NCBI GenBank assembly: GCA_963514005.1 | Contig: OY740782.1 | Coordinates: 24,552,001-24,616,000 of the forward strand | Direction of reading: 5' to 3' | Length of the DNA: 64,000 bases | Origin: Raja brachyura | Lineage: Eukaryota | Part shown: in pieces, positions 1 to 64,000 of the stretch | How positions within the stretch are numbered: the first letter of the stretch is position 1 | Layout: each line of letters opens with the position of its first letter | The notes under the pieces: generated by a model | Told to the model about the DNA's origin: nothing | Databases searched by the model: none | Seen by the model: only the letters and a program-made list of their open reading frames with translations | Program-made: the position numbers and the translations under genes

Positions 1-540
1 CTTTCAGGTTTGCTGTTGGTCATTTCTCGTGTTCTCTAATTGCCCATTTTATGTGCTGCTTCATTTACTGACTGAATTCCCTATAATGGCTGAAATGACT
101 TTTGTGTTAACTGCCTATCATCTGATGTATGCTTTTATTCCCTGCTCTATTTGACTATATTTTTGCTCTTCTATAGAGCGTTAGTTTCCCTACACTCCTG
201 CTTCATGTGAATAATCTGGCACTATAAGTGAACCAAGACCACCCATTGTTCTATTTTAGTATTGCAAGCCAAGCTTCAATGGTGATACACTTGAAACATA
301 TCCATTCTCTTCACAATGAAATTGGCTCTGCTCCAATTGACTGTTTCTTTTACCTTGGAATAGTAAAATTGCTTTTCCATACTTTAGGTTTAAAACCTAA
401 CATTATTGTTCGGGATTATTCAGGAGTTATAAAATTATGTGACAGGTGTTGATTCAAATAAGAATCAATGTTCAGAATATCTATTGTACATTGAAAACAG
501 TTATCAGTTTGAAATTAATATACAGTAGCGCAGGGTGTAA

Positions 541-1035
541 ATCTCAAAGTCGAGAGGGCACAGCTTTAAGTTGAGAGGGGTGAAGTTTAAAGGAGATATG
601 TGGGCAGATGTTTACACAAAGTGCAATGGGTGCCAAGAACAAGCGGTCTGTTGTGTGGTGGCAGATGCAAATACATTGATGGCATTTAAGGGACATTTGG
701 AGAGGTACATTCATATACAGGAATGGCCCCATAGCAGAAGCATCCACGTCGCGGGACTGGAAACTGGAAGTATCCTGAGCTAATTCTGCTACCGCCATCA
801 TCTATTGCAAGAAGTGATGGCTTCCACTGATTTTCACCGGAAGCTTGCGTCCTTTTCGGGACGGAGGATGACAGCGATGCCAACATTTGTAACAAGATGG
901 ATGCGAAAAGAAGAAGAAGATATACAGGAATGGAGAGATATGGATCATGTGCGGACCGAGGAGAATAATTTAACGGCATCATTGTTTGGCGTGGACTGTA
1001 GGCTGAAGGACCAGTTCTGTGCTGTACTGTTCTAC
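541..1035 (+). mobile_element. Old CR1 LINE 3' fragment, interrupted at 727-919
   Basis: agagggcacagctttaag...aagtttaaaggagat and a CR1-type 3' UTR ending ctgtgctgtactgttcta. Confidence 0.75.
727..919 (+). mobile_element. Short non-LTR 3' end, RTE-like, with (GAA)n tail and 14-bp TSD
   Basis: atatacaggaatgg at 713-726 and 920-933; insert ends gcgaaaagaagaagaag. Clade assignment is an inference. Confidence 0.65.
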
Positions 1036-2524
1036 ATTCCAATAACCTCAAGATATCGGGTAAATTATTTAGCACTAAAATGAGGAGAATCTCTGCACCC
1101 AAGTAGACAGAGATTCTCATCCACAGAATATAGTTGAGGCCAAATAATTAAATATATTCAAGAAGGAATTAGATATAGTTTTAAAAACTAAAGAAAACAA
1201 TGGATATTGAGAGAAAGCTGGAACTAAATGCTGAATCTGCACAATCAGCTATGATTATATTGAAGGGTGAACTTGGCTCAAAAAGCCGAATGGCCTACTA
1301 TTTTCTGTTTCACTAAATTACTTGAAATATATGTTTAAGTCACTGCTCATATTTTATAATCCTGTATGATAAAATGCATTGTCCCAACAAATTCAATATT
1401 GTGCTTGAATATAAAACTGCATTCACATCTTGGGCATTGCAATAATCACAGCTTATTCATACTACAGAATTCTAGCAGCGATGAATGCTGATATATGATG
1501 TGGGCTGCTTTCAACATTAGCCTTTTAGTTCCTTTTTTATATACTAACTCTTAAAAGTCACAAGTATATTTCCACTTTCTATTATAATAACTAGCATGCA
1601 TCTAATTTGGTTTTTAATTAAAAATTGGGGAATCTAAGTGACATTTGTGGAAAATTATTCGTTAGGTATTAGGAATTCCATTCTGTGGAGTGATTGCTTT
1701 CTTGTCAGTATCTGCAAATTACTTAAAGCCTTTGACTTTGCTGTTGAAAGCAACAAGTAATAGATTAGACTTACTTGTCTAATCTATTACTGTTCACTTT
1801 GTGGCTATGTAACATTTTCCTTTGTCGGTACACCTTCGAAGCAGACATTTCCTTTGAAGAATACAAATTCAATGAGCATTGGAGCTGGTAAAGGAGCAGA
1901 ATGCCATTTTTTTTGTCTGATTTGTGAGTCAGATGAAAAAGTCCAGACCTCGCTTACTGTTTTTGCAAACAATATAGTAATTACTGGTTATTCATCATTT
2001 GTGTCAATTAACTTGATCTGTCAATTATAAACTCTTATCTGTCCTTCACACCTGATCCATATCACAACATTTACAACTCCCAGCTGCCTACATTCAGAAG
2101 CAGCCACCTGATCTCATGGACATACAAAACCACATGTGAATGAAAAATTATCACGCACATTTAAAGAATTATGCAGTATTCTGACAAAGCTAATCAAAAA
2201 AAATTCCCTCTAATTTATTTGACAATGCAGCTGGACCTTACCATTTTTCATCCAAGCTTATGATAAATGCACAAATCTTTCCAAAGGACAAAGGCAAAGG
2301 ACATTTATTATCCAATCACCCATGGATAACATATTATTGGTGATTAAAATAGATGGTGAGGAGCAACTTACGGTTTACCCTTCTACTGAAGAAAATCCAT
2401 ATATTGTGCTAAGAAATCCTTGATTCTGAAATCAGGAATGCAACATATCTTTCTGGTATCATATCTGTGTCTTTATAGACATAAAGGCCATGTGGCCAGA
2501 CAACATCCCAACTTGCTTCCCTAG

Positions 2525-3100
2525 GTCAGGGTAATGAGTATAAGGGTCAGGGTGTCATGAGGCAGCTTTATAGGACTTTCATTAGGCCGTATTTGGAGTA
2601 TTGCATGCAGTCCTAGTCACCAGAACAGGAAGGATGTGGAGGCTTTGGAAAGAACACAGAGAAGGTTTACCAGAATGATGCCTGGATTAGGGGTATTAGC
2701 TACAGGGGACAGTTGAACAGACTTGGATTGTTATCTCTGGAACACTGTTAGTTGTGGGGAGACCTGATAAAAATATTTACAATCATGAGAGGCATAGATA
2801 GAGTGTAATACTAGAGGGCATGACATTAAATTGTTTTAAGGGCAAAGTTTAAAGGAGATATGTGGGGCAAGTTTATTTTACACAGAGGATGGTGAGTACC
2901 TGGAACGTGCTCCCAGGGGTGGTGGTTGAAGCAGATACGATTATGGCATTTCAGAGACATTGGATAGGCACATGGATGTGCAGGGAATGGAATGATATAA
3001 CCATGTGCAGGCAGAGAAGAGTTGGTCTTGGCATCATGCTTGGCACAGACACTGTGAGTCAAAGGATTTAGTCTTGTGCTATCCTGTTCTATGTTCTATA
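2525..3100 (+). mobile_element. Old CR1 LINE 3' fragment
   Basis: Degenerate RPxLEYC and FTQRMVSTWNVLPGVVVEA; (ctatgtt)-type tail. Confidence 0.8.
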
Positions 3101-5486
3101 TATATGCAGAAAAGAGATTAATTTCAGAGTTGACGCAAAAGTAAATACCCATAATGACGAGACAGGATGTGACTGAAAATTTCATTAAGGAAACTTGTAA
3201 ATCTTAATTTAATGGTGCCGAGGGATAACACTCCAATGACTGGTCAGATCTGACACAGTTTGTGGCTGTTGAAGATCATTCATCCCTTTATTTCTACAGC
3301 TCCTGAAGCCAGTGGTCTTCGCCTAACAATCCAGAGTTGCTTCAGCAATGGCCTTCCTCACATATTTAAGGTCCGATGATTGTACAATGTTCAATCCCAT
3401 TCACAACTGCTCAGAAAATAAAGGAAATATTCTTGCATGCAGTAAGACTTGAACAACATTTAGGCAAAGGGTGATGAATGGTTGGTAATATTTGCACTAA
3501 ACAATTGTCAGGCAATGTCTATCTCCGGCAAGTGGAAGGCTATCTACCTGCCCTTGATAACATAGTCCCCCTTTCGGTACATCCTGTAAGAGTTGGGCTT
3601 GGCATCATGCTTGGCATAGACACTGTGAGCCAAAGGACCGATACTTGTGCTGTACTGTTCTACGTTCTGTATTTACACAGGAAAGAGCCTAATTTCAGAG
3701 TTGATGCAAAAGTGAATGCCTGCCAGGATCTATTCATTTAATTAAGTAATAATACTACAGCTGTCAGCTCAGCAGTCAATACATGGCTGCTAACCTGGAT
3801 TATTTAATTAAATTGGTGGGGGTGGGTGGTCACCACTGACCAATTTATATAGCCATAAGTACTGTGGTTATAAGAGCAGATCAAGGTTAGGTATCCCACA
3901 GCACGTGACTTCCCATGCCAAAGCCTTTCCATCATCTGCAAAGCAAACAAGGAGTTGGTACAGCACCAGCCACTTGTTTATATGAATACAGATCTAAGAA
4001 ACCTCAAAAGGCTCAACACCATCCAGGACATAGTTCGCAACTTGAAGGACAATCTTTCAAACACCCCAAACATCCATTTACGCCATTGTTGATGCATCGT
4101 GGCTTGCAGAATATCAGCAAAGTACACTGTAATTATAACTCTGGGATTATCCTAAGTACAGTACATCCTAAATCCATAACATCTGCTACCGATAAGGGCA
4201 AGGGAAGTATGTGCTTGGTAATGCCACCTCGTGTAGGTACTCCTCCGGGTAGTGCATCATCCTCATTTGGATGTATATATATCCCGTCCTTCATTATTGC
4301 TGGGACTTAATCTTATTACTGTTATCCAGATATATGAGACTTGTCCAGCTCAGTTTGAAGAAGAGTCCTGACCTGAAATGTCACCCATCAATTCCCTCCA
4401 CAGATATTGCCTGACTTGCCGGAGTCATTCCAGCATTTTGTGTTTCGCCCAAAACTCCATCTACAATTCCTTCTGTCCTCTTAAAAGATGCAGGCAATGA
4501 CCATCTCCGCAAGAGGGAGTCTAACCACCTTGATAATTGAGTCTCCCATTATGAACATCCTGGGGATCAGATGGCACAAGATGTGCATTCAACAGTCCTG
4601 AGGAACTCTGCCAGGATCTATTCATTTCATTAAGTAAAAATCCTACAGCTGTCAGCTCAGCAGTTAGCACATGGCCGCTAACCCGGCTTATTTAATTAAA
4701 TAGGTGTTCTTCTGTCCTTCATTTAATACCATTTAATTATATTTATTTTCAACACCTAGCAACACTTTGTTCCTATCCCTTGACCAATTTCTCACACTTA
4801 CCAAATTCTCGACTTTCACAAATCAGCAGCTGATTGGACCTGCGTTCCATATGCTCGTTGACTGCCAGTCTGACTAATTAAATCTACAGCAGAGCCACCG
4901 TTTATTTAGCTTTCTGTGTTAGCATCTGAATAAGGAAGTACTGAAGAATTCCCCATGAGCCTGGCAAGACCAGGTTTCCATTCACTCAGAATGTAATACA
5001 TGTAAGAGCAGTGCAGTCAATATTTATCCCTTAGCATTATTAAAGTAATGTATTGGATATTTTCTGATTAATGCTTGTGGGACTTTGCAGTGTGCAAATT
5101 GATTGACCTATAGTGCAGCTGTTTTTACACTTCAAAGGTACTTTGTGATTCACTTTGAGAGAACCCAAGGTCAAGGCAGGATCTGCATAATACAACTTTA
5201 TTTTCTTTTTAATAAAATCGAAATTCAATTTACTCTTTCCCCACCTTATTATCATTGCAGTATGCCACACTTCAAATAGATTTTGAAGTGAAATCATTAG
5301 TCTGTGTTTTTGCTTCAGTCTGGAGTACTGAGAAGATGTTTGTCAGCAAGACTATTTCTTGACAGGCTTTGCCTTCCCAGTTAGGATGCTTTCTGAAGCT
5401 TCCTTACTAACATAAAATAAATGCAGACAGTTTCCTCAATTCACTTAATTACAAATGAAAAACAAATTATATTAGTTATTCACTGA

Positions 5487-5875
5487 AGTTAGATACAAAA
5501 ATATGGAGTAACTCAGTGGGACGGGCATTCCATCGCTGGAGAGAAGGAATGGGTGATGTTTCGGGTCGAGACCCTTCTTCAGACTGAAAGTCATGGGAAA
5601 TACAAATGAGATATAGACGATGATGTAGAGAGATAAAGAGCAATGAATGAAAGATATGAAAAAAAGTAACGATGATAAAGGAAACAGGCCATTGTTAGCT
5701 GTATGTTGGTTGAAAACAAGAAGCTGGTGTGACTTAGGTGGGGGAGGGACATTGTTCTTTATCTCTCTACATCATCATCTATATCTCTCGTTTCCCTTTC
5801 CCGTGACTTACGGTCTGAAGAAGGGTATAATTTTTTTTTAAACCAGCATCTGCAGTTCCTTCCTACACAATTCAT
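5487..5875. mobile_element. Fold-back Penelope-derived terminal module
   Basis: Two opposite-orientation copies of the Penelope terminal sequence; candidate TSD ttcactga at 5479-5486 and 5876-5883. Confidence 0.65.
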
Positions 5876-6994
5876 TTCACTGACACTGGTACCTGAAGTA
5901 GCTGCTGTGGCACCTGAAGTAGCTGGTGTGGTTTACAGTAAATCAGATTACATCAAGTAAGATGTGTAATGAATGTGAATCTCTCTTTCTAACCATGAAA
6001 CTCATGTTTTTTTTCAGTTAGGTATGATGTCTAGATATGATAGATGAACGTACAATGTAATCAGGCACTGATGCCAAAATTCGATATTCTGCAATAACAT
6101 GGCCATTCTCAGCTGGAACAGAAGCTGGAATGTCGCAGTAACCCTCAGTGTGCAGAGCCTAGAGATGGGGAAGTGAGATGGGACCTTACTTCTGATCAGT
6201 ATTTGTGTTTTTGACTTTAAAATGCCTGTTGAAGTCTAAATATATTCTTCAATGGGTAGCGATACCTCTCGTATTTAACTATTCCAGGTTTTTAATTACG
6301 AATGATTTATGTTTAACGAGCAGCCAAAATGTAAGTGTGAAAATTATGCCCTATCATTTTTACTTTGGTCTCTATGGATGGATGTGCATATAGTTCTTTA
6401 TTTATGAACATAAAATCAGTAAATACCAAAATGTCCTTACATGAGATCTACATCGGCCTTTTCAATTTGTAAGATTTCCCTAAAATATGCTTACCAGGAA
6501 TGCAACGTTTGGCAAATTGGGGAATAGCTCAATTTTATTCTGTGTGCATTTGTGCATGATGCTGTGGTCCTGTTGGGCAGGATAGTCATGAGTTCTACCT
6601 GCTCTCACTGATCAGAACACTCGGTAGCAGAAGCTTTGAAGACACTGCAAGTGATCAGATTAAATTTTCTACCTTGAAAATAAATCTCTTCCTGATTTCA
6701 TGTCTATGTAGCACCTTAAAGCATTGTGAAGATATTGCAAAGCAGCAATGAAAATGGAATGTTTGGTAGTTTTTCTTTGGGACTGTGGAAAAGTACCAAT
6801 GAAACAGGTTAGGACCCTTCTTCAGGGGGTCACCAGTCTGAGGAAAGATCCTGACAAGAAACGTCACCTATCCATATCTTCCAGAGATGCTGCCTGACCC
6901 ATTGAGTTACTCCAGCACTTTATGTTCCATACCAGATTCCCCAACATCTGCAGTTCCTCATGTTTCTATTGATTAACCACACCTGGCATCTTAT

Positions 6995-7252
6995 AGGTGA
7001 GGAAAACATTTTTCACACAGAGAGTGGTGAGTCTCTGGAATTCTCTGCCACAGAAGGTAGTTGAGGCCAGTTCATTGGCTATATTTAAGAGGGAGTTAGA
7101 TGTGGCCCTTGTGGCTAAAGGGATCAGGGGGTATGGAGAGAAGGCAGGTACAGGATACTGAGTTGGATGATCAGCCATGATCATATTGAATGGCGGTGCA
7201 GGTTCGAAGGGCCAAATGGCCTACTCCTGCACCTATTTTCTATGTTTCTATG
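6995..7252 (+). mobile_element. CR1 LINE 3' end (family C, tail ctatgttt)
   Basis: FFTQRVVSLWNSLPQKVVEA and 3' UTR ggcctactcctgcacctattttctatgtttctatg. Confidence 0.9.
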
Positions 7253-7639
7253 TATCCAAACTGATACCATTGCTTTAAGTGTACAATTTTTAAAAATTGT
7301 ACATTCTTACTTATTTATCTCCATGTGTACTTATGAGAGTGCATAACACTGCATCCTACAGTGGTAAAGGACAGCAGCACTGGCTCATTGTTGGACTGTA
7401 GTATGCACCACGTGTAGTTGCATCACTATTGAATAGACTTCAATCGGCAAGGCATTAAAATACAGAGGTAATGAGGGCAAATGACAATAGTGAAGATGGC
7501 TGGCATGGACATACTCAACTGAATAATCTGTTTCTGTGCTGTACGATTAATGTTACAATGATATCACAACAGTCCACACTAAATAGGTAAGCCACTGTTG
7601 AAAAACAGGATTCCGGATGTTGGTTTGGTAGAGACTGTT

Positions 7640-8870
7640 ACAGAAGCATGTTACCTACTGATAAATCTTCTCACACCTTAAAAAATACCTTGCTCAACAG
7701 AAACAGCAAGATAACTTTAATTCAAAGCCATTTGAAACAATTGAAAGCCAAATGTTTGTGTCTAGAATTCAGAATCAACATGAGACAGTGTTTCATTGGA
7801 TAACTCCATCCTCTGCAAAATGGTGTGACTTTTTGAGTTGTGCCTTAAACAATAGATGGGTGGTCTCATGCACAAATAAATTCAACTAAAATAGTTGTGT
7901 ATGCAAATGCTGACATTTGAACTTGCTTCCAAAGTTGGGGTGTTCATGGACATAGCATCTAAGAATGCTAGAGAATTATTATCCACTATTGGGAATTTGA
8001 GTAGTTATAATCCATAGCTGGAGCAAAGCAGCAATGTCTAAAGCAACAAAATCAAGTTTGCAGTAGAGTGGTGAGGCCAGTTCAGTCAGTTGTTATAGTT
8101 GCAATAGCCAACATTCAACACTCATGACAGCTTATCAGTTTAGGACAGCTGAGTATTTCAGTTGATAATAGAATGGTCATGTCTCAGGAGTCCACAAATC
8201 CAGGCCAATGACAAGTAACAAAAGCAATTTCAGTGGTAATTCAGAACAACAGTAAAAATGAGGACTTTATGGTCAGAAGTTCATTCAGACCACGAGGAAC
8301 TGGTATTATACAATAACTATCCCACAAACAACAATAGTAGTGAACAAACAGATTTCTGAGGAAAGGAGCTGGCTATTAGCCAATGGATTGACATTAAAAT
8401 TGATCTGTCTGAGACTGCGTAATAATGAGCCAAGGCAATTACTCAGGCAACTTCAGTCAGGTACTTATATTGGAAAGCACAGGCACATTGAAAACTATGA
8501 TAAGATCTTATAAATATGACGGCAAATGAATTGCATAGTGGAATGGAACAGATGGGAATGAAAAGGTGAAAACAGGCCAAACTTATTGGAAAACAAATTT
8601 GGTTAAGACAACTCCGATTGGACCGAAAAAATATTTTCTGAATTGGATTTTCAAAGTTAACATCTTATTGTAAAGCCATGATGATATGTTGGAGGATAAC
8701 TATACTAGCAGGACAGGATACAATTTACACATTTGCAACAGATTGGATGCAAAGCTGGTCTTTTGCCAATCCAGACCTGTTCTGTATGCTGTTAACAGTC
8801 AAGTTGAGAAGGGATTGGATAGGCTGGAATAAAGCTGGAGCTCTTGTGAAAACCAACGAGAGCGAGTAAT
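7640..8870 (+). mobile_element. Heavily decayed Ty3/Gypsy internal fragment (gag - protease - start of RT)
   Basis: Manual translation gives LTFELASKV (~7910); a double zinc-knuckle remnant CYSCNSQH...YQFRTAEYFS***NGHVSGV (8091-8195); protease end RPNLL..WLRQLRLD (~8575-8625); RT start RPVLYAVNSQVEKGLDRLE/KAGALVKTNESE (8772-8866). The order is collinear with Gypsy gag-pol. Confidence 0.75.
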
Positions 8871-10469
8871 TATGGTCCAGGGCAATTATGGTCATGACCA
8901 AAGGCAAAAAACATGGGTGCAGCTGCGTGGAAACTAAAAAAGACGCACTAAATCTGGCTGTGGACGAGGAACAAAATCTGTTATATGCTTTGTGAATCTT
9001 GAATGCTGAATCAGCAGGGTCAAAATAGTTCACTAAATTGGACCCTTTCCACACCAACACACAATCTAAGTTAATAAAGATAGTCAGGAGCATCTGCCAA
9101 CTGGCACACAAGTAAGACTCCACTAATACATCCATTTCTTTTCTGACTTGTCAGGCATTGATCCAAGAATTTCCAAAGCCACGATGCATAGGGTTTTGTG
9201 TAACCAACATGATCTGCTGATTGCCATGTGCACTTAGACAGCAATCTTTCTAGAGATGTTACGTACATTATACATCATATTATATGTCAAATCGAGACTA
9301 GACGGTACATGGATAGGACAGGTTTAGCGGAATATTGGCCAAACGCAGGCAGGTGGGACTAGTGTAGCTGGGATATGTTGCTGGTGTGGGCAAGTTGGGT
9401 CGAAGGGCCTGTTTCCACACTGTATCACTCTATGAGATCCTGTTTTAATATGGAATAACTTTGTTTGAGGCCATGACACTGAAAACACTGAATTTTCTAA
9501 TGATGCTGCACCCTGAAATTATCATCCACATGGCTCTTATGACAGTCCTGGGCACAAAATTCTTTTCACATGCAAAGAATTGTGCACAACCATTCATACT
9601 AACTGTGGCAGGTAAATTGCTGGAAACCTGCTCCTATCTATTGGTTGTGGAGACTTTGGCTCAGATTGTTGTCCACATATTTGTTTGCGTGCCGGCAGTC
9701 TAAATTGTAGGTTCACTAGAACGGAACCTCACATTGTAGAGCAAAAAACTGATCCAACTTCAAACATCTGCCTAGGTTGACGGGGTAAGACTTGACCTCA
9801 TCATTGCAAATTAAAACAAACGCTTTTCCATTCTAAAGATGTGACCATTATTTGGCCATTAAGATAAATTGACTTTGGATTGGTGGAATTTTGCAGTTGC
9901 ACTAAGACTGATCATAGGACACATCACATCACAGTCCAAAAAACAAAGGGAATCATGGAGCATGTTCGGACAGTTGTCAGATAAATCTATATTTTCCCGG
10001 AAGTTTGTATTTCTTCAGTAAGATCTCTCCATTTGTAACTTTAGAGAATGCAAAGGGTCTAGATATACACCAGTTTTCATATGGAATCCAGAAACTTCAC
10101 CAAATCCATGTGCAGATAGATCTGATGTCACCTGTTTGCAGTATAATTAGTGGTTGTGGAGCATGTCTTAATTAAGGCGGGCTGTTCCAGTTAGGCAAAT
10201 TCATCTTTGCATCTGATATGTATTTCTATCTGTAAAGTGCTTTGGAATGTCCAGATAATCTAATAGGTGCAACATAAATATATTATTTCAGGATCAGGCT
10301 TAGGCTCCAAGAGTAGAATGGATGCGAGTCTGTACCTGAGAAGTCATAAGGCAATGGGGGTGGATGGCAATGTCGAGTTGGTAAAGTCATGAAATCAATT
10401 ATAACCTAGTTAATGATTGAATGGGATCAAACCATAAAATGGTCTACTCCTTTTTTTGATATTTCTGGA

Positions 10470-13400
10470 TAAAGTGGTAACATGTTTCCTGCCTCGAGAG
10501 TGTCCAAGCCCTTAACAATCTTACATGTTTCAATAAGATTCCCTCTCATCCTTCTAAACTCCACAGTGTATAAGCCCAGCTGCTCTATTCTCTCAGCATA
10601 TGACAGTCCCGCCATCCCGGGAATTAGCCATGTAAACCTATGCTGCACTCCCTCAATAGCAAGAATGTCCTTCCTCAAATTAGGGGACCAAAACTGCACA
10701 CAATACTCCAGGTGTGGTCTCACTAGGGCTCTGTACAACTGCAAAAGGACCTCTTTGCTCCTATATTCAATTCCTCTTGTTACAAAGGCTTTCTTCACTG
10801 CCTGCTTTACCTGCATGCTTACTTTCATAGACTGATGTACAAGGACTCCCAGATCACATTGTACTTCAACTTTTTCCAACTTGACGCCATTTAGATAGTA
10901 ATCTGCCTTCCTGTTTTTGCTCCCAAAGTGGATAACCTCACATTTATCCGCATTAAACTTCATCTGCGATGCATCTGCCCACTCCCCCAACCTGTCCAAG
11001 TCACCCTGCATTATCATAGCATCCTCCTCATAGTTCACACTGCCACCCAGCTTTGTGTCATCTGCAAATTTGCTAATGTTACTTTGAATCTCTTCATCCA
11101 AATCATTGATGAATATTGTAAATAGCTGTGGTCCCAGCACCGAACTTTGCGGTACCCCACTAGTCACTGCCTGCCATTCTGAAAGGGACCTGTTAATCCC
11201 TACTCTGTGTTTCCTGTCTGCCAACCACTTCTCTATCCATTTCAGCACTCTACCCCCAACGTCATGTGCCCTACTTTTGCCCACTAATCTCCTATGTGGG
11301 ACCTTATCAAATGGTTTCTGAACGTCCAGGTACACTACATCCACTGGCTCGCCCTTGTCCATTTTCCTATTTACACCTTCAAAAAATTCCAGAAGATTAG
11401 TCAAGCATGATTTCCCTATCTTCGTAAATCCATGCTGACTCGGACCGATCCTGTTACTGCTACCCAAATGTGCGGCTATCTCATCTTTTATAATTGACTC
11501 CAGCATCTTCCCCACCAACGATGTCAGGCTAACTGGTCTATAATTCCCCGTTTTCTCTCTTCCGCGTTTATAACCATATAACCATATAACAATTACAGCA
11601 CGGAAACAGGCCATCTCGGCCCTTCAAGTCCGTGCCGAACAACTTTTTTCCCTTAGTCCCACCTGCCTGCACTCATACCATAACCCTCCATACCCTTCTC
11701 ATCCATATGCCTATCCAATTTATTTTTAAATGATACCAACGAACCTGCCGCCACCACTTCCACTGGAAGCTCATTCCACACCGCTACCACTCTCTGAGTA
11801 AAGAAGTTCCCCCTCATGTTACCCCTAAACCTCTGTCCCTTAATTCTAAAGTCATGTCTTCTTGTTTGAATCTTCCCTATTCTCAAAGGGAAAAGCTTGT
11901 CCACATCGACTCTGTCTATCCCTCTCATCATTTTAAAGACCTCTATCAAGTCCCCCCTTAACCTTCTGCGCTCCAGAGAATAAAGACCTAACTTATTCAA
12001 CCTATCTCTGTAACTTAGCTGTTGAATCTATGTGAGATTCCACCTCTAATGAACTATGCACGGTTATTCCCAGATCCCTCTGTTCAACTGTATTCTTAAA
12101 TTCCCTACCGTTTACCATGTACGTCCTATTTTGATTTGTCCTGCCAAGGTGTAGCACCTCACATTTATCAGCATTAAACTCCATCTGCCATCTTTCAGCC
12201 CATTTTTCCAACTGGCCTAAATCACTCTGTAGACTTTGGAAATCCTCTTCATTATCCACAACACCCCCTATCTTGGTATCATCTGCATACTTACTAATCC
12301 AATTTACCACCCCTTCATCCAGATCATTGATATACATGACAAACAACAAAGGACCCAACACAGATCCCTGAGGCACCCCTCTAGTCACCTGCCTCCAACC
12401 TGACAAACAGCCATCCACCATTACCCTCTGGCTTCTCCCATTCAGCCACTCTTGAATCCATCTTGCTATTCCTGCATTTATACCCAAGAGTTGAACCTTC
12501 TTAACCAACCTTGCATGAGGAACCTTGTCAAAGGCCTTACTGAAGTCCATATAGACAACATCCACTGCTTTACCCTCGTCAATTTCCCTAGTAACCTCTT
12601 CAAAAAATTCAAGAAGATTAGTCAAACATGACCTTCCAGGCATAAATCCATGTTGACTGTTCCTAATTAGACCCTGTTTATCCAGATACTTATATATATT
12701 ATCTCTAAGTATCTTTTCCATTAATTTGCCCACCACTGAAGTCAAACTAACCGGTCTATAATTGCTAGGTTTACTTTTAGAACCCTTTTTAAACAATGGA
12801 ACAACATGCGCAGTACGCCAATCCTCAGGGACTATTCCCGTTTCTAATGACATTTGAAATATTTCTGTCATAGCCCCAGCTATTTCTACACTAACTTCCC
12901 TCAATGTCCTAGGGAATATCCTGTCAGGACCTGGAGACTTATCCACTTTTTCAAAAGTGTCAGTACTTCTTTTACTTTGAAACTCATAGTATCCTTAGCT
13001 ACTCTACTAGTTTCCCTTACCTCACATAATTCAATATCCTTCTCCTTGGTGAATACCGAAGAAAAGAAATTGTTCAATATCTCCCCCATCTCTTTTAGCT
13101 CTGCAGATAGCTGTCCACTCGGTCTCTCCAATGGACCAATTTTATCCCTTGTTATCCTTTTGCTATTAATATAGCTGTAGAAACCCTTTGGATTTACTTT
13201 CACCTTACTTGCCAAAGCAACCTCATATCTTCTTTTAGCTTTTCTAATTTCTTTCTTAAGATTCTTTCTACATTCCTTATACTCCTCAAGCACCTCATTT
13301 ACTTCATGCTGCCTATAATTTTTGTAGATCTCCCTCTTTTTCCGAACAAGATGTCCAATTTCCCTTGAAAACCAGGGCTCTTTCCAATTTTTACTGGTTC

Positions 13401-15810
13401 CTTTCAACCGAACAGGAACATAAGGATCCTGTACTCTTAAAATTTCCCCTTTAAATGTCCTCCATTTCTCCTCTACATCTTTCCCATAAAACAAAATGTC
13501 CCAGTTCACTCCTTTTAAATCATCTCGCATCTCGTTAAAGTTAGCCTTTCTCCAATCAAAAATCTCAACCCTAGGCCCAGTTCTGTCCTTCTCCATAATT
13601 ATATTGAAACTAATGGTATTGTGATCACTGGACTCGAAGTGCTCCCCAACGCATACCTCTGCCACCTGTCCCGTCTCATTTCCTAACAGGAGGTCCAGCA
13701 TTGCCCCTCCTCTAGTAGGCACCTCTATGTATTGCTGCAAAAAACTATCCTGCACACATTTTACAAACTCCAAACCATCCAGCCCATTTACAGAATGTGT
13801 TTCCCAGTCTATGTGTGGAAAGTTGAAATCTCCCACAATCACTACCTTGTGCTTACTACTAATATCTGCTATCTCTTTACATATTTGCTCTTCCAATTCT
13901 CGTTCCCCATTTGGCGGTCTATAATATACCCCTAAAAGTGTTGCTACACCTTTCCCACTTCTCAGTTCCACCCAAATAGCCTCCCTAGATGAGCCCTCCA
14001 ATCTATCCTGCCAAAGCACTGCTGTAATATCTTCCCTGACTAGCAATGCAACACCTCCACCTCTTGCCCCTCCAATTCTATCACACCTGAAGCAACGAAA
14101 TCCTGGAATATTTAGTTTCCAATCACAGCCCTCCTGCAACCATGTTTCACTGATCGCCACAACATCATACTTCCAGGTGTCTATCCAGACTCTAAGCTCA
14201 TCCACCTTTCTTACAATGCTCCTAGCATTAAAATATGCACATTTAAGAAACCCCTCATCTCTTATTCTCTGTTTATTTCCTTTTTTTTCTTTCTCCTCTT
14301 GTGTCCGAGTGCTTCCCTTTTCTGCTTCCTGCCTCCCATTCTGTCTACTAGCTTTTGCTATTTGCATCCCTCGTCCCAACCATTCTAGTTTAAAGTCTCC
14401 CCAGTGGCCTTACTAGTCCCACCACCAGGATATTGGTCCCCCTCGGGTTCAAGTGCAAGCCATCCTTTCTATACAGGTCCCACCTACCCCAAAAGAAGTC
14501 CCAATGATCTAGAAACTTGAATCCTTGCCCTCTGCATCAGTCTTTCAGCCAAGCATTTATCCTCCACCTTGCTCCATTTCTTCTCTCACTGTCACGTAGC
14601 ACAGGCAGTAATTCTGAGATTGTTACCTTTTTGGTCCTTTTCCTCAACTCTCCTCCCAAGTCCTTAAATCCTCCCTTCAGGGCCTCTTCCCTTTTTTTAC
14701 CTATGTCATTGGTACCTATATGTACCACGACCTCAGGCTCCGCTCCCTCTGATTTGAGGATATCTTGGACACGTCCAAGATCTTGACACCAGGGAGGCAG
14801 ACCACCATCCTGGTCTCCCGACCGCGTCCACAGAAAAAGTTTCTTAAAAAGTGGGAAAACATTAGCTACCCTCCAATCCACAGGAACTGATCCTGCGTCT
14901 ATAGAACATTGGAAAATTATCACCAATGTATCCACGATTTATAGAGCCACTTCCATAAGTACCCTGGGATGCAGACCATTAGGCCCTGGGGATTTATCAG
15001 CCTTCAGTCTCATCAGTCTATCCAACACCATTTCCTGCCTAATGTGGATTTCCTTCAGTTCCTCCATCACCCCAGATCCTCTGGCCACCACTATATCAGG
15101 AAGATTATTTGTGTCCTCCTTAGTGAAGACAGATCCAAAGTACCTGTTCAACTCATCTGCCATTTCCTTGTTCCCCATAATAAATTCCCCTTTTTCGATC
15201 TTCAAGTGTCCAACTTTGGTCTTAACTAATTTTTTCCTCTTCACATACCTAAAGAAGCTTTTACTATCCTGCTTTATATTCTTGGCTAGCTTTCCTTCGT
15301 ACCTCATCTTTTCTCCCCGTATTGTCTTTTTGGTTATCTTCTGTTGTTCTTTAAACATTACCCAATCCTCTTGCGTTCCACTCATCTTTGCTACATTGGA
15401 CTTCTTCGTTTTAATTTTTATACTGTCTCTGACGTCCCTTGTCTGCCATGGTCGTCCCTTTCTCCACTTGGGATCTTTCTTCCTCCTATGAATGAACTGA
15501 TCCTGTACCTTCTGTATTATTCCTAGAAACACCTGCCATTTTTGCTCCATTGTCATCCCTGCTAGTGTATCTTGCCAGTCAACTTTGGCCAGCTCCTCCC
15601 TCATGGCCCCATAGTCCCCTTTATTCAACTGCAACACTGACACCACCAATCTACTCTTCTCCCTCTCCAATTGTTGATTAAACCTGACCATGTTAAGGTC
15701 ACTACCTCTTAATGGCTCATTAAACTCGAGGTCCTTTATCAAATCCGGTTCATTACATAACACTAAATCCAGAATTGCTTTCACCCTGGTAAGCTCCAAT
15801 ACAAGCTGCA
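10470..15810 (-). mobile_element. CR1 LINE (family A) ORF2 fragment, split by a nested CR1 at 11570-14838
   Basis: RT motifs [24 protein letters not shown] and KFADD in 10470-11569. ORF2 resumes at 14839-15810 (DKSPGPNGLHPRVL, ILDLVLCNEP). Confidence 0.93.
11570..14838 (-). mobile_element. Near-full-length CR1 LINE (family B): ORF1 esterase remnant, ORF2 APE endonuclease + RT, (ATATGGTT)n tail; inactivated
   Basis: ORF1 SGNH-esterase motif VVVHIGTND. APE motifs FNARS, ISETWL, VGDFN and SSDH. RT motif YADD. Frameshift near 12950 and an internal deletion near 12026. gttt is present on both flanks. Confidence 0.95.
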
Positions 15811-15861
15811 GCTTAGCTAATACAGGGACCATTCAGTAGACTGATAACATTGAGGAGGATG

Positions 15862-16520
15862 TGTATGGAAGAACTGCAGATGCAGGTTTAAATAGAAGGT
15901 AGACACAAAATGCTGGAGTAACTCAGTGGGTCAGGCAGCATCTCTGGAGGGAAGGAATGGGTGATGCTTCGGGTTGAGATCCTTCTTCAGACTGATGTCA
16001 GGGGAGGGGACGGGACAAAGATAGTGGGAGAACTGGGAAGGGGGAGGGGATAGAGAGGGAAAGCAGTGGCTACCTATATCTGAAGTTAGAGAAGTCAATG
16101 TTCACACCACTGAGGAGTAAACTACTCAAGCAAAATATGAGATGCTGCTCCTCCAATTTGCGCTGGGCCTCACTCTGACAATGGATGACTTCCAGGACAG
16201 AAAGGCAGATTGGGAATGGGAGGGGGAGTTGAAGTGCTGTGCCACTGGGAGATCAGGTGGGTTAAGAGGGACTGAGTGGAGGTGCTCAGCGAAACGATAG
16301 CTGAGCCTGCGCTTGGGCTTGTCGATGTAGAAAAGTGGGCACCTGGAACAGCGGATACAATAGATGAGGTTGGAGGAGGTGCAAGTGAGCCTCTGCCTCA
16401 CCTGGAAAGACTGTTTGGGTTCTTGGATGGAGTCAAGGGGGGGGATGTAAAGGGACAAGTGTTGCGTCTCCTGCGGTTGCTGGGAAAAGTACCTGGGGAG
16501 TGGGTGGTTTGGGTGGGACG
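15862..16520 (-). mobile_element. Penelope-like element 3' fragment (GIY-YIG endonuclease + terminal repeat)
   Basis: TCTSSNLIYCIRCSRCPLFYID...RFAEH...VAQHFNSPSH. Confidence 0.88.
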
Positions 16521-16546
16521 GGAAAAGCAAAGGAACACCTTTCAAT

Positions 16547-16765
16547 ACTGTGTCGGAAGGAACTGCAGATGCTGGTTTAAACCAAAGATAGATACAAAAA
16601 GCTGGAGTAACTCAGCGGGACAGGCAGCATCTCTGGAGAGAAGGAATGAGAGAGAAGAAAGAAGCTTTCTTCAGACTGAAGAAGGGTCCTGACCCGAAAC
16701 GTCACCCATTCATTCTCTGCAAAGATGCTGCTTGTCCCACTGAGTTCCTCCATTTTTTTGTGTCT
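16547..16765. mobile_element. Palindromic Penelope-derived module with 10-bp TSD
   Basis: acctttcaat at 16537-16546 and 16766-16775; two head-to-head terminal copies join at cttcagactgaagaag. Confidence 0.75.
16674..16707 (+). ncRNA. Minimal type-I hammerhead ribozyme motif
   Basis: CTGAAGA-A-GGGTC-ct-GACCC-GAAA-CGTC: both core boxes, stem II, palindromic ACGT stem III and a GUC triplet. Confidence 0.65.
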
Positions 16766-16786
16766 ACCTTTCAATGCCTTCTGTTC

Positions 16787-16914
16787 ACGAGGAAATGCAG
16801 ATGCTGGAAAATTGAAGATAGACAAAAGTGTTGGAGAAACTCAGCGGGTGCAGCAGCATCTATGGAGCGAAGGAAATAGGCAACGTTTCGGGCCGAAACC
16901 CTTCTTCAGACCCT
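16787..16914 (-). mobile_element. 128-bp Penelope-derived module starting at a hammerhead motif, 9-bp TSD
   Basis: cttctgttc at 16778-16786 and 16915-16923. The minus strand reads gtCTGAAGAagggtTTCGgcccGAAAcgtt near its start. Confidence 0.75.
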
Positions 16915-17699
16915 CTTCTGTTCTAAATCAGTTTATTTTTGTTTCCAAATTAAGAATTTGATTAAGCCAATATTACAATTGTTCTGCAATATAATTGTAC
17001 ATCCATAAGAATGTCTTAATAGCCAGTCTATACTATATGCTCAATTCTCACATTTAAGATTTCTTGCCAAAGCACACTATGGAAATATGCAGTTTGTATA
17101 TAAAACATTAATCAAAGGAATATTTTACTGGAAAAGATCATCACATGATAATACCCAGCAAGGTCAACCCCATATCTGACTAAACAATAAATAATGTGTC
17201 AATAGAAATTATAAGCAGCGTTACGATCAGATAAAAGCAAGGCAATTGAGATTCTCTCTGCATTCCAATGAACCTACAAATACGCTGAGGCGACGAGACT
17301 TTCGTTTTACTCTGACAGTAATTGACTAGGGCTATGGTTGATTTAACAGCTCTGAAGAGAAACCACCAGGCAGACACATGTTTAAAGAACAGCTGACACA
17401 GTAGCTGCTTGTGCCAAACGTATTAAACAGTTCTAACCAGCACACTTTCATCATTATTATGTAGGCTAACTGTTGCAATCTGTGTGTATACTCAATGTAC
17501 TCTGCGAACACCTGGTGTTTCAATATCTTTTGATTACCAGCCCAGCATCTAGTCAGCTGAACCTTGTATGACTATCCTGCAAGAAATGTGATAACAATAA
17601 TATAGCAGAGTAAATTCTGCCAACTAACTCAGGTATAATGGGCCACTTTACCATTTGATGCTCCTTTTTTCTGAACATATCGTCTGGTATTCTTGCCGT

Positions 17700-18340
17700 T
17701 ACTGGTCAGGGTATTGAGTATAAGAGTCAGAAGTTAAAATGCAACTTTATAGGATTTTGGCTAGGCCGCATTTGGAGTGTTTGTGTGCAGATTTGGTTGC
17801 TCCAACACAGGAAGGATGTGAACGATTTGGAAATGGTGCAGAACATCTTCTGATTTACCACCCCCAATGCCGAGAATGATGCCTGGAACAGAGGGTATTA
17901 GCAATAAGGAGAAATTGGACAAACCTGGATTGTTTTCTGTGGAACGCTGAGGTTGAGGGCTGTTTTATAGAAATATATACAATTATGATATGCATAGATA
18001 GGGTAGATAGCGAGAACCTTTATCCAAGAATGGAAACATCTACTACTCAAGGGCATAACTTTAAGGTGAGACGGGCACAGTTTAAAGGAGATATGCAGGG
18101 AAAGTATTTTTACACAGAGGGTGATTGAAGCTTGGACTGAACTGATGAACTGATAGGCATGATGGTGAGGCAGGTACGAAAATGGTATTTATGAGATTTT
18201 TGGACAGACACATGGATATGCAGGGATTGGAGGGATATGGATTATGTACAGCCAGATAATTGTTTGTTGTGGCATCATGTTTGGCACAGATGTTGTGGGT
18301 CGAAGGGACTGTTTCGGTACTGGACTGTTTTTGTGTTCTA
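17700..18340 (+). mobile_element. Old CR1 LINE 3' fragment
   Basis: Degenerate GIEYKS, RPHLE and FTQRV; same family as 2525-3100. Confidence 0.8.
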
Positions 18341-18664
18341 CTCGGTGATTTTATATGATTTCATTTCTTAACTACTATGTCCTGTTTTCTAGCTTTTAGG
18401 GAATCTTAATTATGTGATAAATCATTTATTTTGGAACAATAAAGCGTATACCACTAGCACATCTACATATTCAATTTTTTTGAAACTCAACCTGAAGTTC
18501 AACTTCCAGATGTAATGCTCCACATAAGTGCAGAACTCTACCATTATTTTTTACAATCTTAATTTGAAACAAGCTTCCCCTTTGGGAAAAGACTGAAAAC
18601 TCCTCACTAATCTTTTTTATGCCTGTGCAGCATGTTGTCAATGGAATGAATGAGTGTGTTTTCA

Positions 18665-18805
<141 letters not shown>

Positions 18806-19194
18806 TCAAATGAATGTCCACAATTACTGCTTACTGCTACTGGTTAGATCGGAATGAAACTTCATCTTCTCTGAGTTGATTACAAAATGTAAAGCACATA
18901 GAACCATAAAATAATCTTAGCTTCTGTTACAATTTTCTGTTCTATTAAAATTTTCTTTAGGAAACATTGCCTCATTAGTGATATTCTGGCCATATGTTAA
19001 AAAAGTATTAGAATTCTGAACAACAACATATGCATGCGTCAAGTTCAATTTCCGAATCACTCACGTGCAGATTACACTTCTCAGCGAATGATTAATGCAT
19101 CAATTTGAATAAAGCCGCCTTTGTAAATAACTTTCTATGAAATAAATGAATTGAAATGCAACTGTTAAAAGGAATGTTGCAAACGGTGAGTGAC

Positions 19195-22100
19195 AATAGA
19201 CAATAGAAAATAGGTGCAGGAGTAGGCCATTCGGCCCTTCGAGCCAGCACCACCATTCAATGTGATCATGGCTGATCATCCCCAATCAGTACCCCATTCC
19301 TACCTTCTCCCAATATTCCCTGACTCTGCTATCTTTAAGAGCCCTATCTAGCTCTCTCTTGAAAGGATCCAGAGAACCGGCCTCCACCGCCCTCTGAGGC
19401 AGAGAATTCCACAGACTCACAACTCTCTGTGAGAAAAAGTGTTTCCTCGTCTCCGTTCTAAATGGCTTACCACTTATTCTTAAACTGTGGTCCCTTGTTC
19501 TGCACTCCCCCAACATCGTGAACATGTTTCCTGCCTCTAGCATGTCCAAACCCTTAACAATCTTATATGTTTCAATAAGATTCTCATCCTTCTAAACTCT
19601 AGAGTGTACTGCTGGCGAGAAGGGTCGAATGGCCTACTCCTGCACCTATTGTCTATTGTACAAGCCCAGCCGCTCCATTCTCTCAGCATATGACAGTCCT
19701 GTCATCACGGGAATTAACCTTGTAAACCTATGCTGCACTCCCTCAATAGCAAGCATGTCATTCCTCAAATTAGGGGGCCAAAACTGCACACAATACTCCA
19801 GGTCTGGTCTCACTAGGGTTCTGTACAACTGCAGAAGGACCTCTTTGCTCCAATACTCGAAGGCCAATAAACGCCAACATGCCATTTTCTTTCTTCACTG
19901 CCTGCTGTACCTGCATGCTTACTTTCATAGACTGATGAACAAGGACCCCCAGATACCATTGTACTTCCCCTTTTCCCAACTTGACACCATTTAGATAGTA
20001 ATCTGCCTTCCTGTTTTTTATACCAAAGTGGATAACTTCACATTTATCCGCATTAAACTTCATCTGCCATGCATCTGCCCACTTCCCCAACCTGTCCAAG
20101 TCACCCTGCAGTCTCATAGCATCCTCCTCACAGTTTACACTGCCACCCAGTGTCATCTGCAAATTTGCTAATGTTACTTTGAATCCCTTCACCCAAATCA
20201 TAGATGGATATTGTAAATAGCTGCAGTCCCAGCACCGAGCCTTGCGGTACCCCACTAGTCACTGCCTGCCATTCTGAAAGGGACCCATTAATCCCTACTG
20301 TTTGTTTCTTATCTGGCAACCAATTTTCTATCCATGTCAGCACTCCACCCCCAATACTGTGTGCCCTAATTTTGCCCACTAATCTCCTATGTGGGACCTT
20401 ATCAAATGCTTTCTGAAAGTCCAGGTACACTACATCCACTGGCTCTCCCTTATCCATTTTCCTAGTTACATCTTAAAAAAATTCCAGAAGATTAGTCAAG
20501 CATGATTTCCCCTTCGTAAATCCATGCTGACGCGTACCGATCCTGTTACTGCTATCCAAATGTGCGGCTATTTCATCTTTTATAATTGATTCCAGCATCT
20601 TCTCCACCACCGATGTCAGGCTAACTGGTGTTTAATTCCATGTTTTCTCTCTCCCGCCTTTCTTAAAAAGTGGGAAAACATTAGCTACCCTCCAATCCCC
20701 AGGAACTGATTCTGAGTCTTTAGAACATTGCAAAATTATCGCCAATGCATCCACAATTTCTAGGGCCACTTCCTTAAGTACCCTGGAATGCAGACCATCA
20801 GGCCCTGGGGATTTATCAGCTTTCTGCCTATTTTCCTGCCTAATGCTTTCTGCCCATTTCGTACCTAATGTGGATTTCCTTCAGTTCCTCCGTCACCCCA
20901 GATCCTCTGGCCACTACTATATCAGGAAGATTGTTTGTGTCCTCCTTAATGAAGACAAATCCAAAGTACCTGTTCAACTCATCTGCCATTTCCTTGTTCT
21001 ACATATTAAATTCACCTTCAAGGGTCCAACTTTGGCCTTAATTAATTTTCTTCTCTTCGCATACCTAAAGAAGCTTTTACTATCCTCCTTTATATTCTTG
21101 GCTAGCTTACCTTCGTACCTCATCTTTTCTCCCCGTACCGTCTTTTTATTTATCTTCTGTTGCTCCTTAAACATTACCCAATCCTTTTGTTTCCCGCTCA
21201 TCCTTGCTACGTTGTACTTCTTCTCTTTTATTTTTATACTGTGCCTGACGTCCCTTGTCAGCCACGGTCGCCCCTTACTCCCCTTGGAATCTTTCTTCCT
21301 CCTAGGAATGAACTGATCCTGCACCTTTTTTAAGGATAAGGGGGAAATTTTTTAGGACTGAGATGAGAAAAACATTTTTCACTCAGAGTGGTGAATCTCT
21401 GAAATTCTCTGCCACAGAAGGTAGTTGAGGCCAGTACATTTGCAATATTTAAGAGGGAGTTAGATGTGGCCCTTGTGGCTAATGGGATCAGGGGGTATGG
21501 AGAGAAGGCAGGTAAGCGATACTGAGTTGGATGATCAGCCATGATCATATTGAATGGTGGTGCAGGCTCGAAGGGCTGAATGGCCTACTCCTGCACCTAT
21601 TTTCTATGTTTCTATGTTTCTTCTGTATTATTCCTAGAAATACCTGCCATTTTAATCCACTGTCATCCCTGCTAGTATATCTTTCCAGTCAACTTTGGCC
21701 GCTCCTCCTTCGTGGCCCCATAGTCCTCTATTCAACACTGACACCTCCGATCTACCCTTCTCCCTCTCCAATTGTAGATTAAACCTGACCATGTTATGGT
21801 CACTGCCTCCCAATGGCTCATTTACCTCGAGGTCCTTTATCAAATTCGGTTCATTACATAACACTAAATCCAGAATTGCCTTCTCCCTGGTAGGCTCCAA
21901 TACAAGCTGCTCTAAGAATCCATCAGAAAGGCACTTTACAAAGTCCCTTTCTTGGGGTCCAGTACCAACCTGATTTCCCCAGTCTACCTGCATGTTGAAA
22001 TCTCCCATAACAACTACAGCATTACCTTTGCTACATGCCAATTTTAACTCCTGATTCAACTTGTACCCTATGTCCAGGCTACTGTTTGGGGGCTTGTAGA

Positions 22101-22340
22101 TGTCCCATTGGTGTCTTTTTACCCTTATAATTCCTTAGTTCTATCCATACTGACTCCACATCTCCTGTTTCAATGTCACCCCTTGCAAGTGACTGAATTT
22201 CATTCCTCACCAACAGAGCAACCCCATCCCCTCTGCCCACCTGTCTGTCTTTTCGATAGGAGGTACACCCTTCAATATTCAGTTCCCAGCCCTGGCCCTC
22301 GTGCAGCCATGTCTCTGTAATACCCACAACATCATACTTG
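19195..22340 (-). mobile_element. CR1 LINE (family A, tail tattgtc), APE to 3' end, frameshifted, with nested CR1 3' ends at ~19609-19657 and ~21328-21620
   Basis: [32 protein letters not shown]. Nested inserts are in the opposite orientation. Confidence 0.93.
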
Positions 22341-22980
22341 TGAGTGCTAATATTGATTAGCCACTTTCTATGAAAAATAAAGGGAATGAGAATTTTCCAT
22401 TTTTCTTAATTTTGACATTAGCTTAGCGACATTTTTTTTCCATGAGACTTTAGCTAGTGTAAGAGGCAGTCACATGCCAGCTTACTTTATAGAAATCATT
22501 TGGAATGTCTCCAACTGAAGTAAAGAAATCTAAAATCTCAGCACAAGAACAATGAAAGTTTTTTTCTGAAATATTACTACTGATCTCATTTTTGTATCTT
22601 TACATTTTGCCCTGTGGAATTTTCCTTGAAAACATTGGCCAAAATTAATTTTATTTTCTTGCCATCATTGCTTTAGATACCACAAGATGCAGAATGCTCT
22701 TTGGAGGCAGTAAATGCAACAGCAATAGAATGATTTCTTTTTAAATGTAATTTCATCATGATTAGAATCTGCCATGAAATTTCAGGCAACTCCCCACCCC
22801 CACCTTCTACACCACCCGATGCTAGGGGACAAATTAAATCTGCGTAATTAAATCAATAAAGGGCAAACAAAGAACACCTAAGTTGTCCAAATTAATTTGC
22901 CTAAAACATACTGTTGTGAGTGAAAAGGCGACTTTCCATTCTGGAATCGTCGCAGAATTTAAACAAGTGGTAAAACTCAC

Positions 22981-23099
22981 CTCTTTGTAACCAAAGACAA
23001 TCCGTCCATCACTGTGGAGGGTGGCCTGGAAGGTGAAGCTTCCTAAATCATAGTTATCCTGTAGATGAACATTATCCCACTGTACAATCAGGGCAGTAC
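22981..23099 (-). CDS. PLXDC2: PLXDC2 internal coding exon (probably exon 6), 119 nt, phase 1-0
   Basis: Translates (G)[39 protein letters not shown]. Acceptor atacag|GT, donor GAG|gtgagt. In frame with the previous exon. Not in the ORF track. Confidence 0.96.
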
Positions 23100-23234
23100 C
23101 TGTATATCCAAATAAATGTTAGTCAAAACAAGACCCTTTGATGGATAGCATCTGCAGGCTAGTCTGCTGAACAACACTGCTACCCACAAAATAATAATTG
23201 TTAACAATTTAATTGATACATTTCTCAGATTTTG

Positions 23235-23237
<3 letters not shown>

Positions 23238-23321
<84 letters not shown>
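23238..23321. repeat. (GT)n microsatellite, about 42 units
   Basis: Perfect dinucleotide run. Confidence 0.99.
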
Positions 23322-23323
<2 letters not shown>

Positions 23324-24436
23324 CTGGGGGAGTGGTAGAATTGCTTACAGGTGTTCTTTCTTTCGTGTGCATCTTTGTCAGTAAATTGAAAATTGTCAGT
23401 ACATTTTCTTTGGGTTTCTGCCGCTAATTCACCAAAGTTAAAACAGGTGAAGGGTTGTGCTGGCAAACCGCTGTGGAATTTGAGGAACAGGCAGGAGAAA
23501 CAATGCTCACGTAGAATTACAACACTAAACCAGGTTTATTAATACAATCCTTTAATGCTTGTGTCTAGCCTGCAAATGAACAATAGTCCTAATCACTTCA
23601 TCCTCTATCTGAACCACTTATCCATCCTATTCTTAAATGCTGATGGTCTTTTTTGCAAATCAAATTTCTCGCACTGAAGATCCTTCAATCTGAAAATGGC
23701 ATGCATTATTGAATGTTTAATAATGTGCATTGCATTCTTACTGTAAGTCTTATAGATGCTTGAAAGACTTTGATCTGTTAACAGAAGTGGAATTGTATTC
23801 ATATGTAGCACCATTCCTGTTCCTGTGGCCATGCTGTTGATTTGCTGCTGCAGTTATGATTCTGGTCACTGGTCATGTCATGATGTTAATGGCAGGGATT
23901 GCAAAGATGATTTAATTTGTAGCTTATGTGTGAGGTTTGTTAACCAATATCTCTGTGGCATGTATAAATGCTACCTGCCACAACTCAGCCCAGAACTGCC
24001 TGGGACGAACAAGCTGTCAGCTGGCATGCACTGCTTCACTAACAGAGAATTGTGAATTAAAACTTCAGCACTAACTGTTTACAGCACAAGGGTTACTCAT
24101 GATGGGAAGCAGCCTTTGATGTACATCTATCAACAATGGTAACCTGCTGAAATCCTGACAAATATTAGCTGTGCCATTTAGAAAGACAGGCATTAGTAAA
24201 GGTTGCTGTATATTAACAGATCTATAGATTTCAGGCTCATTAATTGCAAGTTTTCAATGCAATAATTTATAGCAGTTTACCAGTGATTGTTCCAATCTAG
24301 CCCAAGCCCTACCCACTGACCAAGAGTTAGAAAGGTAATGGTACTTAAACGATTCAGCTCATAACTGATATTTAGAACATGCAAAAGAATTTTGTGTTAC
24401 AATTTCAGAAAGCACAAAATAAATTGCAATTTTCTA

Positions 24437-24694
<258 letters not shown>

Positions 24695-25573
24695 CTATTT
24701 GTTTTCACCAAAGAGAAACAAGGACCTTAAAGTAAAGTATCATAAAAAAGATCAGCATTGAAATAATCTGTTGTTTCTTTACCACATGAATACCCTGAGC
24801 GATTCTGCCATCCCGTTCAGATCCTCCTTTATACAATAAGGGGGAAAAAAAGTGAAATAAAAGTAGAAAATGCTAGAAATGATTGATAAAGCAATAGACA
24901 ATAGGCAATAGGTGCAGGAGTAGGACAATCGTCCCCTCGAGCCAGCACTGCCACTCAATGTGATCATGGCTGAACACGGGCAGCATTGGTGGAGAGAACC
25001 CCAGAGTTAATACTTCAGATCGAAGACCATCCATTAGGGATCTTTATTCATCTTCCCTTCAACTACCAAAGTAAAAAAGGAAAAATCTCGAGGAATATCT
25101 CTTGACAGTGCGATAGCCTGGAATAGTTCATTGCCATGACATAAGTTGCACTGGAATTCATTTCAAGTTCACATTTAGATTGGGTGAACCTAAGGTAGGG
25201 TTCATGCCCAGGAAGGATGAAGGGGATCACAAAAGATCTCCAGCTGGAAAAGTATGGAACCTTGACTGAAAAGATACAGCATTCTGAAAGGGAGATTCAG
25301 CCAGACTGATAGCAATAGATATAAATAAATGTACAGAGACTAATAAGGCACACTAAAAGCTGTGGTCAGATTTTCTGAGGCTGGAACGGACTGACTTTCT
25401 GTGAAATGGGACTATCAAATTCAGCTGATCAATCACATGAATTCTGGATACACAACTTTGAGCTGCCAAAAAAATTATCAGTGGCCAAAAAGTCTACAAC
25501 TGGCCATTTCCTGCCAGTTGAGCTCAAAACGGTTTAGCACCTGCTGCTTGAGTCAGATACAATAGTAATATTT

Positions 25574-26520
25574 ATACCCATATAACCATATAACAATTAC
25601 AGCACAGAAACTGGCCTTCTCGGCCCTTCTAGTCCGTGCCGACCATTTATTTTCCCCTTGTCCCATCTACCTGCACTCAGACTATACCCCTCCATTCCCT
25701 TCCTGTCCATATACCTATCCACTTTACTTTTAAATGTTAAAATCAATCCTGCCTCCACCACTTCTGCTGGAAGATCATTCCACACAGCCACCACTCTCTG
25801 AGTAAAGAAGTTCCCCCTCATGTTACCCCTAAACTTCTGTCCCTTAATTCTCATATCATGCCCATTTGTTTGAATCTTCCCTACCCTCAATGGGAAAAGC
25901 TTATCCACGTCAACTCTGTCTATCCCTTTCATCATTTTAAAGACCTCAATCAAGTCCCCCTTAACCTTCTGCACTCCAAAGAATAAAGACCTAACTTGTT
26001 CAACCTTTCTCTGTAACTTAGTTGCTGGAACCCAGGCAACATTCTAGTAAATCTCCTCTGTACTCTCTCTATTTTGTTGACATCCTTCCTATAATTAGGC
26101 AACCAAAATTGTACACCATACTCCAGAATTGGTCTTACCACTGCCTTGTACAATTTTAACATTACTTCCCTACTCCTATATTCAATGTTCTGATTTATAA
26201 AGGCCAGCACACCAAAAGCTTTCTTTACCACTCCATCTACATGTGATTCCACCTTCAGGGAACTATGCACAATTATTCCTAGATCCCTCTGTTCCACAGC
26301 ATTCCTCAAGTCCCTACCATTTACCATGTATGTCGTATTTTGATTTGTCCTGCCAAGATGTAGCACCTCACACTTATCAGCATTAAACTCCATCTGCCAT
26401 CTTTCAGCCCACTCTTCCAAATGGCCCAAATCTCTCTGTAGACTTTGAAAATCTACTTCATTATCCACAGCACCACCTATCTTAGTATCATTTGCATACT
26501 TACTTATCCAATTTTCCACC
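25574..26520 (-). mobile_element. CR1 LINE (family B) 3' fragment
   Basis: WISKYANDTKIGG...FFTQRVVAVWN; (aaccatat)n tail. Confidence 0.93.
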
Positions 26521-26708
26521 ATTTAAAGACATTTAGACATGCACCTGGCAAATGGGATCAGCTGGGATGGGGTATCTAGATCGGCAAGGACGAATTAGGT
26601 CAAAGGACCTGTTTCCATGCTGTATGACTCTATATGTTTCAGACTGGATAGGGAGTACTCACTTCCCATGGAAACACTGCCCTTGACAGGGAATATAACC
26701 TGAATATC

Positions 26709-27748
26709 CAGCAATGTTACAACATTTTGAGATTTAAAAAATCAAGCCTGCAATTTATCCCATCAGATAAAGCATAAAAAGAAGTTTAATTTGACACCTA
26801 ATTCACTTTCATATCTTCAGTATTAAGAAAGTTATGGCCATTTTCATACTCGGAAATTAGCATCTTGTTCCCCATTGCTTTTCAATTGACTTAATTCAAA
26901 AACTGTGATCTGGAAAAGTTAAAAGCCCATAACTTTCTAAAAAATTAAGAGAACTCAATGAAATTTTCAGTTATTATAGATTGAAGCATTCTGAAACAAA
27001 TATGAAACAATCTTACTTGGATGACCTGAAATTAAAGCATATAATTAGTTAGTTATCTAATTGTAGCTAATTACAAAATTCAATGAGTAGATCTAAACAT
27101 CTATCCATTTCTTAAGAAAAGATAAACTTTTTTTAAATTGCCTAAGTGTCCAAATAACATTCACACAATAATCCACAATATAACATAATTTTTAAATCTC
27201 ATTTTCATGAATTTCTGGGACAAATGGAAGGAATTTAGTGTTTGATTCCTGTAAATTAATGGCCATTTAAATCAACTTGCGAGTGGGTTTTAGTGGAATG
27301 CGGTGGATTGGAACGTTGCGGTTTGCGGTGAATTTAACCCCCAGTCGGCAGGAAAACTACAGCCAGTTCGTATATATTTTTTGTCCCTTTTTCGCATTAT
27401 GAAAATTTGATTAAAGGCTTCCTAAGAAGCACGTTTTAATGTAAAAATAAACTGTGTAGCTTATTTTATCGCCTACGTTAGGTCCGTTCCACTGTCGGCG
27501 TTCACGGTTTTAGAAGATGATTTTTAAATTAGCTAATAAATAATCTAGCGTATTTTAAAAATACCTTCATGAATGAAATGTCGGAGCGATTTCTCTTTAG
27601 CAACAAAATCGCCTGAGCTGGATCGATTTGGACGGTCTAGGGAAAAACGGCATTTAAAACCCGCCCCCCTCTGAAAGGCGCCAAAGTCACGCACACGGGG
27701 AGTGGCAGAACTGCAGCGCTGCTAAAGATAGGTATTGTAACATACGTA
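26709..27748. mobile_element. Non-autonomous TIR DNA transposon, 1040 bp, 7-bp TSD (copy 1)
   Basis: TSD gaatatc at 26702-26708 and 27749-27755. Imperfect 14-bp TIR cagcaatgttacaa / ttgtaacatacgta. Collinear with 36537-37584. Confidence 0.88.
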
Positions 27749-28839
27749 GAATATCAACAGCTAGACCTTTCAGTCTTACTGTCCCGACAATCCAAGCACC
27801 ATGGTGATTTACTGCTATAATTATAAAATCTCCAGACTTTTTAATTCATTGCAAAAAGAGGCATAGAGTAAAATATTCAGATTTGAGACCTTAATAGACT
27901 GATCAATACGCCTTCCATTTTCACATTTGGGTTCAGGTATTATATCACATTCCATTATTTGCTTGTATTATTTGAAAAAAAAGTGCCTTTTCTATTTTTG
28001 GGCCCCATTGATGCTTTCCGTGCCCAATGCTGGTGTCTGGAGTCCATCAACAGAGAACAATCTTGTCACTGTGGTGGTGTGCTTCTTTTGACAACATATT
28101 TAACAAACAAGAGCATTCATATTCTAAGCAGCAAATCAACATGGGATGCAGGCTGTAATGATAGTTCTCTCCAACATAGTCACACATAACAATGACAAAC
28201 TATTCACTTCCATGCTTTCTTTTAACAAAAACAAACATATCTATTAATTTACTATAGAGGTTTCTGCATGTTTTTTCTTCTTTTCTTCTATTGCTCTAGA
28301 TATCCCCAAAAGAGCAGGCACTTACTGTCATAAACTATTTTTGTCAATACCTTCTGTTTATATCTTCCCATCTCCACCTCTTTCTGCTTTCCGCAAAGAC
28401 TGTTCCCTCCGAAAATCCCCGGTCAACTCGTCCCTTCCCACCCAAACCACCCCCACCCCAGGTACTTTCCCCTGCAACCACAGGAGATGCAACACCTGTC
28501 CATTTAGCTCCCACCTCGACTCCATCCAAGAACCCAAACAGCCTTTTCAGCTGAGGCAGAGGTTCACTTGCACCTCCTCCAACCTCATCTATTGTATCTG
28601 CTGTTCCAGGTGTCAGCTTCACTACATTGGCGAGACCAAGCGCAGGCTCGGCGATCATTTCGCTGAACACCTCCGCTCAGTCCGTCTTAACCTACACGAT
28701 CTCCCGGTGGGTCAGCACTTCAGCTCCCCCTCCCATTCCCAATCTGCCCTTTCTGTCATGGGCCTCCTTCATTGTCAGAGTGAGGCCCAGTTCAAATTGG
28801 AGGAACAACACCTCATATTTCCCTTGGGTAGTATACACG

Positions 28840-29967
28840 CAGGGGTGCAATGCTGCCGGAGCAGACCAGAGAACCGCTCTGGCACCTCTGTAAATAAAAA
28901 AGACAAAAAAAACCAGCGGGAATTTTAACTAGAGTAGAGATACGGGTCGGTGGCAGCAGCATCGGTGGCCCCGGAGAGGTGGTGAGAGTCGGCAGCCACG
29001 GGTTATGGGTTTGGCCCTGAAGGCGGTGAGGGTCGCAGAGGCGGTGGATGTTGTTGCTGTTCCATGTGGTGGCCATCTCGGCCTCATGGTGGTCGTGCAG
29101 GCGGAGCCGCGGTCCAGCGTTGGAGCTCCGGGCCTGCGGGCGAGCGGTCGAGTCGGGGAGTGTCGGTGGAGGGACCAGTCTGGAGGCGGGCAAGCTTGTA
29201 ATCCTTGGTCGAGTCCAGATAGGCGAGGAACCGTTTGTTGAGGGTGTGGATCTGGCGTTGAATTAAGTACAGTTGTGGTCCATTGCTGGTTTAGGTGGGT
29301 CAGTGAGCGAGTGAGTGGGAAGCGGTGGGTGAGTGGGTGAGTGAGTTCGTTCGCTCGCGTGTCAACCAACGTATAGCTCGCTGTTGGCTTCTGTCGTCAT
29401 CCAACAAGTTGACAGAATTGGTCACCGACGCGTCATGGAGTGCATCGTGCCGTCGTTTCCGGGGATTGCCACGAGGGGGCTTCTGTCATGATCCCCGGTG
29501 AGTGAGTGGGGGTGTGTNNNNNNNNNNNNNNNNNNNNNNNNNNNNNNNNNNNNNNNNNNNNNNNNNNNNNNNNNNNNNNNNNNNNNNNNNNNNNNNNNNN
29601 NNNNNNNNNNNNNNNNNNNNNNNNNNNNNNNNNNNNNNNNNNNNNNNNNNNNNNNNNNNNNNNNNNNNNNNNNNNNNCAGGACGAGTTGATGCCGGGCCG
29701 GCACCTTTGTAAAAATACATGATTACCATCGTTTTCATTACTTGCTTGATAATTATATTTCATGAAAATTAGTAAGTGCAACCATGTAATATTTTGTCAT
29801 ATTATTAAATTATGTACTAAATGTTTTATTATACACTGGGATGTAGTGATACGCTATAATCTTGTTTGACCCTCTTGGAAGACTAGCTTGCCCCCCCCCA
29901 AGCAAAACCGGAAATGATGCCCGTCTTCGACAGTTCCGACACCTAAATAATTAGCACTCAAACACTG
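28840..29967. mobile_element. GC-rich hAT-like non-autonomous element spanning the assembly gap
   Basis: Ends caggggtgcaatgct / agcactcaaacactg (imperfect TIR). Degenerate 8-bp TSD tatacacg / tttaaacc. It cleanly interrupts the Penelope copy. Confidence 0.55.
29518..29677. other. Assembly gap (160 N)
   Basis: Run of n. Confidence 1.
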
Positions 29968-30089
29968 TTTAAACCCCAGAGGTATGAACATTGACTTCTC
30001 TTACTTAAATAGCCCTTGCTTTCCCTCTCTATCCCCTCCCCTTCTCAGTTTTCCCACTAGTCTTGCTGTCTCTGAGTACATTCTATCAT

Positions 30090-30445
30090 TGTCAATAGAC
30101 AATAGACAATAGGTGCAGGAGTAGGCCATTTGGCCCTTTGAGCCAGCACTCCATTCAATGTGATCATGGCTGAACATCCCCAATCAGTACCCCGTTCCTG
30201 CCTTCTCCCCATATCCCCTGACTCAGCCATCTTTAAGAGCCCAATCTAGCTCTCTCTTGAAAGTATCCAGAGAACCTGCCTCCACCGCCCTCTGAGGCAG
30301 AGAATTCCACAGACTCACAACTCTCTGTGAGAAAAAGTGTTTCCTCGTCTCCGTTCTAAATGACTTACCCCTTATTCTTAAACTGGTTTTGGGCTCCCCC
30401 AACATCGGGAACATGTTTCCTGCCTCTAGGGTGTCCAAACCCTTA
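30090..30445 (-). mobile_element. CR1 LINE (family A) 3' end
   Basis: caatagacaataggtgcaggagtaggcc tail; FFSQRVVSLWNSLPQ. Confidence 0.9.
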
Positions 30446-30640
30446 CAGTCTTTTCAGGACAATTGTAGAATATTGTTTTTTAAAATGGAAAAAGACTGCT
30501 GAGCTCGAGCTTTTCCTTCAGCATTCATTTTTGACATTTAAGAATGAGAAAGTCAAAAGTGGCATTAATTTAAGCATGATTTAAGATTATACAAGATCAG
30601 AGTTATGATGCTGCACTAGAGACATTTGGCTTGTATTCAC

Positions 30641-31078
30641 AGAAACATAGAAAATAGTTGCAGGAGTAGGCCATTCGACCCTTCAAGCCTGCACCGCCAT
30701 TCAATATGATCATGCCTGATCATCCAACTCAGTATCCTGTACCTGCCTTCTCTCCATACCCCCTGATCCCTTTAGCCACAAGGGCCACATCTAACTCCCT
30801 CTTAAATATAGCCAATGAACTGGCCTCAACTACCTTCTGTGGAAGATCATTCCAGAGACTCACCACTCTGTGTAAAAAATGTTTTACTCATCTCGGTCCT
30901 AAAGGAATTCCCCCTTATCCTTAGACTGTGACCCCTTTCTATAAGATCCTCCCTCAGTCTTCTAAATTCTAAATTCTAGCGAGTACAAGCCAAGTCTATC
31001 CAGCCTTTCCTCATATGAAAGTCCTGATATCCCAGGAATCAGTCTGGTAAACGTTCTCTGTACCCCCTCTATGGCAAG
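30641..31078 (-). mobile_element. CR1 LINE (family C) 3' end
   Basis: agaaacatagaaaatag tail; reverse complement of the 6995-7252 type. Confidence 0.88.
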
Positions 31079-31603
31079 ATTCACATGTGTGAATGTGACT
31101 ACAGCTCATGTTCTCACTCCCCCGACATGTCACAGCAGGATCAAAGACGTAGTCTGGATGGACTTCATCCAGGCCTTTGATAAGGTTCTGCATGGCAGAC
31201 GGTTCTGGAAAGTTAAAATGGTAAGCAATCCAGGTAGGAATCAGAGGGTGGTGTTGAAAGGTTGTTATTCAGGCTGGAGGCCTCTGATTAGTGTTTTGCT
31301 GCAAGGATCAGCACCAGCACCCTATTCAACATAGACACCTTTCCTAGATGACTACCTCTGTGCACTGTACCTTCTAATGTCTCACCAATGTCTCAAGCAG
31401 CTGGAATATTCTATCCCATTTTTTGTACTCCGAAGTCCTAAATGATGAAAGAAACATAGACACATAGAAAATGGGTGCAGGAGTAGGCCATTTGGCCCTT
31501 CGTGTCAGCACCGCCATTCAATATGATGATGGCTGATCATCTAAAATCAGTACCCCGATCCTGCTTCCTTCCCAAATCGCTAGATTCTGTTATCAACATC
31601 TAA

Positions 31604-32137
31604 AGGGGCTGTCCCACTGTGGCGACCTAATCCGCGAGTTTGCCCTTGACTCATACTTGCATCATGGTCAACACGAGGTCCTAGGAAGTCTTTGTAACTC
31701 TCCTTCATGCTCGAGGGTAGTCCCCGCATACTCGAGGCCTCAGCTAGGTCGCGGCGTATTTTTCAACATGTTGAGAAAGGTCATAAAAGATCGCCATGGA
31801 AAAAAACAATACTTTTTTTACTCGTAGGTTTAGACGAAGTTGGTTGTAGTAGGTCGGCATGTTATTCGTAGGTAATCAAGGGTAGTTGAAGGTAATCAAA
31901 GGTAGTGGAAGGTAGTCGTAGATAGTCTTCAACGTAATCGAAAGGGAGGTCGAAGGGGGGTTGAAGGAGATTGAAGGAGATTGTCTTCACTCTCCACTAT
32001 TCGGGGTCCAATTTACCCGAAGCTAATCGAAGCTAGTCTTCAACATAGTCGAAGGAGGTCTTCAACATGACATTTTTTCAAACCCTCCTAAACTTTTCTA
32101 AACTCATGAATTAGGTTGCCTCAGTGGGACAGCCCCT
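31604..32137. mobile_element. PIF/Harbinger-type MITE, 534 bp
   Basis: 38-bp TIR aggggctgtcccactgtggcgacctaat... with 5 mismatches; TAA TSD at 31601-31603 and 32138-32140. Confidence 0.88.
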
Positions 32138-32692
32138 TAATTTACTGATCTCTCTTGCATACATCAGTAAAGTATATCAGAAAGTAAGTGAATTAATGTC
32201 TTCTACACCACTGTTTCGACCCATGTCACCATCTTTCTTTCCCGTACTAATTCCATCTTTGCACATATTGTCGTGCATTCTGCACATAATTTGTTAGTTC
32301 AAAAATATAATTATTCATACAGGTTTAGATGTCTTTACTTTAATTGGTCTCCTCTACATTGCCCTGTTCATGCTCTGGTTCATCAGAAAATGCCCCACTG
32401 TGTGTGCTTTTAGAACATGGAATAGTACAACATAGGAGCAGGCCCTTCGGTCCACAACATTAGTGTTAAACATGATGCCAAATTAAACAAAATCTACTCT
32501 GCCTGCATGTGATATCACTTCATACCATGCATATCCAGGTGCCTGTCCAAAAGCCTCTTAAATGCCATTATTGGATCTGCTTCCACAACTACCCCTAGGA
32601 ACGCGTTCTAGGCACCCATCACCCTCTGTGTTAAAAACCTGTCTTTCAGATCTCCTTCAAGCTGCCCCTTTCACCTTAAAGGTATTCCCTCC

Positions 32693-33586
32693 AGTTTAAT
32701 TTTGTTTAGTTGGGAGATACAGCGTGGAAACAGGCCCTTCGGCCAATCATGTGCACACCAACCAGTGTTCCCTGCACATTAACATTATCCTATACACATT
32801 GGGGAAAATATATACTTACACCAAGCCAATTAACCTACAAACCTGTATGTCTTTGGAGTGTGGGAGGAAACCGAAGATCTTGGAGAAAATCCGAGTATTG
32901 GAGTATTGCGTACAGTTTTGGTCTCCTAATCTGAGGAAAGACATTCTTGCCATAGAGGGGTACAGAGAAGGTTCACCAGACTGATTCCTGGGATGTCAGG
33001 ACTTTCATATGAAGAAAGACTGGATAGACTCGGCTTGTAGTTGCTGGAATTTAGAAGATTGAGGGGGGATCTTATACAAACTTACAAAATTCTTAAGGGG
33101 TTGGACAGGCTAGATGCAGGAAGATTGTTCCCGATGTTGGGGAAGTCCAGGACAAGGGGTCACAGTTTAAGGATAAGGGGGAAATCTTTTAGGACCGAGA
33201 TGAGAAAAACATTTTTCACTCAGAGAGTGGTGAATCTCTGGAATTCTCTTCCACAGAAGGTAGTTGAGGCCAGTTCATTGGCTATATTTAAGAGGGCGTT
33301 AGATGTGGCCCTTGTGGCTAAAGGGATCAGAGGGTATGGAGAGAAGGCAGGTACGGGATACTGAGTTGGATGATCAGCCATGATCATATTGAATGGCCGT
33401 GCAGGCTCGAAGGACCGAATGGCCTACTCCTGCACCTATTTTTTATGTTTCTATGTTTCTATCCTCGCGTTCAAGGGGAGAACATACAAACTCCGTACAG
33501 ACAACACCAATGGTCAGGAATGAACCTGGATCTCTGGCGCTGTAGGCGCTGTAAAGCAGCTACTCTACTGTTGCGTCACCGTGCTG
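32693..33586 (-). mobile_element. tRNA-derived V-SINE (HE1-like), interrupted by CR1 family C (+, ~32893-33460)
   Basis: Core ggtttcctcccacactccaaagac, tRNA-like head (gcacggtg...gtagag...ggttcattcc) and CR1-like 3' tail with (actaa)n. atcc on both sides of the CR1 insert. Confidence 0.85.
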
Positions 33587-33656
33587 TCTTTGGCAGTTCC
33601 ATCTTGAGAAGAGGGTTATGACTGTTTACCCTATCTATGCGTCATGATTTTATACG

Positions 33657-33993
33657 CAGTAAACCCACATTATAACGGATCATGGAGGTGGGGTGGGGGG
33701 GGGGGGGGGGTTATGGGGTCCATTATTGATGATTGTTCATTATAACTGAGTAAGAAATTATCATTCCATTAGTAGTAGAAAAAAAATAACTACTGATGCT
33801 GGTTAATCCAGAAAAGGACAAAAGGTGCTGGAGTAACACAGCTGGTCAGACAAGATTTCTGGAGAACATGGATGTGATGTTTTGTGTTGAGACCCTTCTT
33901 CAGACTCTCAGTCTAGAACTGGGCCTGGAATCCAGGTGAGTTGATGGCTCCAGCCTCTGTTATAAAGATGTCCGTAATAACAAGGGTTTACTG
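33657..33993. mobile_element. Tc1/mariner-type MITE with a nested Penelope terminal fragment
   Basis: TIR cagtaaacccacattataacgga / tccgtaataacaagggtttactg; TA on the right flank only; interrupts an old CR1. Confidence 0.65.
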
Positions 33994-34179
33994 TACTTCT
34001 ATCAGGTGTCTCCTTCGCCGCTAACATTCCAGAAAAAAACAATCCGAGTTTGTCCAAACCCTCCTTATAATTATTCCTTCTAATCCAGGCAACAATCTAG
34101 TACATTTCTTCTGCATCCTCTTCAAAGCCTCCACATCCTTCCTCTAATGGGGTGATCAGAACTGCACACAATACTCCAA

Positions 34180-34615
34180 TGGATGGCGGGGTTGTCATAT
34201 GCTGAGAGAATGGAGCGGCTGAGTTTGTATATTCTGGAATTTAGAAGGATGAGAGGGGATCTTATTGATATATAGAAGATTATTATGGGTTTGGACACGC
34301 TAAAAGCAGGAAGCATGTTCCCGATGTTGGGGGAATCCAGAATCAGGGGCCACAGTTTAAGAATAAGGGGTAAGCCATTTAGAACGGAGATGAGGAAACA
34401 CTTTTTCACACAGAGAGTTGTGAGTCTGGAATTCTCTGCCTCAGAGGGCAGTGGAGGCCAGTTCTCTGGATACTTTCAAGAGAGAGCTAGATAGGGCTCT
34501 TAAAGATAGCACAGTCAGGGGATATGGGGAGAAGGCAGGAACGGGGTTCTGATTGGGGATAATCACCCATGATCACATTGAATGGCCTACTCCTGTACCT
34601 ATTGTCTATTGTCTA
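34180..34615 (+). mobile_element. CR1 LINE (family A) 3' end
   Basis: GLSYAERMERL...HFFTQRVV; tail attgtctattgtct. Confidence 0.9.
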
Positions 34616-36536
34616 GTGTCCACTCCACATATGGCCGAACCAAAGTCCTATAAAGCTGCCACATGGCTTCCTAACTTTTATACTCAATGACCTGACTGAT
34701 GAAGGCAAGCATGTTCTTTACTACTCTTTCACTTGTCCTTTCAGTTCTGTAATTTGTCAGTCTGAAGGCCAATAAAGGTTTATGTGCAGCTGCATAATAA
34801 ATGAATGGCAGGCATCGTTCCTTTAGCAGTGACCATAACATTTGAGCTATTATATGACCCCCTTCAGAAATCAATAAAGTAGTAGACTTTTGAAATAACA
34901 TAGCTGCCATCTTTATTTAAACCAGCATTTGCAGCTCTTTCCTACAAATCCAATCCTAATATCTGTCTTGAATCTCTAGTCTAATTGCACAGTCAATAAC
35001 TTAGCTTCAATTCAATTGTGGAAGTGTTGTTAACACTAACTGCGTTCAGCCAAAGTTTACTTTTGTAGGCTGGAGTGAAAGCAGATTACGGCAAGGTATC
35101 ATGAAAATGGAGAAGTCAGACTTCACATTGGCAGTTGCACAAACAGATTCATAGAAAGCAGCTAGAAAAGACAAATGTCAATTCAGATTAAGACTGAGTA
35201 TCAAAAGGACAGCACCAACTCTACCACTCTGCTATTGAAATATAATTTGCTACAGAATTGATTATACAACACCATATCTAAAACATTTAACCAATGCAAA
35301 ACTGCACACATATAGTTTGTCTGTCAGCTCTACGCTGGTTATGCGTAAGAATACTACTTGCAGCTAAATTCTCAGTCCAAATTTGAATAAAATATGAATA
35401 AAAAATGATCGACTCTTTAGAAAAAAATTCTATTAGTGAAGGAAAGTTGTACACTGATGTCATCAGCCTTTTGCATCAATTTGATTTTATTTGAAAAACA
35501 TTGATAAGAGATAGAAGCAGGAATACACCATTCAAACGATATACTTGCTTTCCCATTTAAATAGGATCATATTTTACCGCAGGGCCACTTTCCTGCACTA
35601 ACCTCATAACTTTTGTTTTCTTTAATATCTAAATATTACTTGGTCATTTTGGAATGCACTTGGCGACTGAGCCCCAATCGTTCTTTTAGGTAGGGAATTC
35701 TGAGTGAAGAAATTAGTTACTTATATTCGAAGTGGCTGACTTGAATTGCAAGCATAAACATTGTAAACAATGATTAGGTAGGGGGAATAAGTCTGTACAT
35801 AACATTCCACATGAGGTCTAAGATGGCTCTACTGGAATTGGACATCTGCACTCTTGCACAAAGCTATCTTGGATTAAAAACATGCCCACCACCCTTCTAG
35901 CTTCCTTTCTCCCCCTTCTGCAATCAGTCTGAAAAAGGGTCCCTATCCATGTTCTCCTGGGATACTGCCGGATCCGTTGAGTTATTCCAAAATGTTGTGT
36001 CATTCCTCGGAACACCAGCATCCACAGTCCCTTATCTCTACAATAAAGACAAGCTGTTTGTCTACTGGATTGGTATACTTGCAAATTAACTTTTGGTGAC
36101 ATACGTACAAATATTATTTCATCTGAATCACTCTGTTAACACAATGTATGGAAAATGCATGTAAATATAAGGAAACTTTTATCATCCAGTATAAAGACAA
36201 ATGATGAAAAAAACAGAAAATCCTGGAAATTCTCTGCAGGTCAGGCAGTGTCTGCAAAGAGAGATACAGCTTACATTCTTCAATTTGTCAGAAATAGGAA
36301 AAGTTAAAGTTGCAGAGAAAGGCGGTAGTGTGTGGGTGGGGAATAAGGTATTTCAAGTTCACATTTCAAGTTCACATTTATTGCCACACGTACCATCTAA
36401 TACAGTGGAATTTGATTTACCATGCAGCCACACGAACAAAAAGAGCACAATACAAAATAGAATACCACATGAACATGAAGGCAATAATGTTCAGTCAATC
36501 CTCCACCTTTGTTCATCCGTGGTCGGGGCCATAAAC

Positions 36537-37584
36537 TAGCAATGTTACAAAATTTTGAGATTTTAAAAATCAAGTCTGCAATTTATCCCATCAGATAAAG
36601 CATAAAAAGTTTAATTTGACACCTAATTCACTTTCATATCTTCAGTATTAAGAAAGTTATGACCATTTTCATACTCGGTAATTAGCATCTTGTTCTCCAT
36701 TGCCTTTCAATTGACTTAACTCAAAAGCTGTGATCTAGAACAGTCAAAAGCCCATAACTTTCTAAAAAATTAAGAGAACTCAATGAAATTTTCAGTTATT
36801 ATAGATTGAAGCATTCTGAAACAAATATGAAACAATCTTACTTGGATGACCTGAAATTAAAGCATATAATTAGTTAGTTATCTAATTGTAGCTAATTACA
36901 AAATTCAATGAGTAGATCTAAACATCTATCCATTTCTTAAGAAAAGATAAACTTTTTTTAAATTGCCTAAGTATCCAAATAACATTCACACAATAATCCA
37001 CAATATAACATAATTTTTAAATCTAATTTTCATGAATTTATAGGCCAAATGGAAGGAATTTAGTGTTTAATGCCTGTAAATGAATGGCCATTTAAATCAA
37101 CTAGCGAGTGGGTTTTGGTGGAATGGAGTGGATTGGAACGTTGTGGTTTGCGGTGAAGTCAGTATGAAAAATACAGCCGGTTCATACATTTTTTTTTTTG
37201 TCCCCTTTTCGCAACATGAAAATGTGATTAAAGCCTTCCTAAAAACCAAGTTTTATTGTAAAAATAAACTGTGTAGCTTTTGTTATCGCCTACCTTAGGT
37301 CCGTTCTGCTGTCGGCGTTAGGAGATGATTTAGGAGCTTTAGGAGATGATTTTTAACCTACTCTAGTTAATAAATAATCTAGCGTAGTTTAAAAATACCT
37401 TTATGAATTAAATGTTGGAGCAATTTCTCTTTAACGACGAAATCATCCGACATGGACCGATTTGGACTGTCTAGAAAAAAAATCGGCATTTTAAACCCGC
37501 CCCCCTCTGAAAGGCACCAAAGTCGCGCACACGGGGAGCGGCAGAACTGCAGCGCTGCTAAAGGTAGGTATTGCAACATACCTA
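36537..37584. mobile_element. Non-autonomous TIR DNA transposon, 1048 bp, 7-bp TSD (copy 2)
   Basis: TSD cataaac at 36530-36536 and 37585-37591. TIR tagcaatgttacaa / ttgcaacataccta. The empty site ggggccataaaccctcc is visible at ~37867-37883. Confidence 0.9.
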
Positions 37585-37717
37585 CATAAACCCTCCGCAG
37601 TCACCGCTACGATGGCCCGATGTACAGGCCCTCTTGTCGGGATGCTCGAAACTCTGACGTGGGAACGAACGGACACCCGGTGATCTCCAGCAAGGGTGTG
37701 GGTGGGGAATGAGGTAT

Positions 37718-38325
37718 TTCAAGTTCACATTTCAAGTTCACATTTATTGCCACGCACCAACTAATACAGTGGAATTTGATTTACCATGCAGCCACACGAA
37801 CTCAAAGAGCACAATACAAAATAGAATACCACATGAACATGAAGGCAATAATGTTCATCCGTGGTCGGGGCCATAAACCCTCCGCAGTCACCGCTACGAT
37901 GGCCCGATGTACAGGCCCTCCTGTCTGGATGCTCGAAACTCTGACGTCGAAACGAACGGACACCCACGGCTTGGAGGTCCCGAATCAGCCGCTTCCTACT
38001 GGAGACCGCGGCTTCACGAATCTATAGGCCGCAAGCCGGCGGTCGGAGCTCTTCTCCGGCGATCCCTGGCGAGGGATCCCAGACTTCACGATGGAAAGTC
38101 CACGGCGCGCCTGTAGCTATTAGCTCCACATACTGCGACTTCAGGATGTTATGGTCCGCGGGCCAGCGATTGGAGCACTTCTTCTGGTGATCTCCAGCAA
38201 GGGATCATCGGCTCCGTGATGGAAAGTCCACGCTGCTTCCGTTTAGTATTTAAGCATACTAAAAACAAAAAAAAAGTCGAAAGGACGAGCAGCTGCTGGC
38301 GAGGCTGCCGGCTCGCGGCACCACC
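37718..38325 (-). mobile_element. Non-autonomous non-LTR element (GC-rich body, AATAAA + tandem tail); partial tandem duplicate at 36328-37695
   Basis: The minus strand ends gtggcaataaatgtgaacttgaaatgtgaacttgaa, resembling a Rex1/Babar or L2 3' end. No coding motif seen. Confidence 0.55.
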
Positions 38326-38672
38326 CGATGAAAGCTATTTAATGATTGCAATATGGAGCAAGGAACAGGGGGAAGAGGTGGAACAAACAAAAGGCATGAT
38401 ATGTCGAGATCAGAAGAGATGGATTAGTATAATAATAGGTTTGATCAAGATAATGAAATATAAATGTTATCCTGATAACTGAAATGATGCCGGAGGAGGT
38501 AGTTGAGGCAGGCACCATCACAATGTTTAAGAAGCATTTAGACAGGTGCATGGATAGGACAGGTTTAGAGGGATATGGGCTAAATGCAGGCAAGTGGGTC
38601 TAGTGTAGATGGGACATATTGGTCCATGTAGGCAAGTTGGGCCGAAGGACCTAATTCCGCACTGTGTGACTA

Positions 38673-39400
38673 TCTATATACTAAAACTCTCATCTTGTTT
38701 GTTTGTTTGTTTGTACATATATTTGTTCCCGAAACTCCGTCAAAACGGTACACAACAGCACTACAATTTTAGGCCCACCTTACCATTGTCCTGGGATGTG
38801 CATTAGCACATTCGTTCAGATTAATGTAATATTTTGGAAGTTATTGATAGTTAAAAGTTAAATCATTTGAAACAGTGGCCACATGCCAGCCGCGTGTGCA
38901 GTTCAGGGAGACTCATCAGCCGTGTTCGACGTCACAATGGGCACCCAACAGGTCCGCGCCTGCGCAGTTGGGGCGTGTTGATCTAATACTTACGTGTACA
39001 TCTTGTGTTACAACAGTAAGATGGTCGCCGTATTCGTGCCTGCGCAGTTGGGGGAGGGTCGCCGAACCCGCTAGCCATGCATGTGCAGTTGGTGGTTGCC
39101 GGGTTCGCCGCCATTTTGATATCATCAGCTGCGCCTGCGCAGTTGGGCTACCACCATCTTGAAATCGCCATTTTGACACGTGTCACAATGGCGATCATTG
39201 GCGTCTCAACGAGCGCTCGTCAGCCTCCTCACAATTCAAAATGGCACCATCTCCCTGTGCATGTGCAGTGGGTCTGGTATCCTCGCATGCGGGAATTGAA
39301 ATGACCACGCATGCGCAGTGGGTCCAGTATCCGCGCGTGTAGATTTTAAAATAACTGAAAGTCTCCCCGCGCTTGTCCTCCTTGAAATCCTCTTTTAGGA
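38673..39400 (+). mobile_element. Helitron-like non-autonomous element, 5' part
   Basis: Begins A|TCTATATACTAAAACTCTC followed by (GTTT)n. Shares its terminus and the tcacaatgg motif with 46501-47751. 3' CTAG end not located. Confidence 0.6.
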
Positions 39401-39419
39401 GCCTTGCAGGACAACCAAG

Positions 39420-40730
39420 GCCATATTGCCCGTCAGCCACCTTGTCGCACAGACCTCTGTAGTCATGAAGACCCTTGAAAGACTTGTGCTGGCCTAGCTG
39501 CAGTTTGCATACCGGGCCAATAGATCAGTGGATGACCGAGTCAACCTAGGCTTGCACTTAGACCGCCAGGGGACCTATGCAAGGATTTTGTTTGTGGATT
39601 TTAGCTCTGCATTCCACACCATTGAGCCTGAGCTACTACACACCCAAACTCTCCCAGTTGACTGTGCCTGAACCCCTCTGTCAGTGGTACACCAACTTCC
39701 TGACAGACAGGAAGCAGCACGTGAGGCTAGGAAAACACACCTTGGACCCACACACCCTCAGCATAGGAGCACAACAAGGCTGCGTACTCTCCTTAACTCT
39801 CTCTACACCAAGGACTGCACCTCCACAGACTCCACTGTCAAGCTTCTCAAGATTGCGTATGACATTGATTGGACTGATCCAGGATGGGGAGGAATCTGCC
39901 TACAGACAGGAAGTGACACAGCTAGCGTCCTGGTGCCTTCGTAACAACCTGGAGCTCAATGCTCTTAAGACAGTGGAATTGAAAATAGACTTTAGGAAAG
40001 CTCCCCTCCCCTCCCCCCACTTACCATCAACAACACCACAGTCACTTCTGTGGAGTCTTTTAAATTCCTTGGAACCATCATCTCTAAGAACCTTAAATGG
40101 TGGGGGGGCACCATTGACTCCACAGTCAAAAAGGACCCGACAGAGAATGTACTTCCTGAGGCATCTAAGGCAACACAATCTGCCACAGGCCATGATGGTC
40201 CAATTCTATACGGCCACCGTAGAGTCTGTCCTCACCTTCTCCATCATGGTCTGTTTGGCTCAGCCACCAAGCACGACATCCGGCAGCTGCAGCGAATCGT
40301 TCGATCAGCTGAAGGTTGTTGGCTGCAACCTTCTCCCCATTGACAAACTGTACACTGGCCAGGAAGCGAGCGGGTAAGATCACTGACCCCTCGCACCCTG
40401 GCCACAAAATCTTAGAAGCACTTCCCTCTGGAAGGCGACTCCAGACTGCCAAAGCCTCCACAGCCAGACATAAAAACAGCTTTTTTACACGAGCAGTAGC
40501 TCTACTCAATAACCAAAAGTTTGTGACCTCCTTTTGCGCTGGTATTTTATTTCATTCACATGTTTAAACTATGGTGTTTTATTTTTAATGTTTTATATTT
40601 TATTCTTAATTGTTTACTGCATGTCGTGTTGTTACTTGCGAGCGGAGCACCAAGGCACATTCCTTGTACTTGTACATACCTGGGCAATAAACCTTCATTC
40701 ATTCATTCATTCATTCATTCATTCATTCAT
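39420..40730 (+). mobile_element. Rex1/Babar non-LTR retrotransposon RT 3' fragment, (TTCA)n tail
   Basis: SVVMKTLERL, LFVDFSSAF, IGAQQGCVLS, NLELNALKTVE, QRMYFLR, VESVLTFSI, LPSGRRL; frameshifted. Confidence 0.88.
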
Positions 40731-42756
40731 AATAGAGTATGTAATGGTAACTGTAATTTTCAGAACTGAACAGCAGGATGGTGTAATTTATGTCACTTGA
40801 TACATTCATTATCTTATCAGTCTCGTGAATATGTGTGAATATGCGCAATGTACTTTTGTAAAATACAGCAGACCCACACTGGCAACAGCGTGCACTGAAA
40901 ACCTGTGCTTTGTTTCTATCTAAATGCCACTGCCGTAATATCTTACAGCTACTATCAGGAGTGTGTAAACATCAAGTTTAATAACTTGATTCAGCCGGAT
41001 GCCACCAGAAGATACTGAAAGACCTTCAATCAATAAAATGTAAGAGGTGCATTTTCTGTGAATGCCTGTACCTGCATGGCAACCTTTAAGTGCGCTTTCT
41101 TATCATGCTAACGTCATTTTGGAAAATCAGAGGCTTACAAGATTAATATGATAATTCTAAAATCCCCTGAACACACAGCACGTTTGCATTATTTGCTATA
41201 TTTTTCAACAATTGGTCATTCAATTGCGGAATTACATGCCTGCCACACTTCCAGTTTGCAAATGTGTTGAACAATATTATCCTCAAGTCAATGTCAAATT
41301 ACATTTACACTTTGGTTTCTATTGAGGATGGAGCTTGACCTTTTCTTTTCACAGATGTTGTCCAATCTTTACTTCACATCCGACCATGTTACGGCATGTT
41401 GCCATTCAAGGAATGGAGGTAGTGATATCAATGTTTGAAAACAATTTGATTTATGTCTCCGAGTTTTATGACATCTGTGAATTCAGAAATCATGCCTAAT
41501 GCATCCAAGTCTTAGTCAAGTAATTGACCTTCTATTGATCTCTGGTGATCTCCACTTGACATTTCTTTACATTCTGAAAGACCATTGCTATCTCATTCAT
41601 CCGACTTCTCCAGTTTCCTTTCTTTTATGTTATATGGCCTGCAGCCTTGATGACAAGCTTTTTACTTGGCAGCCTATATGACCCAATTTTCCTCATCAGC
41701 CATCCCTCTTACTCCAAAAAAATTTTTCAGGTTAGTTGGATATGATTAGCCTTTAACATCAGTGCTAGTGTTCTCTGATCAGTCTCCACTTGCCAAAATT
41801 ACAGCTTGCACTTACTGGAAATTATTGTTTTGATATAATTTCTAATCATCAAGATTAAATGAACTGTATTGTAATTACTGGGAATCACTTTCCTGAGCAA
41901 ATTGTAATGTTCCAATCCTCAGGACCATCTCAACTGAGGTACACAAGAGTTGGCAGGTACATATTTTTGCATTATCTCTGAGACAAGTTTCAACCAAATA
42001 AAGAAGGAAGGAATCGTACGTAAATTCATGTTCAAGGAGCAGAATGAGGCCATTCTGCCCATCAGGTCTACAGTGCCATTCAATCATCGCTGATCAATCT
42101 ATCTTTCCCTCTCAACCCTATTCCCCTGGCTTCTACCCATAACCCCTGACACATGTACTAATCAAGAACCTATCAATCTCTGCCTTAAAAAATCAATGGA
42201 CTTGGCCTCCACAGCCCTCTGTGGCAATGAACTCCATAGATTCTTCACCCTCCGATTAAAGTAATTTCTTCCTCATCTTCCTAAAGGTTTGTCCTTTTAT
42301 TCTGAGGTGATGAGTTCTGGTCCTAGACTCTCCCATTAGTGGAAACATCCTCCCCACATCTATTCTACACAGCACTGGAAGGAATCCTTCAGCCAACTGA
42401 GTCTGCGCAAACCCACTACACACATGTTGACTATCTGTAGAGGCCAAATGACCTACAAACCTGCATGGTTATGGGCTGTGGAGAAAACCAGAATACCCAG
42501 AGCAAACCCACAGGATCACATGGAGAATATGCAAACGTCGTACTGATAGCATCAAAGGTTAGGATCTACTGTATTTTCCCAAATAAGCCAGGGATATTTT
42601 GGCTGGAATCTTGTCAATTTGTTCCCTAACTTCCTTCAGCCACCCAGGATGCATTGCATCTAATACCAACTGATCTAGTTGCAGTGCAGTTACCAGTAAC
42701 TCGTCTTTATCACATTTCACCTCATCCACAATCTCAATGATTGATTCCTCTGTTAT

Positions 42757-43710
42757 GGAAAATGGACAAGGGAGAGCCAGTGGATGTAATGTACCAGGAC
42801 TTTCAGAAAGCATTTGAAAGGGCCCACATAGAAAAATTAGAGCACATGGTATTGGGGGTAGGGTAATGACATGGATAGAAAATTGGTTGGCAGACAGGAA
42901 ACAAAGAGTAGGAATTAACGGGTCCCTTTCAGAATGGCAGGCAGTGAATAGTGGGGTAGTGCAAGGCTTGGTGCTGGGACTACAGCTATTTACAATATAC
43001 ATCAATGATTTAGATGAAGAGATTCAAAGTAACATTAGCAAATTTGGAGATGACACAAAGCTGGGTGGCAGTGTGAACTGTGAAGAGGATGCTATGAGGG
43101 TGCAGGGTGACTTGGACAGGTTGGGTGAGTGGGCAGATGCATGGCAGATGCAGTTTCATGTGGATAAATGTGAGGTTATCCACTTTGGAGGCAAAAACAG
43201 AAAGGCAGAGTATTATCGGAATGGTGACAGGTTGGGAAGAGGGGAAGTACAAAGAGACCTGGGGGTTCTTGTTCATCAGTCACTGAGGTACAGCAGGCAG
43301 GGAAGAAAGCGAATATTATGTTGGCCTTCATAACAAGAGGAGTTGAGTATTGGAGCAAAGAGGTCCTTCTGCAGTTGTACAGGGCCCAAGTGAGACCACA
43401 CCTGGAGTATTGTGTGCAGTTTTGGTCTTCAAATTTGAGGAAGGACATTCCTGCTATTGAGGGAGTGCAGCGTAGGTTCACGAGGTAAACTCCCGAGATG
43501 GCGGGACTGTCATGTGTTGATAGAATGGAGCGGCTGGGCCTGGATACTCTGGAATTTAGAAGGATGAGAGGGGATCTTATTGAAACATATAAGATTATTA
43601 AGGGATTGGACACGCTAGGCAGGAAACATGTTCCCGATGTTGGAGGAGTCCAGAACCAGGGACCACAGTTTAAGAATAAGGGGTAAGCAATTTGGAACGG
43701 AGACTTTTTC
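42757..43710 (+). mobile_element. CR1 LINE (family A) RT fragment
   Basis: WIENWLADRKQRV...KFGDDTKLGG...RPHLEYC. Confidence 0.92.
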
Positions 43711-43865
43711 ACATTCACACTCAGTCACACAAGAGATATTTGTCTTTTACCCACTCCTTTCTTGATTTTCATATTTTTGATTTCCATGCAACTATATACT
43801 GTGAAACTAATTTATGAAACTTGCTCTAATCAGTTTACCAAACATCATACAACAATCTAATGTTT

Positions 43866-44142
43866 AAGAAAGAACTGCAGATGCTGGAAAAATCGAAGGT
43901 AGACAAAAATGCTGGTGAAACTCAACGGATGAGGCAGTATCTAAGGAGCGAAGGAATAGGTGATGTTTCGGGTCAAGACCCTTCTTCAGACTGATGTGGA
44001 GGTGGGGGAGGGGGGGCGGAAGAAAGGAAGAGGTGGAGACTGTTGGCTGTGAGAGAGCTAGGAAGGGGAGGGGAAGGAGGGAGAAAGCAAGGACTACCTG
44101 AAATTGGAGGTCAATGTTCATACCGCTGGGGTGTAAACTGCC
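43866..44142 (-). mobile_element. Penelope terminal fragment with hammerhead-like motif
   Basis: The minus strand carries ctgaagaagggtcttgacccgaaacatc. Confidence 0.75.
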
Positions 44143-45919
44143 ATTATGTTTAACAATAAGATGGCTGAAATGTAGATTGTGGGGATATAAATGTTGCCTT
44201 GCAAATAACAAGTAAGGAAGTATATTATTGGATCAGCTGCAAGCCTAAGAATGAGATTAGTGACAAGAGACCTGAAGAAACATCTATCCGATAAATCCAC
44301 ATTGAAATTATGTACATGGTTTGTTTCAAGATGACAAATGCTTATGACAGAAACATAAGTGTGTGTAATTGTAAATAACTAGTAATATTCGGTCTTTAAG
44401 AGGAACCTATTGCTGGAGCCAAGATTCTCTTTCAGACTTCTGGGGGAGGTGACAAATCCTAGCTGGTCTCAGCCAGGCATGCATGCTCTTAAGCCAGCTT
44501 AGTTTAGTTTATTTCAGAAATACAGCGTCGCTCACCGAGTGCATTCCGACCAACGATGACCCCAACACTAGTTCATAAGTTATAGGAGCAATATTAGGCC
44601 AATTAATCTACAAAACTGCACGTCATATGGGAGGAAACCAGTTCATCAGGAGAAAACCCACGTGGTCACAGGGAGGATCAAACCCAGGCTCTGGCACTGT
44701 AAGGCACCAACTCTACCGCTGAGCCACTGTGCTGGCATCACAGTGTTCACTACCAGTATCATCAAACATCAGTTTCTGCATCTATAATGATCACCTTCTG
44801 ACTAGTGTGCACTAATTTTGTGCAAAACAGATAAACCAGCAACCCGTAACAGATTGAATCAGGTTGAATCATTGGCTGCAGGCAAAAGATCAGCGTTAAC
44901 ATTCTGAGTACATATGGGCTACAGCTTGTCCATTAATTGTTTGGAATATCAAATTTTTAATGTACACTCTCCATCTGGAGATGTCTTCTAAAGTTAATAT
45001 CTTTCTCTGTCAATTACAGGCTGCAACAGTAATTAAGCACCACTGTCTGTGCACCTTTCCTGAATATTTGCAAACACCAGCTCAGCATTATGGATCTTGA
45101 GCTTGAAGAGGTAATATTCATTATGTCAGTGCAGAATGACAATGTGCAAGAAACACCGAGTAATTGAAACAGTGCTTGGATTTGTGCTGGAGAAGCAGCA
45201 ACTCACCAAGGCTTCTTCAATATCACTTTCCAAACAAATTACCACTGCCACCAAGAAGGTCGAGGGCAGTAGGCTCAAGGGAATGGCTCTAATTGCAAGT
45301 TTCCTTCCAAGTCACACATCACTCAAAAATATAATGCCATTCCTTCATCGGTGATGGATGACAAACCTGGAACTCTCTAATAACACTGCATGGGCTCTTT
45401 TGGCACATGAACAGCATGGGTTGAAAGTCGTGCAGTCTTAAAGGAAAAACAAGGAATGACAATGCTGAAAAGCTGTGAACCATGACAAAAAATGAAAACT
45501 TGATGATTATGTGGCTGCTGACAACAACCCTGGTCTGGTGACCATTGGAGGCCCTGAAATTCAGCTGTTGCTGTTCATTGGGACCACTACGTTGGTTACG
45601 CCTCTCTCATTTGGAATTGTGAGTCCAGTTCTGGTCACCACACTTCAGAAAGGGGGTGAAAGTGCAGGAACAATGCTGGGGATTTCAGATACTTGTCAGG
45701 CTGCAGAAGCTGGCATTCTCTCCGTTAAAGGAAGAAGGTTGAGAAGTGATTTGATAGAGATCTGACAATGATATAACTTGAATATGAACTGTGTAGGAAG
45801 GAACTGCAGATGTTGGTTTACACCGGATAGACACAAAATGTTGGAGTAACTCAGCCGGACAGGCAGCATCTCTGGAGAAAAGGAATGGGTGACCTATTCT
45901 TTTTCTCCAGAGATCTTCG

Positions 45920-46220
45920 GAGGTGCTATGGTAGAGTTGCTGCCTTACAGCGAATGCAGCGCTAGAGGCCCGGGTTCAATCCTGACTAGGGGTGCTTTCT
46001 GGACGGAATTTGTACGTTCACCCCGTGATCTGTGTGGGTTCTCTCCGAGATCTTCGGTTTCCTCCCACACTCCAAAGATGTACAGATTTATAGGTTATTT
46101 GCTTGGTAAATGTAAACATTGTCCCTAGTGGGTGTAGGATAGTGTTAATATGTGGGGATCACTGGTCGGCGTGGACCTGGTGGGCCAAAGGGCCTGTTTC
46201 CAAAGGGCTGTATCTCCAAA
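45920..46220 (+). mobile_element. V-SINE (HE1-like); further partial copies at ~42400-42565 (-), ~44498-44735 (-) and ~60290-60490 (+)
   Basis: ggtagagttgctgccttacag...gggttcaatcc (A/B-box-like) and core ggtttcctcccacactccaaaga. Confidence 0.85.
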
Positions 46221-46500
46221 CTTTCCCGCCGAGTTGCTCCAGCATTTTGTATCAATCTTCGGTATGAACTGTCATTTGTCCTTTCGGAGGGCAACATGGA
46301 TTGCAGCATCATCACAAGAGTTATCAATGATTCTGAAGAATGTTGAATCATCAATGAACATCTTTCCTCTCAAGCTTATGCAGAAGCAAACTGATGAATG
46401 GAGCACTTGAAGATGGATCAGATAGGACACGCATTGGGGATTTCTGCAGCAAGTACCTGGTCACTTGATCCCAAAAGCACAGCTCGCTTTTAATAACATA

Positions 46501-47751
46501 CTAGACCGAATGGGACTGTTGGGTCCTGTCCCCTCAATGTGCGGCGTCACATACACACACTAACCCACCCCCCCACACACACACACACACATACTAACCC
46601 CCCCACCCCTTGATATTATATTAATATTATTAATTTGCCCCTTTCCCCCCAGGTAGGGGGAGGGTGAGGGGGTAAAGACGGAGGGTAGTGGGAGGTGGGG
46701 TTAGAGAAGGAGAGGAAGGGGGGTAGATTGAGGGGTGGGGGGTGGGCATGTTGCATCACAGGGGAGGGCTGATTCCCGAACGCAATACTCTACCACTCAC
46801 CCATATGTCCCAATACTCACCACTCCCTGGGGGGGGGGGGGGGGGTAGAGACGGTGTGGTGGTAGAGAGGGAGGGGGCAGAGAGGAAGGGGGCAGAGAGG
46901 GAGGGGGCAGAGAGGGAGGGGTCATAGAGAGAGAGGGAGGGTGGTAGAGGGGGAGGGGGAGTTGGAGGGGGGTAGAAAGTGAGAGGGGTAGAGGGGGAGG
47001 GGGGACAGAGAGGGAGTGGGACAGACAGGGAGGGTGGTAGAGGGAGGGGGGACAGAGGGAGAGGGGGGACAGAGAGGGAGGGGGAGTTGGAAGGGGTAGA
47101 AAGGGAGGGTGGTAGAGAGGGAGGTGGTGCAGAGAGGTAGGGGCATAGAGAGAGAGGGCGGTAGAGGGGGGTAGAGAGGGAGGAGGGTAGAGAGGGAGGA
47201 GGTAGAGAGGGAGGGGGCAGATGCGGAGGGGGTAGATGCGGAGGGGGTAGACGCGGAGGGGGTAGATGCGGAGGGGTGTAGAGGGAGAGGGGGGTAGAGG
47301 GGGAGGGGAGGACAACTTGTTCTATTTGATCTTATTTGATTGCGCACAACAGGTTGATTGAATTTGTCAATACAGGGCGGACCACGTGAAGGTTGCAATC
47401 TCCCACCCCTGCCCCATTGTGATGTCATTTGTAAATGAGATCCATTGTGAGATGGCACTGTGACATTATCAATGGAAAATGCTGCAAGAGTCTCTCACTG
47501 AAAAACAGTTAATTTTTTGAAATAATGATTACAACTTAAAAAACTTTGAAAACATAAGTTGGAATGCGACGGGAAGATATCTATCCTGTCGTGGGAAAAA
47601 ATGTGAGTAGAATGTGTGAAAATGGAAAGGCTGTGGCCTAGCATTTGGAAGAAGATACAAATTAAGGAGATTAATAGAAAGCTAACACAACCCTGGCCCA
47701 CACAGACATTTAGAATGTTAAGAATAACGGGAAGAGTTTCAGTATGATAGA
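46501..47751 (-). mobile_element. Complete non-autonomous Helitron-like element (~1.25 kb)
   Basis: The minus strand starts TCTATCATACTGAAACTCTTC and ends ggac-ccaaca-gtcc (hairpin remnant) cattcggtCTAG|T. No TSD. Confidence 0.72.
46652..47311. repeat. G-rich polypurine low-complexity tract
   Basis: Mostly G/A on the + strand; includes gcggagggg(g)taga units and a long G run. Confidence 0.95.
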
Positions 47752-48761
47752 AATATATAATTACTGATGTGTTATTAATGCTTTGCTCATTATTTGTGCT
47801 TTTATTAAACAGAAATGCTGATGGATAGATGCCTAACTTGTGTTGTCACAGTGTGTTGTCACATTGTGCAAAACTCATTATGAACTTCATCCTTTCTAAG
47901 AAAATGATGCGAGGGTGAGCTATTGTTTTATAAAACACACACTAAAATTTTCTGCAATGCTGCAGGATTCATCTTTGCCCTCATGTACAATGAGCCACTT
48001 CACAATTCATTCTTAATGGTATTTTCTGAAAAAAGTGTCTGGACATCCATTATGTTCCTCGCGTGGCACCATAACAAGGAAACAAACAAAGTATGAACAA
48101 TAATGCTCTTTTTCCCTGGCTACAACACATCTGCCCTCTTTTCTGTGCACAATCCTCCAGCTTACAGAACTTCAATTGCAAAGCATAGTCACTGAGAGAG
48201 AGCCTTGAAGTTGATAACTCGTTCTCTAAATTGTCCTTGAAATCCTTGGCAGGAGACTGATGGAATCTCCATCGAAACAGGGTACACAGCCACTTTCAGC
48301 AGTTTACGGAATTTCTCTGTGGTTTGTAGGCCAGTTGTTTAAAGGCCATCTGATCAGAGTTCAGGGCTGTCATGTGGAGGGAGGATAAAAATAATTGAGG
48401 TAACGGAATTCTATGAACAAAGGTTGTAAATTTGGTGAAAAACATAAAGGAAGCCTATTTAATGTTTAAAAAGAAATCGGACAGGGTCTTTGAGGAAGAT
48501 AAAGCAAGCAGAAAAAAACTCATGGGTGCCATTAGATGTGCCAAAAGGGGCCATGAATTTCATTGGGGTCGGAGAAATGAACATTAATATGGACATTAAA
48601 AATAAGAGGATAACCAAGGAGCAGGTAGGGCCACTCAAGGATAAAGGAGGCAATTTATACTTGGAATCAGGGGATGTAGGGGAAATTAGTACTTTTCATC
48701 TGTATTCAGGAAGAAGGACATAGAGGCCTGTGAGGTCAGTGTGAGTCATACATATGTGCAA

Positions 48762-49400
48762 GAAGGAACAGCAGATGCTGGTTTAAACCGAAGATAGACA
48801 CAAAAAGTTGGAGTATCTCAGCGGGACAGGCAGCATCTCTGGAGAGAAGGAATGGGAGATGTTTCGGGTCGAGACCCTTCTTCAGAATGGCTAGGGATAA
48901 GGGAAACTAGAGATATAGACAATGTGGAGAGATAAAGAACAATGAATGAAAGGTAAGCAAAAAAAGTAATGATGATAAAGGAAACAGGCCATTGTAAGCT
49001 GTTTGTAGGGTGAAAATGAGAATCTAGTGTGACTTGGGTGGGGGAGTTTTTAGAGAGAGAGGAAATGCCGGGGCTACCTGAAGCGAGAGAAATCAATATA
49101 CATACCACTGGTATCCTTTCATTCATTGTTCTTTATCTCTCCACATCACCGTCTATATCTCTCATTTCCCTGATCCCTAACCAGCCTGAAGAAGGGTCTC
49201 GACCCGAAACATCGCCTATCTCCTTCGCTCCTTAGATGCTGCTGCACCCGCTGAGTTTCTCCAGCTTTTTGTGTACCCTACATACCACTGGGCTGTAAGC
49301 TGCCCAAGTTAAATATGAGATGCTGTTCCTCCAATTTGCGTTTAGCCTCACTCTGACAATGGAGGAAACCGAGGACAGAAAGGTCTGTGTAGGAATAGGA
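48762..49400 (-). mobile_element. Penelope 3' fragment carrying an inverted 167-bp nested module (49112-49278)
   Basis: 13-bp TSD tacataccactgg at 49099-49111 and 49279-49291. Both parts carry ctgaagaagggtctcgacccgaaac. Confidence 0.82.
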
Positions 49401-50029
49401 AGCTCATGTCAGTGGTTGGGAAGCTATTGGAGAGGATTAATTGGGATAGGTTTACTCTAATTTGGAAGGAAATTGGCGAATTATGGGCAGTCAGCATAGC
49501 TTTACAGGTTCATGTCCTAACAACATGATTGAGACTTTTGAGGCGATGACAAGGGTGATTGATGAGGGTTGATCAGTGGGTGTTGCCTGCATGGGTTTTG
49601 TAAGGCATTTGATAAAGTAGACTGATCAAGAAGATTAAAATGCATGGAATTCACTGTGACAGTAATGAATACTTAGAATCCATTTTAAGTATGGATTCAG
49701 AACCAGCTTAGTCATAAAAGTCAGAAGGTTGTGGTGGAGGCAGATACGTTAGTAATATTTAAAATACTTTTGGATAGGAATTTGGATGAGCTGCGAAAGG
49801 GAGGGAAGTAGATTATGTGCAGGCAGATAATAGTTGTACTTGGCATCATGTTTGGCACAGATGTTGTGGGCCAAAGTGCCTGTCCTTATGCTATACTGTT
49901 CTATGTTACTCGTTTCACAATTGCCAGTTATCTTCGGACTACAGTCAGCTTCTTTCTGATGCACGTGAACCTCTGACTCACCTGAAAGGACAGCTGGGGC
50001 TCCTGGATGAAGCCCTCCTCTAACCACCT

Positions 50030-50305
50030 TCTCTAACCTCATCTACTGCATCCAGTATTCCCAATGTGGCCTCCTGAACAGTGGCGAGACCAGGTATAGA
50101 CTTGGCGACTGTTTCGCTGAACACTTGCTCTCGATCTGCCATGGCCAACTTGATCTCCCAGTTGCTAACCATATTAACTCCCCTTCACATTCCCACACTG
50201 ACCTTTCTGGCCTTGGCCTCCTCCATTGCCAGAATGTGAACTCACATTCAAACTGGAGGAACAGCACCTCATATTCTGCTTTGGTAGCTTACAACCCAAT
50301 GGCTT
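50030..50305 (+). mobile_element. Penelope GIY-YIG fragment
   Basis: NLIYCIQYSQCGLL..GET..RLGDCFAEH...VANHINSPSH. Confidence 0.82.
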
Positions 50306-50307
50306 AA

Positions 50308-51555
50308 TAGAGATTTGGGAGTTTTTTGAAGATGTGACCAAAAAGGTCGATGAGGGCAGAGCTGTAGATATTGTACATATGGACTTCAGTAAAGCATTCA
50401 ACAAGGTTCCACATGATAGGCTGCACTGTAAGGTTAGATTGCATGGGATCCAAGGAGCGTTAGCTCAATGGATAGAAAATTGTCTTCATGGAAGGAAGCA
50501 GAGGGTGATGGTGGAAGGTTGCTTCTCCGACTGGAGGCCTGTGACTAGTGGTGTGCCTCAGGGTTCGGTGCTGGGCCCGTTATTGTTTGTCATCTATATC
50601 ATTGGTTTGGATGAGAACATATAAGGCTAGATTAGCAAGTTTGCTGCTGATACAAAGGTGGGTGGTTTTGCAGATAGTGAAGATGGTTGTGAAAAATTGG
50701 AGCAGGATCTTGATCAATTGGCCAAATGCGCTGAGGAAAGGTTGATGGAATTTAATGCAGAAAAAATGAGATGTTGCATTTTGGGAGGCCTAACAAGGAC
50801 AGGACCTACACAGTGAATGGTAGGGATCTGGATAATGTTGTAGAGCAGAGGGATCTAGAGGTCAGTTGCATAGTTCCCTGAAGGTGGTGTCACAGGTAGA
50901 TCGGGTGGTCAAAACGTCATTTGGCACATTGGCCTTCATCAGTCAGAAGATTGAGTAGAGAAGTTGGGAGGCAATGTTGCAGTTGTATAAGACGTTGGTG
51001 AGACCACATTTAGAGTATTGTGTTCAGGTCTGGGCACCGTGTTATAGGAAAATGTTGTCAAGCTGGAAAGGATACAGAGAAGAATAACAAAGTTGTTTCC
51101 AGGACTAGAGAGTCTGAGCTATAGGCAGAGGTTGAGTAGGCTGGAACTCTATTCCTTGGAGCGCAGGAGGATCAGGAGTAATCTTATAGAGGTGTATAAG
51201 ATCATGAGAGGAATAGATTGGGTGGATGCACAGAGTCTCTTGCTCAGAGTAGGTGAATCAAGGACCAAAGGACATGGGTTTAAGGTGAAAGGGAAAAGAT
51301 TTAAAAGGAATCTGAGGGGTGGCTTTTTCACACAGAAGGGGGAGGATGTACTGAACAAGCTGCCAGAGGAGGTAGTTGAGGCAGGGACTATCCCAACATT
51401 TAAGAAGCAGTTAGACAGGTACATGGATAGGATAGGTTTGGAGGGATACGGTACAAGCGCAGGCAGATGGGACCAGTGTAGCTGGGACATGTTGGCAGGT
51501 GTGGGCAAGTAGGGCCAAAGGGTCTGTTTCCACACTGTAACACTCTATGACTCTC
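50308..51555 (+). mobile_element. CR1 LINE (family D, tail ctatgact) RT to 3' end
   Basis: [28 protein letters not shown]. Confidence 0.92.
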
Positions 51556-52619
51556 TCACTCCATGGCACAAACATTGAATTATTTTATTTGAATGAACCT
51601 TCTACTAACCCCCCCTCCCCCCTCACAAAATATGAAACTAATTTATGGGCCTCACTTTAAACAGTTTACAAAACAAAATGGCACACTTTAATTGGATTTA
51701 AGGAATACATGTGTATAAGGTAAGCTGCTGCAACCAAATAAATGTCATTGAGATGAATGCTGGAAAAACAAATGGCTAAAATAGAGACCAAAAGCTAGGT
51801 TAGTTGAAATGTAGATTGTGGGGATGTAAATGGTGCTGGGTCGCCAACGGGTGATGAAGTATTTTCATGGATGATAGATTAAGTGCAAGCCTAAGAGTGA
51901 GATTAATGACAAAGAACCGAAGACATAGGAAATAGGTGTAGGAGTAGGCCATTCAGCCCTTCGAGCCAGCACACCATTCAATATGATCGTGGCTGATCAT
52001 ACAAAATCAGTACCCCATTCCTGCTTTTTCCCATATCCCATGGTTCTGTTAGCCCTAAGAGCTATATCTAACTCCAACTGAACCCATATCTAACTGAAAA
52101 CATCCAGTGAATTGGCCTCCACTGCCTTCTGTGGCAGATAATTCCACAGATTCACAAATCTCTGGGTGAAGAAGTGTTACCTCATCTCAGTCCTAAATGG
52201 CCTACCCCTTGTTCTTAAACTGTGACCTCTGATTCTAGAATCCCCCAACATCAGAAACAATTTTCCTGCATCTAGCCTGTCCAATCCCTCAAGAATGTTA
52301 TGATTTATGTGGTTTGATCTATTTGATCAATCCACAGTGAAACTATGCACTTGTTTCAGAGTGAAAAATGCTTATAGTAGAAACATAAGTGTGTGTGGTT
52401 ATAAATGACTAGTAATCTTTCTTTACCCTCCACTCCAACCCCATGTGCACCACCTGGAATCCTACCTATTTCTTGCCTCCTCCTCCCCTCCCTTCCCCTC
52501 CTGCTACTTTCCTCCCTCTAGCTGAACCCATGTCCTCCAGAGATGCCGCCCGATCTGCTGAGTGACTTTATGTCGATTTATGTATTAAGCAGCATCTACA
52601 GTTCCTTGTTTCTGCCAGG

Positions 52620-53445
52620 TTTCATTGGCAGGCCAGCAGTGGAGAGAGTTTATAGCTACAAATTGCAGTCCATTTCCATCTCGTATTACCGCCCTCGATC
52701 AAGTATAGAGATGTAATCATGAAGGAGGAACTCTAGTTTTTCTGCTTTCTTGAAAGTTTAAAGAGATTCAGCATGTCACCATATACTTTACCAAACTCCT
52801 AAAGGTGCACTGCAAAAAGTATCCTGACTAGTTGAATTCCAAGGTGCAGAATGTCCATCACATATACAGCCCTTCCCACAGTCTACATAAGACACTGCCT
52901 CAAGAAGGCTGCCTCTATCATCAAGGATCACCATCATATAGACCATGCCCTCTTCTCACTACACCTTCAGGCAGGATGTTCAAAAGTCTTAAGTCCCACA
53001 CTGTTAAGTTCTGGAATTCCTCCTTTTGCACAAACATTGGGTTCTTGAACCATTCCACACAAGCCTACTCTGAGCTCAGCAATGGAATACTGCAGACCTC
53101 CTCTTGCGCTTCCTGGTAGGACCTGCCTTCTAATTATAATTTTGCACTGTTATCTTATCATTGCAGTATTTTTAGAACAGAACAGTGCAGCACATGAATA
53201 AGCCCTTTGGCCCACAGTTTCTGTGCTATACATGATACCAATTTAAACGAATCCCCTCTGTCAGCATGTGATCCATATCCCTCCATCCCCTGCATATCTA
53301 GGCGCCTGTCTCAAGATTAAATAATCTTGTATAATTTATGCTTTTATGGGTTTGGACTCAAGCACTTTGTGCTTGTAATGCAGCTGTAAAGAAGATTTTC
53401 ATTGTGTCAGTATTTATGCATATAGCAATAAAGTGGACTTGACTT
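52620..53445 (+). mobile_element. Old Rex1/Babar-like 3' fragment
   Basis: CLKKAASIIKDHHHIDHALFSL, PSGR; aataaa...gacttgactt tail. Confidence 0.65.
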
Positions 53446-54749
53446 TGCTTGTGCTGTGTGCTTCTGTACTCAATTACTCTTATGCTGTTGTGCCCTATGA
53501 ACACAATGAATGTATTAATTCACTGACATGTAATTTATTTCCAGTTCTTTCCACCGCTGTAATAATTCATTAATTTGTTCACTTCATTTAGCCTTCATAT
53601 TTAAGTCATTGATTTTACTTCTCTATTAATTTCATGATTATTAAATCACTGATGGCTACTCAACAACTCAGCAATATTCAATTACCTCTCATTGCGCATG
53701 GTTTGTTTAGAATTTTAGCAATTGTAATTGCAGTGGGACTACCCAATGTCAAACTAATTTAATAACACTCTGAGTAGGAATTTAACCTCCATAGTTCATT
53801 ACATATATGCTCACAATGATTATGTTCTGCTGTTCACTGTTTTAGATTTACTGACATTGTATGGCTTGAGACCATACAACCGTAGCCCATTCAAAAATAA
53901 AATGATGTACATACATTCAGGAGCTCTTTCTGCTCTTTTCCTATGGCTCACTCATAATCAGCCCAGTGCTTCTCAGATTTTTGCCCAATCTGTTTGTTAA
54001 GCAATTACAAATGTACAAACAGCTTGCCAATAGAGTTCAACTCGGGTCCAACCATGAAAATTGTTGGCTCCTTCAGTGGGCAACAGGCTCTGGTTCCATA
54101 ATAGAAGTGGATGCTCTAAATTAATCTTAAATGTTTCACCATCTGCCAATGTATGGAAAACCACTGGCGTACAATTGCAATTTTCCAAGCTTTCTCCCAT
54201 GAGTTGGCTGCCAGCGGGAGCTCTGGATCACTACATCACCCAGTCTTAGGTTTAACGCGTTGTCTACAAGTTTGCACATGCACTTCACCTAGCTGGAGGC
54301 AAAAGGAAGATCGCACAATTTTGCAAACTGTGCACGATCTGAGGAAGAATGTCAGACCCAAACCACTGAAGAAATTGTGCTCCCTGGCCTGCTGAATGTT
54401 TCCAGCACTTTGTGTTTTTGTGTGCAAGTCACATTCCTAACCAAGTGAGCAGGCTGGAGAGGGCAAGCTGCAGAGAATACTATCCCTTCAGTTATTGCAG
54501 TTGTTCTGCCATGACACTTCCACACCAATGCCCCCCATCATTATAACAACTCCCCATCCCTCTCGTTCACAGCTTTCTCCCTGGTCCTGCAACCTGGAAA
54601 TCTTCCAACTGACTTTCTTTGAATGAGCTGCAGCTATATATTCCCAAACCGTGTGGTGGCAGCATGGCAGCCATATTAGAAATTGCAGATCTAAGGAACT
54701 GTTCACACAGACATTGTGGGTGAGCAAGTAGTAGCGGGTGGGCAAGTAC

Positions 54750-55866
54750 GGAGTAGCAAGATGGATTCAACAGTGGCTGAATGGGAGATGCCAGGGAGTA
54801 ATTGTGGATAGCTGTTTGTCAGGTTGGAAGCCGGTGACCAGTGGGGTGCCTCAGGGATCTGTGTTGGGTCCACTGTTGTTTGTCATGTACATCAATGATC
54901 TAGATGATGGGGTGAAAAATTGGATAAGTAAGTATGCAGATGATACTAAGATAGGTGGTGCTGTGGATAATGAAGTATATTTTCAAAGTCTACAGAGAGA
55001 TTTAGGCCATTTGGAAGAGTGGGCTGAAAGATGGCAGATGGAGTTTAATGCTGATAAGTGTGAGGTGCTACATCTTGGCAGGCCAAATCAAAATAGGACG
55101 TACATGGTAAATGGTAGGGAATTGAGGATTGCTGTAGAACAGAGGGATCTAGGAATAACTGTGCATAGTTCCCTGAAGGTGGAATCGCATGTAGATAGGG
55201 TGGTAAAGAAAGCTTTTGGTGTGCTGGCCTTTATAAATCAGAGCATTGAATATAGGAGTAGGGAAGTAATGTTAAAATTGTACAAGGCATTGGTAAGACC
55301 AATTCTGGAGTATGGTGTACAATTTTGGTCGCCTAATTATAGGAAGAATGTCAACAAAATAGAGAGCGTACAGTGGAGATTTACTAGAATGTTGCCTGGG
55401 TTCCAGCAACTAAGTTACAGAGAAAGGTTGAACAAGTTAGGTCTTTATTCTTTGGAGCGCAGAAGGTTAAGGGGGGGGTCTTGATTGAGGTCTTTAAAAT
55501 GATGAAAGGGATGGACAGAGTTGACGTGGATAAGCTTTTCCCATTGAGGGTAGGGAAGATTCAAACAAGTGGGCATGACATGAGAATTAAGGGACAGACG
55601 TTTAGGGGTAACATGAGGGGGAACTTCTTTACTCAGAGAGTGGTGGCTGTGTGGAATGATCTTCCAGCAGAAGTGGTGGAGGCAGGATCGATTTTAACAT
55701 TTAAAAGTAAAGTGGATAGGTATATGGACAGGAAGGGAATGGAGGGGTATGGTCTGAGTGCAGGTAGATGGGACTATGGGAAAATAAATGGTCGGCACGG
55801 ACTGGAAGGGCCGAGAAGGCCTGTTTCCGTCCTGTAATTGTTATATGGTTATATGGTTATATGGTT
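54750..55866 (+). mobile_element. CR1 LINE (family B) RT to 3' end, young
   Basis: [14 protein letters not shown]; single frameshift in a G run near 55478; (atatggtt)n tail. Confidence 0.95.
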
Positions 55867-56756
55867 GAAGAGCCCGTTCCTGTGCTGTACGGTTCTATGC
55901 TCTAAGTTCAGATGATGGAATCATGAACAAAATACAAAGTGCTGGAGGAACTCCACAAGTCAGGTAGCATCAGTGGGAGGAATGGACTGGCGACGTTTCA
56001 GGTCAGGACCCTTCTTCAGATTGATCAAAGTGCCCGTTGGTCAGAAGATGGGTTCTGATTTGAAATGCCGCATGTCTATGTTAGCAATTGGACTTGGCTT
56101 AATCTGACCTGCTGGGATTTGATTGGTAACATCAGTTTAAATTCAGACTTCTACTTCCTACAATGGCAATAAGAGACATTCCACTGGCTGAAACCCAGAC
56201 TGTTGCAAAATATATAATGCCAGGTCCCAATTCTCTCTGGTCGATTTATTATTTTGCAGCTTGGGAGGCGAGTTGAATCTACAGGAATAAATGTCTGAAG
56301 CACCAATGAATAAAACAAGTGATTGGAAAATCCTTATTTCTTACAGTCACAAGGGTATGAAAAACAGCTTCAAGTCAGGTAAAAATAAATAGAGAGGGGG
56401 TGAAAGAAGTTGATAGCAAAATCAAAATTTCTGATGAATACATTTTATTTGTAGTAACTGTTTGGAACAAATTGGTGCTGATCATACCTGGAACAAGCTG
56501 CTAGGGGAGCCAGTGGAATTGCATACAATTATGTCTAAAAGGCCTATAGGCAAGATACTTACAAAGGAAAGGCATCTGGGTGATATTGGCTCACTGTGGG
56601 CAAATGGGGCAAGCATGGATAAGCATCACATGGACATTTCTGTGCTATGTGTTTCTATGATTCTTACACAGTCTCTAACTTTGCTGAAAATTCTGTCAAT
56701 GGAATATTATCCCACAGTAAACACCTGACACCTCCCCTCTGTTCATCTCAATTACC

Positions 56757-58550
56757 AACAATAGACAATAGGTGCAGGAGTAGGCCATTCAGCCCTTTGA
56801 GCTAGCACTGCCATTTAATGTGATCATGGCTGATCATCCCCCATCAGTACCCCATTCCTGCCTTCTCCCCATATCCCCTGATTCCACTATCTTTAAGAGC
56901 CCTATCTAGCTCTCTCTTGAAAGTATCCAGAGAACCGGCCTCCACTGTCCTCCGTGGCAGAGAATTCCACAGATTCACAACTCTCTGTGAGAAAAAGTGT
57001 TTCCTCATCTCCGTTCTAAACGGCTTACCCCTTATTCTTAAACTGTGGCCCCTGGTTCTGGACTAACCTAACATCGGGAAATATGTTTCCTGCCTCCAGC
57101 ATGTCCAATCTCTTAATAATATTATATGTTTCAATAAGATATCGTCTCATCCTTCTAAACTCCAGAGTATACAAGCCCAGCCGCTCCATTCTCTAAGCAT
57201 ATGACAGTCCCGCCATCTCGGGAATTAATCTTGTAAACCTACGCTGCACTCCCTCAATAGCAAGAATGTCCTTCCTCAAATTAGGGGACAAAAACTGCAC
57301 ACAATACTCCAGGTGTGGTCTCACTAGGTCCCTATACAATTGCAGAAGGACCTCTTTGCTCCTATACTCAACTCCTCTTGTTATAAAGGCTAACATGCCA
57401 TTTGCTTTCTTCACTGCCTGCTGTACCTGCATGCTTACTTTCATAGACTGATGAACAAGGACCCCCTAGATTCCGTTGTACTTGTGCTTTTCCCAACTTG
57501 ACACCATTTAGATAATAATCTTTCTTCCTGTTTTTGTTACCAAAGTGGATAACTTCACATTTACTCCATAAAACTGCATCTGCCATGCATCTGCCCACTC
57601 ACCCAACCTGTCCAAGTCACCCTGCATTCTCATAGCATCCTCCTCACAGTTCATACTGCTTTATGTCATCTGCAAATTTGCTAATGTTATTTTGAATCCC
57701 TTCATCTAAATCATTGATGTATATTGTGAATAGCTGCGGTCCCAGCACCGAGCCTTGCGGCACCCCACTAGTCACCGACTGCCATTCTGAAAGGGACCCG
57801 TTAATCCCTACTCTTTGTTTCCAGTCTGCCAACCAAATTTCTATCCATGTCAGTACCCTATCCCCAATACCATGTGACCTAATTTTGCCCACTAATCTCC
57901 TCTGTGGGACCTTATCAAATGCTTTCTGAAAGTCCAGGTACACTACATCCACTGGCTCTCCCTTGTCCATTTTCCTAGTTATATCCTCAAAAAATTCCAG
58001 AAGATTAGTCAAGCATGATTTCCCCTTCGTAAATCCATGCTGACTCGGACCGATCCTGTTACTGCTATCCAAATGTGCCGCTATTTTATCTTTTATAATT
58101 CCCTCCAGCATCTTCCCCACCACCGATGTCAGGCTAACTGGTCTATAATTCCTGTTTTTAATCTCCCGCCCTTCTTAAAAAGTGGGATAACATTAGCTAT
58201 CCTCCAATCCAAAGGAACTGATCCTGAAACTACAGAACATTGGAAAATTATCACCAATGCATCCACGATTTCTAGAGCCACTTCTTTAAGAACCCTGCGA
58301 TGCAGACCATCAGGCCCTGGGGATTTATCAGGCTTCAGTCCCCTCAGTCTATCCAACACCATTTCCTGCCTAATATGGATTTCCTTCAGTTGCTCCGTCA
58401 CCCCAGATCCTCTGGCCACTAGTATATCAGGAATATTGTATGTGTCCTCCTTAGTGAAGATGGATCCAATGTACCTGTTCAACTCATCTGCCTTTTCCTT
58501 GTTCCCCATAATAAATTCACCTTTTTCAGTCTTCCAGGGTCCAACTTTAG
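56757..58550 (-). mobile_element. CR1 LINE (family A) RT to 3' end
   Basis: [27 protein letters not shown]; tail caatagacaatagg. Confidence 0.93.
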
Positions 58551-58559
58551 TAGCAAACA

Positions 58560-60260
58560 AATCTGGTTTAAAAATCACAAACTGCTGCAGTAACTCAATG
58601 GATCAGGCAGCATCCCTGGTAACATTTCAGGTCGGAACCCTTATTCACACTGATTGTAGGTGCGGGGAAGGGAAGATAGTTGGAAAAGAGGTGGGGCAGG
58701 ACAGAGCGTGGCTGGTAATATGTGAACACAGGTGAGGGGATTATGTAGGAAGGAACGGTAGATGGTGGTTTTAACCGAAGATAGACACAAAATGCTGGAG
58801 TAACTCAGCGGGACAGGCAGCATCTGTGGAGAGACGGAATGGGAGTCATTTCGAGCCATGACCCTTCTTCGGAAGAAGGCCATCTACTATCTACAGTTGG
58901 GGGGATTGTTTCATAGATTGTTGGGCAAAGGCCAGTGTTGAGGAGGCAGGCAAGGGCCTGAGATGATAAAGCATTGAGAATTCTTGTGCTCAGGGATAGA
59001 AAAGTTGTGAATTGTGTATCCATTGCAAATGCTACAGTGGCGATGGGGAAAAACAGGTACAAGGTCAGCCAGGTTTCAGCGGATGGGGATTAAAAAGAGT
59101 GGGAGGGGAGGGATGTGTAAAAGAAAGGAGGGGTTCTGGGGAGGCTAAAGGAGAGGGGGAAGCAGGCTGTAGTGAGTTAGTTACTTAAAATTGGAAAATT
59201 CAATGTTCATACCATTGGGTTATAAGCTACCCAAGTGGAATAGGAGGTGATGCTCCTCCAGTTTGCTTGTGACCTCACTTTGGCAATGGAGGAGGACCAG
59301 GACAGAAAGGTCAGTATGGGAATGGTTAACAACCAGAAGATCCTGTAGGCTTTGGCAGGGCGAATACAAGTGCTTGGCAAAGTTGTCGCCGAGTCTATGC
59401 TTGGTCTTGTTGATATACAGAAGCCCACACTGGGAACACCGGATGCAGTGGATGAGGTTAGAGGAGGTGAATGTGCACTTCTGTCTCACTTGGAAGACTT
59501 CTGGGGTCCCTGGATGGAGGTGTGGCAGGAGGTATAATGACAGGTATTACATGTCCTGTAATTGCAGGAGAAAGTACCTGGGGAATGGGTGGTTTGGTCT
59601 CCTAATCTAAGGAAAGACATTCTTGCCATAGAGGGAGTACAGAGAAGGTTCACCAGACTGATTCCTGGGATGGCAGGACTTCCATATGAAGAAAGACTGG
59701 ATAGACTCGGCTTGTACTCGCTGGAATTTAGAAGATTGAGGGGGGATCTTATAGAGACTTACAAAATTCTTAAAGGGTTGGACAGGCTAGATGCTGGAAG
59801 ATTGTTCCCGATGTTGGGGAAGTCCAGAACAAGGGATCACAGTTTAAGGATAAGGGGGAAGTCTTTTAGGGCTGAGATGAGAAAATTATTTTTCACACAG
59901 AGAGTGGTGAATCTCTGGAATTCTCTTCCACAGATTGGAATATATTTCATTGGCTATATTTAAGAGGGAGTTAGATGTGGCCCTTGTGGCTAAAGGGATC
60001 AGGGGGTATGGAGAGAAGGCAGGTACAAGATACTGAGTTAGATGATCAGCCATGATCATATTGAATGGCAGTGCAGGCTCGAAGGGCCGAATGGCCTACT
60101 CCTGCACCTATTTTCTATGTTTCTATGAAGGGAAGAGTGAACCAAAGAGTTGCTGAGGAAGCGGTTGGCATAAGGCGGGAATGGGAGGCGAGTGGAAAAT
60201 GTGACGCGCTGGGATCTGGTTGGAAATTGCGGAAATGTCGGAGGGTGATGTGTTAAAAAT
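58560..60260 (-). mobile_element. Penelope-like 3' fragment with nested CR1 family C (+, ~59590-60127)
   Basis: NLIHCIRCSQCGLLYI...LEEHHLLFHLGSL. The Penelope sequence resumes after the CR1 tail at aagggaagagtgaaccaaagagttg. Confidence 0.85.
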
Positions 60261-61895
60261 TATCATCCTTGAACATAGAAATATACATTCTGTATGGAGT
60301 TTGTACATTCTCCCCGTGACCGGCATAGGTTTTCTCCGAGATCTTTGGTTTCCTCCCATGCTCCCAAGACGTACAGGTTTGTAGGTTAATTGCCTGCCGT
60401 GTGTCGGATAGTGTTAATGTGCGGGGATCACTGGCGGCACGGACCCAGTGGGCCAAAGGGCCTGTTTCTGCGCTGTATCTCTAAACTAATAAATTTAACC
60501 CCTTCACCATTCAATACATTAGAGGGAGTACTGATTTTTTGCCTCTGTTCAATGTTCCTCATTGTTCCTGCTCGATCTTGATTCTCCGGTTGGCCGAAAG
60601 CTTTCTCAGCCTTGAATATTATCAATTATTCAACAGCCACAGTTCTTTGGGGAAGAAAATACCAAAAATTTACAGAGAATAAATTCCTCCTTCTTGCAGT
60701 CTTAAACAGTCTGTGTACAAGGAATGTACTTTGTTCTGGTGAAAACTCATTTGGAAGACTATTTGCAGCCTTGGTCTCCATAGTTAAAGAAAGATATCTG
60801 TGCACGAGGAGTCTATGCAGTGCCCATATGTGAGATTAATTCTTGGAAAGGGAAAGTTGTCCATTGAGGCATGATTGCATATGTCTAGTTTGTGCTCACT
60901 GAAGCATCAATTTTCAGTAAATAGTTTTGCAATGTTATTCTTCTATTGGAAGCCTGTGAGGCACTTTGTTCTAAAGTGTCATGCTATCGTTTTGAAACTT
61001 GGGTTGTATTATCTTTCCTCAGTTCAATTCCTCGAACAGAATAGATTAAAAACTATGTACTATGTGGGTGATGTGAACAAGATTGTTTGATTGGAAAGGT
61101 TTTGCTTCTCGCCATGCTGTATCGCTTTTACAACTTCCCAAACAGGGATTTGAACTCTCAACTTCTGCAAGTCTTATATCAAAATTACAAAGGAGCTGTA
61201 CATATGCAATGGTTGCAACTGCAAATTACAGCAATGGCCCTTCCACTTCTGGCTAAATAAAGGATATTGCGGGATTTGTTCAGAAGCAATGATTTCAATT
61301 GATTTTACATTTAAGAAAACAATTATTTCAAAAGAATATTCCAGCAGGATTTAACTAAAGGTTTTGCATTAAAAACAAAAACAAAATATTCTCTTTTATC
61401 ATCAGACAAGAAAAAAATATTATTGCAAGTTTTGTTTACAACTGGACAGCAATGTTTGAATTCCACTGTTATTGCCTACCACCACATCAAAGCACATACT
61501 CTTTGGTGGTCTTTTTCCTGATGTTTACACAGTGTTATAACATAATTAAAAAGTGTATACAATTATACTGGATATAGTGCTGGACACATTCTCACCCCAT
61601 CCCAGGATTCAGTTGTCTAAATTGGTTCCTGGTACGCTCCATTATTTACCACACAAAATTATGGCCAGCCATAATAATAATGGAAACTATGCAAGTGCAC
61701 CAAAAGATTAGCTTTCAAAGAAAATTGTGCATTCTTTCCAAAAGTCTCCAAGAATGTAATTTCCATTTTGGCTTTGTCAGGCTTTGCAACAACTGAGGAA
61801 GATTTAAAATGCTTTTAAATAGGATCTGCTTTTTGCTAAACTGAGCATGAAACGTATTTCTCAAGTTCGGTAGATGACACAGTGTTTAGTACTGG

Positions 61896-62197
61896 AAAAT
61901 AGTAAGATTAAACGAGAACTTATCAGTTTGAAGTTTGATCTTTATTTTATGAGGAGTTACGATGAGGGATTACGTGAAGACCCCGCCAGCACGCATGCGC
62001 GACATTCTTCAAAGCAGTGGTGTGAAATCACAGACAGTCACAATGACTAATATAGTAAGATAAGAGAGAACTTTCATACCAGGTGATCTTTATGGTAGAG
62101 GGTTGGGAGCGGAGGGCACGTAATCCCTCATCGTAACTCCTCATAAAATAAAGATCAAACTTCAAACTGGTAAGTTCTCGTTTAATCTTACTATTTT
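61896..62197. repeat. 81-bp inverted repeat (arms 61896-61976 and 62117-62197): DIRS right terminal extension and ICR
   Basis: aaaatagtaagattaaacgagaact...gagggattacgtg versus its reverse complement; one mismatch seen. Confidence 0.92.
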
Positions 62198-62387
62198 ATT
62201 TCGGTAGTCACGTGAGTGACTACGTGAAGATTTCAAAGCTCTGTGATTTCATGCCCTGGAAGCTCCATGCTCACACACCGCTAAAGTTGGGATAAGAGGA
62301 TGAACGTAATTCAGACAAGACACTGGCTGAAAAACAAAAATAGGTATTTATTCATACCAAAACAATATAGTGTCCCATAAGGGTAAA

Positions 62388-63371
62388 CTATCTGGCAGCA
62401 CTCAAAATCCTCCCTGCATAAGTGTCAGGGGAGGTCACGGGTTTATAGTAAAAGCGGTGAAAAGTCTTTTCGTTACTCCAACCCGCTGTGGCCAGGATGT
62501 GGTCCAATGGTACTTCCATCCTCCTAGCCGCCGAGGTGGATGCCGCCCTGGTGGAGTGAGGTTTGAATATGTTAGTGTCCACCCCCGCCGCATCCAGTAC
62601 CACCCTTAACCATCTAGAAATGGTTTGCACCGTGACTTTATGATGGGGCTTCTTGTGACTAATGAGCAATGCTGTCTCCGTGCCCCTTAGATTTTTGGTG
62701 ACTGTGATGTATCGTGAAATTAACGTGACGATACAGAGACGAGAATCTGCTGGATAAGCCAGAAATTCCAAAGTATGACCAGACACTCCGGGTCGATCTT
62801 GTTTCAACAGTCCCTGCACATAAAAAATGATTTTGTCATTGGTGATTGTCATAGCATCCAGATTAAGTTTGTGCAGGGACTGGACCCTTTGTGCCGTGAT
62901 AAGTGCCATGATCATTACCATTTTGTAAGTGAGTTTTGCCAGAGTGAGTCCCGAGTTAGGTGTCCATCCTCGCAGCATAGTCAAGACTGTGCTGATATCC
63001 CAAGTATGGCTATATCTGGCCCTGGGGGGATTGGAATTGAATATTCCCCTCATAAGTTTGGATACTAAAGGATGTGATCCAATTCCCAATTGGTCACTCC
63101 CCCGGCCCAAGTAGGATGATAGGGCACTCCTGGCACTGTTTATGGCACTGTAGCTCAATCCCTCATCGAAGTGAAGGGTAGCCAAGAATTCCAGCACTTC
63201 CGTTATGGTGGCGGTTTCATATGTGGTGTTGGCTGTGATGCAGAATCCTTCCCATTTCCTGATGTAGGTCAGGTACTGCTTCATTGTGGACTCTCTGCAA
63301 GCTGCTGTGATGGTGTCTATGGTCCTGTTGGTGAGTCCGAATCCGCAAAGAGGCCGTTTTAAAATCTGCAA
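62388..63371 (-). CDS. DIRS tyrosine recombinase
   Basis: 327-codon open frame with the catalytic set R (AQRVQS), K (LLKQDRPG), HxxR (KPHSTR), W (AGWS) and Y (FHRFYYK). Confidence 0.92.
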   Translation of the reverse strand: MQILKRPLCGFGLTNRTIDTITAACRESTMKQYLTYIRKWEGFCITANTTYETATITEVLEFLATLHFDEGLSYSAINSARSALSSYLGRGSDQLGIGSHPLVSKLMRGIFNSNPPRARYSHTWDISTVLTMLRGWTPNSGLTLAKLTYKMVMIMALITAQRVQSLHKLNLDAMTITNDKIIFYVQGLLKQDRPGVSGHTLEFLAYPADSRLCIVTLISRYITVTKNLRGTETALLISHKKPHHKVTVQTISRWLRVVLDAAGVDTNIFKPHSTRAASTSAARRMEVPLDHILATAGWSNEKTFHRFYYKPVTSPDTYAGRILSAAR

Positions 63372-64000
63372 ATTAACAGGTCCATGCGGTCATGACATGG
63401 GTGATGTTCTCCTGTTACGGGGTGAATGAGCACGCTTGGTCTCTTATTGACCCGGATGCAAGGTTCTGTGGCCATCTTCTGTACCATAGGGAACCATGGT
63501 TGGGTAGGCCAGTCGGGCACCACCAAAATTCCCGATGCGGAATCTTGTTTTATTTTCTGCAAGACCCGACTGATGAGGCAGAAAGGGGGAAATGCATAGC
63601 AAAACAAATCCCCCCAATGTAGCGTGAAGGCATCCATCGCTACTGCCCCCGGGTCTGGTTCCCAAGCAACATATGTTGGTAGTTGGTGATTTAACCTAGA
63701 CGCGAAAAGGTCGATATCTGGTGTCCCATAACGTTCTACAATATCTGAAAACACATTCCGATCCAACATCCATTCTATGTTGTCGTTGAATTTGCGTGAC
63801 CTGGTGTCTGCCACTGTGTTTAGCTTACCTGGAAGGTAAGTGGCTGAAATCCAAATTTCCCTTTGCAGACACCAGTGCCAGATATTGTTAGCCAATTCAT
63901 CACACGATATCGACTTTATACCGCCCATGTGGTTAATATAGGCCACCACCGTGGTGTTGTCAATTTGTATTCTAACATGGACTTTGTGCATATTTGTGCA
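63359..64000 (-). CDS. DIRS pol C-terminus: RNase H plus Dam-like methyltransferase domain
   Basis: RNase H motifs IQIDNTTVVAYINHMGG and YLPGKLNTVADTRSR. MT motifs PDIDLFAS, YAFPPF and LVVPDWPTQPWF. No internal stops. Confidence 0.9.
   Translation of the reverse strand, partial: CTNMHKVHVRIQIDNTTVVAYINHMGGIKSISCDELANNIWHWCLQREIWISATYLPGKLNTVADTRSRKFNDNIEWMLDRNVFSDIVERYGTPDIDLFASRLNHQLPTYVAWEPDPGAVAMDAFTLHWGDLFCYAFPPFCLISRVLQKIKQDSASGILVVPDWPTQPWFPMVQKMATEPCIRVNKRPSVLIHPVTGEHHPCHDRMDLLICRF

What the first reader, a model, noticed from the sequence alone, without database searches (positions are those of the whole stretch)
16547..16914. Short hammerhead-ribozyme modules that insert on their own (retrozyme-like Penelope derivatives)
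Seen: the motif CTGAAGA-A-GGGTC-nn-GACCC-GAAA-CGTC recurs about a dozen times. Clear copies are at 5551-5586(-), 15960-15993(-), 16674-16707(+), 16881-16911(-), 43960-43993(-), 48858-48886(-), 49186-49215(+) and 55990-56021(-); degenerate copies are near 4355, 6838, 33880 and 58850. Stem II stays paired while the loop varies (tc, ct, tt, or a GGGT-TTCG-GCCC hairpin). At least three units of 128-219 bp lack any ORF yet have their own 9-13 bp TSDs (16547-16765, 16787-16914, 49112-49278), and one starts essentially at the ribozyme core. Established: Penelope-like elements carry minimal type-I hammerheads with a palindromic stem III thought to cleave as dimers. Inference: this is a non-autonomous, ribozyme-bearing SINE-like family mobilised by Penelope RT/GIY-YIG in elasmobranchs. 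Caveats: stem I is only about 2 bp in my reading, and there is an extra A before stem II.
Basis: partly seen in the sequence, partly recalled or inferred. Interest (0 to 1): 0.7.

Follow-up and report, generated by a model that had tools for sequence, protein, structure and literature searches.

The report
Penelope retrotransposon's short ribozyme-bearing run-off copies
These short repeats are end pieces of an intact Penelope-type jumping gene; most begin exactly at the front edge of its hammerhead-ribozyme motif rather than at the predicted cut site, likely because reverse transcription runs off the start of the element's RNA, which would reveal where that RNA begins.

Summary
The motif is real: 12 named copies in the window and 56,295 exact cores in the 2.7-Gb genome. 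It is the known minimal type-I hammerhead in the terminal repeat (pLTR) of a Neptune-type Penelope element that still has intact ~1,190-aa RT/GIY-YIG copies. The short units carry the same sequence as that pLTR, have no diagnostic variants and form no cleavage-register tandems, so a separate SINE or retrozyme family is not supported.

The endpoints are not random either. Numbering the predicted cleavage base as 0, 55 of 89 young copies start at -27..-35, the ribozyme's 5' edge (about 1 expected), and 0 of 45 anchor-selected copies start at the cleavage site. An extra G often precedes the edge (54% and 63%, background about 30-36%). Copies that have already traversed the ORF never stop there (0 of 9).

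Best reading: short run-off cDNAs from an RNA starting at an Initiator-like site at -30/-29. Ribozyme activity and the RNA start are untested. A separate SINE with a CPEB3-like HDV ribozyme lies at 725-919.

The parts
16547..16765 (.). Fold-back (head-to-head) pLTR insertion: minus-strand 3' arm 16547-16648 ending in the tail, inversion point at the 5' edge of the core (16668-16676), plus-strand arm 16676-16765
   Evidence: TSD 16537-16546/16766-16775; 1,042 perfect palindromic fold-backs of this kind genome-wide
16676..16703 (+). Minimal type-I hammerhead core, A subfamily; predicted cleavage after 16703 (GUC)
16787..16914 (-). Edge-type module, B subfamily: starts at G-29 (16911) after 3 extra bases ending in G, ends in the tail
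   Evidence: TSD 16778-16786/16915-16923
16882..16909 (-). Minimal hammerhead core with UUCG loop and GUU triplet; the only window copy with core, palindrome, stem II and both stem I pairs
49112..49278 (+). Young (Y) subfamily copy, 5'-truncated about 100 nt upstream of the cleavage site, 3' end near +65, nested in an older Penelope copy; core 49186-49213 has lost the palindrome
15860..16530 (-). 5'-truncated Penelope copy with GIY-YIG remnant, 3' UTR, decayed core (15963-15990) and tail
48755..49090 (-). 5'-truncated Penelope copy with long 3' UTR and core 48858-48885
43861..44130 (-). 5'-truncated Penelope copy with endonuclease C-terminal remnant and core 43962-43989
5487..5875 (.). Inverted pLTR insertion with core 5555-5582(-); 8-bp direct repeat 5479-5486/5876-5883
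28407..28844 (+). Penelope CX4CxxC + GIY-YIG fragment used to find the autonomous family
   Evidence: (PF01541, E 0.023, below cut-off)
55992..56019 (-). Older core copy
58744..58873 (-). Older degenerate module

Best explanation
The short units are pieces of the terminal repeat of an intact Neptune-type Penelope element, likely made when its reverse transcriptase starts at the repeat-ORF junction near the RNA's 5' end and runs off that end, which is predicted to be a capped transcription start at the 5' edge of the hammerhead motif. Shown: sequence identity with the autonomous pLTR; 3' ends at two sites (+62..+69 and +99..+103); 5' ends at -27..-35; TSDs of 8-17 bp; an excess of G next to the edge; fold-back inversions centred on the edge. 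From the literature: in the anole Poseidon element RT starts internally at two sites flanking the 'tail' and needs the ORF start downstream (PMC11167929); Penelope has an internal promoter in the pLTR (PMC2377424). Inferred: an RNA starting at A-30/G-29 offers only a 95-130-nt template at its first junction. The run-off cDNA gains an untemplated C (read as G), then integrates, folds back on the CAG-T-CTG palindrome, or jumps template. Long and full-length copies would need a tandem, circular or strand-transferred template, and that is where the ribozyme may act. Inserted modules then decay neutrally.
For: Partner: 23 of 31 GIY-YIG hits have the core within 700 nt downstream. All 20 long-ORF loci fetched carry it 3' of the ORF and 9 also 5'. 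L172 has a 1,191-aa ORF with weak RVT_1 and GIY-YIG hits. Edge pile-up: 55 of 89 young copies at -27..-35, 3 at -36..-100, 31 beyond; 1.1 expected from the upstream hazard. Not conditioned on the core: 18 of 29 and 8 of 16 at the edge, 0 of 29 and 0 of 16 at +5..-3. Genome-wide exact counts: 4,464 diverge just 5' of A-30, 7,033 just 5' of G-29, 9,216 are intact to -38. Extra G: 54 of 100 and 63 of 100 listed matches against 0.29-0.36 background, p<1e-4. In non-fold-back copies 26 of 55, against 4 of 29 in upstream-truncated controls, Fisher p=0.004. The six 1-2-nt inserts between TSD and A-30/G-29 are G, G, G, GG, GG, GA. Not an RT barrier: 0 of 9 ORF-spanning copies that pass the core stop at the edge. 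YCAGTCT fits the Initiator consensus YYANWYY (recalled) with A at -30. One insertion (L009) holds a -31..+202 segment running into the ORF start.
Against: No RNA 5'-end data: only contigs were available. A linear mRNA starting at -30 should also give full-length copies ending at -30, and none of 13 did, so an extra step must be assumed. The extra G shows run-off at best, not a cap; I found no paper for cap-G in this search (precedent recalled). Ends spread over about 5 nt. The DPE match is poor against Penelope's RGACGTGY (PMC2377424). 40 of 87 non-fold-back copies had no TSD found, and about 10 of the 87 were long copies with an upstream variant. The +14 allele differs between edge (14 of 151) and long copies (27 of 91, p<0.001); the long set was enriched by my choice of intact loci, but different sources are possible. 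The sample of 89 is one 4-Mb stretch of C1 and counts 18 fold-back arms and one duplicated locus singly per core.
Confidence: 0.58

Rival explanations
1. The RNA end at -30 is real but uncapped: a 5'-to-3' exonuclease trims longer transcripts until blocked by the folded or protein-bound pLTR domain, and RT runs off that end.
For: Same run-off signatures. The young module's minimum-energy fold pairs its 5' edge with the tail end. The 5-nt spread suits trimming.
Against: Folding is not significant: z -2.2 to +1.2 over 7 copies, and the closing helix appears in only some. The G excess then needs a C-preferring terminal transferase.
Confidence: 0.15
2. One reading: a self-propagating non-autonomous SINE or retrozyme family, transcribed from solo modules and processed by its ribozyme.
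For: Discrete lengths, own TSDs and tens of thousands of copies. Non-LTR retrozymes derive from pLTRs and occur in one chondrichthyan (bioRxiv 10.64898/2026.07.22.740005). The +14 allele frequency differs between edge and long copies. A solo module would keep an internal promoter.
Against: No edge-specific variant over 89 positions, and similar age (1.26 vs 0.99 mismatches). 2 of 151 have a same-strand neighbour; no tandem array in the window. No ends at the cleavage site. Solo modules lack the ORF start that the anole protein needs (PMC11167929; other clade).
Confidence: 0.12
3. The edge is a 3' splice site (pyrimidine tract, CAG|T), as in D. virilis, where the intron ends at helix I.
For: Acceptor-like sequence precedes the core. 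Precedent in PMC4209133. Exon ends are often AG or G.
Against: No shared upstream exon. Where a TSD is found it lies within 34 nt in 41 of 47 cases, mostly within 16 nt, leaving no room for an exon; the inserts are local duplications or G. GAG and GG before T are not the usual exon ends (recalled).
Confidence: 0.08
4. Ordinary 5' truncation, with RT stalling at the ribozyme fold.
For: 31 of 89 copies are scattered upstream truncations. Microhomology at 10 of 47 TSD junctions.
Against: 55 observed against 1.1 expected. The stop is on the far side of the fold. 0 of 9 second-pass copies stop there, p about 2e-4 at a 62% stop rate. The G excess is edge-specific.
Confidence: 0.07

Closest known systems
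Minimal hammerheads (min-HHR) in pLTRs of metazoan Penelope-like elements (Cervera and de la Pena 2014, PMC4209133)
   Same: Type I order, extra nucleotide before stem II, G10.1-C11.1 pair, palindromic 15.2-16.2, a motif in both pLTRs, many solo and opposite-strand copies
   Different: Stem II is 4 bp plus a tetraloop and stem I is 2 bp (as in the D. virilis variant). 56,295 exact cores against 4,000-9,000 reported for coelacanth and Xenopus. A fixed 5' edge is not described in the parts I read.
Neptune-clade EN+ Penelope-like elements (PMC8557442, passages)
   Same: Single RT + CX4CxxC + GIY-YIG ORF, partial tandems, inverted 5' copies, optional ~34-nt tail, TSDs
   Different: Most insertions are a 95-130-nt pLTR piece with a defined start rather than scattered truncations. 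No tree was built; Nematis shares the Cys motif.
Anole Poseidon (PAc) internal RT initiation (PMC11167929)
   Same: Two 3' ends about 35 nt apart, downstream of a hammerhead whose cleavage does not define the insertions
   Different: Other clade; here the ORF starts after the tail, not in stem II; activity untested
Non-LTR retrozymes (bioRxiv 10.64898/2026.07.22.740005)
   Same: Short, non-coding, pLTR-related, type-I hammerhead
   Different: Retrozymes are defined there as tandem units; these are dispersed monomers or inverted pairs not in cleavage register
Minus-strand strong-stop DNA of LTR retroelements (recalled)
   Same: Short cDNA from a priming site near the RNA 5' end to that end
   Different: Here it would be target-primed and integrated directly; analogy only

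Membership tests
PLE minimal type-I hammerhead | Core CUGANGA ... GAAA ... UH in type-I order | tested here: met
   core 28 of 28 identical between subfamilies A and Y, against 51 of 64 downstream and 21 of 33 upstream
PLE minimal type-I hammerhead | Unpaired base before stem II, G10.1-C11.1, palindromic minimal stem III | tested here: met
   features listed in PMC4209133
PLE minimal type-I hammerhead | Stem covariation | tested here: inconclusive
   One-sided changes only in stem II; one double change in stem I in a single copy; not above shuffles (15 sequences, mostly decayed copies)
PLE minimal type-I hammerhead | Self-cleavage (dimer or protein-assisted) | not testable with these tools
   The active fold is not the minimum-energy monomer or dimer structure
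Rfam Hammerhead_1 | Covariance model hit | tested here: not met
   No hit at E<=1
Neptune-type EN+ PLE (partner) | Single ORF with RT and C-terminal GIY-YIG, flanked by pLTRs | tested here: met
   (Pfam hits below curated cut-offs)
Neptune-type EN+ PLE (partner) | CX2-5CxxC linker motif | tested here: met
   CX4CxxC before the endonuclease; motif defined in PMC8557442
Neptune-type EN+ PLE (partner) | RT phylogeny within Neptune | not tested
   No reference RT set at hand
Non-LTR retrozyme | Tandem units, each with a hammerhead | tested here: not met
   2 of 151 edge copies have a same-strand neighbour; none in the window; rare arrays elsewhere in the genome are not excluded
Non-LTR retrozyme | Unit boundaries at the cleavage site | tested here: not met
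   0 of 45 at +5..-3 in sets 1-2; 2 of 50 (at +4, +5) in the core-selected set 3
Non-LTR retrozyme | Abundant circular RNA | not testable with these tools
   Only contigs available
SINE (own lineage) | Diagnostic sequence distinct from the autonomous partner | tested here: not met
   young subfamily only

The most novel reading that the evidence does not exclude
Penelope elements replicate through an LTR-like strong-stop step. The hammerhead motif doubles as the 5' end of a capped transcript, RT first copies only this 95-130-nt piece, and failure to transfer strands has filled this genome with tens of thousands of ribozyme modules. Full-length copies would come from ribozyme-made circles or repeated strand transfer: 4 of 13 end at +15..+101, and one carries the same rare variant in both repeats. 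Some solo modules could be the seeds of retrozymes.
Probability: 0.3. Interest if true: 0.72.

Novelty: new variant of a known kind. Interest (0 to 1): 0.46.

Why it matters
The template and replication cycle of Penelope elements, and the role of their hammerheads, are open questions. Thousands of dated junctions here point to one RNA 5' end and show that self-cleavage does not set the insertion boundary. With intact young autonomous copies in the same genome, the promoter, strong-stop and circle models become directly testable. It also warns that hammerhead counts in such genomes are mostly decayed by-products.

Tried and rejected
Rfam found no hammerhead family. RNA evidence: four public runs were available only as contigs of other organisms, one probably DNA. 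They show a depth step at the edge, but this is confounded by subfamily differences upstream, so I did not use it. Whole-module folding gave no consistent signal. One search had the stem I brackets one column off and was redone. A generic descriptor over all held DNA gave 272 hits dominated by this one family, with no covarying relative. The tandem-repeat scan of the window found no module array. No shared upstream exon was seen. The 59 of 73 edge count across all subfamilies in 664 kb of unselected DNA is an upper bound, because old copies with unknown 3' UTRs look like edges; one or two such cases are also among the 18 set 1. Five copies scored at -193 stop at a poly-C run and were left out of the G control. 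Lunse et al. 2017 is not held; I saw only its citation in PMC6765202. No description of this fixed 5' edge turned up in searches, and no non-mammalian CPEB3-like SINE in searches (listings only). Supplements were not read and Repbase/Dfam could not be searched, so the family itself may already be catalogued. Earlier-findings look-ups returned nothing.

Full report
Numbering used throughout: the predicted cleavage base (C of GUC) is 0; the first C of the core is -27.

1. Observation. The motif is present at all stated places and far above chance: 6 strict matches against 0 in 100 shuffles, and 13 relaxed against 0 in 20. The three TSDs are exact: 10, 9 and 13 bp. The genome holds 56,295 exact 28-nt cores in 2.70 Gb, with 0 for the reversed control. 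Unit 16547-16765 is a head-to-head fold-back whose inversion point is the 5' edge of the core. Unit 16787-16914 starts at G-29 after three extra bases ending in G. Unit 49112-49278 starts near -100. Most window copies are decayed: 3 of 12 keep core, palindrome and stem II. Stem II shows only one-sided changes and the alignment does not beat shuffles. Rfam has no hammerhead hit.

2. What it belongs to. A GIY-YIG fragment from the window retrieved genome copies; 23 of 31 alignments have the core within 700 nt downstream, mostly 125-150 nt. An RT query gave 150 scored hits, and I fetched 20 chosen mainly for long open frames. All 20 have the core 3' of the ORF and 9 also just 5' of it. L172 is a complete ~3.97-kb unit with a 1,191-aa ORF: RT, CX4CxxC linker, GIY-YIG. 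That is a Neptune-type architecture by PMC8557442 (passages read); no tree was built. The motif is the minimal hammerhead that PMC4209133 (parts 1-2 of 4 read) describes in pLTRs, including the extra base before stem II and, in D. virilis, a 2-bp helix I. The core is identical between subfamilies A and Y (28 of 28) while flanks have diverged (51 of 64 and 21 of 33), which suggests selection during amplification, on the ribozyme or on a promoter.

3. Are the short units their own family? In the young subfamily, 151 edge copies and 91 longer copies share the same sequence over 89 positions, with similar divergence (1.26 vs 0.99 mismatches) and no edge-only variant. One allele (+14) differs in frequency, 14 of 151 against 27 of 91; the long set is biased by my choice of intact loci. 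Only 2 of 151 have a same-strand neighbour. They therefore fail the tandem definition of non-LTR retrozymes in bioRxiv 10.64898/2026.07.22.740005 (parts 1-3 of 5 read).

4. Endpoints. I took the first 100 exact cores on contig C1, 89 of them young. 3' ends are bimodal at +62..+69 and +99..+103, matching the two RT start sites flanking the tail in PMC11167929 (parts 1-2 of 4 read). 5' ends: 55 at -27..-35 (18 of them fold-back arms), 3 at -36..-100 and 31 further up; the upstream rate predicts 1.1 in that 9-nt bin. With an anchor at +27..+61 that ignores the core, 18 of 29 first matches and 8 of 16 in 664 kb of unselected DNA start at the edge, and none at +5..-3. Genome-wide, 4,464 copies diverge just before A-30 and 7,033 just before G-29, against 9,216 intact to -38. 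1,042 sites are perfect palindromic fold-backs centred on -28. Older subfamilies, which most window copies belong to, show the same edge (59 of 73, an upper bound).

5. Why the edge. A type-I hammerhead cuts 3' of its core, so cleavage would leave ends at +1, which are not seen. A structural RT barrier is unlikely: of 13 copies that span the ORF start, 9 pass the core and none stops at the edge, and 4 end at +15..+101. The base 5' of the edge is G in 54 of 100 and 63 of 100 listed matches, against 0.29-0.36 expected. In non-fold-back copies it is 26 of 55, against 4 of 29 at upstream truncations. Where a TSD was found (47 of 87), it is mostly 8-17 bp and usually lies within 16 nt; the 1-2-nt inserts before A-30/G-29 are G, G, G, GG, GG and GA. 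I infer that RT reached a template end. The sequence there, YCAGTCT, fits the Initiator consensus (recalled) with A-30 as +1, and Penelope has a pLTR-internal promoter (PMC2377424, passages). In the anole protein RT initiation needs the ORF start downstream, so an RNA starting at -30 would yield mainly this short cDNA. That step is extrapolated across clades.

6. What remains unexplained. A linear RNA from -30 should also give full-length copies ending at -30; none was seen. Long copies need tandem read-through, circles or strand transfer. One full-length copy (L178) has the same rare core variant in both repeats, 2 of 181 young cores held. This fits one template copied twice but is a single case. 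Cleavage activity is untested, and the active fold is not the computed minimum for monomer or dimer. RNA data were contigs only.

7. Internal contrast. The Rfam scan pointed to a different element at 725-919: a ~190-bp SINE with an (AAG)n tail. In 29 of 30 copies it begins at the G that an HDV-fold ribozyme would expose, 27 of 30 have a TSD, and 8 of 10 tested pass the CPEB3_ribozyme gathering score. There the ribozyme site is the boundary; in the hammerhead modules it is not.

8. Verdict. The ribozyme-Penelope link is known and this is a new, very abundant member. The fixed 5' edge with an extra G was not found described in searches of an open-access library; Lunse et al. 2017, supplements and Repbase could not be read. 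Interest 0.46; new variant of a known kind.

Noticed in passing
window 725-919 (+); L275-L303: A separate ~190-bp SINE starts at G1 of an HDV-fold ribozyme very like the mammalian CPEB3 ribozyme (6-bp P1, 8-bp P2, CUAA junction). 8 of 10 copies pass Rfam RF00622 gathering (best 43.2 bits), 27 of 30 have TSDs, the tail is (AAG)n, and there are 143 exact 36-nt matches and 2,595 first-look candidates. It may bear on a retrotransposon origin of the CPEB3 ribozyme and deserves its own follow-up; partner LINE and activity are untested.
   Followed up: partly
L172 3643-7741; L171-L190: Intact young autonomous Neptune-type copies with ~1,190-aa ORFs, longer than the 800-900 aa called usual in PMC3846280; the N-terminal ~650 aa has no Pfam hit.
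   Followed up: partly
L171, L175, L180, L181: Four of 13 ORF-spanning copies end at +15..+101, about one unit length.
   Followed up: partly
L178 2340 and 6370: The same rare N7 variant in both pLTR cores of one full-length copy.
   Followed up: partly
L009 (G000 C1 about 660,000-660,400): Complex insertion of three segments, each starting at -30/-31; one extends to +202 into the ORF start, suggesting template jumps at the RNA end.
   Followed up: partly
window 62388-63389 (-): 333-aa open frame with tyrosine-recombinase (Phage_integrase) hits, likely a DIRS-type retrotransposon.
   Followed up: no
window 10427-15832, 19286-22405, 25597-26522, 54735-55837, 57644-58602: Many CR1-type LINE fragments, including endonuclease and RT frames (family name from recalled motifs).
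   Followed up: no
window 39562-40377 (+): RT-like frame with an ALKBH8_N (PF09004) hit, probably another LINE family.
   Followed up: no
window 5598-5804: The MIR408 and MIR2118 Rfam hits are far below gathering and arise from inverted pLTR arms.
   Followed up: yes
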